A stretch of 32,000 nt of DNA from Pyrodictium delaneyi (GTDB lineage: Archaea; Thermoproteota; Thermoprotei_A; Sulfolobales; Pyrodictiaceae), in NCBI RefSeq assembly GCF_001412615.1, contig NZ_CP013011.1, positions 1,350,001 to 1,382,000 of the forward strand, in the 5' to 3' direction. Shown piece by piece: positions 1 to 32,000 of this stretch. Within the stretch, counting starts at the first letter, position 1. Every line of letters starts with the position of its first letter. The translations under genes were made by a program, and so were the position numbers. The notes below the pieces were generated by a model. It made no database searches and had not been told where the DNA came from. It was given only the letters and a program-made list of their open reading frames with translations.

Positions 1-51
1 CGTAGGAGGATACTACCAAACTTCTTCACCGTGAACTCACCTCTTAGTGTC

Positions 52-1917
52 TTAATTTAGTAGTGTCTCCAACCAGTCAAAGGTAGCGTGGAGAATGTTC
101 TCGACGAACTCCTTGCTATTTGCATTATATCCGTTGTTGTGCTGGCCCGGTTCTATGATACCGGCATCCATTGGTTTCGCCCATTTCCCGCATTGAGGAT
201 CGTATTGATGAGGGATTATGTACTGCAGCGATGATACGGCTTCGACATCAGTTACGACTATTATTTTGCCCTTGCTGTGTTCGCCGACATGGAGTAGTCG
301 GGCTTTGGAAGGATCTCTCTTAAGAGCGTTAGGAATATCTATTGCTGCGGTTAGTGGTAGAATGACCCCCGCGTAGCCTTTCCGGCCAGGTAGAACGCTA
401 ATTATCACGTTGCTTATTCTTCTGCCAGCTTCAAGGTCTTTCGGTTCATTTCTCATGCATTTCAAAATTCTGTTGACTTTTATATTGCCTATAGCGTATC
501 CCCTGCACTTTCTATACTGCTTAGCTTTCTGCTTAACTTTTTGACATTGCTGCCGGGGTAGGCCGAGGATCCACGTATGGAACCCTACGCCTGGCATCTT
601 TACGGCTAGCCCGCTTGGCAGCTTGTTAGACGCTAAGTAGCTGTAGTAGTAGATCTTCCAGACAGCCTTAGTAGCTGCCTTACCGACGGCGCTTAATGCC
701 TCTAAGACGCCAACTACGGGTTTTTTCTTAGAGGGGTTACAGTAGTCTAATACAAGCTGTCGGCCTTCATGGTCATTCTTTCTAGGCGCGTACTCCCTTG
801 TTGCCAGCATGCAGGGGTGCTTTAGCTGCTCCACGTATCTCATCTCTTTGTGAGCATAGCTGAGCCGTGGCACGCTTGCAAGACTCTTGTATGGTTCGTG
901 CGATATACCCCATGCTTTTGCTGTAGCTTTTAGCACGAGGTTGATAAGCTGCTCTATAGTGCTCTTGTCCGGCTTGGTGGCGAGTTTCTCTGCTACTTCT
1001 GCTAGCTCTCCGTTAAAGTCCCCGTCACCGGTATCGAATCTGTAGCTGCCTCTGCGGGGAAGGAAGCGGCCGAATCCTCTTGAGACGGATTTCCCGAGGC
1101 CGAGGAGTACTGGCTCTGCGAGTGCTAGGCTTGCGAGGAGGAACTTCTCTGCTGGCTCGAGCTTGGCTCCAGGCCTTTCACGGAGCCTGAGACGGAATAC
1201 GACAGTTCCGGGCTTTGCCGGCTGCAGCTCAAATAGATACTGGGCCGTTTTGTTGACGAAATCCCGGCTTTCCGGCTTTGCCTCTACCCCTAGAGCGAGT
1301 AGGTGGAACCTTGGCACCGTAAATAGACAGATAAAGTCATCATCTCCGCACTGGCCGAGACGTAGACGTCTATAGGCTTTCTCCTCGAGTACTTGCATGA
1401 CATGACTTTGTCTAAGCCTAGGGCTCTGTTTCGATTTGGATCTATCTCCTCTCCTCTCTATCCTCTTCTTTGCCTCATCAAAAGCTTCTTGTACAGCGGC
1501 TACTATGGTTTTGTACTCTGCAAATGGCTCCGGCCTAGACTCGAGCCTGGCCTCTAGGATGAATGAAGCGGCTCGTGCGTTTTTCTCAACTGAGCCGAAG
1601 AGCTTCCTGAGGAGGTCGTCCTCTGTCGCTTTATAGCCGTTCTTTCCGAGATCCTCGTCACTGATATAGCTGGCTACTGCTGTGCGGGCGAGCCAGCGGA
1701 GCATGCCGCGGAGCTGCTCTGAGCCCTGCCATAGGAACTCGTAGTCGCTGCACTCTCCGTCGACACAGTGGAAGGTTTTGCCAGTGTAGCCGCCACCCCA
1801 GTAGGGCGTGACGGAGGTAAACACTATCTCGGCAAAGACGTCTCTAGCGCCTTCCAGGCTTCTTATAGTGTCTGTAATGTCTTCGAACTCTAGAGCATCC
1901 CTAGGCTCCACGGGCAT
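52..1917 (-). CDS. cmr1: Type III-B CRISPR RAMP subunit, Cmr1-like (two RAMP domains)
   Basis: 621-aa ORF immediately downstream of cmr4 and cmr5. It has a glycine-rich RAMP loop 'GLGKSVSRGFGRF' and an N-terminal 'FTSVTPYWGGGY' element. Its position fits the crenarchaeal order cmr4-cmr5-cmr1(-cmr6-cmr2-cmr3). It is longer than most Cmr1 proteins, so the subunit assignment is less certain than RAMP membership. Confidence 0.6.
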   Translation of the reverse strand: MPVEPRDALEFEDITDTIRSLEGARDVFAEIVFTSVTPYWGGGYTGKTFHCVDGECSDYEFLWQGSEQLRGMLRWLARTAVASYISDEDLGKNGYKATEDDLLRKLFGSVEKNARAASFILEARLESRPEPFAEYKTIVAAVQEAFDEAKKRIERRGDRSKSKQSPRLRQSHVMQVLEEKAYRRLRLGQCGDDDFICLFTVPRFHLLALGVEAKPESRDFVNKTAQYLFELQPAKPGTVVFRLRLRERPGAKLEPAEKFLLASLALAEPVLLGLGKSVSRGFGRFLPRRGSYRFDTGDGDFNGELAEVAEKLATKPDKSTIEQLINLVLKATAKAWGISHEPYKSLASVPRLSYAHKEMRYVEQLKHPCMLATREYAPRKNDHEGRQLVLDYCNPSKKKPVVGVLEALSAVGKAATKAVWKIYYYSYLASNKLPSGLAVKMPGVGFHTWILGLPRQQCQKVKQKAKQYRKCRGYAIGNIKVNRILKCMRNEPKDLEAGRRISNVIISVLPGRKGYAGVILPLTAAIDIPNALKRDPSKARLLHVGEHSKGKIIVVTDVEAVSSLQYIIPHQYDPQCGKWAKPMDAGIIEPGQHNNGYNANSKEFVENILHATFDWLETLLN

Positions 1918-1934
1918 CGTTTACCACCATCAGT

Positions 1935-2465
1935 CTAGCCTTTAGCGAAGAACGCTTCTGCTAGCTTCTTGACCTCGTTGAGGTATTCCACTAGTAGTCT
2001 TGCAGCATAGTGCTCTTTGCCTTGCTCTCTCAGCGATTTCAATGAAGCAGCTAGATTCTGGAGACTTGATAGATCGGTATTGGCTACTCCTGCCTCGGAT
2101 AGTGCGGCAGCGGCTAGTGCTAGTAGTGTAGTATAGCCGGCTGCTTCTTTCCCGCCTATCTCCTGGCACAGGTCGCTGCTCGGGTTTCCAGCTAGCTGCT
2201 CTCCCAGTTTCTTGTCGCGGTTTCTTAGCAGCTTGTAAAGGTCGGTATAGAGCTTGGAATTCTCGATCTTGGACATGTAGAAAGTGAGCGCTGGTATTAG
2301 TCCTACCGTGTACACCATGCTAGGTAAGTCCTTGGCTCTTCTTCGGATAGCGTCTCCCTTGTCTCGCATTTTGTTTTTGCAATTGGCTGTAGCCTTTTCG
2401 ACGAGATCCCGTAGTAGCAGTATGTGGTCTATAGCCATGGATATAGGATCTACTGTAGGTGTCAT
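1935..2465 (-). CDS. cmr5: Type III-B small subunit Cmr5 (Cas11 family)
   Basis: 176-aa predicted helical protein between cmr4 and cmr1. 'DLPSMVYTVGLIPALTFYMSK' resembles the conserved Cmr5 core helix. Size and position are typical. Confidence 0.7.
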   Translation of the reverse strand: MTPTVDPISMAIDHILLLRDLVEKATANCKNKMRDKGDAIRRRAKDLPSMVYTVGLIPALTFYMSKIENSKLYTDLYKLLRNRDKKLGEQLAGNPSSDLCQEIGGKEAAGYTTLLALAAAALSEAGVANTDLSSLQNLAASLKSLREQGKEHYAARLLVEYLNEVKKLAEAFFAKG

Positions 2466-2477
2466 GGTCGATCACCG

Positions 2478-3483
2478 CTAGGCTATCATTAGCTTCATCA
2501 ACCCCTTGCCTATGGTCTCCTTGCCACCTATACTCGCGTAAAGCACCCTGGTGTTAGTATCCTTGCTGGAAGCAGCGCCCAGGAGCTCCAAGAACATATC
2601 CTTCACGACAGAGGCGTCGGCGCTGATGCCGTTGCAATACTTGTTTCTCGGCCTGGTAAACGCGACTGCGCCTATGAAGAGGCTACCAGGCGGGAGATAT
2701 TCTTCAGTCCAGAGAGCCCGCTGTGTGACGGTCTTTTTCTCGCGGTCTATACTTATGCGTGTAACGCGGATTAGTCCTCTCTCTATCACGGTGGGGGCAA
2801 CATCGTCTCCAACGACTACTAGGTTGTCCACGAGAGGGCGTGCCTGGTAGAGCGGATTAAGGTTGTCTAGTTTGACCTCTTCGATGCTTTTGGATTGTGA
2901 TGTAGTTGCTATAGTAAACTTTTCGAGACCAAGTGTTATGCTTTCCCCCTTATCCCGGAGCCTAGGTGCTAGGACGGTATGCCCCCCAACTTCCCTAGAG
3001 TCGCCCAGGAGTACATCTATGACGTTATAGAGCTTCGTAAACATGTTGCTGATGCTAGATGCTTCGAGGATAGCCTTGGCGCGTGCTAGGAGCATGGGAG
3101 TCGTGACGTACACGTAGCCGTACTCTAGACTGGGAACCGGTATAGCCAGGGGGGAAGAAGTCTATAATCGATACTGCTGAGGCTCCTTCGTCGCCTTCTC
3201 CGGGCTCCGGGCCGAATATACAGCATACCGCTCTGCAATCACTACTGCTACATGCCACTCGGCCGCCACTTATGCAGTTCCTCCGCTGGCCCGCCTGGGT
3301 CTTTAATGCACCCTTAATGCTCGACGCGGGTATCAGGGGGTAGCCGTAGGGGTCGCGCTGCACCGGGAGATCAACCACGCCAGGTGCGCGGCCGGCACCA
3401 GGGTGGAGCGGTGTCAGAGCAGAGGCGAGAACCGGATCCATTCTGTCAAAGTAACCAATGGCCACTATGCACCAGCCCCGCAA
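2478..3483 (-). pseudogene. cmr4: cmr4 (Cas7-family backbone RAMP) split by a +1 frameshift at a C6/G6 homopolymer
   Basis: ORF 3055..3483 encodes a Cmr4 N-terminus ('TPLHPGAGRAPGVVDLPVQRDPYGYPLIPASSIKGALK'). ORF 2478..3113 encodes the C-terminus ('RVTRISIDREKKTV...LWTEEYLPPGSLF...IGGKETIGKGL'). Removing one G from the run at 3149-3154 joins them as '...SIIDFFPLAIPVPSLEYGYVYVTTPMLLARAK...', which fits the Cmr4 pattern. The start is TTG 3483 or ATG 3441. Confidence 0.8.
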
Positions 3484-3749
3484 TATGTGAGGATGTCCAC
3501 CAGATATACAGGTCGTGGGGACGAGTATTAAATTCAGCTATACATGACGTCCATATGTGGTGTAGACGGAACAGTGTACTGCTTAGATGCCGGTTCCCCG
3601 GGTGCCGGTGATAGCCGAGGCCAGGGTGCCGGGGCTGTATCTGGCGTAGTTCTCGCAGTGGACTGGCTTCAGTGTCTCCCTCGGCTGTTTCTACGACTAT
3701 CTTCGTCGGAAAAACGCTTGGCTGCATGGTGCAGCTCGCTGGCTGTATT

Positions 3750-5300
3750 CTACTCTGGCGAGAGTAGCCATGAGTTGAGCTGCTTTTTCATGTTCTCGTC
3801 GAGCGTGTATGTGACGGTGATCTCGTCTCCGCTCTTGCACACGTTCACTATGCTGTCTAGTAGCCCGCTGTGTGCGAAGAAGTTGCGCTTTATATCGCCC
3901 GCCATGGGCTTTCCCCGGCGCAGCTTCCTACTATCTTCCCTGCTCTGTCTTTGTTTTTGCTCCTCCACGGGGCCGCGTAGAGTGCTATATAGCTGGCATT
4001 GCTGAGAGAGCCTGGTGCTAGCTAGCTTTAGCTCTTTTAGGTCTCGTTCGAGCATCCTGGCGTTTAGTCTGAGCTCCTCGGCGAACTCGTGCCGGCCCTC
4101 ATAGACTTCCTCCTTGAACCATTCCAGCTCACGTAGCGGCACCATGCCGCCAGCTCGGCGGCTCATGAGGTGCCTAGCTAAGCGTATGAGTGACATCGTC
4201 TCTAGCAGGGCTAGGATGGTGTAGAGGCTTGTACTCCTTGTTGCAGCGAGCCGGCAGACTACTGCTCTGCCCTCATCCACGGCCGATTTTATCGTCCTCC
4301 ACGCCTCGGAGGCTATGAACTCCATTAACCCATTTATCGCTTCCTCGACCTCGCCTTGGCCTGGGGGCTCCTCGTCGAGGACTATGTCTGGCTGGTAGAG
4401 TACTAGGGGTGTGTTAAGCCGGAGTGCTGTAAACAGTTTTAGACCCTGCTTTAGGAATACCTTCAGGCTTGCTACCAGTCTCCCCCACTTCCTGCCCGTC
4501 TCCGCTTTGAGACCAGGTAGGACTCTGTCCAGATCTGTCTCGTCTATGCATGGGCATCTTTTGAGGCTTGAATAGCTGATAAACGACTCGGGCTTGAGCC
4601 CCGATATAGCAGACGACAGCAGCGGAAATGATGGGAATATTTTTGCTCCGACCTCCTGTAGGCTCAACGGGTAGGGGCCCTTATACCCCCTCCGTACCGG
4701 TGAAGCCGCCGAGACATAGAACTTAGCGTATTTGTCGCCGCCGAGCAGGAGTCTATCGAGTATACCGAGCTTGTACGCTACCACAAGTGTCCGGAAAGCC
4801 CTAGAGGCTGCTGAGACGTAGATATTGTAGCCCACCGATGTATCTAGGACTACGCGGTCGCAGCTATACTGTCCGAGGGCCTCCAGCATCGCCATGAAGA
4901 TGGAGAGTTCCAGGTCGCCGTACTCTGGGCCGTAGATCGACAATTCTAGGTTATTGCCGCCGTAGAAAACGCCATACGAGGGTAGGGCCTTCACCTCTAT
5001 CTTCTCCGGGCTTTCGAGGACCGAGCTGTACAGCTCTCCCAGCAGTGTTTCGAGCTTGCGCCAGTTACTAGCGAGGTCAACAGCCTCTGATGGGGTCTCG
5101 GCGATACTTGCTGCAAGCGCCTCTGGAGCTAAGAGTACCGTGTAGCACTCATCGCTAGAGCTGCTACATAGTACGTCGGCTGGCAGTACTGCGTCCCGTG
5201 TATACGCTTCTTCCCGCATAGACTCGCCCAGGATGCTATATGAGACCTTTTCATAGCTTCCAGGAACACCTATAACCTCGAATACACAGAGCCTCGGCAA
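3750..5300 (-). CDS. csx1: Csx1-family CRISPR ancillary protein (CARF N-terminal region, C-terminal HEPN RxxxxH motif)
   Basis: 516 aa. C-terminal 'KRNFFAHSGL' is an R-x4-H HEPN motif in the form seen in Csx1/Csm6. 'VLDTSVGYNIY' is a variant of the Csx1 DxTHG motif. It lies directly upstream of the cmr genes on the same strand. Confidence 0.7.
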   Translation of the reverse strand: MPRLCVFEVIGVPGSYEKVSYSILGESMREEAYTRDAVLPADVLCSSSSDECYTVLLAPEALAASIAETPSEAVDLASNWRKLETLLGELYSSVLESPEKIEVKALPSYGVFYGGNNLELSIYGPEYGDLELSIFMAMLEALGQYSCDRVVLDTSVGYNIYVSAASRAFRTLVVAYKLGILDRLLLGGDKYAKFYVSAASPVRRGYKGPYPLSLQEVGAKIFPSFPLLSSAISGLKPESFISYSSLKRCPCIDETDLDRVLPGLKAETGRKWGRLVASLKVFLKQGLKLFTALRLNTPLVLYQPDIVLDEEPPGQGEVEEAINGLMEFIASEAWRTIKSAVDEGRAVVCRLAATRSTSLYTILALLETMSLIRLARHLMSRRAGGMVPLRELEWFKEEVYEGRHEFAEELRLNARMLERDLKELKLASTRLSQQCQLYSTLRGPVEEQKQRQSREDSRKLRRGKPMAGDIKRNFFAHSGLLDSIVNVCKSGDEITVTYTLDENMKKQLNSWLLSPE

Positions 5301-5649
5301 GCACTACTTCTAGAAAGGATAGTACCATGTAGAGCCTTGATATCGCTATAAATATTTCCCAAACCTTCATTGAGTCCACATTGAGCTCAGTACCGTAGAG
5401 GAGCGTGGCAGCACGTATACATACGCTGGCAATAGCATTCAACGCAAGTATACAGGCTACATGCAAATGTGCAATATGCATAACTACACCGGTTTAAACA
5501 CCCTCTTTGTGGCTGTCAATCAGCTCCAATCCTCGTGGGTACACTATATGGACATGGTAGGAGGGTATCGGGCTTATACCGGAGTGTAGTTCTAGTCTAC
5601 ACGGTATCGCGCCTGGATTCCAGATCGGGGGCTATAACTATGATGAGAG

Positions 5650-5907
5650 GTGTACGGGAGAATGAGTGACACGGATGAGCCCTTGGTGGAGATAAGGGTC
5701 CCGAGAAGCATCGTGGACGATGTGCAGAGGAGTATCGCTACGCTCCTTGAGTCGAAGAGGAGGCTAACCCGTAAGGAGTATACACTCTTGCTGGAGATGG
5801 AGGGTTTTGACACTAGGCTTCTGGAGGGGCTCGACTCCGGCGAGGACGATCAACGCGTACTCATGGCTATGAGGGGGAGGGAGAAGAGGAGGGCCCAGCA
5901 TCCTTGA
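5650..5907 (+). CDS. Putative antitoxin (VapB-like) of the downstream PIN toxin
   Basis: Small (82-85 aa) charged ORF whose stop (TGA 5905-5907) overlaps the TTG start (5904) of the PIN gene. ATG at 5662 is a plausible alternative start. No specific DNA-binding fold was recognised by eye. Confidence 0.5.
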   Translation: MYGRMSDTDEPLVEIRVPRSIVDDVQRSIATLLESKRRLTRKEYTLLLEMEGFDTRLLEGLDSGEDDQRVLMAMRGREKRRAQHP

Positions 5908-6233
5908 CTATACTCGATACTAGCGTCGTTATAGACCGTGTCCGGGCTAGGCAGCAGATACCGGAGGACATTGTGGAGGTAACGGTGCTGGAGTATCCAC
6001 CCATACTGGCCTACAGGGAGTTTACAGGCAGCATAGTGCTTGTAGAGCGGCGTGACTGGCGTCTAGCCCTAGAGCTGCAGATAAAGCTACGCAGGATGGG
6101 TAAGCCTAAGGGCCTTGCCGACCTCCTTATAGCGGCTGTAGCTATAAACCGCGGGGAAGAACTTGTGGCAAGGGATAGAGACTATCTCGACATCGCCAGG
6201 GTATCCGACTTAAAGCTGCGCCTAATACCCTAA
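5904..6233 (+). CDS. vapC: PIN-domain toxin (VapC-like ribonuclease)
   Basis: 109 aa. It has the N-terminal 'ILDTSVVID' PIN signature plus downstream acidic residues ('LADLLIAAVA', 'ARDRDYLDI'). It is translationally coupled to the upstream small ORF. Confidence 0.75.
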   Translation: MTILDTSVVIDRVRARQQIPEDIVEVTVLEYPPILAYREFTGSIVLVERRDWRLALELQIKLRRMGKPKGLADLLIAAVAINRGEELVARDRDYLDIARVSDLKLRLIP

Positions 6234-6253
6234 TTCTGGTTCTTGTTACCGGA

Positions 6254-6275
6254 TATATTCAAAATATATTCAAAA
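6254..6275. repeat. Perfect 2 x 11-bp tandem repeat (TATATTCAAAA)2
   Basis: Read directly from the sequence. It lies in the convergent intergenic region between vapC and the TGT-like gene. Confidence 0.9.
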
Positions 6276-6381
6276 TCTAGTCCGCTACGGCGGCTGGGAG
6301 TACGTCTCTCTAGGACAGAGTCACGCTATGCCTCTTACCAGTACTGCAGGCAGAGCCTATCACGGCAATACTCCGGCGTTC

Positions 6382-7482
6382 TTAGCACGGTCTGGGCTCG
6401 TGTATGTGGCTTAGTGCTTTCCTTAGGCGTGGGTCGCTTCTGGCCTGGTTCTTGAGCAGGTTGTGTAGTTCTCCCTGGGTGCAGGCTTGCCGGGCCTCGG
6501 CTGCTGCCTGTAGGGTTATGCTGAGGTTGTGGAGGGCTATGCTCTGTGTGTCGTGTCTCATCTCCTGTAGTGTCTGGTGCCTGGTGCAGCCTGGGCACGT
6601 GCATAGAGGTTTCTGGCTGGGGTCTGCCTCTCTTAGGCTTATCCTGGCTGGCTTGGCTCCGTTGGGCTGGTAGTAGAGGCGTTTGGCGGCTGCTATGATG
6701 TAGGTCTTGGAGTCCATGCTGTCGGCGCCCGCGGCGTATAGTAGCGCTGTGTTCCGGGGGCTCGCGACTCCTAGGAGGTGGATCCACGTGCCCCATCCTA
6801 GGAGTCTTCTTGCCTGCTGGAGGCGCTGGGCTAGTAGCCACCACTTGGCGGAGTGCGGCACCAGCCCTCCAACAGCGTAGCCGTCGACGTCGCCCAGGCC
6901 CATGCCGGCGTGCTCGTGTAGCTCCCTCTCCAGCGTGGCGAGGAGCCTCTGTAGGGCCTCGGGGCTGTTGTACTGGAGGACTACAAGGAGCCTTATCCCG
7001 CTGCGGCGGCGGAGCTGGTATGCTAGGGCCGCGGCGCGCGCGGTGAGCCGGATCCTCTCCGCCACCGTCCCGGGGCAGCAGCCGGGGTCCACCTGGCTCC
7101 TAGGGGGCAGGGGGTAGTCGAGGGTGAAGGCTACGCTGGCGCCGAAGCGCTCCTGGCGCCGGAGAACCTCCTCCACCAGGTCCTCGCTCCAGCCGCTGGG
7201 TGCCCCACCGCCTCTACCGTCTTCCCTTCTGCGGCGGTGGAGCCCGGCGAGCCTGCGCTGCGGGGCCTCTAGGAAGAGGAAGGCGCCGCTATCAACCCAG
7301 GCGTAGAGGCTGCCGAGCGCTGAGACGCGGTGGCCGTCGCCGAGGAAGAACGCGTTGAACATGGCGTGGCGCCATCCCAGCCCGCGGGGCGGCGGCAGCC
7401 AGAACGGCGGCGTGTTCCCGCCCGCCCCGAGGTTGTGGACTGGGACAATCACCGGCGGCTCCGCGCCGGGGAGTAGGCTCAT
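6382..7482 (-). CDS. tRNA-guanine transglycosylase (TGT) superfamily protein, catalytic barrel only; divergent paralog (DpdA/TgtA5-like candidate)
   Basis: 366 aa. Motifs: 'WVDSGAFLF' (compare TGT DSGGFQ), 'AAGADSMDSKTY' (compare the G-x-D-x-FD nucleophile-Asp motif), and a Zn site 'CTCPGC' followed about 20 residues later by 'LHNL'. It has no C-terminal PUA or C1/C2 domains of archaeosine TGT. A GGAGGA sits about 8 nt upstream of the ATG. Confidence 0.7.
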   Translation of the reverse strand: MSLLPGAEPPVIVPVHNLGAGGNTPPFWLPPPRGLGWRHAMFNAFFLGDGHRVSALGSLYAWVDSGAFLFLEAPQRRLAGLHRRRREDGRGGGAPSGWSEDLVEEVLRRQERFGASVAFTLDYPLPPRSQVDPGCCPGTVAERIRLTARAAALAYQLRRRSGIRLLVVLQYNSPEALQRLLATLERELHEHAGMGLGDVDGYAVGGLVPHSAKWWLLAQRLQQARRLLGWGTWIHLLGVASPRNTALLYAAGADSMDSKTYIIAAAKRLYYQPNGAKPARISLREADPSQKPLCTCPGCTRHQTLQEMRHDTQSIALHNLSITLQAAAEARQACTQGELHNLLKNQARSDPRLRKALSHIHEPRPC

Positions 7483-7623
7483 AACCCCGTTCCTCCCCGG
7501 AGCCGGGGCTTACGCGCCCAGCTGCCATCATAAGGCTTCGGGCATCTATACCCCGGTGGACGGCGGCCCCCATGTAGGCCATCGTGCACTGCTCCTGGGT
7601 GGTGGCCTGGCGCCGGAGTATCC

Positions 7624-8625
7624 TTGTTTATTTGTGCCCAATACTCTTCTGTCTACCCCTCATGGGTTCCTCCGGCGGAGGTGCTAGGGGTTCTGTCCGA
7701 CGAGGCCCTCTATATCGGCGAGCTGAGGCTACGGGTCACGCCGCTACGGGATACTGTGCTCCCACCAGTGAGCAGTAAGCTCGTAAAGAGCCTCCTCCTG
7801 GCCTCGCCCGTCCCGGGGTGGATGCGTGAGCTAGTGGAGGCTAGGCGGGGCTACAAGCCGCTCTTCGTCTCGATGCTGTACCGCGGCCGCCGAGCCCTCT
7901 ACTCAGCCACCACCCAGGCCGGGAGGCCCCTCGTGGCCCGCGCTGGCCAGCCTCTAGAGGCGCGGGTAGCCTTCGTGGCCCACGACGCCTCAGCTGCCTG
8001 GGAGCTAGCAGCCGTCCTCGGAGGCCGCCGCGAGACCCCCTACGGCCCGGTCGAGACCGTGGTCGAGGAGGCAAGGATCCAGACACCAGAACAGCTACGG
8101 CTCCCCAGCCCCGCGGACGGGCCCACCGGCGTGCTACGCGTAGAGGCGCGGACACCCGTCGTGCTCACCTCCAAGGTCCTCGTCGCCACGGAGCCGCCCC
8201 CGGGCGCCCGGATCCCCAGGCTCCACCGGCTCCTCCCATCACCAGGGCTAGTAGCCGCCTACGCCTTCAGGCTCTGGAACCGGGCCCTCGGCCCCCGCTA
8301 CGCAGTCTACTGGCGCGACGCATGGAACCACGACGCAGCTATGGTCGCCCGGGCAGCCGAGGTATACATGGCCGAGATAGACTACCAGCTACACCCCGAG
8401 ACAGTAGTAATAGGCCGCGGAGCCTCCGGCAGGCTACGCCTAGCACGGGGCTGGCGAGGCTGGATAACCTACCGCGTCGCAGGCCCCAGGCTCGCCCGGC
8501 TACTCGACAGACTACTAGCACTCACAAACACCCTCGGACTCGGCAGAAGCCGAGGCATAGGACTAGGAGACACACACGCACAATGGATACAACCCAAAAA
8601 CAACAAAACAAAACCAAACCAGTAA
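7624..8625 (+). CDS. cas6: Cas6 CRISPR repeat endoribonuclease
   Basis: C-terminal glycine-rich loop 'LGLGRSRGIGLGD' is typical of Cas6. The gene lies immediately upstream of, and co-oriented with, the leader and array. The true start may be internal, for example GTG near 7679; the N-terminal approximately 20 residues of the track ORF are doubtful. Confidence 0.8.
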   Translation: MFICAQYSSVYPSWVPPAEVLGVLSDEALYIGELRLRVTPLRDTVLPPVSSKLVKSLLLASPVPGWMRELVEARRGYKPLFVSMLYRGRRALYSATTQAGRPLVARAGQPLEARVAFVAHDASAAWELAAVLGGRRETPYGPVETVVEEARIQTPEQLRLPSPADGPTGVLRVEARTPVVLTSKVLVATEPPPGARIPRLHRLLPSPGLVAAYAFRLWNRALGPRYAVYWRDAWNHDAAMVARAAEVYMAEIDYQLHPETVVIGRGASGRLRLARGWRGWITYRVAGPRLARLLDRLLALTNTLGLGRSRGIGLGDTHAQWIQPKNNKTKPNQ

Positions 8626-8984
8626 ACCACGAAACTAAAACAAGCCAAGATACATATTTAACACTACAACATACACACCCTCCCAGAAAAACACAGCCCA
8701 TGACAGTAAGCTGTCGTGAACGGTTTAGAACCTCTTATTTCTAGCGGCCATAGCCCCAGGCACCAGGGGCAACACATAAATACCACTACACCCGTAAAAC
8801 CGTTTAGAAAAACGCTAGACATGTAGAAACAACGCCATCGATGAGACCATCACCGATGATCACACTATTGCCTGGAATAGCTCCACCATAGACGCAATAA
8901 ATAAACACCAGGAGAACCCAAGACTCCACAAAGCAAGGCATAAATATACGTAGCAAATACATAACATCAAGTGGACAACATGCA
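8626..8984 (+). promoter_or_regulatory. CRISPR leader (A/C-rich, low complexity)
   Basis: About 360 bp of non-coding sequence between the cas6 stop and the first repeat. The degenerate repeats are at the opposite end of the array, which places the leader here. No promoter was mapped. Confidence 0.6.
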
Positions 8985-9901
8985 GAATCATAACAAATAG
9001 AACTGAAAGCCAAATCCGTGAGTCTTATCTCAACCTTCATCTTAGCCATGGCATCACGAATCATAACAAATAGAACTGAAAGTCTCGTATGTAGTCATCA
9101 TTTTCCTTCATTGGTATCGGATCAGAGAATCATAACAAATAGAACTGAAAGTACTATCACCCGCTCGGGTTAGCCCCGTGTATCAATATATATGGAATCA
9201 TAACAAATAGAACTGAAAGTCTACGTAGCCCATCTCGACGGCAGAGGCTAGAGCCCTCGCTATGAATCATAACAAATAGAACTGAAAGAGTCATACGACG
9301 ACTACGCACGCTTCCGAGACGCCGTTGACGCTGCAAGAATCATAACAAATAGAACTGAAAGCACCGGGTCCTAGCTCCAGGCATCGCTGGTAGTTGAGCC
9401 AGAATCATAACAAATAGAACTGAAAGACTCTGAAAGGCATGTTTTTACACCCCCTCCATGCGGAAGCCTAGAGAATCATAACAAATAGAACTGAAAGTTG
9501 GAATCCTTACAGCCATACATAAAATCACACCGCTAGAATCATAACAAATAGAACTGAAAGCTCACAGCCTTCCTCGCTGCCTCCGCCTCTCCACCGAGCT
9601 TCTCGAATCATAACAAATAGAACTGAAAGGTCTACAGCAAAGATACTCCAGCTAGACAACAACGGAGAGAATCATAACAAATAGAACTGAAAGGCGGTAC
9701 TTGGGGGTTGGCACCACGACCCGGTACCAGAGGCCCCGAATCATAACAAATAGAACTGAAAGACTCCGTTGAAGCGCTTCCTCACCCACTCCCTAAGACT
9801 CGACGTGAATCATAACAAATAGAATTGAAAACTAGGCTTGTCCTCTTGGATGGACTGAGTAAGTGGACTTGAAAAGAATCATAAGCAAAATGGGGCTGAA
9901 G
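8985..9901 (+). CRISPR. CRISPR array, 25-bp repeat GAATCATAACAAATAGAACTGAAAG; 12 identical repeats + 2 degenerate terminal repeats; 13 spacers of 38-48 bp
   Basis: Perfect repeats start at 8985, 9058, 9127, 9195, 9264, 9337, 9402, 9473, 9536, 9605, 9669 and 9738. Repeat 13 at 9807 has 2 mismatches (GAATCATAACAAATAGAATTGAAAA). Repeat 14 at 9876-9901 is strongly degenerate (GAATCATAAGCAAAATGGGGCTGAAG). The repeat ends in CTGAAAG, like crenarchaeal repeats that give an 8-nt 5' crRNA handle. Confidence 0.97.
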
Positions 9902-9937
9902 TAACTGGAGATGATGTGTAGTGGCTTCTCTCGATGC

Positions 9938-9950
9938 GGGGGGGGGGGGG
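9938..9950. repeat. G13 homopolymer tract
   Basis: Counted directly (ggg + gggggggggg). It lies 37 bp after the last degenerate repeat. Confidence 0.95.
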
Positions 9951-10036
9951 CTTATTGTCTGGGGTGTTGGTGAGCTGGGGTTGTAGGGATGGTTGTGTTG
10001 CTGGGCTTTGTGGGTGTTTTTGGTGGCTTGCCTGTT

Positions 10037-10552
10037 TTAGTATATTTGGCGTGCTTTGAGCTCGTTGAGGGAGGCTTTGACGGCTTTGCGGGCTTCGTCG
10101 TATTTTAGGTAGGCTATGGCGGCGACTGCGAGTCCGAGTGCCACGTTTATCACTAGTAGGATGATTATGGCTGCGACGAGCCATGTCTTGGGCTCTGCGT
10201 AGTAGAGGACGCGTAGCGTGCCGTCGGTGTCTCTCCTCGTTGATATCACTATGCGTACTATGTCGTCGACTGTTATCCTGTCTGGTTCCTCTATTACGCT
10301 GAGGCCCCGGAACCGTAGTAGCTCGGCGAGCCTCCTCCTGGCGTCTTCCGCGGGCATTTCCACTATGTACTCGTGGCTGTCGAGCCGGAGCATTGACGCC
10401 GCCTCCACTATCACGAATACTATGATGAGGGGTATGGCTATAAGGAGTGCTGTTATGAGCCCGCCTATCGTGGCGGCTGCTAGTGCCTGCCCGAGCTGGT
10501 TTAGGATGGGGGACCCAGCCTCTACTCCCAGCAGTATGTCTGCCGTGTTCAC
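10037..10552 (-). CDS. Hypothetical membrane protein (two hydrophobic segments flanking a soluble domain)
   Basis: 171 aa. Hydrophobic stretches are 'IGGLITALLIAIPLIIVFVIVEAA' and 'WLVAAIIILLVINVALGLAVAAIAYL'. No family was recognised. Confidence 0.55.
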   Translation of the reverse strand: MNTADILLGVEAGSPILNQLGQALAAATIGGLITALLIAIPLIIVFVIVEAASMLRLDSHEYIVEMPAEDARRRLAELLRFRGLSVIEEPDRITVDDIVRIVISTRRDTDGTLRVLYYAEPKTWLVAAIIILLVINVALGLAVAAIAYLKYDEARKAVKASLNELKARQIY

Positions 10553-10629
10553 CGGGTGTACTGCCCCCGTCCGGGCTATAGGCTAGCTGCTAGAGCAAAT
10601 AGCTATCGCTCTCCGGCGCGGCGCCGGGG

Positions 10630-11244
10630 CTAGCCGTTGAGGCGGATTGCCTCCCTTAGTATGCACTTGACTGTCTCTAGCTGTAGCCAGAGCGGTACTG
10701 TGGCCGTGAACCTGTGCCGGTGTGCTAGCTCGGTCGAGGGCGGGAGGTGTAGGAAGCCACCTGCTACACGGTTCTCGTGGGCATAGCGGTGTATCGTGTA
10801 GGCGGCTGCGTTGCATAGGTATGTGCCCGCAGTGACCCCGACAGTGGCGGGGAGGCCCTGCCTGCTACAGGCTTGTACAGCCTCCAGGGGGAGGCGCGTA
10901 GTGTACGCCCGTAGCCCGCCCCCGTCTAGGAGCTGTAGCTCTGCCCGGTGCCCGTCCTCGTCCGGGTAGTCGGGGTAATGCACGAGGCTTACCGCTGCCA
11001 GCTCGAGGGTTACCCGCCGGGCCCAGGGCGCTAGGCCTAGGCCCAGCACTACCCGGGGCCTCAGCGCCTCCAGGTGCTCCCTGAGTAGCCTAAGGCCCCG
11101 CTTCAGCGACACGGGTAGAACCAGGCCGCGAACACGGTGACCCCTTATCGCCTGGCCGTCGAGCCTCCTCGCTATCTCCTCAGCCGGGTTGAACTGGAAG
11201 CCCGCGAACACGGTGAAGCCCGCGACAAGGACAACGTCCTCCAC
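10630..11244 (-). CDS. pcp: Pyrrolidone-carboxylate peptidase (pyroglutamyl peptidase I, family C15)
   Basis: 'VLVAGFTVFAGFQFNPAEEIARRL' N-terminus, catalytic Cys context 'AGTYLCNAAAY' and His context 'GGFLHLPP'. Length is typical at 204 aa. Confidence 0.85.
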   Translation of the reverse strand: MEDVVLVAGFTVFAGFQFNPAEEIARRLDGQAIRGHRVRGLVLPVSLKRGLRLLREHLEALRPRVVLGLGLAPWARRVTLELAAVSLVHYPDYPDEDGHRAELQLLDGGGLRAYTTRLPLEAVQACSRQGLPATVGVTAGTYLCNAAAYTIHRYAHENRVAGGFLHLPPSTELAHRHRFTATVPLWLQLETVKCILREAIRLNG

Positions 11245-11292
11245 CGTAGCCGCCCCCCGGGCCGGTGGCTCCTCGGGAGCCCCTTACTGCTA

Positions 11293-11682
11293 CTACCCAC
11301 CGGCTCCCTCGCAGAGGCTCCTAGCCACATCCTCGAGGACCTCGCGGGGGGCCGCGTCATCGCTCTCCACAGTAACCTCTAGGGACTCGCCTGTCTCGGG
11401 GTCACGCAGCTTCATCACTGCGACTGGCCCGGTACGCGTGGTGCGGCAGCCCACTATGTAGCCCCGGAGGAGGTCCCGTAGCTCGCCGAGCCTATTGGGC
11501 TCGAGTAGCCTCTTAGACTTCTCTACTAGGCGGTCTAGTAGCCCACAGTCGCCCCGAGCCGTGACCCTGACAAGGTGGGGCGCTACGGGGAGCCAGGTCG
11601 GGAACCAGACACGGTAACGAATCAGTAGCTCTCCTAGGCTGCCACTAAAGCATAGCCTAGCCGCCACTATGCACGCCCCCAC
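11293..11682 (-). CDS. Hypothetical protein
   Basis: 129-aa ORF co-oriented with pcp. The composition looks coding-like, but no motifs were recognised and the start is uncertain. Confidence 0.35.
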   Translation of the reverse strand: MGACIVAARLCFSGSLGELLIRYRVWFPTWLPVAPHLVRVTARGDCGLLDRLVEKSKRLLEPNRLGELRDLLRGYIVGCRTTRTGPVAVMKLRDPETGESLEVTVESDDAAPREVLEDVARSLCEGAGG

Positions 11683-11938
11683 AGCGCCCCACCATCCAGC
11701 CCTCTATAAAGCCTCTCCCCCAAGCTATAGCTCTACTAGCCCCCGAGGCTCTACGAAGACGTGGAGGTGCTAGAGCACCATCCTACGCTCTACGCTACAG
11801 CCTCGGCGATAGCTAAACCAGGCCACGGGGGATACCAGTATCCAGTCATACACCTCGCGGGCAATGTACACGCAAGCTACTAGATTTATAGGAACAGACG
11901 CCATCTAGAGTATACTACCCCGGAGGGTTCACATAGGC

Positions 11939-12415
11939 TTGGCCAGGGGTAAGGGTATCCCCGTCCTAGCCCCTAGCGAGAACCTCCTCTGGGAGGGCAC
12001 CATCAAGGGCACGAGAATCGCGATCACAAACCTCCGGCTCATAGTGACGCGCGGCCTATGGCTGAAGGACGTCCTTCTATCGAGCATTCACTCGGTAGAG
12101 CTAACACTCTCGCTTAGGCTAGTAATCCTAGGCCTCTTCATAGCCCTAGTACTGCCAGCAATACTGATACTAGCAGCACAGCCACCCGGGAGCGAAGCCC
12201 CAGCACAACTCCACGGCACAGAATTCCTCCCGCTCACCATCGTGGGCCTGGTCATGGCGGCATATGGATGGATAAATAGATACTGCATAGTGATCCACTA
12301 CACCGGCGGCAAAATAGTACTCAGGGGCGACAAGAACGCGCACCAACTCATGATACGGCTCCGCGAAGCACTACTAGGATCAACGACAACCCAGCAAGAC
12401 GCACAACAAGCCTAG
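11939..12415 (+). CDS. Hypothetical membrane protein
   Basis: 158 aa with two hydrophobic segments ('LRLVILGLFIALVLPAILILAA', 'FLPLTIVGLVMAAYGWI'). GGAGGG is 8-12 nt upstream of the TTG start and a TTTATA box is about 50 nt upstream. Confidence 0.5.
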   Translation: MARGKGIPVLAPSENLLWEGTIKGTRIAITNLRLIVTRGLWLKDVLLSSIHSVELTLSLRLVILGLFIALVLPAILILAAQPPGSEAPAQLHGTEFLPLTIVGLVMAAYGWINRYCIVIHYTGGKIVLRGDKNAHQLMIRLREALLGSTTTQQDAQQA

Positions 12416-12540
12416 CAAAGAAAACATAGAATACATCACACAACACTGTAACCACTCAGAAACTTAGGCTACACAGCACACCACAACACAATTACTATTC
12501 TCTCCCAGGCTTTGCTTAGTGCGTCGATTCTCTGTTCTAG

Positions 12541-12577
12541 AGCGTTTCAAAGCGTTTCAAATCCGACTTCAAATCCG
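12541..12577. repeat. Short tandem repeats: (AGCGTTTCAA)2 followed by (TTCAAATCCG N2)2
   Basis: Read directly: 12541-12550 equals 12551-12560, and TTCAAATCCG occurs at 12556-12565 and 12568-12577. Confidence 0.9.
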
Positions 12578-12889
12578 TGGGACATGTAATTAGCGGAGTT
12601 GAAAGCATTCTTTGGAATGCAACCTCTCCCCTTATAAGTTTTCATGGGAACAAGGTGTACGGGGACATGATGCCCGACGGTAGCGGAACCGGGGTTGTTC
12701 CCAGGTAGATGGCAGGGCATAACACAGAGAGCATGGAATCCTAAGGGAGCTGTTAGAGGGTGTATAGGTGGGACATCGGCGTAAGCGTAGCTGCTGGGGG
12801 CGGGTTTTAAGAGGGGTTGCTGGTGGGCTCCCCTAGGCTGGTGGGGCGTTATTGCATGGAGTGATGCTGGTCTCGTAGCTAGGCGTGGC

Positions 12890-13666
12890 TTGGAGCCGGC
12901 TCGCCGTATTATCCCGTGTCTCGACGTGGCTGGTGGTCGAGTAGTCAAGGGGACCCGGTTCCAGAACCTCAGGGACGCTGGCGACCCGGTGGAGCTGGCT
13001 GCCCGGTACGAGGAGGAGGGTGCGGACGAGCTCGTCTTCCTCGATATAAGCGCGACGCCGGAGGAGCGGGAGCCCCTCTACCGGGTCGTACGCGACACGG
13101 CCTCCGTGGTCTCCATACCCTTCACGGTGGGGGGCGGGGTCCGGAGTCTGCGGGACTTCGGCAGGATGCTGGATAGCGGCGCCGACAAGGTCTCGATAAA
13201 CACCGCGGCTGTCCGTGACCCGATGCTGGTCGCTGAGGCTGCACGGGAGTACGGGAGCCAGGCTGTCGTGGTCGCTATCGACGCTAAGTGGGTCGGCAGG
13301 AGCCGGGGGATCCCCAGCGGCTGGGAGGTCTACGTCAGCGGTGGCCGGGTCCCCACCGGGCTGGACGCGGTCGAGTGGGCCCGGACCGTGGCCAGGCTGG
13401 GGGCTGGCGAGATACTCCTCACGAGCATCGACCGTGACGGGACTAGGGAGGGCTACGACCTCGAGCTCACCAGGGCGGTGGTGGAGGCCGTGGATATACC
13501 GGTGATAGCTAGCGGTGGGGCGGGCGAGCCCCGGCACTTTCTCGAGGCGTTCACCGTGGCGGGCGCCGATGCGGCGCTCGCGGCTGGGATCTTCCACTAC
13601 AGGGTGTACAGCGTCAGGGAGGTCAAGGAGTACCTCGCGGAGCGCGGTGTGGAGGTGAGGCTCTAG
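12890..13666 (+). CDS. hisF: Imidazole glycerol phosphate synthase, cyclase subunit HisF
   Basis: '[50 protein letters not shown]' and the C-terminal 'VIASGGAG...AALAAGIFH' are hallmark HisF motifs. Confidence 0.95.
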
Positions 13667-13668
13667 CC

Positions 13669-14952
13669 GTGCCCAGGCTAGTCTACGCGGAGTGGCCCCG
13701 GGGCCCCGGCGCCGAGGAGCTGCGGGGCCTCCTCGAGAGGAGCTATAGCCTCGACGAGTACGTGGAGCGTGTCCGCCCTATAGTCGAGGACGTGCGGCGC
13801 CGGGGCTACGAGGCGGCAAGGGAGTACAGCAGGAGGTTCGACGGCGTAGCGCCAGAGGACCCCAGGGTTCCCAGGAGCGTGATGAGGGAGGCTCTAGAGA
13901 GCCTCGACACGAGTATAGTGGAGGCTCTGGAGAAGGCTGTGGAGGCGGTCCGGCTCTACCATGTCTCCACCAGGCCCGCGGAGACCGGGGTCCCCGGGGC
14001 AAGGCTGCGCTGGCTCCCCGTGGAGCGCGTCGGCGTCTACGCGCCGGGCGGCGCCCACCCATACCCGTCCACGGTCGTACACACGGTCGTGCCCGCGAAG
14101 GCTGCTGGCTGCAGCCGGGTGGTCGTCGCGTCGCCGCCGTGCCGGGGCCAGGGCTGCCGCGGGTTCCCCGTACACCCCGCGGTACTCGCCGCAGCATACC
14201 TCGCGGGCGCCGACATGGTCTACGCTCTGGGCGGCGCGCAGGCCGTAGCAGCGCTAGCCTACGGCGCCGAGCCGGTGGAGAGGGTAGACATGGTGGTGGG
14301 GCCGGGGAGCCCCTACGTGCAGGCCGCTAAGCTCCTCGTATCCAGCGTCGTCGGCGTAGACATGATAGCCGGGCCGACCGAGGTAGCAGTGGTCGCCGAC
14401 TGCACGGCGGACCCGCGGCAGGTAGCGCTCGACATGCTAGCTGAGGCCGAGCACGGCCCCCTAAGCCTCGCGGTCCTAGCCACCCCGTGCCGGGGCCTAG
14501 CCGAGAGGGTCTACGAGATCCTCAGGCAGGAGGCCCGGGAGGGGATAGGGGACCTAGCGGTCGCGGTGACCCCGGGGCTCGACGAGGCCCTAGAGCTGGC
14601 AGACGCTATGGCGCCGGAGCACCTCGTAGCCTACCTTGGGGATCCGGGCCCGGTGCTAGAGCGCCGGGTCAGCGCCGGGGTGGTCAGTCTAGGGGTGCCG
14701 CCTGCGCTACTCGACTACGCCTATGGCCCCAGCCACGTGCTGCCCACCGGGGGCTCGGCTAGGTGGATGGGCGGGCTCAGTGTCTACACCTTCCTCCGGC
14801 CCGTGGCGCACGTGGAGCCGGGGCTGGAGGAGCGCTACCTCGAGGCAGCGATCACACTCGCCAGGCTGGAGGGCTTCGAGAACCACGCTCGGAGCCTAGA
14901 GCACAGGCTAGAGGAGCTAAGGAGGGGAGGAAGGAGCCTTGACGGGCAGTAG
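13669..14952 (+). CDS. hisD: Histidinol dehydrogenase HisD
   Basis: 'ALGGAQAVAALAYG', 'VGPGSPYVQAAKLLV', 'GVDMIAGPTEVAVVAD' and 'DMLAEAEHGP' match HisD signatures. The start is 3 nt after the hisF stop. Confidence 0.95.
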   Translation: MPRLVYAEWPRGPGAEELRGLLERSYSLDEYVERVRPIVEDVRRRGYEAAREYSRRFDGVAPEDPRVPRSVMREALESLDTSIVEALEKAVEAVRLYHVSTRPAETGVPGARLRWLPVERVGVYAPGGAHPYPSTVVHTVVPAKAAGCSRVVVASPPCRGQGCRGFPVHPAVLAAAYLAGADMVYALGGAQAVAALAYGAEPVERVDMVVGPGSPYVQAAKLLVSSVVGVDMIAGPTEVAVVADCTADPRQVALDMLAEAEHGPLSLAVLATPCRGLAERVYEILRQEAREGIGDLAVAVTPGLDEALELADAMAPEHLVAYLGDPGPVLERRVSAGVVSLGVPPALLDYAYGPSHVLPTGGSARWMGGLSVYTFLRPVAHVEPGLEERYLEAAITLARLEGFENHARSLEHRLEELRRGGRSLDGQ

Positions 14953-15244
14953 CTGCCTAGGCTTCCTAGAGGAGCTCGACCGGGTCATCGAGCAGCGGGC
15001 CAGGGAGATGCCGGAGGGCAGCTACACCGCCAGGCTACTCCGGGACCCGGGGCTCGCCGCCAGGAAGCTCGGCGAGGAGGCCGCCGAGGCCATGGTCGAG
15101 GCGCTGATTGGCACCCGGGAGAGGCTGGTAGAGGAGGCCGCCGACCTACTGTACCACCTCATGGTGCTGCTCCGGCTCCGCGGCGCAAGCCTATGCGACG
15201 TGGCCAGGGCGTTGGAGGCGAGGGCTGGTTGGCGCCGAGGGTAG
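14939..15244 (+). CDS. hisE: Phosphoribosyl-ATP pyrophosphatase HisE
   Basis: 'LEELDRVIEQRAREMPEGSYTARLL', 'KLGEEAAEAMVEA' and 'EEAADLLYHLMVLL' match the MazG-like HisE pattern. It overlaps the hisD stop by 14 nt. Confidence 0.85.
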   Translation: MTGSSCLGFLEELDRVIEQRAREMPEGSYTARLLRDPGLAARKLGEEAAEAMVEALIGTRERLVEEAADLLYHLMVLLRLRGASLCDVARALEARAGWRRG

Positions 15245-15246
15245 CA

Positions 15247-15849
15247 GTGATACAGTACGGCGTCGGCAACATCTACAGCATCGTCTCGGGGCTGCGCCGC
15301 GCCGGCGCAGAGCCCACGGTGATGGACTGCCTCCGAGACCCAGGCGACTGGGACGGTGTAGTGCTGCCGGGCGTCGGCGCCTACGCTGCAGCCTCGATGA
15401 GGCTCCACCGGTGCGCCTGGGAGATACGCGAGGCCCTCAAGATGGGCGCCCAGCTCCTCGGGGTATGCCTCGGCCTCCAGCTACTATTCACGGATAGCCG
15501 TGAGGCGGGGGAGCACAGCTACGGGCTCTCGCTACTCCCCGGCACCGTCGAGAAGCTCACAGCAGCCAAGCTGCCCCACATCGGCTGGAGCAGGGTCTAC
15601 CGCGTCCCAGGCCGGGACTGCAGACTCCTAGAGGGCATCGAGGACGGCAGCCACTTCTACTACGTGCACAGCTACGCCTACACCCGCGTCTGGGAGCCCT
15701 GGGTCTGCGCCGTGAGCCGCTACGGCGAGACGGTCTACGCGGCGGTCGTCGAGCAGCCACCGGTCTACGCTACCCAGTTCCACCCCGAGAGGAGCAGCAG
15801 GCTCGGCCAAAGGGTGCTCCGGAACTGGGTCGCGCTGCTCCGCCGCTAG
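15247..15849 (+). CDS. hisH: Imidazole glycerol phosphate synthase, glutamine amidotransferase subunit HisH
   Basis: 'VIQYGVGNIYS', nucleophile-Cys context 'LGVCLGLQLL', 'LPHIGW' and 'TQFHPERSS'. The track ORF starts at 15193 inside hisE. The in-frame GTG at 15247, just after the hisE stop, gives the canonical N-terminus. Confidence 0.9.
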   Translation: MIQYGVGNIYSIVSGLRRAGAEPTVMDCLRDPGDWDGVVLPGVGAYAAASMRLHRCAWEIREALKMGAQLLGVCLGLQLLFTDSREAGEHSYGLSLLPGTVEKLTAAKLPHIGWSRVYRVPGRDCRLLEGIEDGSHFYYVHSYAYTRVWEPWVCAVSRYGETVYAAVVEQPPVYATQFHPERSSRLGQRVLRNWVALLRR

Positions 15850-15912
15850 CCCCGTACATCCACCGGTGCAGCTCCTCCAGCTGGAGCCAGGCGCACAGGG
15901 GGCGTACACGCC

Positions 15913-16710
15913 GTGGAGGAGAAGGAGGGCAAAGAGAGGAGGCTCATACCCGTAGCCGTGGTCGACGCTGTCACCGGCGAGCCCCTGATGCTCGCCTACG
16001 CTGACGAGGAGGCCCTGGAGCGGACCAGGGAGACGGGCCTGGCCCACTTCTACTCCCGTAGCCGGGCTAGCCTCTGGCTCAAGGGAGCGTCGAGCGGCGG
16101 GCTACTCGACGTGATACGGGTACTAGGCGACTGCGACGGCGACGCAGCAGCCTACGTGGCGCGGCCCCGGCGGCACGTATGCCACCTGGGCAAGAGGAGC
16201 TGTTTCCACAACACGTTGCTCGACCGCCGCCGCGAGATACTCGAGGAGCTGCTGGAGGAGACGGGGCCCCATACCCGGCTAGACGGGGGCGCTGTGAGGC
16301 ATCCGCTCTCCACGTGGACGCCGCCACCGCAGCCCCTGCTCGCAGCCCTAGCGGCAGAGCTACTAGCTGAGAGGATACGCTCCAGGGCGGGCCCAGGCCT
16401 CACAGCAGTACTCGCGCCCGAGGCCCCCGGCGGGCTCCTCGCGCTCCTAGCAGCCCAGAAGCTCAACGTCAGCCTCCACCTAGCCCAGGGCGGCCGCGTA
16501 CCCGAGAGCATCGGTGAGACGGACCGAGTGGCGGTCTACGCGCCGAGCCCCGCCGAGGCCCAGGCGCTAGCAGAGGCTGCGCGGCAGCGAGGCGCCCACG
16601 TGGCGGCAGTGGCTGCGCTAGCAGCCCCCGCCGGGGAGGACACAAGGGGCGTAGACGTGCTCATCCGGGTCGAGCCCGGCCAGCCGCCACGCCCGAGACT
16701 GGCACTCTAG
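15913..16710 (+). CDS. hisI: Phosphoribosyl-AMP cyclohydrolase HisI fused to a C-terminal degenerate phosphoribosyltransferase-like domain
   Basis: Residues about 10-100 match HisI ('LIPVAVVDAVTGEPLMLAYADEEALERTRETGLAHFYSRSRASLWLKGASSG...DCDGDA...CHLGKRSCFH'). Residues about 135-255 have a type I PRTase-like layout ('LTAVLAPEAPGGLLALLAAQKL'). They lack the PRPP loop: 'RVAVYAPSPAEAQ' sits where VLIVDDxxxTG is expected. Confidence 0.8.
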   Translation: MEEKEGKERRLIPVAVVDAVTGEPLMLAYADEEALERTRETGLAHFYSRSRASLWLKGASSGGLLDVIRVLGDCDGDAAAYVARPRRHVCHLGKRSCFHNTLLDRRREILEELLEETGPHTRLDGGAVRHPLSTWTPPPQPLLAALAAELLAERIRSRAGPGLTAVLAPEAPGGLLALLAAQKLNVSLHLAQGGRVPESIGETDRVAVYAPSPAEAQALAEAARQRGAHVAAVAALAAPAGEDTRGVDVLIRVEPGQPPRPRLAL

Positions 16711-16758
16711 CCACATTACCTGTTCGCTCCTATCGATGCTACCTATGTTGCATATCCA

Positions 16759-17280
16759 CTATTGCCTACAAGCTTTTGCCACGGCCCCTAGGAGCCGCCT
16801 AAACTCATCCACCTTCTCTAGGCTGCCAGCGTTGTCGGCCTCTAGGAGCAGCTGGGGCAGGAAACGCTTCTCGTAGTCCCTCCGGTGTATCCGCCTCCAG
16901 TACTCGTTTACAGCTCTCACTGGTCCCCCGTTGCACGGCTTGTCTCGGCAGCCCCGTAGCCCGAGCGCAGTACATGCTAGCGCCTCCATGCAGGGGTCGA
17001 TAGCTATCACCTCGACATCCCCACCTAGCCTGTGCTTCTCACGGACACTCCTCTCCCGTTCACTAGCCCGGCCCAGCTCGGCATCCACGAGGATGACCAC
17101 GCGCCTGCCACTCCTCAGGTGGGCCGAGACTATCCTAGTCATCTTCGCGCTGCAGACCGGGAGGTGCAGCACCATGAAGCAGTGGAGGCCCCGGCGGCCG
17201 AGGAGCAGCTCTAGAGCTCTCTTCGCGTAGCGGTCCTCGACGACTAATACGACTCTGCCGCCGCTCGCCAAGGCTGGCAA
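16759..17280 (-). CDS. Stand-alone mini-Toprim-like protein (RloB / DUF4276 / AriB-like candidate nuclease)
   Basis: 173 aa with a TTG start 11 nt after the stop of the upstream ATPase. 'RVVLVVEDRYAKRALELLL' supplies the Toprim Glu strand. 'RRVVILVDAELG' is a DxD-type acidic strand, here D-A-E. 'IAIDPCMEALACT' resembles the NPCFE(L/A)W element of RloB/DUF4276 proteins. Assignment is by motif pattern only. Confidence 0.55.
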   Translation of the reverse strand: MPALASGGRVVLVVEDRYAKRALELLLGRRGLHCFMVLHLPVCSAKMTRIVSAHLRSGRRVVILVDAELGRASERERSVREKHRLGGDVEVIAIDPCMEALACTALGLRGCRDKPCNGGPVRAVNEYWRRIHRRDYEKRFLPQLLLEADNAGSLEKVDEFRRLLGAVAKACRQ

Positions 17281-17291
17281 TGACCTCCGGG

Positions 17292-19010
17292 CTAGCTTGT
17301 CTCTAGGAGGCCGTAGAGGAGCGCCTCGCTAGGCGTCACGCCAAGTTCCCTCAGCTTCTCCGTAAGCTTCTCAGGGTCGCGGATCCTCCTAACCCTAGTC
17401 CCACCCGCTCCAATCTCGACTAGGGCTACCTCGTCCAGGCTCTTAGCAGCGTCAACTACCACGGGAGAATGGGTGGCAACAATAGCTGTCGGCACGCTAC
17501 GCCTAAGCTCCTCTAGCAGCAGCTCCTGGGCGGACGCGTGAAGGCTATTCTCGAACTCGTCAACAGCCACGAGGCTAGCCCCGCTCAGCACAGCAGCCAT
17601 CACAGCCATAGTCTTCCAGGCACCCTCAGGCACAGAAGGCTGGGCAACCTCCACGTTGTCAACTACGAGTCGAAACGCTACCCTACCATCTGGCGTAGGC
17701 TCAAAGAACCCCGAGACACTGCTAGCGTTCAGCACGTCAGCAAGCACGGCGGCAACATCCTCTGGGAGACGGCCACGCCCGAGCCGGAACAGCACCGAGA
17801 GAAGGTTAGACGCGTCTTCCCTGAGCCTCCCTGCAGGCTCCAACACTTGCGGCGAACGCAGAGAACGATAATCAAGCAAACGAAGAACAGTAATACCGTC
17901 AATGAATATTCCAACCAGATATGCGGCCATAATCAATACTGCAACGATGCTCGTGGCTATACTGGATCCCAGGCTTAGGGCCAGTTTCCTAGCAACATCG
18001 CCCACAATACCCGGCAACTTGTCTACCTTCTCTTGCTTTCCTACCAGCTTGCTCATGAGACAGCTGACAAGCTGCTCAGCGAGTTTAGTGAAGTCCAGCT
18101 TATTCAGCATTACAGCAGCTATGCTCTCCCATGAGAGATGTGAAACAATAGCATCTGCTTCTTCAAAGATATCGATCGGGTAGTTTGCTTTACCGACACG
18201 GTCGAGGTAGAGATCAAGAACGCTTCTAGCTGGTATGACTCCCGCTGTAGGAGTGCCTCCGGCTAGTGTCTTCTCCTCAAGTAAGGCAACAACTTGGTCT
18301 CTAAGCTGCTCTAGCATATCATTCATCTGGATATTACATGTAGTAAGAACATCTCCAATAATTACTATGTTGTCGGCTCTTTCGGCTATTTTCGCGGCTA
18401 TAGGTAAGATATCCATAGCAATGTTTCCATGGTATACTGGAGGTCTATATGCCAATGGTTTTGCTATTTTGAGGACCACGCCTTTTGGGCTGAAAGCTAG
18501 GCAACCAGCTCCATCAACGCATACCTCGTCTTCGACTATCTGGAATTGTCCTCCTGTGCCGGATACTACAAGCCTATACTTGACCGCTCCCATACCGCCA
18601 CGTACTGCGCTCTTAACGCCTTCTGCTCCCAGCTCTTCTTCTAGGAGTTTTGCTAGTTCTTCTTTGCTACACGCGCTGCAGTCTAGGGTTATGGATATGG
18701 TTATGGGCTTGGTTTCATCGTGCATCCATACAGCGTGGCGGTATCCCCACCAGCGTAGGAACGGGTTGGCTATGCGGCCTCGGAGGTAGTCGAGGGTGTC
18801 CCGGAGGAGTAGCAGCGACTCTATGATGGCTGTTTTGCCCGAGCCGTTGGGGCCTACGAGTATCGTGAGCCTGGTTGGGAGTTCGAGCCTAGTGTCCCGT
18901 AAGGATTTGAAACCGGAGACGCGTAGCTCTGCGAGCCTGCAGCACGTGGGCTGGAGGTTCTGCACCCTTGTTCCTCCCGTGTGTCGTAGTATAGCGGCTG
19001 GCCGGGGCAT
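17292..19010 (-). CDS. SMC/ABC-type (AAA_15/AAA_21-like) ATPase of the OLD/AriA/RloA/AbiLi class, with long middle insertion
   Basis: N-terminal 'LRVSGFKSLRDTRLELPTRLTILVGPNGSGKT' (Walker A). C-terminal 'PEGAWKTMAVMAAVL' (signature-like), 'SLVAVDEFENSLH' (Walker B/D-loop) and 'VATHSP' (H-loop). About 400 residues separate Walker A from Walker B, as in OLD-family/PARIS-type ATPases. An alternative GTG start is at 18965. Confidence 0.8.
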   Translation of the reverse strand: MPRPAAILRHTGGTRVQNLQPTCCRLAELRVSGFKSLRDTRLELPTRLTILVGPNGSGKTAIIESLLLLRDTLDYLRGRIANPFLRWWGYRHAVWMHDETKPITISITLDCSACSKEELAKLLEEELGAEGVKSAVRGGMGAVKYRLVVSGTGGQFQIVEDEVCVDGAGCLAFSPKGVVLKIAKPLAYRPPVYHGNIAMDILPIAAKIAERADNIVIIGDVLTTCNIQMNDMLEQLRDQVVALLEEKTLAGGTPTAGVIPARSVLDLYLDRVGKANYPIDIFEEADAIVSHLSWESIAAVMLNKLDFTKLAEQLVSCLMSKLVGKQEKVDKLPGIVGDVARKLALSLGSSIATSIVAVLIMAAYLVGIFIDGITVLRLLDYRSLRSPQVLEPAGRLREDASNLLSVLFRLGRGRLPEDVAAVLADVLNASSVSGFFEPTPDGRVAFRLVVDNVEVAQPSVPEGAWKTMAVMAAVLSGASLVAVDEFENSLHASAQELLLEELRRSVPTAIVATHSPVVVDAAKSLDEVALVEIGAGGTRVRRIRDPEKLTEKLRELGVTPSEALLYGLLETS

Positions 19011-19067
19011 AAGCGTCTATGGCTCCTGGGCACTGGTGATGCCGGCCCCATTGCGTACTCTGCATCA

Positions 19068-19838
19068 TTGTTTGTCCGTGTTTCTTTTCTCGGTGATACC
19101 GGAGGGTGTTGTAGGCGGGCTCTCCTGGTCTTGTCTAAGCGTTTCGAACGTATGTACACCCGGCTAGCCCTGCTCGCGGAGAGAATGGGTGTCGGCGAGC
19201 TCCTCGCCCCGGTCGTGGAGAGGCTCGCTGTGCTCTATAGCCGGGGTGTGCTGGGTGCGGGGCACGTGGTGCTCGAGCTCGTCGCGGCTGGTGTGCTCGC
19301 CCGCGAGGGCTACACGGTGTCCGTGGAGGAGCCTGTTGACGGGCTAATAGTGGATGTGCTCGCCCGTATGGGTCGTGAGAGGCTCGTGGTGGAGGTCGAG
19401 ACGGGCTATACTCCGCCCCGGTGGAGCCACGCGCCCCTCGCCTACCACGCGGCCCGGCTAGCAGCGAAGACGGCCAGATACAGCCGGCTAGGCGACAGGT
19501 TCGCCCTCGCCTACCCCCTGGGCTACGCTGCGCCCATCCACCCCGCGCTGCTCGAGCCCCCGTGGCGCCGTAGCCCAGGGATGCTAGCTGAGCTGAAGAG
19601 CCTGGTTGACAGGTTCTACCAGAGGCCACCCATACCCCTAGAGGCCTTCCAGCAGGCCCACCTGGACGCGGTGCTGCTCCTCGACCCCGACAACGCCTCG
19701 GCCTACTGGGCCCCGCCGAGCCGCGCCCCCGGCCTACAAGTGCTAGTAGTACAGGCAGCGCTCTCAACGCTGACTAGCCCCGGCGGCGAGCCAGGGACAG
19801 CCAGCGTAGTGACCGCTGCAGCTGCTACACCGTCTTAG
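19068..19838 (+). CDS. Hypothetical protein with Hjc/PD-(D/E)xK nuclease-like N-terminal core
   Basis: 'GHVVLELVAAGVLAREGYTVSVEEPVDGLIVDVLARMGRERLVVEVETG' follows the E...D...E-x-K layout of Hjc-type restriction-endonuclease folds, with Thr in place of Lys. The likely true start is ATG 19152. The 3' end overlaps the convergent ATPase gene by 14 nt. Confidence 0.45.
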   Translation: MFVRVSFLGDTGGCCRRALLVLSKRFERMYTRLALLAERMGVGELLAPVVERLAVLYSRGVLGAGHVVLELVAAGVLAREGYTVSVEEPVDGLIVDVLARMGRERLVVEVETGYTPPRWSHAPLAYHAARLAAKTARYSRLGDRFALAYPLGYAAPIHPALLEPPWRRSPGMLAELKSLVDRFYQRPPIPLEAFQQAHLDAVLLLDPDNASAYWAPPSRAPGLQVLVVQAALSTLTSPGGEPGTASVVTAAAATPS

Positions 19839-21216
19839 AGGCGGCTGGCTCCACTACTCGGTGGCGGTGGAGCCACTCCAGGTCCACGGCTATGTGGTGC
19901 TCCTCCAGTATCGGCTCGTCTAGCTCCCGGGCTACCAGGACGTAGTAGTTCCGGGGCGAGGCTAGCCCTGTCTCGCCCGCCTTCTCCTCGAGCCTCGCCA
20001 GGACTCGGCGCGCATCCGAGACGCTCAGCCGGGCCCACTTAGCCTCGATGAAGGCCGTGGCTTTGCCGGGGCTCCTCACGACTAGGTCTATCTCGATTCC
20101 CCGGTGCCACCAGGGCCCAGCCTGCCGCGGCTCAACGGGCAGGATACCCCGGTCTATCATACGCGTGGCCAGCTGCGGCACGATGGTCTCCTCGAAGGCC
20201 CGTCCCATGTAGCTGTCTAGCTCCTCGAGTATTACGCGACGCGCCTTCTCCACAGCACCAGACTCTATCAGGCTCCTCAACGGGAGTATGAAGCTGAACC
20301 AGAACCTGAAGAAGTTGTCCCTGAACCGGAGCTGGACGGGCCTACGGCGGCCTAGGGGCCGCACCCTCTCCACCAGGTCCAGCTCCTCGAGGACCTCGAT
20401 GTAGCGACCGATACTCCTCGGATCGACCCCCGCAGCGTGGGCGGCCTCGCTCGGCTCCACCCTGCCCTCGGCGACAGCCCGGAGCACAGCGAGGTATGTT
20501 CGGGGCTCGCGTAGCTCCTGCCTGAGGAGCCACACCGGCTCATCGAGGAGCGGGCTACCGGGCCGCGTAGCCTCCTCCACGAGCCTCTCAGCCGAAGCAC
20601 TGGGCCCCAGGAGGGCCAGGTAGGCCGGTGTGCCCCCAGCTACCCCGTAGAGCCGGGCCGCCTCCACCGCTGTTAGTCCCGGGTTGAAGCCCCAAGCCTC
20701 CCAGAACATCATGGGGCGTAGCTTCAACTGCCCAGTACGCCGGCCATAGAGCGGCGCCTGGTACCCGAGTAGCCGCTTCTCGAAGAAGGAGACCGATGAG
20801 CCACAGAGTACCAGCACCATCTCCGAGCCCCGTAGGACGGTGTCTATGCTCCTCATGAGCCGGCTCGGCAGCGACGGGTCAGCCTCCACCAGGTACTGGA
20901 ACTCGTCGAGAACAACCACCAGCTTGTCCCCGCCCCGGTGGAGCCTGACGAGTGCCTCCAGAACCTCCACAACATCCCCAGCAACGGGGAGCCCTAGAGT
21001 ATCCCTCACCGCTAGGGAGAACTCCCGGGCAAGGTTCTCATAGGGCAACTCAGCAGCCACGTAGTAGACGCAGGGCCTACCGCGGCAGAACCAGCGCAGC
21101 AGATACGTCTTCCCGACGCGTCTCCGCCCATACACCACTAGCAGCCGGAAGCCCGGTTCACGGTACTCCCGCTCAAGCAGTCCTAGCTCCTGCTCCCGGT
21201 CAACCAGTAACTCCAC
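19825..21216 (-). CDS. Archaeal ATPase (PF01637-type AAA+) with wHTH and C-terminal DUF234 (PD-(D/E)xK-like) domain
   Basis: 'LVDREQELGLLE...LLVVYGRRRVGKTYLL' (Walker A) and 'LVVVLDEFQYL' (Walker B). The C-terminal 'WHRGIEIDLVVRSPGKATAFIEAKWA' has the D...E-x-K motif characteristic of DUF234. Confidence 0.8.
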   Translation of the reverse strand: MELLVDREQELGLLEREYREPGFRLLVVYGRRRVGKTYLLRWFCRGRPCVYYVAAELPYENLAREFSLAVRDTLGLPVAGDVVEVLEALVRLHRGGDKLVVVLDEFQYLVEADPSLPSRLMRSIDTVLRGSEMVLVLCGSSVSFFEKRLLGYQAPLYGRRTGQLKLRPMMFWEAWGFNPGLTAVEAARLYGVAGGTPAYLALLGPSASAERLVEEATRPGSPLLDEPVWLLRQELREPRTYLAVLRAVAEGRVEPSEAAHAAGVDPRSIGRYIEVLEELDLVERVRPLGRRRPVQLRFRDNFFRFWFSFILPLRSLIESGAVEKARRVILEELDSYMGRAFEETIVPQLATRMIDRGILPVEPRQAGPWWHRGIEIDLVVRSPGKATAFIEAKWARLSVSDARRVLARLEEKAGETGLASPRNYYVLVARELDEPILEEHHIAVDLEWLHRHRVVEPAASKTV

Positions 21217-21280
21217 AGTTTTCGCCCCTGGAAGCGACGCCGCGAGAGGCGCTAAAACAGCTACGACAGACCCAGGGCCA

Positions 21281-21298
21281 CCCCCCCCCCCCCCCCCC
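21281..21298. repeat. C18 homopolymer tract
   Basis: Counted directly (10 + 8 C). It lies in the 134-bp spacer between the hisB stop (21351) and the start of the ATPase-DUF234 gene (21216). Confidence 0.95.
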
Positions 21299-21350
21299 TA
21301 CATGGGTGTTACCCGTATTGCTGCGCCCAGCTCCGGAAGCAATGCATGGG

Positions 21351-21968
21351 CTAGCTCCGCGGAGGCAGTATCGCGCCCTTAGTCGACACGACCCCCTGGC
21401 TCTGGGCCAAGGCCTGCCGCAGAGCCATGCCCAGGGCCTTGAAGGCCGCCTCGGCCACGTGGTGATCGTTCTCACCGCGAAGCGTGACCACGTGCAGGGT
21501 CATACCGGCAGCGGCGGCTAGGCTCTGCATGAAGTGCGGAATATTCTCCGTGGCAAGGCCTCCGATAGACTCGCGGCGTAGAGGTAGCTCTACCCAGGCC
21601 CCAGGCCGCCCCGAGTAATCCACAGAAACGAGGACAAGCGCCTCATCCATGGGCACCACTGCGTAGCCGAATCGCGCCACCCGGTAGCCCCCTGCTGCCA
21701 CAGCCTTGGCTATAGCCTCGCCCAGCGCCAGCGCAAGATCCTCAGCCACGTGGTGATCATCTACACGCTTAACTTCCTCCACCTCGACGCGGAGCCCCCA
21801 GCCAGCATAGTAGGCAAGAGTCTCCACCATATGGTCGAGGAAGGGTACACTGGTCGATACACCGATCTCCCGCAGTTCAGAGCCATCGAGATCGACGTCT
21901 ACCCGCACTATGGTCTCCTTCGTCCGGCGCTCGACTTTTACTCTCCGAGCCAATACAGCTCGCCCCAA
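21351..21968 (-). CDS. hisB: Imidazoleglycerol-phosphate dehydratase HisB
   Basis: 'RRTKETIVRVDVDLDGS', 'VPFLDHMVETLA', 'DDHHVAEDLALALGEA', 'VPMDEALVLVSVDYSGRP' and 'GENDHHVAEAAFKALGMAL' are duplicated IGPD motifs. Confidence 0.93.
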   Translation of the reverse strand: MGRAVLARRVKVERRTKETIVRVDVDLDGSELREIGVSTSVPFLDHMVETLAYYAGWGLRVEVEEVKRVDDHHVAEDLALALGEAIAKAVAAGGYRVARFGYAVVPMDEALVLVSVDYSGRPGAWVELPLRRESIGGLATENIPHFMQSLAAAAGMTLHVVTLRGENDHHVAEAAFKALGMALRQALAQSQGVVSTKGAILPPRS

Positions 21969-22203
21969 AGTGGTTTAGGGGCTGGGCTGGTAAATAGATG
22001 CAGTGAAGCCCCAGGCTGTCGTGCAGAACATTAACTATATTAAAGATAGCTTATCTTGTAAGCCAGGTGAAACATAGCCCCTATGTTTGATATATCATTC
22101 CATTATAGAACAATATTACTATAACTTTGCTGAATGAATATAAGATACTCTAAGTCTAATACAACGTAGAGAAATGGCACAAAACTTGTAGCTGGTTAGA
22201 CCG

Positions 22204-22258
22204 ATCAAGATAGCCGCTCTATAATCAGTGCTAGTATACTCTGATACACTATCTTGAT
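22204..22258. repeat. Perfect 10-bp inverted repeat ATCAAGATAG ... CTATCTTGAT (35-nt spacer); related AAGATA-GCT-TATCTT palindrome at 22043-22057
   Basis: Read directly from the sequence, inside the 490-bp AT-rich intergenic region. Confidence 0.9.
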
Positions 22259-22457
22259 ATCTAGTTCTTTGCGCAGTGTGCATACACTATTACCTTGGTA
22301 TAGGTATAATAGTGTGTTATTTGTGTAGTTATCAGAACTTTTGAGCTAATGAACAAATTGTATACTTCAGACGTGCGCCCAGTATATAACTGGCCAATTA
22401 CAGAGTATAACCATCTGGAGAACAGGTACAAAGTCTGAAAGAGGTGCATCCTAAGCC

Positions 22458-23198
22458 ATGAACAGACTCGTATACGTGTTAATACCCGTAGTGCTAGTCG
22501 CGCTAGCAGCTGCAGGATACGTCTACCTCAAGGGCGCAGAGGCTCCGACAGCGGAGACCACTGTAGCGAGTACCACTCCACAAACCATGACGGGGCAGTC
22601 GATACCCGGAGGCCACGGCCCCGGTGCTGGAGGGGCAAGCGTCTCGACGATGGTTCAGCAGCTTCCGGCAGAGCCTCTCTCAGAGGATGAGAAGGAGAGC
22701 CTACTCTTCATGGTCGAGGAGGAGAAGCTGGCCCGCGACGTTTACAACAGGCTTGCAGAGATGTACCCTGAGGTGCAAGTGTTCGCAAATATTGCGAGGA
22801 GCGAGCAGCAGCACGTAGACTCGGTAATGCAGCTAATAGAGAAGTACGGGCTGGAGATAGATCTCGGGCAGCCCGGCGAGTTCCACAACCAGGAGCTACA
22901 GCAGCTCTACAACGAGCTAGTAGACCGCGGCTCTAAGAGCCTAGAAGAAGCACTGAAAGTGGGCGCACTGATAGAGGAGAAGGACATAGTTGACCTAAAG
23001 GACTGGCTCGCTAAGGTAGACAACGAGGACATCAAGCTAGTCTACGAGAACCTTATGCACGGCAGCTTCAACCACCTATGCGCCTTCACAAGGACGCTGA
23101 AGAACATGCTGGGCATAGACTACAAGCCAGTACTCCTCGACGAGGAGACATACAACAGCATCATATCCAGCTGCTCCATGGGCGGCCCCAAGCAGTAA
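22458..23198 (+). CDS. DUF2202 ferritin-like domain protein with N-terminal membrane anchor/signal
   Basis: N-terminal 'LVYVLIPVVLVALAAAGYVYL', then 'LSEDEKESLLFMVEEEKLARDVYNRL...FANIARSEQQHVDSV...ALKVGALIEEKDIVDL...YENLMHGSFNHLCAF', matching the DUF2202 di-iron-like helical repeats. GAGGTG is about 12 nt upstream of the ATG. Confidence 0.8.
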   Translation: MNRLVYVLIPVVLVALAAAGYVYLKGAEAPTAETTVASTTPQTMTGQSIPGGHGPGAGGASVSTMVQQLPAEPLSEDEKESLLFMVEEEKLARDVYNRLAEMYPEVQVFANIARSEQQHVDSVMQLIEKYGLEIDLGQPGEFHNQELQQLYNELVDRGSKSLEEALKVGALIEEKDIVDLKDWLAKVDNEDIKLVYENLMHGSFNHLCAFTRTLKNMLGIDYKPVLLDEETYNSIISSCSMGGPKQ

Positions 23199-23388
23199 GA
23201 AGTTGGAGAGTGTGGGGACACGAGGCATCCATATTATTATTATTTTGGCTTAGTGCTACCCTTTGTCGTGTCTTCATTAATACCTCTTGGCTACAGTCGG
23301 CTATAGTGTAGACACCGAGCCTTAGTCTCTAAAACACCCAAGACTATTGGCTCGTATCTAGATCCTTTCCTAGGTCTCGCTCTAGCGT

Positions 23389-24138
23389 CTATTCTAGCAT
23401 GCCTAGTGGGTTGAGCCGCCAGGTGTAGAGGGCCATGCCTGCTACTGCTTCGTCGTAGCCTAGTGCTGCGAGGAGCTCTAGGTCCCGTGGGCTTGCTATG
23501 CCTCCGCTGTATGCTAGCCTTGGTGCACCTGCCTCCCGGGCTAGCCGGGCTAGCCTTGCCGCGCGGTGGATGTCTACGCCGCGTAGCTCGCCTTCGTGGA
23601 AGACCTGGGTGTAGAATATACCCCAGATGCCCCGGGTTCCGGCTGCCAGCTTCACGGCCTCGGCTAGGGTCATCGGCTCCCGTGCTCTCCACGCGCTGGT
23701 CGCGGGCAGCGCCTCCCAGGACTCCTCGACGGCTGGTACTACTATGCCTGGGCCGAGCGCTGCCACAGCCTCTTCTAGGAACTCGGGGCGGCGGAGCCAC
23801 GCGCTAGCCACTACTAGGCGGTCGGCGCCCGCGCTGTGAGCCTCCTCTAGGGCCTCTATGGTGCGGAGCCCGCCGCCGAGCTGGATCGTGACCCCTGTCT
23901 CCCTCTTGGCCCATTTGACCAGGTCTAGGACGCAGCTGCTGGGCTTGCCCCTGGCCGCGCCGTCTAGGTCGACTATGTGGAGGGTCCTGGCGCCCAGCGT
24001 GTGCCAGAGCGCTACGAGGCGCCTGGGGTCTCCGAGGCGTAGCCCGGTGCCGGGAACCCCGCGGACCAGCTTGACGGCCTCGCAGCCGGCTACGTCTATG
24101 CTGGGTACGAGCCGGGGCCTGGAGAGCGGGCAGGGCAT
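23389..24138 (-). CDS. hisA: ProFAR isomerase HisA
   Basis: 'LVPSIDVAGCEAVKLVRG', 'LHIVDLDGAARGKP', 'IQLGGGLRT' and 'LAYSGGIAS' are HisA (beta/alpha)8 phosphate-binding motifs. The start is 3 nt after the hisG stop. Confidence 0.9.
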   Translation of the reverse strand: MPCPLSRPRLVPSIDVAGCEAVKLVRGVPGTGLRLGDPRRLVALWHTLGARTLHIVDLDGAARGKPSSCVLDLVKWAKRETGVTIQLGGGLRTIEALEEAHSAGADRLVVASAWLRRPEFLEEAVAALGPGIVVPAVEESWEALPATSAWRAREPMTLAEAVKLAAGTRGIWGIFYTQVFHEGELRGVDIHRAARLARLAREAGAPRLAYSGGIASPRDLELLAALGYDEAVAGMALYTWRLNPLGMLE

Positions 24139-24140
24139 GG

Positions 24141-25028
24141 CTAGGGTATCACCCTGTCCACGCTGAGCACTAGTATGTCCCGGGCGCCGCGCTTACGGGC
24201 CTCGACGAGGACATGTGCTAGCCGGTCTTCCGGCACCACTGTTATCACCTCCCACATGGGCCGGGGGCCCTCCACCCTGGCTATAGTCGGCCCCGACATC
24301 GAGGGCAATACCTCTACTACCTGCTCCAGTACCTCCTCGGGCACGTTCATGAGGACTAGCTTGTAGCCCCTTGCCCTCAGCACGCTCCTCACAGCCTCCA
24401 CGATGACCTCGACGAGCGGATCCTGGGGGTCTACGTGGCTGCCCCTGATCAGCTTAGCCTCTGTCCGCATAACCTCTGCTATTACCCGTAGCCCGTGTAG
24501 CCGGAGAGTAGTCCCGGTCGATGAGACGTCTAGTATAGCGTCTGCCACGCCTAGCCTGGGCATCGCCTCAGCCGAGCCCGTTATCCTGATTATCCGGGCC
24601 CGCACCCCGTGGCTCTCGAAGAACCTCCGGGCGATGTTGACGAACTTAGTCGCCACCCGGACCCCATCGGGGAGGTCCCTGATGCTCTCCACCGGCGCCT
24701 CCTCCGGCACTGCGACCACGAGGCGGGCGCGGCCGATCCCCAGGCCCTCGACGATCTCTAGGCCCTCGCCGCCATGCTCCTCTATGTAGTCGAGCCCCGT
24801 GATGCCGAGCTCTGCGCCGCCCGCAGACACTATCGCCGGTATATCCTCGGGCCGGACGTAGACCAGGGACACGTTGTCCCAGTTAGTGGGCACTATCAGC
24901 GCGCGGGTCGCGTCGGGGCTATAGAGCGGCTCTATGCCTGCCGCCTCTAGTAGTCGGAGCACCGGCTCCCGTAGCCGGCCCTTGCTCGGGACAGCTATCC
25001 TTATGCCCACTCCATACTCACCCCGCAT
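24141..25028 (-). CDS. hisG: ATP phosphoribosyltransferase HisG (long form with C-terminal regulatory domain)
   Basis: 'IRIAVPSKGRLREPVLRLLEAAGI', 'VRPEDIPAIVSAGGAELGITGLDYIEE' and 'ILDVSSTGTTLRLHGL'. At 295 aa it includes the C-terminal domain. Confidence 0.9.
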   Translation of the reverse strand: MRGEYGVGIRIAVPSKGRLREPVLRLLEAAGIEPLYSPDATRALIVPTNWDNVSLVYVRPEDIPAIVSAGGAELGITGLDYIEEHGGEGLEIVEGLGIGRARLVVAVPEEAPVESIRDLPDGVRVATKFVNIARRFFESHGVRARIIRITGSAEAMPRLGVADAILDVSSTGTTLRLHGLRVIAEVMRTEAKLIRGSHVDPQDPLVEVIVEAVRSVLRARGYKLVLMNVPEEVLEQVVEVLPSMSGPTIARVEGPRPMWEVITVVPEDRLAHVLVEARKRGARDILVLSVDRVIP

Positions 25029-25368
25029 AGCTTCCTGCTCATGAGCAGCAGAATCGGAGAGGCGTAGGCCGCATACAACGGTCTAAATGGTGTCATGCTT
25101 GCTCTGCAGCGCCCCGTGCCTAGGAGAACCGGGTAGTATGCGGGGCGACTAGCCTCTATGCTGTAGCGCCTAGAGGTGAACCCAGTTCATCTCCAGCCCC
25201 TCCTCTCCCGGGGAATGGGCTACCCGTCCCACCAGGGATTTAAACATAGAGCCCTTATAGCCGGGTACAACATAGCATGGTGTGAACGGCTACGCCCTAC
25301 TTTACCCTAGCCACCTCCACCAGGTCGCTATGACGTGCTAGAGGAGACCTAGGCTCACTGTCTCCCCG

Positions 25369-25836
25369 GTGGTGGAGCAGGCCTTGATGGAGCAAGAGGA
25401 CAAGGAGCTAGAGAAGCTGATAGAGGACATGGTGCGCAGGATGATAGCCAAACCAGCCATAGAGGAGGACTCCCAACGCGGGGAAGGCGAGGAGCATCCA
25501 GTAAAGCTAGTGCTCGACGACAGGGAGCTAGAGAAGATCGTGTGCAGCAAGCCCGTAGCTATAGTGCTCTTCACAAGCCCGGGATGCCCAGCCTGCCACG
25601 CATATCGACCGATATTCTACCACTACGCTGGCGAAGCCCGCCGCCGGTACGGCGACAAGGTGGAGTTCGTCGAGGCGGACGTATACCACGTATACGACAA
25701 GGCTGTCGAGCTGGGCATATCAGCTACGCCGACAACCGTTGTGTTCCGACACTGCCGGCCGGTGGACGGGTTCGTGGGCATGGTTGATGAGGAGACCCTC
25801 GCGGAGATGGTCGAGCCGTACATCCGGGAGGCCTAG
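25369..25836 (+). CDS. Thioredoxin-fold protein (CPAC active site) with acidic N-terminal extension
   Basis: 'VAIVLFTSPGCPACHAYRPIF' (CxxC) and 'ISATPTTVVF' (cis-Pro loop context). The start is uncertain (GTG 25369 or ATG 25387). Confidence 0.7.
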   Translation: MVEQALMEQEDKELEKLIEDMVRRMIAKPAIEEDSQRGEGEEHPVKLVLDDRELEKIVCSKPVAIVLFTSPGCPACHAYRPIFYHYAGEARRRYGDKVEFVEADVYHVYDKAVELGISATPTTVVFRHCRPVDGFVGMVDEETLAEMVEPYIREA

Positions 25837-26561
25837 AGCCCGGGCAGCCTCTTCTTCATACCCGGTTTCGTGAGGTATATCAGGGCGTCGACCTCCTCTA
25901 TGCCGCTCGTTTCTCTCCACTCCTCCCCGACCACGGCTATCGCTGCTACTGCCTCTATTCTAGCGCGTGCCTCCTCCACGAGAACCCGGAGAGCACGGAG
26001 GGTACGTCCTGTCTCGACGATATCGTCGACTATGAGCACGTGGTCGCTCCGGCCCAGCGCGCCCCGGGGGATGCAGAAGCTAGGCTCCCCAGGGCTGCAC
26101 TGCTCTTCCTCGGGCAGCCCGAGGCGCCGCCGGGCCACCGTGAAGGGTGTCTCTAGGGCTAGGCTCAGGCTAGCGGCGAGCGGTATGCCCGAGGCCTCGG
26201 GCACGAGTATCCTCGTTATCCTCTTGCCCTGGAGCCGGCGGGCATAGTAGAGAGTGACTAGGAGCAGGTAGAGAGGCTCCGTGAGCACCACGCTCGTGTC
26301 TAGGACGCCTCCTGTCTCGGCCATCCTCTCTGCTAGGGCGCGGCGGGGGTCAGCGAGCCTCCACAGACCCTCAAGGATCTCCACAGCCTTCTCGGGGCTA
26401 GGGAGGCTCTTCCCCGTTATGTACCGGGATAGGAGGGGCGCGGGTATCCCGGTGGCCCGGGATAGCTCCCGGTAGCTGTACCTCCTCTTGGCTAGCCGGA
26501 GCGCTGCAGCCACGTTTAGGGATAGCCGGGCCTTCTCTAGTCTCTCAGAGCCCACGGGCAT
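25833..26561 (-). CDS. HTH domain fused to type I phosphoribosyltransferase domain (PurR/Apt-like regulator)
   Basis: N-terminal 'YSYRELSRATGIPAPLLSRYITGK' (HTH). The PRT domain has 'ILVPEASGIPLAASLSLAL' and the PRPP loop 'HVLIVDDIVETGRTLRAL'. Confidence 0.75.
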   Translation of the reverse strand: MPVGSERLEKARLSLNVAAALRLAKRRYSYRELSRATGIPAPLLSRYITGKSLPSPEKAVEILEGLWRLADPRRALAERMAETGGVLDTSVVLTEPLYLLLVTLYYARRLQGKRITRILVPEASGIPLAASLSLALETPFTVARRRLGLPEEEQCSPGEPSFCIPRGALGRSDHVLIVDDIVETGRTLRALRVLVEEARARIEAVAAIAVVGEEWRETSGIEEVDALIYLTKPGMKKRLPGL

Positions 26562-26573
26562 ACCGCTAGCGCA

Positions 26574-26627
26574 CCACCCGGTTACTAAGACGCGTTGTTA
26601 AACGAGCTGATTGAACAACCCGGGTGG
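26574..26627. promoter_or_regulatory. Nested inverted repeat (candidate operator) in divergent promoter region
   Basis: CCACCCGG (26574-26581) pairs with CCGGGTGG (26620-26627), and GTTGTT (26594-26599) pairs with AACAAC (26614-26619). A TATA-like CTTATAAA at 26646-26653 precedes the GTG start at 26692. Confidence 0.4.
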
Positions 26628-26691
26628 TACTCGTTGAAGAACCCGCTTATAAACCGTAAATCGCGCCGCCACGCGTCATGGGAGTTGAGCC

Positions 26692-28041
26692 GTGGCCTCT
26701 AGGCGCGAGTTCATCAAGATCCTCGGTGCGGGCGTAGCAGGCCTAGTCGTTGGCACGGGCCTGGGCTACGCTCTCCGTGGGAGCCCGCAGCCGCAGCAGA
26801 CAGTCACTAGCCCGGCTCAGGCCACGAGCCAGGCGCAAGTCACAGGCAGGACCCGCAAGATTAAGGCGCTTTGGGTCTATGTGGGCCCCATAGGCGATTA
26901 CGGCTGGACTCACGCTCATAATCAAGGCAGAGTCAATGCCGAGAAGAAGCTTCAGGGAATGGTGGAGACCAAGTACCTGGAGAAGGTGGCTGAGGACCAG
27001 GCCTACCCGGCGATAAAGCAGGCTCTCGAGCAGGAGCACTTCGACGCAGTCTTTGCCACGAGCTTCGGCTTCATGGATGCTGTGAAGAGACTCGCCAAGG
27101 AGTACCCGGACGTGATGTTCTACCACTGTAGCGGCCCCTGGGAGGCCTTCCAGGACCTCCCCAACGTAGCCACATACTTCTCCGAGTTCTATCAGCTATA
27201 CTACCTCAACGGTATCGCCGCCGGCGCGGTAACAGAGACTTGTAAGGTGGGCTACGTCCCCGCCTTCCTAATACCAGAAGTAGTACGTCACATAAACGCC
27301 TATGCGCTAGGCGCGGTACACGGCGCCAAGCTCATGGGCAAGTGTGGGGGCGGCGAGAACCTAGAGATCTACGTCACTGCGCCGCTACGCAGCTGGTTCA
27401 ACCCCGACAAGGCTCGCCAGTACGCAGAGACACTCATCAACCAGTACAAGGTAGACGTCATAGCCTTCACAGAGGACTCCACCGCCGTTCTCGAGACAGC
27501 CGCAGAGTACGGCGTGTACAGCTTCAGCCACTACAGCAACATGCTAGACTATTTCGTCCACGGTAAGGGCGCTGAGACCGAGATAGCGAAGAAGATAACC
27601 CGGGCCCACCTTACCGGCCAGATAGCCGACTGGACACCGATATACGTCTACCTTCTCGCCAAGAAGATAACCGGCATAGCCGAGAAGGAGGATATCTGGG
27701 CCAGGATAGGCGACTTCGTCCCGATACGCTGGAGGAGGCCAGTAGCCCAGTCTACAGCAGGTAAGCCGGAGGGCGCAGCCTACCTAGCACCGCTCAACAC
27801 CGAGGTCATACCGGCAAAGGCCGTGGAGGAGATCAAGAGGCTCTACGAGGACATGAAGGAGCTCCTATTCGAGCCTTTCACTGGCCCGATACGCGGCTAC
27901 ACGATAGACCCGGCGAGCGGTAAGCAGGTCAGCGACGTGGAGGTGAAGGTGCCGGCTGGCGTCCGCTGGGGGCGCGACGAGCTCTGGAGCGAGAAGACGA
28001 TGAACTGGTTCTACGAGAAGATAATAACCCTGGGTGGCTAG
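26692..28041 (+). CDS. BMP-family (PnrA-like) substrate-binding protein with twin-arginine signal
   Basis: 'SRREFIKILGAGVAGLVV' Tat-type signal. 'KIKALWVYVGPIGDYGWTHAHNQG' and 'VFATSFGFMD' are typical of the basic-membrane-protein/nucleoside-binding family. Confidence 0.75.
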   Translation: MASRREFIKILGAGVAGLVVGTGLGYALRGSPQPQQTVTSPAQATSQAQVTGRTRKIKALWVYVGPIGDYGWTHAHNQGRVNAEKKLQGMVETKYLEKVAEDQAYPAIKQALEQEHFDAVFATSFGFMDAVKRLAKEYPDVMFYHCSGPWEAFQDLPNVATYFSEFYQLYYLNGIAAGAVTETCKVGYVPAFLIPEVVRHINAYALGAVHGAKLMGKCGGGENLEIYVTAPLRSWFNPDKARQYAETLINQYKVDVIAFTEDSTAVLETAAEYGVYSFSHYSNMLDYFVHGKGAETEIAKKITRAHLTGQIADWTPIYVYLLAKKITGIAEKEDIWARIGDFVPIRWRRPVAQSTAGKPEGAAYLAPLNTEVIPAKAVEEIKRLYEDMKELLFEPFTGPIRGYTIDPASGKQVSDVEVKVPAGVRWGRDELWSEKTMNWFYEKIITLGG

Positions 28042-28082
28042 CCCCAGCTAACCCATGCGTACAAGTAGATAAAAGGGGGCCA

Positions 28083-29006
28083 TTGCCTCTTTTTCTCCAT
28101 CTAATACTTGGTGTAGTAGCAGCCTTGAATGGAGACCCTATAAGCAACATGATATTCTTCTTGTTCTGGCTCCTGCTGCTCTTCAGTATAATGGAGCCTA
28201 TACTGAGCCTCCGCAGGCTGCAGGCAGCTAGGCTAGCGCTGATACGCCAGATGGAGCAGAAGTATGGCTGGCGCGTAGTCACGTTAATCCACCGCGAGGA
28301 GAGGGTAACGTTCTTCGGCATCCCGATACAGCGGTTCATAGACATCGACGACTCTGAGGCCGTGCTCCGGGCGATAAGGACGACGCCTCCAGATAAGCCG
28401 ATAGCACTGATACTCCACACGCCGGGCGGGCTAGTACTCGCAGCAAGCCAGATAGCACGGGCGCTGAAGAGGCACCCGGGCAGGAAGATAGTCATAGTGC
28501 CCCACTATGCTATGAGCGGCGGCACGCTCATCGCACTAGCAGCAGACGAGATACTCATGGACCCCAACGCCGTGCTCGGCCCACTCGACCCCCAGCTCTC
28601 GCTAGGCCCCCAGGGCCCAGTAGTCCCGGCGCCGAGTATCCTCAAAGTCGCGAAGATGAAGGGCGATAAGGCCAGCGACACTACACTGATCGTAGCCGAC
28701 ATAGCAGAGAAAGCCATTATGGAGATGCAGGAGGTCATAACTGATCTGCTGAAGGACAAGATGGGCGAGGAGAAGGCCCGCGAGATAGCCAAGGTTCTCA
28801 CCGAGGGCAAGTGGACACACGACTACCCGATAACCGTGGAGAAGGCCAAGGAGCTAGGCCTACCCGTAAAGACCGAAGTGCCGCCAGAAGTCTACCAGCT
28901 AATGGAGCTGTATCCACAGGCCCCGCACAACCGGCCCGGCGTAGAGTTCATTCCCCAGCCGCTGCCACAGCACCCAGTCCGCCGAGGCCAGAGAGCCACC
29001 AGCTAA
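28083..29006 (+). CDS. Membrane-anchored ClpP-fold serine protease (SDH / PF01972-like)
   Basis: N-terminal hydrophobic segments, then 'IALILHTPGGLVLAASQIARAL' and 'IVPHYAMSGGTLIALAADEILMDPNAVLGPLDPQL'. Confidence 0.75.
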   Translation: MPLFLHLILGVVAALNGDPISNMIFFLFWLLLLFSIMEPILSLRRLQAARLALIRQMEQKYGWRVVTLIHREERVTFFGIPIQRFIDIDDSEAVLRAIRTTPPDKPIALILHTPGGLVLAASQIARALKRHPGRKIVIVPHYAMSGGTLIALAADEILMDPNAVLGPLDPQLSLGPQGPVVPAPSILKVAKMKGDKASDTTLIVADIAEKAIMEMQEVITDLLKDKMGEEKAREIAKVLTEGKWTHDYPITVEKAKELGLPVKTEVPPEVYQLMELYPQAPHNRPGVEFIPQPLPQHPVRRGQRATS

Positions 29007-29155
29007 CTCAACTCTACACAGTTTTTACCCGCGTATGTGACGGAGTTTCTCCAGCGTTACTGCATAACCGCTATACACTACAAGCCTCGGGTACGCATGA
29101 TGGATATCACTAGTTATCTCGGGACAACGTCTCCGCGGCTTTCTTCAACCCGCGG

Positions 29156-29662
29156 GTGTCCAGAAGTTCGTGGGCTAGAGGAGCTTTGCAGCTCGTCCTA
29201 GTAACGGGCTCTGGTAGCAATGTTGGGAAGACCACGTTCGGCACAATGCTGGTAAAGGAGCTGGCACAGCGGGGACTGCACGTAGCTGTGGTCAAGCATG
29301 TTCACCACGGGGTGGACTACCGGGTCAAGGATACAGGGCGCTATCTTGGGGCCGGTGCTGTGCGGGTCGCGGCCATCGGGCCCGAGGACTACATGATTGT
29401 TGAGAGGAGGCGCATAAGCCTCTGGGAGGCCCTCGGGCTACTAGGGGACGTGGACATTGTGGTCGTAGAGGGGTTCCGGGAGCAAATTGGCGAGGTCATC
29501 GGCCGTGGTGGCTGTGTTGTCTACATAGCCCGTGAGCCGGGTGAGCGGCCACAGGCTGGCAGCGAAAGACTGGTAGCAACACTTGCCCGCGGACTGGAGG
29601 AGGCCCTTGCCCGTGTGCTAGGTCTGCTAGAGCAAGGGCTTTGCAGACTCAGGGAGATGTAG
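29156..29662 (+). CDS. mobB: Molybdopterin-guanine dinucleotide biosynthesis adapter MobB
   Basis: 'LVTGSGSNVGKTTFGTMLVKELAQRGLHVAVVKHVHHG...KDTGRYLGAGA' and 'VVVEGF' fit the MobB P-loop family. Confidence 0.8.
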   Translation: MSRSSWARGALQLVLVTGSGSNVGKTTFGTMLVKELAQRGLHVAVVKHVHHGVDYRVKDTGRYLGAGAVRVAAIGPEDYMIVERRRISLWEALGLLGDVDIVVVEGFREQIGEVIGRGGCVVYIAREPGERPQAGSERLVATLARGLEEALARVLGLLEQGLCRLREM

Positions 29663-29668
29663 AGCCGG

Positions 29669-30541
29669 ATGGGAGGGGCTCCCAGGGTGGCAGCTATACC
29701 CGAGGAGGTGCGGGGTCTCGCAGCCCGTGTGCTAGAAGTCATCGACCATGAGGAGGAGCAGTTCTCGGGGACACGTACACTCCGGGGCCATTCGCTCCTA
29801 GTAGCCTACTATGCCTCGGCTATAGCAGCGAGGCTTGGCCTAAACCCTGTGGCGTATTATCTGGCAGGGCTTTTCCACGACTACGGTAAGCTGGAGGCAC
29901 GGGCTCGGGGCCTCGACGAGGAAGAGTATACCGTCACGGCCGCCAGGGAACTTCTGAAGAGACTCGGCGCGCCCGAGGAGATCGTCGAGGCTGTGACTGG
30001 AGTGCTCAGCCGCGGGACCACCAACGACCCTGTGCTCGGCGACGCTGACGTGCTCTCGAAGCTCGGGCTCCGGGGCCTCGCCGAGTTCGTGGCGAAGTGG
30101 ACGGCCCGGGGCAGCGACCTCGTAGGCATGCTGGTCGAGGGGCTCCCCCGGGAGTTGACAGTAGCCCGTAACGTGGATCAGTACCTCTGCACCATGGCCG
30201 CCAAGGAACTAGCCCAGCCCCTCGCCAGGGAGACCCTGGAGGTATACAAGAGGCTCCTGGAGGAGGCTGAGGAGGCGCTAGGCCTAGGCCTAAGGCTCGT
30301 AGAGGAGAGCATCGAGGGAGTCATCGCGGTCTTCGTTACGCTGGATCGCTGCCCCAATTGCCTCCGCGGAGGGCTGGAGAAGCGGCTAGAGCCCCGCCGC
30401 GGACGAGTATGCCGGGGCTACAAGCTTGTACACCGTTGCCCCAGCTGCGGCTGGGTTGCCTCCGGTGGCGTGTGCCTCCCGAGGAGGCAGTGCAGTGGCC
30501 TCGGGAGCTCTAGGAGCTTGTGTCCGAGCTGCCAAGACTAG
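29669..30541 (+). CDS. HD-domain phosphohydrolase-like protein with C-terminal Cys-rich zinc-ribbon region
   Basis: 'GHSLLVAYYASAIA...YLAGLFHDYGK' (H...HD). The C-terminus has three CxxC pairs (CPNC, CPSC, CPSC). Confidence 0.65.
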   Translation: MGGAPRVAAIPEEVRGLAARVLEVIDHEEEQFSGTRTLRGHSLLVAYYASAIAARLGLNPVAYYLAGLFHDYGKLEARARGLDEEEYTVTAARELLKRLGAPEEIVEAVTGVLSRGTTNDPVLGDADVLSKLGLRGLAEFVAKWTARGSDLVGMLVEGLPRELTVARNVDQYLCTMAAKELAQPLARETLEVYKRLLEEAEEALGLGLRLVEESIEGVIAVFVTLDRCPNCLRGGLEKRLEPRRGRVCRGYKLVHRCPSCGWVASGGVCLPRRQCSGLGSSRSLCPSCQD

Positions 30542-30621
30542 GGAAGGGGCAAGGACTATCCGCGCGTAGCAGAACGTATCAGTCCCTGGCACTCTAGGAG
30601 TCTCCGGGGGTTTCCGGCCTC

Positions 30622-31296
30622 TTGGCCAAGGAGTGTATTGTCCACATCATAGGCGTGAAGGACGGGACTGTCCTGGATGAACAACGCATAGTAGAGGGAG
30701 CCTCTACTGCTGGCGAGCTTCTCGAACGACTCGGCCTAGGCGACGCCACGGTATACGCTAGCGGCAAGAGGCTAGAGCCCGGCGACACACTACCCGGGGG
30801 CTGCCAGGGCGTCACTGTGCTGGCTCCGCCGCCCGGTGTACTACTCGCCAAGGTGACCGGACCCGGGGAGAAGGTAGACCTCGACCAGCTCTCCAGGCTC
30901 ATGGCCCGGCGTGCCACTGTCCTCGGAGGCGGCGCCCTCGTAGCCTTCATGGGGTTCGTGAAGGGCCGGGTAGGCGGCGCCCAGGTGACGAGGCTGGAGT
31001 ATGAGGCTCTGGAGCCGCTCGCTACACAGAAGCTCCGGGAGCTTGCCGAGAAATACGCAAGGATCCCCGGCGTGATAGACGTCGCCGCTATACACTACCA
31101 CGGGGGCCTAGAGCCCGGCGACCCAACGATATACATCCTCGTCACAGCTGTGACACGGAACATCGCATTCCACGCTGCTGCGCTACTGCTGGAGGAGATC
31201 AAGCACAGCGTCCCCATATACAAGCTCGAACGCCGCAGCGACGGCGACTACTGGATACTAGGCGACGGCACCAGGATACCCCGCAGAGCCAAGTGA
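30622..31296 (+). CDS. moaE: Molybdopterin synthase catalytic subunit MoaE with approximately 75-aa N-terminal beta-grasp-like extension
   Basis: The C-terminal 140 aa ('ALVAFMGFVKGRVGGAQVTRLEYEALEPLA...AAIHYHGGLEPGDPTIYILVTAVTRNIAFHAAALLLEEIKHSVPIYKLE') match MoaE. The N-terminal segment 'IVHIIGVKDG...GELLERLGL...VYASGKRLEPGD' resembles ThiS/MoaD. Confidence 0.8.
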   Translation: MAKECIVHIIGVKDGTVLDEQRIVEGASTAGELLERLGLGDATVYASGKRLEPGDTLPGGCQGVTVLAPPPGVLLAKVTGPGEKVDLDQLSRLMARRATVLGGGALVAFMGFVKGRVGGAQVTRLEYEALEPLATQKLRELAEKYARIPGVIDVAAIHYHGGLEPGDPTIYILVTAVTRNIAFHAAALLLEEIKHSVPIYKLERRSDGDYWILGDGTRIPRRAK

Positions 31297-31565
31297 CAAC
31301 ACTTTCTCGTGCTATAGGCCTAAACCTGGTGTTTCGGTCACTCTTCCTCATATCATCCAAGCGGCTACGGGTCTCGGCCTAGCCTAGGCTATAGTGAACA
31401 GTGTCGCCGTTTCAGCGACTGCCCTACGCCATGTAATATGGCTTGGGCCTACATCCTGCCTGTCATGATGTGGAGCCGGCTCCACACTTGTATTCAGCAG
31501 TAGGCTCCACAGAGCCGCTATAGGTGTAGACGCCTATTCTTAGCTTAAAGACGGAGGGTTCTCCT

Positions 31566-32000
31566 TTGCCAGATGCCAGGGAGAGCATAGAGAATGGTGA
31601 TATCGACGCTGTGCTTCAGGCGCTTGGGCATCCACTACGCCGCCGCATAGTAGAGGCTCTGGCCGAGAGCGGCGAGATGAGCTACGCTGAGCTCATGAGG
31701 AGAGTGGGGATCGACGACTCGGGGACCTTCGCTTTCCATCTCCGGAGGCTCCGTGGACTTGTGGAGAAAGACGAGAAGCGCGGTGTCTACCGGCTCACCC
31801 AGCTAGGGCTACGGGCCTATCAAGCACTCCAGCTGGTCAAGACGGGGGTCGCTGAGGATGTAAGGACTAACGAGTCAAGGGCTACAGACGAGCATGCAGA
31901 GAGTAGGCGGCCCTCACGGGAGGAGATTAGGCGGCCACATGGCAAGAAAGCGCTCTGGGTCATCAGCGACCGTACCAGTTTCCGGCTTACAAGAGAGCAT
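31566..32000 (+). CDS. ArsR-family winged-helix transcription regulator (partial, runs off window)
   Basis: Not in the ORF track because it has no stop within the window. The frame is open from TTG 31566 (GGAGGG is 8 nt upstream; in-frame stop at 31527) to 32000. 'LQALGHPLRRRIVEALAESGEMSYAELMRRVGIDDSGTFAFHLRRLRGLVEKDEKRGVYRLTQLG' is a typical ArsR/SmtB-type HTH. Confidence 0.65.
   Translation, partial: MPDARESIENGDIDAVLQALGHPLRRRIVEALAESGEMSYAELMRRVGIDDSGTFAFHLRRLRGLVEKDEKRGVYRLTQLGLRAYQALQLVKTGVAEDVRTNESRATDEHAESRRPSREEIRRPHGKKALWVISDRTSFRLTREH

Follow-up and report, generated by a model that had tools for sequence, protein, structure and literature searches.

A short TGT-fold protein encoded beside CRISPR-Cas genes in Pyrodictium delaneyi and its association with NurA-HerA

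The locus in Pyrodictium delaneyi

The window analyzed here, a stretch of 32,000 nucleotides from the genome of P. delaneyi (contig NZ_CP013011.1, positions 1,350,001 to 1,382,000), contains on its reverse strand an open reading frame with an ATG start at positions 6382 to 7482. Its product, P0001, is a stand-alone TGT-fold protein of 366 aa that consists only of a TIM barrel and a Zn subdomain. The gene converges with a vapBC-like pair on the forward strand (5650 to 6233), which encodes proteins of 85 and 109 aa. The larger is a PIN protein (PIN domain, 3e-7), and the small upstream ORF of the pair is without a Pfam match. On its other side, the gene diverges from cas6 (7624 to 8625, forward strand), which was identified by matches to Pfam Cas6_N (8e-14) and CRISPR_Cas6 (7e-8). 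By the ORF coordinates, the two are separated by 141 bp (7483 to 7623), a region that presumably holds both promoters. A CRISPR array with 13 repeats of GAATCATAACAAATAGAACTGAAAG is located on the forward strand at 8985 to 9832. This is the arrangement, between vapBC and cas6 and divergent from the latter, that the initial annotation had described.

Two further arrays of the same repeat lie 19-24 kb upstream of the window. The reverse strand of the window also encodes csx1 (3750 to 5300), with CARF and HEPN domains (Pfam Csx1_HEPN, 6e-10; Csx1_CARF, 7.5e-6), and part of a type III-B Cmr module (52 to 3483), in which cmr1, cmr5 and a cmr4 in two frames were recognized from RAMP and Cmr5 Pfam matches. 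The genes cmr3 and cas10 are found just upstream of the window. A NurA1-HerA1 pair is encoded ~25 kb from the P0001 gene, at contig positions 1327890 to 1331939.

Fold, conserved residues and relationship to known transglycosylases

P0001 belongs to the TGT superfamily, with scores of 64.3 bits against Pfam TGT (PF01702; cut-off 26.3) and 54.1 bits against TIGR00449 tgt_general (cut-off 47.6). The AF2 model has a pLDDT of 90.4 and forms a (beta/alpha)8 barrel with an inserted Zn subdomain. It superposes on residues 10-356 of the P. horikoshii ArcTGT structure 1iq8 with a Z of 31.4 and an rmsd of 2.6 A over 307 residues, and comparisons with ArcTGT, QTRT1 and Z. mobilis TGT yielded Z values of 29.6-31.4 with ~305-324 residues aligned. 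The protein stops at the equivalent of residue 356 of the 582 in 1iq8, retaining the barrel and Zn subdomain and lacking C1/C2/C3-PUA. A search for longer proteins, which is weak evidence on this point, recovered no longer fused forms of the family. The pI of its members ranges from 9.6 to 10.7. The early description of P0001 as a stand-alone, divergent TGT paralog without the C1/C2/PUA domains is thus borne out by the profile scores and by the extent of the structural alignment, and the AlphaFold model that had been suggested as a check displays the TGT catalytic barrel with its Zn subdomain.

The catalytic hallmarks DSGAF, ADSMDS and CxCxxC...H, which had been read directly from the translation, all fall in canonical TGT columns. 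They are encoded, like the other motifs discussed here, on the reverse strand. DSGAF comprises residues 64-68 (7279 to 7293), with D64 as the equivalent of ArcTGT Asp95. D64, S65 and G66 are invariant across 24 family members, and the DSGAF column is conserved in 126 TGT relatives. D122 lies within TLDY (7114 to 7125) at the position of the base-recognizing Asp of ArcTGT (ILDIP) and is invariant in the family alignment. In the residue-by-residue alignment to 1iq8, the pocket loop GGLVP (residues 205-209; 6856 to 6870) corresponds to GGVVP of P. horikoshii ArcTGT; its residues G205, L207, V208 and P209 are invariant in the family. GADSMDS (residues 252-258; 6709 to 6729) places D254 at the nucleophile position, occupied in ArcTGT by D249. 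This residue is present in 22 of the 23 aligned family members, one member has Thr in place of the nucleophile Asp, and D257 is invariant. The Zn site (6529 to 6603), assigned from alignments and the translation, is made up of C294, C296 and C299 in CTCPGC (residues 294-299; 6586 to 6603) together with H318 (6529 to 6531). Overall, D64, S65, G66, D122, Q170, G205, G206, L207, V208, D254, D257 and S258 of P0001 occupy canonical ArcTGT columns, as do C294, C296, C299 and H318. H318 is invariant, and the Cys triad is missing from three family members (P0005, P0012 and P0013). Because these three have lost the triad and one member carries Thr at the nucleophile position, catalysis may not be universal in the family.

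The stretch following GADSMDS, DSKTYIIAAAKRLYY, is the most conserved of the family, with I[AS]AAKRL[YW]Y selected as the top pattern. The N-terminal third had been characterized as non-canonical and Pro/Gly/Arg-rich. Variation and disorder are limited to an Arg/Gly-rich loop, GLHRRRREDGRGGGA (7201 to 7245), which includes residues 80-93 with pLDDT <50 and is disordered in the model; the sequence of this segment is variable in the family alignment yet remains basic. The rest of the N-terminal third is mostly conserved, confidently folded barrel and carries the family motif PVHNLGAGGNTPPxW. The dN/dS between P0001 and its same-genus ortholog is 0.21, and the closest pairs in the family have values of 0.20-0.21, which indicates that the family is under purifying selection. 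The reading of P0001 as a pseudogene or neutral paralog was rejected because of the dN/dS of 0.2 and the ~40 invariant columns. P0001 is therefore an intact-looking, very divergent member of the TGT superfamily that contains only the catalytic domain.

ArcTGT is the best sequence match of the P0001 family profile (76 bits), and hhalign of that profile with the P. delaneyi TgtA gives a probability of 99.5%. The two share the TIM-barrel and Zn-subdomain fold, and P0001 keeps all of the catalytic, base-pocket and Zn residues. In contrast to ArcTGT, P0001 lacks the tRNA-binding domains C1/C2/C3-PUA, its family has the two characteristic motifs PVHNLGAGGNTPPxW near the N-terminus and DSKTYIIAAAKRLYY after the nucleophile, and its genes are patchily distributed, accessory, and linked to CRISPR and NurA-HerA, whereas TgtA is encoded elsewhere. 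The genome does possess a separate, complete TgtA, P0031, of 522 aa, encoded 1.3 Mb from the P0001 gene. P0031 scores 574.5 bits against TIGR00432 (cut-off 350), compared to only 76.6 bits for P0001. Since P0031 is complete, the possibility that P0001 is part of a split ArcTGT was rejected. When analyzed phylogenetically, the P0001 family forms a separate clade with 99% support, outside a canonical ArcTGT clade of 71 rows. P0001 is thus neither the only TGT of this genome nor its housekeeping archaeosine enzyme, the outcome that the initial annotation had named as fatal to its proposal. A match to ArcS (NF040592), a model in which a PUA domain is expected, reaches 49.9 bits over residues 220-359 only, against a cut-off of 440.

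A housekeeping ArcTGT would be expected to be near-universal and single-copy in archaea, and nearly all of 241 genomes of the class have a single TGT match. The P0001 family does not follow this distribution. It is carried by seven of 29 Pyrodictiaceae genomes and is missing from same-genus genomes that are 99% complete. No member was detected in ~279 other genomes of the class, and across the searched collections nearly all members came from the Pyrodictiaceae. A viral source was also considered. No homologs were recovered by tblastn against 50,697 phage and archaeal-virus records, P0001 had no match in PHROGs, and the family alignment retrieved no relative from IMG/VR. Since these three virus searches were empty, a proviral or viral DpdA-like origin of P0001 is not supported. 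A tblastn search of phages with TgtA returned only bacterial-type tgt fragments and no DpdA.

The initial annotation had also likened P0001 to the TgtA5/DpdA type of enzyme. The resemblance to DpdA, as known from bacterial Dpd (PDB 7UI4) and phage 9g, is one of organization: each is a TGT catalytic domain that stands alone with no PUA, occurs in a defence context and is predicted to use preQ0 from the host's pool, and each plausibly needs a separate DNA-dependent ATPase, DpdB for DpdA and HerA for P0001. It does not extend to the sequences. P0001 scores 17.1 bits against the DpdA model NF041059 (cut-off 200) and 18.6 bits against the PADLOC DpdA model PDLC02807, PDLC02808 has no match in the genome, and the match of P0001 to 7UI4 is limited to 36.6 bits over 89 residues. 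The hhalign probability between the family profile and phage 9g DpdA (sequence under the accession given in PMC6884629) is 0.95%. As had been noted from the neighbourhood, no DpdB-like partner was evident: NF041060 has no match in the 99.98% complete P. delaneyi genome, although this model matched no control genome either. Neighbours of the dpdC-K type are absent from the annotated genes flanking the P0001 family. Judged by sequence, P0001 is not a member of the DpdA family, and this part of the early proposal was not upheld. DpdA itself was predicted from a kept preQ0 pocket, a missing PUA and clustering with DNA-metabolism genes (PMC5699537), which is the same kind of evidence as that available for P0001.

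Linkage to CRISPR-Cas and NurA-HerA

The CRISPR placement of P0001 is not an accident of one genome, and the early suggestion of an accessory role based on it gains weight from its recurrence across the family. Of 15 distinct loci for which 4 kb or more of context was available, ten have cas genes, a CRISPR array or NurA-HerA within 10 kb of the P0001-family gene. In Pyrolobus fumarii, an array of 80 repeats starts 640 bp from the gene, and in a second genome (G067) cas6 and an array lie 5-8 kb away. At two loci (L008 and L032) the gene heads Cmr operons, and at three others (L004, L006 and L023) it lies beside CARF proteins and NurA-HerA. The linkage is therefore kept in differing arrangements and down to 35-38% identity (L023). 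NurA-HerA directly adjoins the gene or is one gene off in three loci, and the gene order itself varies, from TGT-NurA-HerA (L033) to NurA-HerA-TGT (L044). In one subclade (L009, L010 and L020), the gene neighbours a ribosomal-protein operon and the genes for a SPOUT RNA methyltransferase and IleRS, and cas genes are absent within 10 kb. The Pfam model for NE0113 (CARF) has no match in the 29 genomes, though the P. delaneyi ORF itself scores weakly in hmmscan.

The partner of HerA at these loci is NurA-like, as all of the top 10 Foldseek matches are NurA, and the CRISPR-linked NurA-like gene is always paired with a gene for a HerA-like ATPase. The presence/absence pattern of the P0001-family gene agrees with that of the CRISPR-linked NurA-like gene in 27 of 29 genomes, and among the 12 genomes that are at least 90% complete, the same five carry both. 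Cas10 matches the P0001-family gene less well, in 22 of the 29 genomes. In one genome (G164), the P0001-family gene and NurA co-occur though unlinked. Because the genomes compared are relatives of each other, these counts overstate independence. A complex prediction for NurA1 and P0001 returned a score of 0.00, which weighs neither way on binding.

A third, much more divergent TGT paralog in P. delaneyi, P0030, provides what can be called an independent replicate of the association. It shares ~25% identity with P0001 and is related to it by profile (hhalign E, 3e-13). In a type I CRISPR locus that includes cas3, its gene divergently adjoins NurA2 (Pfam NurA, 1e-6) and HerA2, and this trio (contig positions 289771 to 294394 in P. 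delaneyi) is kept in all four genomes that carry P0030. The contigs of P0035 and P0036, from wider clades of short TGT proteins, are too short to show neighbouring genes.

Parts of this association have precedents. A HerA/NurA pair accessory to type III CRISPR is among the clusters of Shah et al. 2018 (clusters 57/58; PMC6546367), and the NurA/HerA accompanying the P0001 family is of the same kind, occurring in crenarchaeal type III loci among Csx1 and CARF genes. In contrast, the main text of that article lists no TGT-fold protein, and neither does the main text of the preprint catalogue (10.1101/270033). A predicted defence system in which a TGT homolog has been recruited beside a HerA/FtsK translocase is BRC, the HerA/FtsK-centred, BREX-related capture systems with GNAT and TGT, whose TGT was proposed to modify DNA without DpdB or DpdC (NAR 2026, PMC12839542). 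The P0001 family differs in that its partner is the NurA nuclease and its setting is CRISPR-Cas; the BRC paper (PMC12839542) makes no mention of NurA or of a tie between TGT and CRISPR. HerA is present in P. delaneyi, but the BRC combination of PglZ, BrxC-like and DUF4007 with HerA/FtsK is not: PglZ (PF08665) has no match in the genome, with controls matched in three genomes, and no GNAT, BrxC-like or DUF4007 neighbours were found among the annotated genes flanking the family. Literature linking NurA, HerA and CRISPR with transglycosylase, archaeosine, queuine or 7-deazaguanine was not found in a search whose coverage stopped short of subscription journals and supplements. The three-way association of TGT, NurA and HerA was not found described in the literature searched and is added here.

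Possible function of P0001

Based on the current evidence, P0001 may be an accessory base-exchange enzyme that works with the CRISPR-linked NurA-HerA, most likely on DNA, an explanation whose activity and substrate we regard as falling only slightly short of evenly balanced. DNA is the most plausible substrate because of the tight linkage with the DNA-processing genes of NurA-HerA. Asp254 would serve as the nucleophile for the replacement of guanine by a 7-deazaguanine, with DNA taking the place of tRNA. The inserted base would most likely be preQ0 from the archaeosine pathway; QueC, two PTPS/QueD and one QueF-like gene are encoded in P. delaneyi, a set consistent with preQ0 synthesis. Bacterial DpdA requires the separate ATPase DpdB for activity on DNA, even though the two do not form a stable complex (PMC10164549). 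By analogy, HerA, an ATP-driven translocase, could fill this role by opening or presenting the DNA. The resulting mark might either protect the host's DNA against NurA-HerA and the DNases of type III systems, or mark or process invader DNA. Counting against the DNA substrate, the P0001 family is far closer by sequence to tRNA-acting ArcTGT than to any DpdA. The explanation as a whole is also weakened by the subclade among translation genes, by the ~25 kb between NurA1-HerA1 and the P0001 gene, and by the losses of the Cys triad or nucleophile in some members. Moreover, NurA-HerA resects DNA ends, and we know of no need of this pair for a base mark.

The closeness to ArcTGT and QTRT1, by sequence and structure, could instead mean that P0001 serves defence as an RNA transglycosylase, ancillary to type III (RNA-sensing) CRISPR immunity and acting on host or viral tRNA, on crRNA or its 8-nt repeat-derived handle, or on viral mRNA. 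RNA is the target of type III systems and of their Csx1/CARF partners, the gene is paired divergently with that of the crRNA-processing enzyme Cas6, and one subclade resides among translation genes. This reading appears unlikely, though it merits serious attention, as P0001 lacks the C-terminal domains by which ArcTGT holds tRNA, the family tracks NurA better than Cas10, and the P0030 replicate is found in a DNA-targeting type I locus. The same ArcTGT kinship, the purifying selection and the ribosomal-protein, SPOUT methyltransferase and IleRS neighbours of that subclade would also suit a lineage-specific housekeeping modifier of tRNA or rRNA, for instance at a second archaeosine-type site, that merely hitch-hikes in a variable region. 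Such a role is very improbable for a family that is patchy within the Pyrodictiaceae, missing from nearly complete same-genus genomes and not found elsewhere in the class, that is linked to CRISPR or NurA-HerA in two thirds of its loci (10/15) in differing arrangements, that co-occurs with NurA even when unlinked, and whose association is replicated by P0030.

The linkage with NurA-HerA could also be explained if P0001 were not an exchanger at all but a base-excising or base-sensing protein, which flips out and removes, or just recognizes, guanine or viral 7-deazaguanine in DNA. The outcome would be either the creation of abasic or nicked sites through which NurA-HerA could enter, or the detection of modified invader DNA. 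The members that lost the Zn site or the nucleophile stay conserved elsewhere, a hint that full transglycosylation is not always needed. To our knowledge, no TGT-fold enzyme acts as a hydrolytic glycosylase. Antiviral DNA glycosylases able to exploit the modified bases of phages are reported in a preprint (bioRxiv 10.1101/2025.10.29.685425). However, 22 of 23 family members retain the complete exchange machinery, with both Asp residues and the pocket, and the host makes preQ0, so that excision or sensing is quite improbable.

To return to base exchange on DNA, the TGT-fold enzyme, NurA and HerA may together constitute an undescribed three-gene module of archaeal CRISPR-Cas, existing in at least two anciently diverged versions and writing or erasing a 7-deazaguanine mark in DNA. 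This broader proposal is tentative, and we consider the balance to lean against it. To date, DNA 7-deazaguanine is known from the Dpd islands of bacteria and from phages, where its role is in restriction-modification or anti-restriction. A CRISPR-resident TGT that travels with NurA-HerA would bring this chemistry to archaeal cells, offer a testable role for the NurA-HerA pairs at type III loci, which have long lacked an explanation, and suggest that CRISPR immunity has an added layer of self/non-self recognition or DNA processing. If the module exists, it would represent the first DNA deazaguanine system of a cellular archaeon, and no earlier base-exchange enzyme would have had a functional tie to CRISPR immunity. 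The proposed DNA mark is directly testable because the host already makes preQ0 for archaeosine.

A transglycosylase paralog distinct from TgtA, ArcS and DpdA

The complete 2.02-Mb genome of P. delaneyi contains three TGT-fold genes. One of them, at 58 kb, encodes a separate full-length TgtA of 522 aa (P0031; 574.5 bits against a cut-off of 350), so the 366-aa TGT-like protein of the window (P0001; 6382-7482, minus strand) is not the sole TGT. P0001 and the catalytic part of P0031 share 29% identity, and the third protein, a 331-aa paralog encoded at 290 kb (P0030), has diverged further. In nearly all of 241 genomes of the class, a canonical protein of about 500-560 aa is the single TGT match. 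P. delaneyi possesses QueC, two PTPS/QueD genes and one QueF-like gene, and on present knowledge of archaeosine synthesis in crenarchaea it is therefore predicted to make preQ0. Archaeosine is explained without P0001, which is not the housekeeping enzyme.

The initial annotation described P0001 as a stand-alone, divergent TGT paralog, and this description holds. Both the Pfam TGT model (64.3 bits; cut-off 26.3) and the general model of the TGT superfamily match the protein, but it falls far below the equivalog cut-offs for TgtA (76.6 vs 350 bits), ArcS (49.9 vs 440 bits) and DpdA (17.1 vs 200 bits). By these models, it belongs to the superfamily and to none of the three subfamilies; none of 10 sampled short paralogs reached an NCBIfam equivalog cut-off. 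An AlphaFold2 model built from 23 family sequences is confident (pLDDT 90.4), and disorder is limited to one loop (residues 80-93). When the model is superposed on the P. horikoshii archaeosine TGT 1iq8, the match spans residues 10-356 of the latter (Z 31.4, rmsd 2.6 Å, 307 residues); the fit to QTRT1 and bacterial TGT is about as good. P0001 therefore consists of the whole catalytic barrel and the Zn subdomain, with no further domain.

The catalytic and Zn motifs were all recovered by translation at the places proposed. In an alignment of 126 relatives, P0001 occupies the canonical columns with D64-S65-G66, D122, Q170, G205-G206-L207-V208, D254 at the nucleophile position, D257-S258 and C294/C296/C299/H318. 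The active site and the base pocket are intact. The supposedly odd N-terminal third is for the most part conserved and well-folded barrel, with the family motif PVHNLGAGGNTPPxW; variability is confined to an Arg/Gly-rich loop. Assignment to the TgtA5/DpdA type was not upheld, as P0001 also scores only 18.6 bits against the PADLOC DpdA model, and hhalign gave a probability of 0.95% between its family and the phage 9g DpdA. The corresponding probabilities were 99.5% for P0031 and 97.9% for P0030, and the family profile scored 76 bits against ArcTGT 1iq8, 36.6 bits against DpdA 7ui4 and 32.6 bits against QTRT1.

Word-indexed and exhaustive searches recovered some 26 close relatives of 330-376 aa at 45-81% identity and two outliers, P0032 and P0033, at 38-42%, followed by a gap and then by other short TGT-like clades and canonical ArcTGT. 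The family and the outliers form a single clade (support 99) in a 126-row tree, outside the canonical ArcTGT clade (71 rows, support 99), which includes P0031. The distribution is accessory. The TGT-like gene is present in 7 of 29 Pyrodictiaceae genomes, missing from same-genus genomes that are 99% complete, and was not found in any of roughly 279 further genomes sampled from the class. Viral relatives were not found in phage and archaeal-virus records, PHROGs or IMG/VR. The protein is under selection, with dN/dS of 0.20-0.21 for the closest pairs and about 40 invariant columns, and every member is strongly basic (pI 9.6-10.7). The Zn Cys triad is missing from three members (P0005, P0012 and P0013), and a fourth (P0025) has Thr at the nucleophile position; the rest of each protein remains conserved.

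CRISPR residence and the NurA-HerA partners

The P0001 gene lies within a roughly 34-kb CRISPR-Cas supercluster, of which the cas genes in the window are the tail. The part upstream of the window (G000:C1:1326001-1346000, locus L034) contains, in order, csx1, HerA1 (767 aa), a NurA1-like gene (533 aa), Cas_APE2256 (CARF), a gene for an unassigned 568-aa protein, an NE0113-like small CARF gene (185 aa), an array, csa1-cas1-cas4, an array, cmr3 and cas10. Within the window follow cmr1-cmr5-cmr4, csx1, vapBC, the TGT-like gene, cas6 and an array. The upstream csx1 is a second csx1 gene, and both upstream arrays have the same repeat as the array in the window.

In a second genome of the genus (G067), an array and cas6 lie 5-8 kb from the TGT-like gene, and in Pyrolobus fumarii an 80-repeat array begins 640 bp away, with NurA/HerA at 4-8 kb. 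The gene comes first in a co-oriented Cmr operon at L008 and L032. Cas_APE2256, Csx1, NurA, HerA and CRISPR repeats surround it at L006; cas4, cas6, NurA, HerA, two APE2256 genes, NE0113 and one RAMP gene do so at L023, which belongs to a 38%-identical outlier from another Thermoprotei lineage. The exceptions are L009, L010 and L020, where the gene has the ribosomal-protein operon, IleRS and a SPOUT methyltransferase beside it, contigs L021 and L022 (6-9 kb), which show no recognisable neighbour, and L027, where an ATPase is the sole one. Of the 15 distinct loci for which 4 kb or more of context is available, 10 by our own count have cas genes, arrays or the NurA-HerA pair within 10 kb; the genomes are related. 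Despite this kinship, inherited synteny alone would not predict the locus-to-locus differences in arrangement.

Ahead of the HerA-like ATPase there is always a protein of about 530 aa that matches no Pfam family. NurA structures occupy Foldseek ranks 1-10 for its model (pLDDT 70; best E-value 1.6e-5). Shah et al. list HerA/NurA among the genes that have co-evolved with crenarchaeal type III systems (PMC6546367). At three loci, the TGT gene is in direct order with the pair or one gene off: TGT, NurA, HerA at L033/L041, where 26 bp follow the TGT gene before NurA begins; NurA, HerA, TGT at L044, where the TGT gene begins after a gap of 15 bp; and L004, where only a small NE0113-type CARF gene, adjoining the TGT-like gene, parts it from NurA and HerA. 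P0012, which lacks the Zn Cys triad, is among the members directly followed by NurA-HerA.

Within the set of 29 family genomes, G000 (P. delaneyi), G067, G141, G034, G164, G269 and G304 have the TGT-like gene, and G000, G067, G141, G034, G164, G304 and G305 have the NurA-like gene. Presence is concordant in 27, the two discordant genomes being 67% and 77% complete; of the 12 genomes with a completeness of 90% or more, the same five carry both. Carriers belong to four genera, all of which include non-carriers as well, and in G164 the two genes are on separate contigs. Agreement with Cas10 is weaker (22/29), as detected with PF22335, a model insensitive to these divergent Cas10s.

P0030 provides an internal replicate. 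Its gene (G000:C1:289771-290763, minus strand; L036:8768-9763(-)), with motifs VDSGGY, DTADTS and CNCPAC...H, is divergent to NurA2 and 45 bp from it; NurA2 (524 aa; Pfam NurA, 1e-6) is followed by HerA2 (671 aa; together L036:9808-13394(+)). They lie in a second CRISPR locus, of type I, with cas6 and cas3 HD and helicase genes. Just 4 genomes of the 29 have a P0030 homolog, and all of them keep the arrangement with NurA2 and HerA2. NurA1 and NurA2 are scarcely alignable (E 0.003), HerA1 and HerA2 have only short segments in common, and identity between P0001 and P0030 is about 25%. Because all three pairs diverge this far, the TGT-NurA-HerA trio exists in two anciently separated versions, both in CRISPR loci. 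This is regarded as the strongest single argument for a functional association. The defence-accessory role suggested by the initial annotation is strongly supported.

Candidate activity and substrate

P0001 is interpreted as a putative base-exchange enzyme of the TGT fold taken up by a defence system. It would swap guanine for a 7-deazaguanine, the obvious donor being preQ0. A DNA substrate is plausible but unproven; it is suggested because the constant partners process DNA ends or translocate DNA and because P0001 is without the domains with which ArcTGT holds tRNA. The main rival is RNA, either tRNA or crRNA, which would accord with the closeness of P0001 to ArcTGT, the pairing of its gene with cas6 and the RNA-centred logic of type III systems. 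If DNA is the substrate, HerA may provide ATP-dependent opening or presentation, by analogy with DpdB, which forms no stable complex with DpdA in the Dpd system (PMC10164549). The mark might shield self DNA, tag invader DNA or be removed from modified viral DNA.

The prediction of a DNA substrate mirrors that first made for DpdA, which drew on the same kinds of evidence: a retained preQ0 pocket, the absence of PUA and clustering with DNA-metabolism genes (PMC5699537). P0001 resembles DpdA in architecture and setting. As initially noted, however, no dpdB-like partner is visible, and a model search of the P. delaneyi genome found no DpdB. In the recently proposed BRC systems, too, a HerA/FtsK translocase is accompanied by a TGT homolog (PMC12839542). 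In contrast to BRC, no PglZ was found by model search of the genome, and the partners of P0001 are NurA and CRISPR-Cas, neither of which the BRC paper links to TGT. Two catalogues of CRISPR-linked genes mention no TGT-fold protein in their main texts, and no paper in the incomplete searchable set joins NurA, HerA, CRISPR and a transglycosylase, which does not by itself prove novelty.

Other neighbours of the TGT-like gene

Several further genes were observed at these loci. A homolog of the 568-aa supercluster protein also adjoins the TGT gene at L006. At L008:11705-12175(+) and L032:2185-2652(+), proteins of about 155 aa without a Pfam match, 67% identical to each other, are encoded between the TGT-like gene and the first Cmr RAMP gene. 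In Pyrolobus fumarii, two 'archaeal ATPase' genes (PF01637, nSTAND1-like; L019:6147-7322(-) and L019:18108-19298(-)) flank the TGT-like gene and the 80-repeat array. A radical-SAM gene (360 aa; L033:4319-5401(+)) just upstream of TGT-NurA-HerA is probably unrelated to the trio, since its 73%-identical homolog in P. delaneyi is far off (about 1,858,654-1,859,706). An AAA_15/AAA_21 (OLD/ABC-type) ATPase is next to or near the TGT-like gene at four loci: L008:8230-9678(-), L017:6512-7939(-), L023:11092-12112(+), where it is split, and L027:1651-3105(-), where it is adjacent and the sole recognised neighbour on 5.1 kb. This ATPase could belong to the association as an additional component or merely be another defence-island gene.

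What the first reader, a model, noticed from the sequence alone, without database searches (positions are those of the whole stretch)
16711..21350. A ~4.5-kb defence-like gene block interrupts the histidine biosynthesis cluster
hisF-D-E-H-I (+) ends at 16710 and hisB (-) ends at 21351. Between them lie four non-his genes: mini-Toprim, ABC-type ATPase, Hjc-like PD-(D/E)xK protein and Arch-ATPase+DUF234. All have nuclease or NTPase signatures typical of defence islands. The middle of the ATPase gene (about 17880-18560) is visibly more AT-rich than the flanking his genes, which suggests foreign origin. The right border carries the C18 tract. I could not find an integrase, a tRNA target or flanking direct repeats, so the insertion mechanism is unknown.
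Basis: partly seen in the sequence, partly recalled or inferred. Interest (0 to 1): 0.65.

Follow-up and report, generated by a model that had tools for sequence, protein, structure and literature searches.

The report
Rearranged his operon collecting nuclease genes
In the archaeon Pyrodictium delaneyi the histidine operon has been split and half of it inverted, and the break point holds three unrelated gene units acquired at different times, of which only the newest, an ATPase plus a small nuclease, looks like a mobile anti-virus system.

Summary
Four non-his genes lie between hisI (stop 16710) and hisB (stop 21351), the ATPase gene has an AT-rich middle, and a C18 tract is at 21281-21298. 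The interpretation of one foreign defence block is only partly right.

Relatives show the ancestral operon is hisG-A-B-F-D-E-H-I on one strand, so the broken junction is hisB|hisF, not hisI|hisB.

The block built up in steps:
- The PD-(D/E)xK-fold gene already sits beside hisB in a distant Pyrodictium relative. Its family is widespread in TACK archaea and elsewhere sits beside ribosomal genes, so it is not defence-like by context.
- The ATPase_2+DUF234 gene is shared with a closer relative (90% aa).
- The ABC ATPase plus mini-Toprim pair (16714-19004) is missing from that closer relative, where 268 unrelated bases take its place.

The same pair recurs as a tight two-gene module in at least 7 unrelated genomic contexts and 15 of 16 informative metagenome contigs.

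It is a split OLD/PARIS/AbiL/HEC-01-like module, with a conserved ATPase head, a hypervariable insert and a small RloB/OLD-like Toprim carrying four invariant cysteines. Defence function is inferred, not shown.

The C-tract differs in length between strains. No integrase, tRNA or flanking repeats were found.

The parts
12890..16710 (+). hisF-hisD-hisE-hisH-hisI, the distal half of the ancestral operon, inverted here relative to hisG-A-B
   Evidence: Pfam hits. The order is colinear hisGABFDEHI in L001, L002, L007 and L085.
16714..19004 (-). 2291-bp segment carrying the ABC ATPase and mini-Toprim genes. It is absent from the close relative L087, where 268 unrelated bases take its place.
   Evidence: blastn of L087 against the window. 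L087 1-510 matches 16204-16713 and L087 779-2637 matches 19005-20868. No remnant of either gene is found in L087 511-778.
16759..17280 (-). Mini-Toprim (RloB/OLD-like) protein of 173 aa, the predicted nuclease effector. Conserved residues are E15, D66-x-E68, E74, K82-H83, D95 and four Cys (C97, C103, C111, C116).
   Evidence: AF2 pLDDT 87.4. Best PDB match is the OLD C-terminal region 6njv, E 2.2e-3, prob 0.94. Best BFVD match is an RloB-like protein, prob 1.0, TM 0.59/0.50. PADLOC mad4 2.4e-4. Alignment A4.
17292..19010 (-). ABC-type (AAA_15/AAA_21, SMC_N) ATPase of 572 aa. Walker A is GPNGSGKT (aa 52-59), Walker B is D484-E485, H-loop is H514.
   Evidence: Pfam. Best PADLOC hit is HEC-01A 8.9e-25, with further hits to mad3, AriA, PtuA, GajA and AbiLi. 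Invariant columns in A5.
17961..18713 (-). Hypervariable, AT-rich insert of the ABC ATPase (about aa 100-350), the proposed sensor/assembly region
   Evidence: Identity to 30 homologues is 6-32% here, against 70-90% in the head segments. The region is still weakly homologous. GC3 is 0.30-0.46.
19152..19838 (+). PD-(D/E)xK-fold protein of an uncurated TACK-archaeal family. Alternative TTG starts are at 19068 and 19131. Invariant residues are E59, D68, E81 and K106.
   Evidence: AF2 pLDDT 82.9. The leading Foldseek PDB matches (about the first nine: XisH, SfsA, Can2, HamA, Cdn1) are restriction-endonuclease-fold nucleases, and such nucleases dominate the list. 148 clusters in the representative search. 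Invariant columns. Orthologue next to hisB in L085 and next to hisI in L087.
19825..21216 (-). AAA+ ATPase_2 + wHTH + DUF234 (PD-(D/E)xK) protein of 463 aa. Walker A is GRRRVGKT. The DUF234 domain has the D...ExK motif intact (IDLVV...IEAKW).
   Evidence: Pfam ATPase_2 2e-23 and DUF234 4.2e-21. PADLOC PDC-S27 4e-33 over the full length. DUF234 is listed as a PD-(D/E)XK family in PMC3424549. 90% aa identity in L087, absent in L085.
21281..21298 (+). C18 homopolymer (G18 on the coding strand of hisB and the ATPase gene). It lies 53 nt after the hisB stop and 65-82 nt before the ATPase_2 start, and its length differs between strains.
   Evidence: C18 in the window. C14 in strain Hulk contig L081. 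A second Hulk contig (L082) ends inside the tract.
21351..21968 (-). hisB, the last gene of the proximal half hisG-hisA-hisB
   Evidence: IGPD 2.6e-50.
23389..25028 (-). hisA (23389-24138) and hisG (24141-25028)
   Evidence: Pfam.

Best explanation
The region is a rearranged histidine operon whose break point has collected three independent gene units at different times.

The ancestral operon was hisG-A-B-F-D-E-H-I on one strand.

Step 1. In the Pyrodictium lineage, a gene of a widespread TACK-archaeal PD-(D/E)xK nuclease family came to lie after hisB.

Step 2. The hisFDEHI half was inverted. A single-protein AAA+ ATPase/nuclease gene (ATPase_2+wHTH+DUF234) was added between hisB and the PD-(D/E)xK gene.

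Step 3. In P. delaneyi, a 2.3-kb cassette with exactly two genes replaced 268 bp between hisI and the PD-(D/E)xK gene. The cassette encodes an ABC ATPase and a 19-kDa Toprim-like protein.

Only this last unit behaves as a portable module. It is best read as a split OLD-type ATPase-nuclease conflict system, working like PARIS, AbiL or HEC-01. This mechanism is inferred, not shown. The ABC ATPase oligomer holds or gates the small Toprim nuclease. Its hypervariable insert senses an invader-derived trigger. ATP binding or hydrolysis then releases or activates the Toprim protein, which cuts nucleic acid (DNA or tRNA) and stops the virus or the infected cell.

The ATPase_2+DUF234 protein is probably an NTP-dependent nuclease of unknown target. 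It is a defence candidate only.

The PD-(D/E)xK protein is probably a housekeeping nuclease.

The C18 tract is a slippage-prone homopolymer in the hisB-ATPase_2 spacer, not an insertion scar.
For: Ancestral order. hisB abuts hisF, and hisI is the terminal gene, in L001, L002 and L007.

Stepwise build-up.
- L085 (about 75-78% nt identity) has hisG-A-B-[PD-(D/E)xK orthologue, 70% aa]-...-hisF-D-E-H-I all colinear, with no DUF234 and no ABC/Toprim gene.
- L087 (81-86% nt) has hisI, then 268 bp, then PD-(D/E)xK (87% aa), then DUF234 ATPase (90% aa), with no ABC/Toprim gene.

Portability of the pair.
- It occurs in different neighbourhoods in L083, L084, L093 (next to an integrase, PIN and NurA), L094/95 (between MNT and HEPN genes) and L176 (between PRT and purD).
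- In 15 of 16 informative metagenome loci the Toprim homologue follows the ABC gene directly on the same strand.

Kinship.
- The ABC ATPase best matches HEC-01A (8.9e-25). It also matches mad3, AriA, PtuA, GajA and AbiLi.
- The small protein folds as Toprim. OLD C-terminal region 6njv is the best PDB hit and an RloB-like protein is the best BFVD hit.
- Acidic residues are conserved.

Hypervariable insert.

PD-(D/E)xK family. 148 clusters, found in Acidilobaceae, Korarchaeum and Nitrososphaeraceae. In four loci it sits after the ribosomal-protein operon.

Tract length varies between strains.
Against: - There is no functional evidence of any kind. HEC-01, the nearest PADLOC model, gave no protection in E. 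coli assays (bioRxiv 10.1101/2024.01.29.577857).
- The Toprim assignment rests on weak scores (Foldseek E about 2e-3, PADLOC 2.4e-4) and on AF2 models built from 4-sequence alignments.
- Gain in P. delaneyi versus loss in the L087 lineage cannot be settled. P. abyssi has a truncated copy of the Toprim gene (84% aa), and its location could not be retrieved.
- Composition does not cleanly mark the cassette as foreign. Its overall GC equals the published genome mean.
- No insertion mechanism was found.
- Several copies of the pair sit among ordinary metabolic genes, not in defence islands.
Confidence: 0.68

Rival explanations
1. One foreign defence island of about 4.5 kb, with all four genes, was inserted in a single event into the his cluster between hisI and hisB.
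For: All four genes are absent from the his operons of L001, L002 and L007. Three of them match defence-candidate models. A CRISPR-Cas locus is nearby.
Against: L085 has only the PD-(D/E)xK gene. L087 has PD-(D/E)xK and DUF234 but not ABC/Toprim. The PD-(D/E)xK and DUF234 genes diverge from L087 about as much as hisI does (86% against 81% nt), which is what vertical descent would give. hisI and hisB were never adjacent in any relative. There is no integrase, tRNA or repeats.
Confidence: 0.05
2. The ABC ATPase plus small Toprim protein is a housekeeping DNA-repair or recombination pair, not an anti-invader system. It would be analogous to RecF/RecR (ABC-type ATPase plus a Toprim protein with a Cys4 zinc finger) or Rad50-type machines.
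For: NCBIfam gives weak N-terminal hits to RecF, SMC and Rad50. The small protein has four invariant cysteines, as RecR does. RecR appears low in the Foldseek list (8k3f, E 0.22). Several copies sit among metabolic genes.
Against: The distribution is sparse. The word-indexed search of 5.8 billion proteins found only 4 Toprim homologues and 31 ABC homologues. The pair is missing from a close relative and truncated in P. abyssi. Neighbourhoods vary, and some include MNT/HEPN, PIN and an integrase. The best model hits are defence ATPases. The insert is hypervariable. The domain order differs from RecR (Toprim first, Cys cluster after it).
Confidence: 0.12
3. The ABC/Toprim cassette is old at this site and was cleanly deleted in the L087 lineage, rather than recently gained by P. 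delaneyi.
For: P. abyssi carries an 84%-identical but truncated Toprim gene, so the cassette predates P. delaneyi in the genus. The Toprim gene has host-like GC3 (0.74). Homology with L087 resumes exactly at the ABC start codon, so the cassette has no promoter of its own.
Against: L087 keeps 268 bp with no trace of either gene. The outgroup L085 lacks the cassette within 17 kb of its his genes. The ABC gene has clearly lower GC3 than all 15 flanking genes that have orthologues in L085.
Confidence: 0.2
4. The AT-rich middle of the ABC gene only reflects the amino-acid composition of a helical insert and says nothing about its history.
For: GC1 and GC2 are also lower there (0.60 and 0.37). The insert is still homologous to those of relatives.
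Against: The synonymous position shows the largest drop. GC3 is 0.42, against 0.62-0.63 in the two ends of the same gene. The homologous inserts in L083 and L084 show no dip or only a mild one.
Confidence: 0.25

Closest known systems
HEC-01 (PADLOC candidate: ABC ATPase HEC-01A + separate TOPRIM protein HEC-01B)
   Same: Two-gene layout, with an AAA_15/21-type ABC ATPase followed by a small separate Toprim protein. HEC-01A is the best PADLOC match of the ATPase here and in L083 and L084 (8.9e-25 to 3e-30).
   Different: The small partner does not reach significance against HEC-01B (no hit for the window protein, 0.028 for P0003). HEC-01 was defined in bacteria, embedded in Hma systems, and showed no defence in the assays reported. 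The present family is confined to thermophilic Thermoproteota and has a Cys4 cluster.
PARIS (AriA ABC ATPase + AriB DUF4435 Toprim nuclease)
   Same: A split ABC ATPase and Toprim effector. The ATPase has inserts between conserved head motifs, and in AriA these mediate trigger recognition and assembly (PMC11464382). AriA models match at 9e-17.
   Different: There is no DUF4435 match at any threshold. The partner is 19 kDa against 35 kDa for AriB. No evidence exists for tRNA cleavage or for a trigger.
AbiL / RloA-RloB type pairs (AbiLi ATPase + AbiLii RloB-like protein)
   Same: AbiLi models align over the whole ATPase (1e-11 to 5e-16). The best viral-structure match of the small protein is an RloB-like protein (TM 0.59/0.50).
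   Different: There is no sequence-level match to the RloB Pfam family or to AbiLii models. The organisms are archaeal hyperthermophiles.
OLD-family nucleases (P2 Old, class 1/2; Gabija GajA)
   Same: An ABC ATPase head plus Toprim catalytic domain. The best PDB match of the small protein is the C-terminal Toprim region of Xanthomonas OLD (6njv). GajA and Old models hit the ATPase.
   Different: OLD and GajA are single polypeptides, whereas here the two domains are separate genes. No UvrD-like GajB partner is present.
MADS accessory pair MAD3/MAD4
   Same: mad3 (7e-17) and mad4 (2.4e-4, and 5.6e-5 for P0004) are the only model pair that hits both proteins.
   Different: The mandatory MADS components MAD6-8 and the methyltransferase are absent from the block. 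The NCBIfam MAD3 score of 46.9 bits is far below the cut-off of 420.
COG1672 'archaeal ATPase' (Pfam ATPase_2 + DUF234); PADLOC candidate PDC-S27
   Same: Gene 19825-21216 has both Pfam domains above the gathering score and matches PDC-S27 over its full length.
   Different: Nothing distinguishes it from the family. The family's function is untested. PDC systems are 'guilt-by-embedding' predictions.

Membership tests
OLD-family nuclease | ABC ATPase and Toprim domains in one polypeptide | tested here: not met
   There are two separate ORFs, 17292-19010 and 16759-17280, 11 nt apart. They are separate in all 20+ related loci.
OLD-family nuclease | Toprim fold with a conserved Glu and a DxD-type acidic motif | tested here: inconclusive
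   The AF2 model (pLDDT 87.4) best matches OLD C-terminal region 6njv, but only at E 2.2e-3 and TM 0.36/0.32. E15 is conserved in the five full-length homologues, and D66-x-E68 is invariant in all six. No Pfam Toprim hit.
PARIS | AriA-type AAA_15/AAA_21 ABC ATPase | tested here: met
   Pfam AAA_21 1.1e-16 and AAA_15 1.3e-12. PADLOC AriA 9e-17. These are generic for the ATPase clade, not specific to PARIS.
PARIS | AriB = DUF4435 Toprim nuclease | tested here: not met
   No DUF4435 or any other Pfam family at E<=10 for the window protein or for P0003 and P0004. No AriB model among the PADLOC hits.
HEC-01 (PADLOC) | HEC-01A ATPase adjacent to a HEC-01B Toprim protein, both matching their models | tested here: inconclusive
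   HEC-01A 8.9e-25. HEC-01B gives no hit for the window protein and 0.028 for homologue P0003.
AbiL | AbiLi ATPase + AbiLii (RloB family) partner | tested here: inconclusive
   AbiLi 1e-11 over residues 20-545. There is no AbiLii or RloB sequence hit, but an RloB-like protein is the top BFVD structural match (prob 1.0, TM 0.59/0.50).
MADS | Mandatory MAD6, MAD7 and MAD8 with a methyltransferase in one operon | tested here: not met
   Only mad3 and mad4 models hit. The other two genes of the block match no mad model. The rule that MAD6-8 are mandatory is from bioRxiv 10.1101/2023.03.30.534895.
PD-(D/E)xK nuclease superfamily (gene 19152-19838) | Restriction-endonuclease-like alpha-beta-beta-beta-alpha-beta core with conserved acidic residues and Lys | tested here: met
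   The AF2 model (pLDDT 82.9) has the alpha-beta-beta-beta-alpha-beta order. The leading Foldseek PDB hits (about the first nine) are PD-(D/E)xK nucleases and such nucleases dominate the list, with XisH prob 1.0 but E only 2e-3. E59, D68, E81 and K106 are invariant in 55 diverse members. The Lys lies in the following helix, not in an ExK triplet.
Hjc Holliday-junction resolvase | Sequence or structure match to Hjc | tested here: not met
   No Pfam or NCBIfam hit. Hjc is not among the top 50 structural matches. The protein is 228 aa with extra N- and C-terminal domains.
ATPase_2 + DUF234 (COG1672) | Both Pfam domains above the gathering score, with Walker A/B and the DUF234 D...ExK motif | tested here: met
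   ATPase_2 83.9 bits (cut-off 33.2) and DUF234 75.7 bits (cut-off 22.5). The motifs can be read in the translation.
Classical genomic island | Integrase, tRNA target, flanking direct repeats | tested here: not met
   No tRNA in the window. No credible flanking repeats. No integrase domain in the block. The ends of the cassette show a replacement without target-site duplication.
Defence island (guilt by association) | Proximity to known defence systems | tested here: met
   A CRISPR array of 13 repeats lies at 8985-9831, and Cas6, Csx1, Cmr5 and RAMP genes lie at 52-8625. That is 9 genes from the cassette. The association is loose.

The most novel reading that the evidence does not exclude
The ABC ATPase + mini-Toprim pair may work together with an 'archaeal ATPase' (ATPase_2) protein as a three-component system.

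In one hot-spring lineage an ATPase_2 gene follows the pair directly on the same strand (L097, L098, L102, L105, L127). In P. delaneyi the cassette landed one gene away from an ATPase_2+DUF234 gene.

That gene's upstream G-tract (18, 14 or at least 11 nt in different strains or contigs) could then act as a slippage switch for the partner's expression. This would be a phase-variable defence locus in a hyperthermophilic archaeon.
Probability: 0.1. Interest if true: 0.6.

Novelty: new variant of a known kind. Interest (0 to 1): 0.38.

Why it matters
The result gives a dated, stepwise example of how a core biosynthetic operon in a hyperthermophilic archaeon is broken, inverted and then used as a landing site for nuclease and ATPase genes. 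No integrase, tRNA target or repeats are involved, so defence-type cassettes can move in these genomes by a route that leaves no classical island signature.

It also delimits a compact archaeal version of the OLD/PARIS/AbiL class. The ABC ATPase has a conserved head and a hypervariable insert, and its partner is a 19-kDa Toprim protein with a Cys4 cluster that no curated family covers. At least 20 loci are now available for comparison. Proteins from organisms that grow near 100 C are attractive for structural and biochemical work on how ABC ATPases gate Toprim nucleases.

Finally, it shows that one of the four 'defence-like' genes belongs to an unannotated PD-(D/E)xK family conserved across TACK archaea in housekeeping contexts. 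That family deserves its own study.

Tried and rejected
- Exact-sequence look-up of the window's ABC ATPase and of the P. abyssi Toprim fragment found nothing on record. The P. abyssi locus could not be examined.
Only L001, L002, L003 and L007 were useful.
- None of the 80 hisB loci contains a homologue of any of the four block genes.
- The metagenome scan with the mini-Toprim alignment found nothing because its patterns were too specific. The scan with the ABC alignment worked.
- tblastn of the ABC ATPase against the plasmid and phage collections gave no match at 1e-5. No vehicle was identified.
- Rfam found nothing in the window. No tRNA. TRF missed the CRISPR array, which was found by eye.
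- A search for a donor of the AT-rich insert found only 22-32% identity to any fetched homologue. A domain swap from an identifiable source is therefore not demonstrated.
- The 268 bp that replace the cassette in L087, and the genes flanking the his genes in L085, have no counterpart in the window. The inversion break points could not be reconstructed.
- phmmer of the window DUF234 ATPase against neighbours of related cassettes gave no hit. The five ATPase_2 neighbours found with Pfam are one locus in related populations (88-94% nt). A general ABC/Toprim-ATPase_2 association was therefore rejected as unsupported.
- The 548-aa form of the ATPase_2 gene annotated in strain Hulk is a reading-frame effect of G14 versus G18. 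Its extra 85 codons overlap hisB in another frame, so it was treated as an annotation artefact.

Full report
**Source and observation**

The window is Pyrodictium delaneyi. Two of its proteins are 99-100% identical to Pyrde_1376 and Pyrde_1378. The DNA is 99.93% identical to two contigs of strain Hulk.

- hisF-D-E-H-I lie on the + strand and end at 16710.
- hisB lies on the - strand and ends at 21351.
- Four non-his genes lie between them.

The ATPase gene's middle is AT-rich, and C18 sits at 21281-21298. No tRNA, integrase or credible flanking repeats are present.

**What the his cluster looked like before**

In three Desulfurococcales/Pyrodictiaceae genomes the operon is hisG-A-B-F-D-E-H-I on one strand. 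hisB abuts or overlaps hisF, and hisI is last (L001, L002, L007).

The ancestral junction is hisB|hisF. In the window hisG-A-B runs leftwards and hisF-D-E-H-I runs rightwards, and the two halves converge on the block. One half has therefore been inverted.

**The block has three ages**

Contig L085 is a Pyrodictium-like assembly with about 75-78% nt identity. It keeps the colinear order but has an orthologue of the PD-(D/E)xK-like gene (70% aa) right after hisB, plus a PEMT-like gene and small ORFs before hisF. It has no DUF234 ATPase and no ABC/Toprim genes.

Contig L087 is a vent metagenome contig with 81-86% nt identity. It has the inverted arrangement: the hisI 3' end, then 268 bp, then the PD-(D/E)xK gene (87% aa), then the DUF234 ATPase convergent on it (90% aa). 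The ABC and Toprim genes are missing.
- L087 1-510 aligns to window 16204-16713.
- L087 779-2637 aligns to window 19005-20868.
- Window 16714-19004 (2291 bp) therefore stands in place of 268 unrelated bases.
- Homology resumes exactly at the ABC start codon.
- There is no duplication at the borders and no remnant of the genes in L087.

Both P. delaneyi strains carry the cassette.

**The ABC ATPase + mini-Toprim pair**

The ATPase has the ABC head motifs and matches AAA_15, AAA_21 and SMC_N. Its best PADLOC model is HEC-01A (8.9e-25), followed by mad3, AriA, PtuA, GajA and AbiLi.

The 173-aa partner has no Pfam or NCBIfam match even at E 10, and only a weak mad4 hit (2.4e-4).
- Its AF2 model is confident (pLDDT 87.4).
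- The best solved-structure match is the Toprim-containing C-terminal region of Xanthomonas OLD (6njv, E 2.2e-3, prob 0.94).
- The best viral-model match is an RloB-like protein (prob 1.0, TM 0.59/0.50).
- Six homologues share VED-x-Y (E15), D66-x-E68, E74, K82-H83, D95 and four cysteines.

The word-indexed search of 5.8 billion proteins found 4 homologues of the small protein and 31 of the ATPase.

Wherever context is available the two genes are adjacent and co-directional, in unrelated neighbourhoods:
- L083, between RLI and PAPS reductase.
- L084, next to HEPN/NTase and PIN genes.
- L093 (Pyrofollis japonicus), next to an integrase, PIN, a second ABC gene and NurA.
- L094/95, between MNT and HEPN genes.
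- L176, between a PRT gene and purD.
- 15 of 16 informative hot-spring metagenome contigs.

A census of 63 neighbouring ORFs gave ATPase_2, MNT/HEPN, PaREP1, an Eco57I-type methylase and a TnpB-like protein as the recurrent families. The five ATPase_2 cases, however, are a single locus sampled in related populations.

**The hypervariable insert**

Along the ATPase, identity to all 30 homologues is 70-90% in the head segments (aa 51-100 and 400-500). It is only 6-32% in aa 100-350. That stretch is still detectably homologous.

In P. delaneyi the same stretch has GC3 of 0.30-0.46. That is lower than any of 213 fifty-codon windows from 24 other genes in the window (mean 0.77, minimum 0.52). It is also lower than the two ends of the same gene (0.62-0.63) and the Toprim gene (0.74). 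Homologous inserts in L083 and L084 show no dip or a mild one. No donor was found.

In PARIS the equivalent AriA insertions mediate trigger recognition and hexamer assembly (PMC11464382). By analogy this is the likely sensor region, but that is inference.

**Caveat on composition**

The published genome mean for strain Hulk is 53.88% GC (PMC5556600). The ABC gene as a whole (53.7%) is therefore average for the genome. The his genes, the PD-(D/E)xK gene and the DUF234 gene (63-70%) are the high-GC ones.

All 15 genes with orthologues in L085 have lower GC3 in P. delaneyi (0.65-0.88) than in L085 (0.89-0.97). Composition alone therefore does not identify foreign DNA here. The comparative evidence carries the argument.

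**The PD-(D/E)xK-like gene**

There is no curated family for it. The AF2 model is good (pLDDT 82.9). Its structural neighbours are mostly restriction-endonuclease-fold nucleases: XisH, SfsA, Can2, HamA, Cdn1, Bax1, AF1548 and type II enzymes. The scores are weak (best E 2e-3).

A full HMMER scan found 148 clusters, with members in Acidilobaceae, Korarchaeum and Nitrososphaeraceae. E59, D68, E81 and K106 are invariant in 55 diverse members, so it is probably an active nuclease.

In three Acidilobaceae genomes and in L089 it follows the ribosomal-protein operon and a thioesterase gene. This is a core-genome context. It is not Hjc, and nothing ties it to defence.

**The ATPase_2 + DUF234 gene**

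This is a standard member of COG1672. Walker motifs and the DUF234 D...ExK motif are intact. DUF234 is a recognised PD-(D/E)XK family (PMC3424549). It matches the untested PADLOC candidate PDC-S27 (4e-33).

**The C18 tract**

The tract lies in the 134-nt spacer between the hisB stop and the ATPase_2 start.
- Its length is C18 in the window and C14 in one Hulk contig.
- A second Hulk contig ends inside it.
- The only other long G/C run in the window, G13 at 9938-9950, is G7 in Hulk.
- With G14 an upstream ORF becomes in-frame with the ATPase. This explains the 548-aa annotation in Hulk and is probably an artefact.
- L085 has a C-rich stretch at the same place after hisB.

The tract is best read as a slippage-prone homopolymer. 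Sequencing error at homopolymers cannot be excluded. It is not an insertion scar.

**Verdict**

The region is a split and inverted his operon whose junction collected three unrelated units. Only the newest one, the 2.3-kb ABC ATPase/mini-Toprim cassette, behaves like a mobile defence module. It is a new archaeal variant of the OLD/PARIS/AbiL/HEC-01 class and not a member of any one of them by the tests run. Function and mechanism remain inferred.

Noticed in passing
window 8985-9831 (degenerate repeat also about 9877-9901): CRISPR array of 13 exact or near-exact 25-nt repeats (GAATCATAACAAATAGAACTGAAAG) that TRF missed. About 423 bp of the window (within 9086-9536, roughly six repeat-spacer units) has no counterpart in the Hulk contig. 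An AT-rich putative leader lies at 8600-8980, next to cas6.
   Followed up: partly
window 9938-9950: A second long homopolymer, G13, lies just beyond the degenerate end of the CRISPR array. It is G7 in strain Hulk. Both long G/C runs in the window differ between the two strains.
   Followed up: partly
window 21969-23388 (gene 22458-23198 +): A DUF2202 gene with very AT-rich flanks (GC 0.38-0.46) separates hisA from hisB. In L085 hisA and hisB are 135 bp apart, so this is a second, independent interruption of the his cluster.
   Followed up: partly
window 25369-25836 (+): A thioredoxin-family gene sits between hisG and the HTH-PRT gene. It is absent at that position in L085, making a third extra gene in the his neighbourhood.
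   Followed up: no
window 15913-16710 (hisI, aa 100-265): HisI carries a C-terminal extension that is a degenerate, shortened phosphoribosyltransferase-like domain with no Pfam hit. The orthologue in L001 is 326 aa, with what reads by eye as an intact PRT-type motif. The fusion appears to be typical of this lineage, and its role is unknown.
   Followed up: no
window 2478-3483 (-): Two overlapping ORFs (3055-3483 and 2478-3113) match the N- and C-terminal halves of the RAMP profile. This looks like a frameshifted Cmr RAMP gene inside the type III-B locus (RAMPs, Cmr5, Csx1 CARF-HEPN at 52-5300).
   Followed up: no
window 6382-7482 (-): A short (366 aa) TGT-family protein lies next to cas6. By recall, it looks short for an archaeosine tRNA-guanine transglycosylase. 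A DNA-modifying DpdA-like role was not tested.
   Followed up: no
whole window versus L085: All 15 shared genes have much lower GC3 in P. delaneyi (0.65-0.88) than in the relative L085 (0.89-0.97). The window (59.3% GC) is well above the published genome mean (53.88%). The genome seems compositionally heterogeneous or in rapid GC decline.
   Followed up: partly
L118 1306-3489 (-) and 3727-6065 (+): One hot-spring contig carries two divergent copies of the ABC ATPase + mini-Toprim pair back to back.
   Followed up: no
L176 1589-3423: A natural variant of the ABC ATPase (429 aa) lacks most of the hypervariable insert but keeps its mini-Toprim partner. It could help define the minimal functional core.
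   Followed up: no

What the first reader, a model, noticed from the sequence alone, without database searches (positions are those of the whole stretch)
16759..19010. Candidate novel two-gene defence cassette: OLD/PARIS/AbiL-class ATPase plus a 173-aa stand-alone mini-Toprim, in an archaeon
Seen in the sequence:
- The 572-aa protein has Walker A (GPNGSGKT, nt 18831-18854), a Walker B/D-loop (LVAVDEFENSLH, around nt 17550-17573) and an H-loop (ATHSP), separated by a 400-aa insertion.
- It is followed after 11 nt by a 173-aa ORF with a Toprim-like Glu strand (VLVVEDR, E15), an acidic strand (VILVDAE, D66/E68) and a DPCMEAL element resembling the NPCFELW motif of RloB/DUF4276 proteins.

Established knowledge: OLD nucleases fuse these two modules. 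PARIS (AriA ATPase + AriB Toprim), AbiL and the RloA/RloB pairs split them, and such pairs act as abortive-infection or anti-phage sensors in bacteria.

Inference: this is a miniaturised, split version in a crenarchaeote-type genome, where to my knowledge no such system has been functionally described. The nuclease partner is far smaller than AriB/RloB-type partners as I recall them.
Basis: partly seen in the sequence, partly recalled or inferred. Interest (0 to 1): 0.8.

Follow-up and report, generated by a model that had tools for sequence, protein, structure and literature searches.

The report
Archaeal ATPase plus small Toprim pair
Two adjacent genes in this Pyrodictium genome encode an ABC-type ATPase and a small Toprim-like (nuclease-type) protein that always travel together, a divergent and so far unannotated archaeal branch of a known class of candidate abortive-infection or toxin-antitoxin modules whose function here is untested.

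Summary
Both ORFs, all the motifs and the 11-nt gap are at the stated coordinates.

**The large protein** is an ABC ATPase. It passes the Pfam AAA_21 and AAA_15 cut-offs and models as an SMC/Rad50/PtuA-like head with a variable helical insert.

**The small protein** has no Pfam or NCBIfam hit. Four lines of evidence make it a Toprim-like protein of the RloB/DUF4276/Mad4/HEC-01B kind:
- A confident AlphaFold model.
- A best viral-library structure match to an RloB-like protein (TM 0.60), and a weak best PDB match to the OLD Toprim region.
- Mad4 profile hits in 26 of 39 relatives.
- Acidic positions conserved across the family: E/D15, D66, E/D68 and an invariant E99.

**The pairing** held in all 11 other distinct loci where upstream sequence could be read. 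A homologous ATPase sits directly upstream, with a gap of -17 to +28 nt in the ten with called gene coordinates. The flanks are unrelated and often carry toxin-antitoxin genes or an integrase. One phage protein family appears to fuse both parts.

**What is overstated** is "novel" and "miniaturised". ABC ATPase plus a separate roughly 200-aa Toprim is a catalogued architecture (HEC-01, AbiL, MADS3-4, NetFlax pairs). The defence role is inferred, and the one HEC-01 tested elsewhere gave no protection.

Verdict: a new, rare member of a known kind, with every named source in the Thermoproteota.

The parts
17292..19010 (-). Gene for a 572-aa ABC ATPase (AAA_15/AAA_21 type), the likely sensor or regulator subunit
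   Evidence: ORF. Pfam AAA_21 62.2 bits (cut-off 27), AAA_15 48.5 (32.1) and SMC_N 41.4 (40). Best PADLOC hit HEC-01A, 8.9e-25. AF2 pLDDT 87.3, pTM 0.88. Foldseek top hits are SMC, Rad50 and retron PtuA heads.
18831..18854 (-). Walker A / P-loop GPNGSGKT (K59)
   Evidence: Translation. G53, N55, G56, S57, G58 and K59 are invariant in 25 homologues.
17895..18698 (-). Variable region of the ATPase (residues 105-372): a beta-rich Insert-1 followed by a helical Insert-2. This is the likely trigger-recognition or oligomerisation part. Its last roughly 30 residues (about 345-372) are conserved.
   Evidence: Columns for about residues 105-345 are poorly conserved and full of indels in A4, while the N- and C-terminal parts are conserved. 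Strands 103-182 and helices 194-371 in the model. GC falls to 0.44-0.48 at 17900-18650, against 0.65-0.70 in the flanks.
17847..17858 (-). RSPQ, a Q-loop-like motif (P387 invariant, Q388 nearly invariant)
   Evidence: The assignment as a Q-loop is an inference from its position in the ABC fold.
17613..17630 (-). PEGAWK, a degenerate ABC signature-like motif (G463 and K466 invariant)
   Evidence: It lies inside the stretch matched by the AAA_21 C-terminal region, 455-520.
17550..17573 (-). Walker B LVAVDEFE (D484, catalytic E485), followed by NSLH
   Evidence: D484, E485, F486, E487, S489, L490 and H491 are invariant.
17463..17477 (-). H-loop ATHSP (T513, H514 and S515 invariant)
17295..17339 (-). 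Conserved C-terminal tail VTPSEALLYGLLETS of the ATPase, a candidate docking site for the Toprim partner (inference only)
   Evidence: T559 and E562 are invariant and S561 nearly so. Short helices at 546-556 and 560-565. The analogy is to the C-terminal effector-binding helix of NsnB described in PMC12065111.
16759..17280 (-). Gene for a 173-aa (170 aa as deposited) stand-alone Toprim-like protein of the RloB/DUF4276/Mad4/HEC-01B type, the likely nuclease effector or toxin
   Evidence: ORF. AF2 pLDDT 88.3, pTM 0.82, with four beta-alpha units plus three C-terminal helices. BFVD top hit is an RloB-like protein, E 3.8e-4, TM 0.60/0.50. PDB top hit is the Xanthomonas OLD C-terminal region, E 3.7e-3, TM 0.36. 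PADLOC mad4 2.4e-4 for this protein and 26 of 39 relatives, best 1.5e-8.
17233..17238 (-). E15-D16 directly after strand beta-1, the position of the Toprim catalytic glutamate
   Evidence: Position 15 is E in 31 and D in 7 of 39. Position 16 is D in 33 and N in 5. Strand 10-14 in the model.
17077..17085 (-). D66-A-E68 at the end of strand beta-3, the position of the Toprim DxD motif (here DxE)
   Evidence: D66 in 38 of 39. Position 68 is E in 25, D in 11 and H in 3. Strand 60-66.
16978..16998 (-). DPCMEAL after strand beta-4, containing the only invariant acidic residue, E99. The family consensus is PC(I)EEW.
   Evidence: E99 in 39 of 39. Position 101 is W in 34 of 39. Helix 98-105.
16933..16992 (-). 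Cysteine cluster C97-x5-C103-x7-C111-x4-C116. All four are invariant in the ten closest relatives. Role unknown: a metal site or disulfides.
   Evidence: Family-wide only C103 (37 of 39) and C43 (36 of 39, nt 17152-17154) are conserved.
16855..16875 (-). YEKRFLP motif in the C-terminal helical part (Y136 and L141 invariant, K138 in 36 of 39)

Best explanation
The two genes form one operon. It encodes a two-component module of the 'ABC ATPase + separately encoded Toprim protein' kind.

**Shown**
- The 572-aa protein is an SMC/Rad50-like ABC ATPase with intact Walker A, Walker B (DE) and H-loop motifs, and a variable middle region.
- The 170-173-aa protein models as an RloB/DUF4276-like Toprim fold with a conserved acidic cluster: E15, D66, E68 and E99.
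- The pair is inherited as a unit.

**Inferred, by analogy with PARIS, AbiL, OLD, Gabija and the NetFlax AAA-TOPRIM toxin-antitoxin pairs**
- The ATPase oligomer holds the Toprim protein inactive.
- A virus- or stress-derived trigger is sensed through the variable insert.
- ATP binding or hydrolysis then releases or activates the Toprim protein.
- The Toprim protein cuts nucleic acid in a metal-dependent manner (tRNA/RNA or DNA, undetermined), causing growth arrest or abortive infection.

Confidence in the structural and family assignment is about 0.85. Confidence in the defence or toxin-antitoxin mechanism is about 0.55. The figure given below covers the whole statement.
For: **ATPase**
- Pfam AAA_21, AAA_15 and SMC_N all score above their curated cut-offs.
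- All 25 family members hit HEC-01A (best 4.5e-31), AriA and mad3, and 24 hit AbiLi.
- Foldseek gives SMC, Rad50 and retron PtuA heads at E 1e-10 to 1e-7.
- The catalytic motifs are invariant.

**Small protein**
- Confident model.
- The best BFVD hit is RloB-like (prob 1.00, TM 0.60 over 159 columns), followed by TOPRIM primases.
- The best PDB hit is the OLD Toprim region.
- Among 39 relatives, 26 hit mad4, 11 HEC-01B, 3 the retron ATPase-Toprim_I-B model and 2 AbiLii. Pfam RloB matches 11 and DUF4276 matches 8, weakly.
- P0005, a 40%-identical relative, aligns end to end with an HEC-01B profile (1-169 against 1-187 of 197, E 1.5e-5).
- The acidic positions are conserved.

**Linkage**
- A homologous ATPase lies directly upstream in all 11 other distinct loci examined. 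The gap is -17 to +28 nt in the ten with called gene coordinates.
- ATPase and partner identities fall together: 47/54, 38/40 and 33/26 %.
- phrog_3940 is matched by the ATPase at its N-terminus and by small-family members at positions 348-491, which points to a fused form.

**Mobility and defence flavour**
- Flanks differ in every locus and include HEPN/NTase, PIN/MazE, AF2212/PIN and an integrase.
- GC dips over the pair.
- The family is rare: 52 representatives among 1.84 billion.

**Literature for the analogy**: PMC11464382, PMC10440598, 10.1101/2024.01.29.577857, PMC12065111.
Against: - There is no experimental evidence for this family.
- The window's small protein itself scores in no Pfam or NCBIfam model. 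Its only direct profile hit is mad4 at E 2.4e-4.
- The Foldseek PDB match to OLD is weak (E 3.7e-3, TM 0.36). Generic flavodoxin- or Rossmann-like folds score almost as well.
- The second acidic residue of the 'DxD' is Glu here. It is His in 3 of 39 relatives, and some relatives have D-N instead of E-D after beta-1.
- The HEC-01 representative tested by Payne et al. protected against none of the phages tried.
- I could not model the complex, so physical interaction is inferred from gene linkage only.
- Decayed copies exist: a frameshifted gene in L003 and an N-terminally truncated one in P. abyssi.
Confidence: 0.6

Rival explanations
1. A purely selfish toxin-antitoxin (addiction) module. The Toprim protein is a toxin and the ATPase its antitoxin, maintained because losing the module kills the cell, with no role against viruses.
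For: - NetFlax validated AAA-ATPase 'antitoxins' paired with TOPRIM_OLD toxins (PMC10440598).
- The pair sits next to other TA modules and an integrase, and has a patchy distribution.
- HEC-01 gave no phage protection.
Against: - Related ATPase-Toprim systems with a tested function (PARIS, Gabija, OLD, HEC-04) do defend.
- A highly variable sensor-like insert in the ATPase is what an arms race would produce, and simple addiction would not need it.
- TA and abortive-infection roles are not mutually exclusive.
Confidence: 0.2
2. The small protein has the Toprim fold but is not a nuclease. It would act as an adaptor, a nucleotide- or metal-binding regulator, or a DNA-binding partner of the ATPase.
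For: - No hit to any curated Toprim model for the window protein.
- DxE instead of DxD, and D-N variants after beta-1 in five relatives.
- Non-catalytic Toprim domains exist, for example in RecR (my own knowledge).
- Generic flavodoxin-like folds score close behind OLD in the PDB search.
Against: - All four acidic positions stay acidic or metal-ligating in at least 36 of 39 members, and E99 in 39 of 39. That is hard to explain without a metal site.
- The closest profiles (Mad4/DUF4276, HEC-01B, RloB, AbiLii) are all regarded as nuclease effectors.
Confidence: 0.1
3. A housekeeping DNA-repair or chromosome-maintenance pair, analogous to Rad50/SMC- or RecF-like ATPases working with a Toprim protein such as RecR.
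For: - The ATPase's best structural matches are SMC, cohesin, condensin and Rad50 heads.
- The N-terminal region matches RecF and SMC models in NCBIfam.
Against: - Those NCBIfam hits cover only about 40 N-terminal residues and fall far below the cut-offs (35 against 172 bits).
- There is no long coiled coil.
- The family is extremely rare and patchy (52 representatives) and sits in different contexts each time.
- Decayed copies occur, and GC is atypical.
- Defence-type ATPase profiles score much higher.
Confidence: 0.05
4. The pair is only part of a larger system that also includes the neighbouring 256-aa ORF (19068-19838, +) and the ATPase_2/DUF234 protein (19825-21216, -).
For: - All four genes lie together between two his gene clusters.
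- The ATPase_2/DUF234 protein matches the candidate defence family PDC-S27.
- In L008 an ATPase_2 gene directly follows the pair.
Against: - tblastn of the 256-aa ORF and the ATPase_2/DUF234 protein against all fetched loci gave no hit, while the small protein was found in 14 of the 17 fetched loci, L001-L010 and L012-L014.
- The conserved unit across loci is only the two genes.
- ATPase_2 proteins are very common in archaea.
Confidence: 0.05

Closest known systems
HEC-01 (Hma-embedded candidate 01; PADLOC-DB; Payne et al., bioRxiv 10.1101/2024.01.29.577857)
   Same: - The architecture is the same: an ABC ATPase (HEC-01A) followed by a separately encoded protein of about 200 aa with Toprim similarity (HEC-01B).
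- HEC-01A is the best PADLOC hit of the window ATPase (8.9e-25) and of all 25 family members (best 4.5e-31).
- HEC-01B profiles are hit by 11 of 39 small-protein relatives, one of them end to end.
   Different: - The window's own small protein does not hit any HEC-01B profile.
- The pair is not embedded in an Hma system but lies between histidine-biosynthesis gene clusters.
- The named hosts are hyperthermophilic Thermoproteota.
- The ATPase is 572 aa, against profiles of about 400 positions, because of a larger insert.
MADS Mad3-Mad4 (methylation-associated defence system, Pseudomonas aeruginosa)
   Same: - Mad3 is an AAA_15/21 ATPase and Mad4 a DUF4276-type Toprim.
- mad4 is the only profile the window's small protein hits (E 2.4e-4, covering 6-108 of 110). 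It is hit by 26 of 39 relatives, best 1.5e-8.
- mad3 scores 7e-17 for the ATPase.
   Different: - Among the four proteins scanned (the pair and its two upstream neighbours), no other MADS component matches significantly. The best is mad8, E 0.016, with no matched stretch.
- The NCBIfam MAD3 equivalog score is 46.9 against a cut-off of 420.
- Here the pair stands alone.
AbiL (AbiLi/AbiLii, Lactococcus) and RloA/RloB-type pairs; NetFlax AAA-antitoxin/TOPRIM_OLD-toxin pairs (PMC10440598)
   Same: - A bicistronic ATPase plus a small RloB/TOPRIM_OLD-like effector that acts as the toxic part.
- AbiLi is hit by 24 of 25 ATPase relatives, best 1.7e-26.
- The best structural match of the small protein is an RloB-like protein.
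- RloB is weakly hit by 11 of 39 relatives.
   Different: - AbiLii is hit by only 2 of 39 relatives, and weakly.
- Pfam RloB does not score for the window protein.
PARIS (AriA/AriB; OLD class 4)
   Same: - A split ABC ATPase plus Toprim nuclease in two adjacent genes.
- The mechanism is known: an AriA hexamer sequesters AriB, a trigger releases it, and AriB cuts tRNA. This is the best mechanistic template.
- AriA profiles score 9e-17.
   Different: - AriB is a 35-kDa DUF4435 protein. None of the 39 small-protein relatives hits an AriB or DUF4435 model.
- The AriA matches are limited to the generic P-loop and Walker B regions.
OLD family nucleases class 1/2 (P2 Old, GajA) and the retron I-B ATPase-Toprim effector
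   Same: - Same two modules and the same ATPase clade.
- The PDB's best structural match of the small protein is the OLD C-terminal (Toprim) region.
- Three relatives hit the retron ATPase-Toprim_I-B model, best 2.8e-7.
- phrog_3940 seems to be a fused equivalent.
   Different: - In OLD, GajA and the retron effector the modules are fused in one polypeptide, whereas here they are separate genes.
- No Pfam Toprim_Old hit.
- The ATPase insert is different.

Membership tests
ABC ATPase, AAA_15/AAA_21 ('OLD-ABC') clade | Scores above the curated Pfam thresholds for AAA_21 and AAA_15 | tested here: met
   AAA_21 62.2 bits (cut-off 27) and AAA_15 48.5 bits (cut-off 32.1).
ABC ATPase, AAA_15/AAA_21 ('OLD-ABC') clade | Walker A, Walker B with a catalytic Glu, and an H-loop His, all conserved | tested here: met
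   GPNGSGKT, VDEFE and THS are invariant in 25 homologues.
ABC ATPase, AAA_15/AAA_21 ('OLD-ABC') clade | SMC/Rad50-like head fold | tested here: met
   AF2 pTM 0.88. 194 PDB matches at E<=1e-3, led by SMC, cohesin, Rad50 and PtuA heads. TM is only 0.3-0.5, which I attribute to the insert.
Toprim superfamily | Three-layer alpha/beta fold with four parallel strands, similar to known Toprim domains | tested here: met
   Four beta-alpha units. BFVD top hit is RloB-like at TM 0.60/0.50, followed by TOPRIM primases. PDB top hit is the OLD Toprim region but weak, TM 0.36. The 2-1-3-4 strand order was not checked directly because no coordinates were available.
Toprim superfamily | Conserved Glu after beta-1 and a DxD motif after beta-3 (as stated in PMC12065111) | tested here: met
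   Position 15 is E or D in 38 of 39, and D66 is present in 38 of 39. Position 68 is E or D in 36 of 39, which gives DxE in the window. The substitution is conservative, so the feature is met with that caveat.
Toprim superfamily | Scores in a curated Toprim sequence model (Pfam Toprim, Toprim_Old and relatives) | tested here: not met
   The window protein has no Pfam family even at E<=10. Only 1 of 39 relatives hits PF01751, at E 2.4e-3.
RloB (PF13707) / DUF4276 (PF14103) | Passes the Pfam model | tested here: not met
   The window protein gives no hit. 11 of 39 relatives (RloB, best 7e-4) and 8 of 39 (DUF4276, best 3e-4) give weak hits only. It is related to these families but is not a member by their models.
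MADS (Mad1-8) | Mad4-like protein together with the mandatory Mad6, Mad7 and Mad8 (model definition) | tested here: not met
   mad4 E 2.4e-4 and mad3 7e-17. Among the four proteins scanned, the only other mad hit is mad8, E 0.016, with no matched stretch. ORFs further away were not scanned against PADLOC.
HEC-01 | HEC-01A ATPase and HEC-01B Toprim protein encoded side by side | tested here: inconclusive
   The A component is clearly met (8.9e-25, and 25 of 25 relatives). For B, the window protein has no HEC-01B hit, but 11 of 39 relatives do, and P0005 aligns full length at 1.5e-5. PADLOC's own system-calling rules were not run.
PARIS (AriA/AriB) | AriB with a DUF4435 Toprim domain | tested here: not met
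   No AriB or DUF4435 hit for any of the 39 relatives.
OLD nucleases class 1/2 | ATPase and Toprim in a single polypeptide | tested here: not met
   Two ORFs separated by a stop codon and 11 nt. The genes are also split in all the related loci.
AbiL | AbiLi ATPase plus an AbiLii partner | tested here: inconclusive
   AbiLi scores 1e-11 for the window ATPase and hits 24 of 25 relatives, best 1.7e-26. AbiLii hits only 2 of 39 relatives, at 1.7e-3.
Any anti-virus defence system | Protects a host against virus infection | not testable with these tools
   This needs an experiment. The related HEC-01 representative gave no protection in E. coli.

The most novel reading that the evidence does not exclude
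This is a rare lineage of the OLD-like split ATPase-Toprim systems whose named sources are all Thermoproteota. Pfam and NCBIfam do not recognise its effector, and PADLOC matches it only weakly through mad4. It would work as a genuine anti-virus abortive-infection system in hyperthermophiles. Its compact Toprim effector would be stabilised or regulated by a clade-specific four-cysteine site (C97, C103, C111, C116) that binds a metal or forms disulfides. That would give a first handle on OLD-type immunity in Crenarchaeota, which are reported to be poor in known defence systems apart from CRISPR, restriction-modification and Argonautes.
Probability: 0.4. Interest if true: 0.55.

Novelty: new member of a known kind. 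Interest (0 to 1): 0.38.

Why it matters
Thermoproteota are reported to carry few recognised defence systems beyond CRISPR-Cas, restriction-modification and Argonautes (10.1101/2025.04.20.649705).

This pair shows that at least one widespread bacterial design, an ABC-ATPase sensor plus a Toprim effector, also exists there. Its effector matches no Pfam or NCBIfam model, and the only PADLOC model it matches is mad4, weakly. If the pair is functional:
- It adds a small, thermostable two-protein model for studying how ABC ATPases gate Toprim nucleases.
- It supplies sequences for building a detection profile for archaeal genomes.

It does not change the general picture, because the architecture and its likely logic are already known from PARIS, AbiL, MADS3-4, HEC-01 and the NetFlax pairs.

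Tried and rejected
1. Direct sequence searches of the small protein against PDB chains found nothing relevant, whether as a single sequence or as a 39-sequence profile. The best hits were PTS IIA-Man at E 0.09 and mL49 at E 0.47.
2. The search for related loci with the 39- and 10-sequence alignments failed because no stretch was conserved enough. With the 4-sequence alignment it returned a single locus, L003, so a genome-wide taxonomic census was not possible.
3. The word-indexed search with the family profile added only five new relatives (P0091-P0095) and no Pfam-annotated bridge to DUF4276.
4. tblastn of a relative (P0024) against phage records and of the window's small protein against plasmid records found no match.
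5. I considered that the hydrophobic stretch at about residues 345-385 of the ATPase (LALSLGSSIATSIVAVLIMAAYLVGIFIDGITVL) might be a membrane segment. I rejected this. In the model it is the end of a long helix (335-371) running into a core strand, with pLDDT above 90, and it belongs to the conserved FIDGI.V.R.D...RSPQ block of the ABC core.
6. I looked for flanking direct or inverted repeats that would mark an insertion and found only short chance-level matches.
7. I tested whether the neighbouring 256-aa ORF and the ATPase_2/DUF234 gene belong to the system. They are not conserved with the pair.
8. No name or organism could be obtained for the distant relatives from the cluster look-up.

Full report

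Yes. The ORF listing gives a 572-aa ORF at 17292..19010 (-) and a 173-aa ORF at 16759..17280 (-), separated by 11 nt.

- Walker A GPNGSGKT at 18831-18854 (K59).
- Walker B LVAVDEFE at 17550-17573.
- H-loop ATHSP at 17463-17477.
- In the small protein, E15-D16 at 17233-17238, D66-A-E68 at 17077-17085 and DPCMEAL at 16978-16998.

The ATPase is deposited unchanged as a hypothetical protein of Pyrodictium delaneyi (P0056, 100% identity). The small one is deposited as a 170-aa product starting at the second TTG (P0001, 99% identity). Homologues and confident AlphaFold models (pLDDT 88.3 and 87.3) rule out chance ORFs.

**2. The ATPase**

Pfam AAA_21 (62.2 bits against a cut-off of 27), AAA_15 (48.5 against 32.1) and SMC_N (41.4 against 40) all pass their curated thresholds.

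In PADLOC the best model is HEC-01A (8.9e-25). It is followed by PDC-M25A, mad3, AriA, PDC-M07A, PtuA, GajA and AbiLi. Across 25 homologues, HEC-01A is hit by all of them (best 4.5e-31) and AbiLi by 24 (1.7e-26). The NCBIfam equivalogs PtuA, MAD3 and RecF score far below their cut-offs, so the protein belongs to none of those specific families.

The model (pTM 0.88) matches SMC, condensin and cohesin heads, Rad50 and retron PtuA at E 1e-10 to 1e-7.

The family alignment shows three zones:
- An invariant N-terminal lobe, with GPNGSGKT and then NPF..WW.Y.
- A poorly conserved, indel-rich middle at about residues 105-345. In the model this is strands 103-182 followed by helices.
- A conserved C-terminal half: FIDGI.V.R.D...RSPQ, DASN, FEPT.DGR, P.GAWK, VDEFENSLH, ATHS and a conserved tail TPSEALLYGL.

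The true variable insert is about 240 residues. That insert coincides with a GC trough of 0.44-0.48 at 17900-18650, against 0.65-0.70 in the flanks.

**3. The small protein**

No Pfam, NCBIfam or PHROG model scores for it. Its only direct hit is PADLOC mad4, at E 2.4e-4 over residues 9-100 against profile positions 6-108 of 110. Mad4 is described as a DUF4276 homologue, and DUF4276 and RloB as Toprim-superfamily members carrying a Glu near beta-1 and a DxD after beta-3 (PMC12065111).

The family is tiny:
- 4 clusters among 5.8 billion by word search.
- 52 representatives at E<=1e-3 among 1.84 billion by full profile search. Nearly all the complete ones are stand-alone proteins of 155-196 aa.

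Scanning 39 full-length members one by one gives:
- PADLOC: mad4 in 26 (best 1.5e-8), HEC-01B in 11 (1.5e-5), retron ATPase-Toprim_I-B in 3 (2.8e-7) and AbiLii in 2.
- Pfam: RloB in 11 (7e-4), DUF4276 in 8 (3e-4) and Toprim in 1.

P0005, 40% identical to the window protein, aligns end to end with an HEC-01B profile (1-169 against 1-187 of 197).

The AlphaFold model has four beta-alpha units (strands 10-14, 35-39, 60-66 and 89-94) followed by three helices. Foldseek results:
- Against BFVD, the top hit is an RloB-like protein (E 3.8e-4, prob 1.00, TM 0.60/0.50 over 159 columns), followed by TOPRIM primases.
- Against the PDB, the top hit is the C-terminal (Toprim) region of Xanthomonas OLD. The match is weak (E 3.7e-3, TM 0.36), and flavodoxin-like folds lie close behind.

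Column statistics:

| Position | Residues in 39 members |
|---|---|
| 15 | E 31, D 7 |
| 16 | D 33, N 5 |
| 66 | D 38 |
| 68 | E 25, D 11, H 3 |
| 99 | E 39 |
| 43 | C 36 |
| 103 | C 37 |
| 136 | Y 39 |
| 138 | K 36 |
| 141 | L 39 |

These acidic residues sit at the C-terminal ends of beta-1, beta-3 and beta-4, where Toprim metal ligands lie. I conclude that it is a divergent Toprim protein of the RloB/DUF4276/Mad4/HEC-01B type. By the curated models it is a member of none of those families.

**4. Linkage of the two genes**

In every related locus with readable upstream sequence, a homologue of the window ATPase lies immediately upstream on the same strand:
- L001, L002, L003, L004/5, L006/7, L008/9, L010 and L015-17.
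- L011, where a 39-aa fragment ends ...GLTFSEGWLLGKL, like the ATPase tail.
- L012, from Pyrofollis japonicus.
- L013/14, a Thermoproteota MAG.

The gaps run from -17 to +28 nt in the ten with called gene coordinates. Identities of the two proteins fall in step: ATPase/partner 47/54, 46/55, 38/40 and 33/26 %.

The flanks are unrelated between loci. They often hold HEPN/NTase, PIN/MazE or AF2212/PIN toxin-antitoxin genes, DUF499 or an integrase.

One PHROG family of 537 positions (phrog_3940) is matched at its N-terminus by the ATPase and at positions 348-491 by small-family members, which points to a fused counterpart.

The neighbouring 256-aa ORF and the ATPase_2/DUF234 gene are not conserved with the pair.

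In the window, the pair and these two genes lie between two convergent histidine-biosynthesis clusters. hisF-D-E-H-I is on the + strand up to 16710. hisB, hisA and hisG are on the - strand from 21351. No flanking repeats mark an insertion.

**5. How it most likely works**

*Shown.* The pair is an ATP-hydrolysis-competent ABC ATPase with a fast-evolving insert, plus a tightly linked small Toprim-like protein with a conserved acidic cluster. The two move as a unit between genomes.

*Inferred.* The ATPase oligomer binds and silences the Toprim protein. A viral or stress trigger recognised by the variable insert, coupled to ATP binding or hydrolysis, frees or activates the Toprim protein. The Toprim protein then cleaves RNA/tRNA or DNA and stops growth.

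The templates for this inference are:
- PARIS, where an AriA hexamer releases AriB, which cuts tRNA (PMC11464382).
- The NetFlax AAA-antitoxin/TOPRIM_OLD-toxin pairs and AbiL (PMC10440598).

The substrate and the trigger cannot be predicted from these data. Against over-confidence, the HEC-01 representative tested by Payne et al. protected against none of the phages tried. Decayed copies also exist, namely the frameshift in L003 and the N-terminal truncation in P. abyssi.

**6. Comparison with what is known, and novelty**

ABC ATPase (AAA_15/21) plus a separate Toprim partner is an established class. PARIS uses DUF4435. AbiL and MADS3-4 were added to the same list. HEC-01 is defined exactly this way. 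RloB- and TOPRIM_OLD-type toxins with AAA antitoxins appear.

The window's pair works like these and is closest to HEC-01 and MADS3-4 by profile. It still fails the specific membership tests:
- No DUF4435.
- No Pfam RloB or DUF4276 score.
- No significant match to any other MADS component among the four proteins scanned.
- No Hma context.
- No HEC-01B hit for the window protein itself.

Its size of 170-173 aa is only slightly below the 197-204-position HEC-01B profiles and the 213-aa RloB-like match. It is therefore not a striking miniaturisation.

What is new:
- A distinct, very rare sequence family with no curated model. All its named sources are Thermoproteota (Pyrodictium, Pyrofollis and Thermoproteota/Crenarchaeota MAGs). 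Most sources carry no name.
- A four-cysteine motif specific to the window's clade.

I file it as a new member of a known kind, of moderate interest.

**7. Limits**

- I could not model the complex.
- I could not run an HH-type search against Pfam or the PDB.
- I could not inspect model coordinates, so strand order and cysteine geometry are unchecked.
- I could not do a genome-wide census.

Noticed in passing
window 7624-8625 (+) and 8984-9842: A Cas6 gene (Pfam Cas6_N 8e-14, CRISPR_Cas6 7e-8) is followed by a CRISPR array of at least 13 repeats, GAATCATAACAAATAGAACTGAAAG, spaced 63-73 nt. This accounts for the low GC (0.45) and strong AT skew of 8-10 kb.
   Followed up: partly
window 19825-21216 (-): A 463-aa ATPase_2 (PF01637) + DUF234 protein with a winged-helix region. 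It matches the candidate defence family PDC-S27 (4e-33), which a preprint reports as especially abundant in archaea. It lies 0.8 kb upstream of the pair on the same strand but is not conserved with the pair elsewhere. In L008, however, an ATPase_2 gene directly follows the pair.
   Followed up: partly
window 19068-19838 (+): A 256-aa ORF transcribed divergently from the ATPase gene, with no hit in Pfam, NCBIfam, PADLOC or PHROGs. By eye, the stretch LIVDVLA...LVVEVETG resembles a PD-(D/E)xK nuclease motif, but I did not test this. It overlaps a 210-aa ORF on the other strand, so the coding strand itself is unverified.
   Followed up: no
window 12890-16710 (+) and 21351-25028 (-): The histidine-biosynthesis genes form two convergent clusters: hisF, hisD, hisE, hisH and hisI on the + strand, and hisB, a DUF2202 gene, hisA and hisG on the - strand. 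About 4.5 kb of accessory genes (the pair, the 256-aa ORF and ATPase_2/DUF234) lies between them.
   Followed up: partly
window 17900-18650: A sharp GC trough (0.44-0.48, against 0.65-0.70 in the flanks) is confined to the variable insert of the ATPase gene. This suggests the insert has a different history, through recombination or recent transfer, from the rest of the gene.
   Followed up: no
window 16933-16992 and 17152-17154: Conserved cysteines in the small protein. C43 and C103 are conserved family-wide (36 and 37 of 39). C97, C103, C111 and C116 are invariant in the window's closest clade, with spacing C-x5-C-x7-C-x4-C. They could form a metal site or disulfides, but the geometry could not be checked without coordinates.
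   Followed up: partly
L003 6150-6624; P0002 (Pyrodictium abyssi): Apparent decay of the small gene in relatives. In the L003 MAG the reading frame shifts part-way through the gene. The P. abyssi protein is annotated as 128 aa starting at M47, so it lacks beta-1 and E15. These could be pseudogenes or assembly and annotation errors.
   Followed up: no
PHROG phrog_3940 (no window coordinates): A phage protein family of 537 profile positions is matched at positions 5-43 by the window ATPase and at 348-491 by small-family members P0024 and P0050. It is likely a fused OLD-like ATPase-Toprim of viruses. No phage record was found by tblastn.
   Followed up: partly
L012 1333-2562 (Pyrofollis japonicus): A phage-type integrase gene lies 3.4 kb upstream of the Pyrofollis copy of the pair, and a NurA gene lies directly downstream. 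This hints that this copy sits on an integrated element.
   Followed up: no
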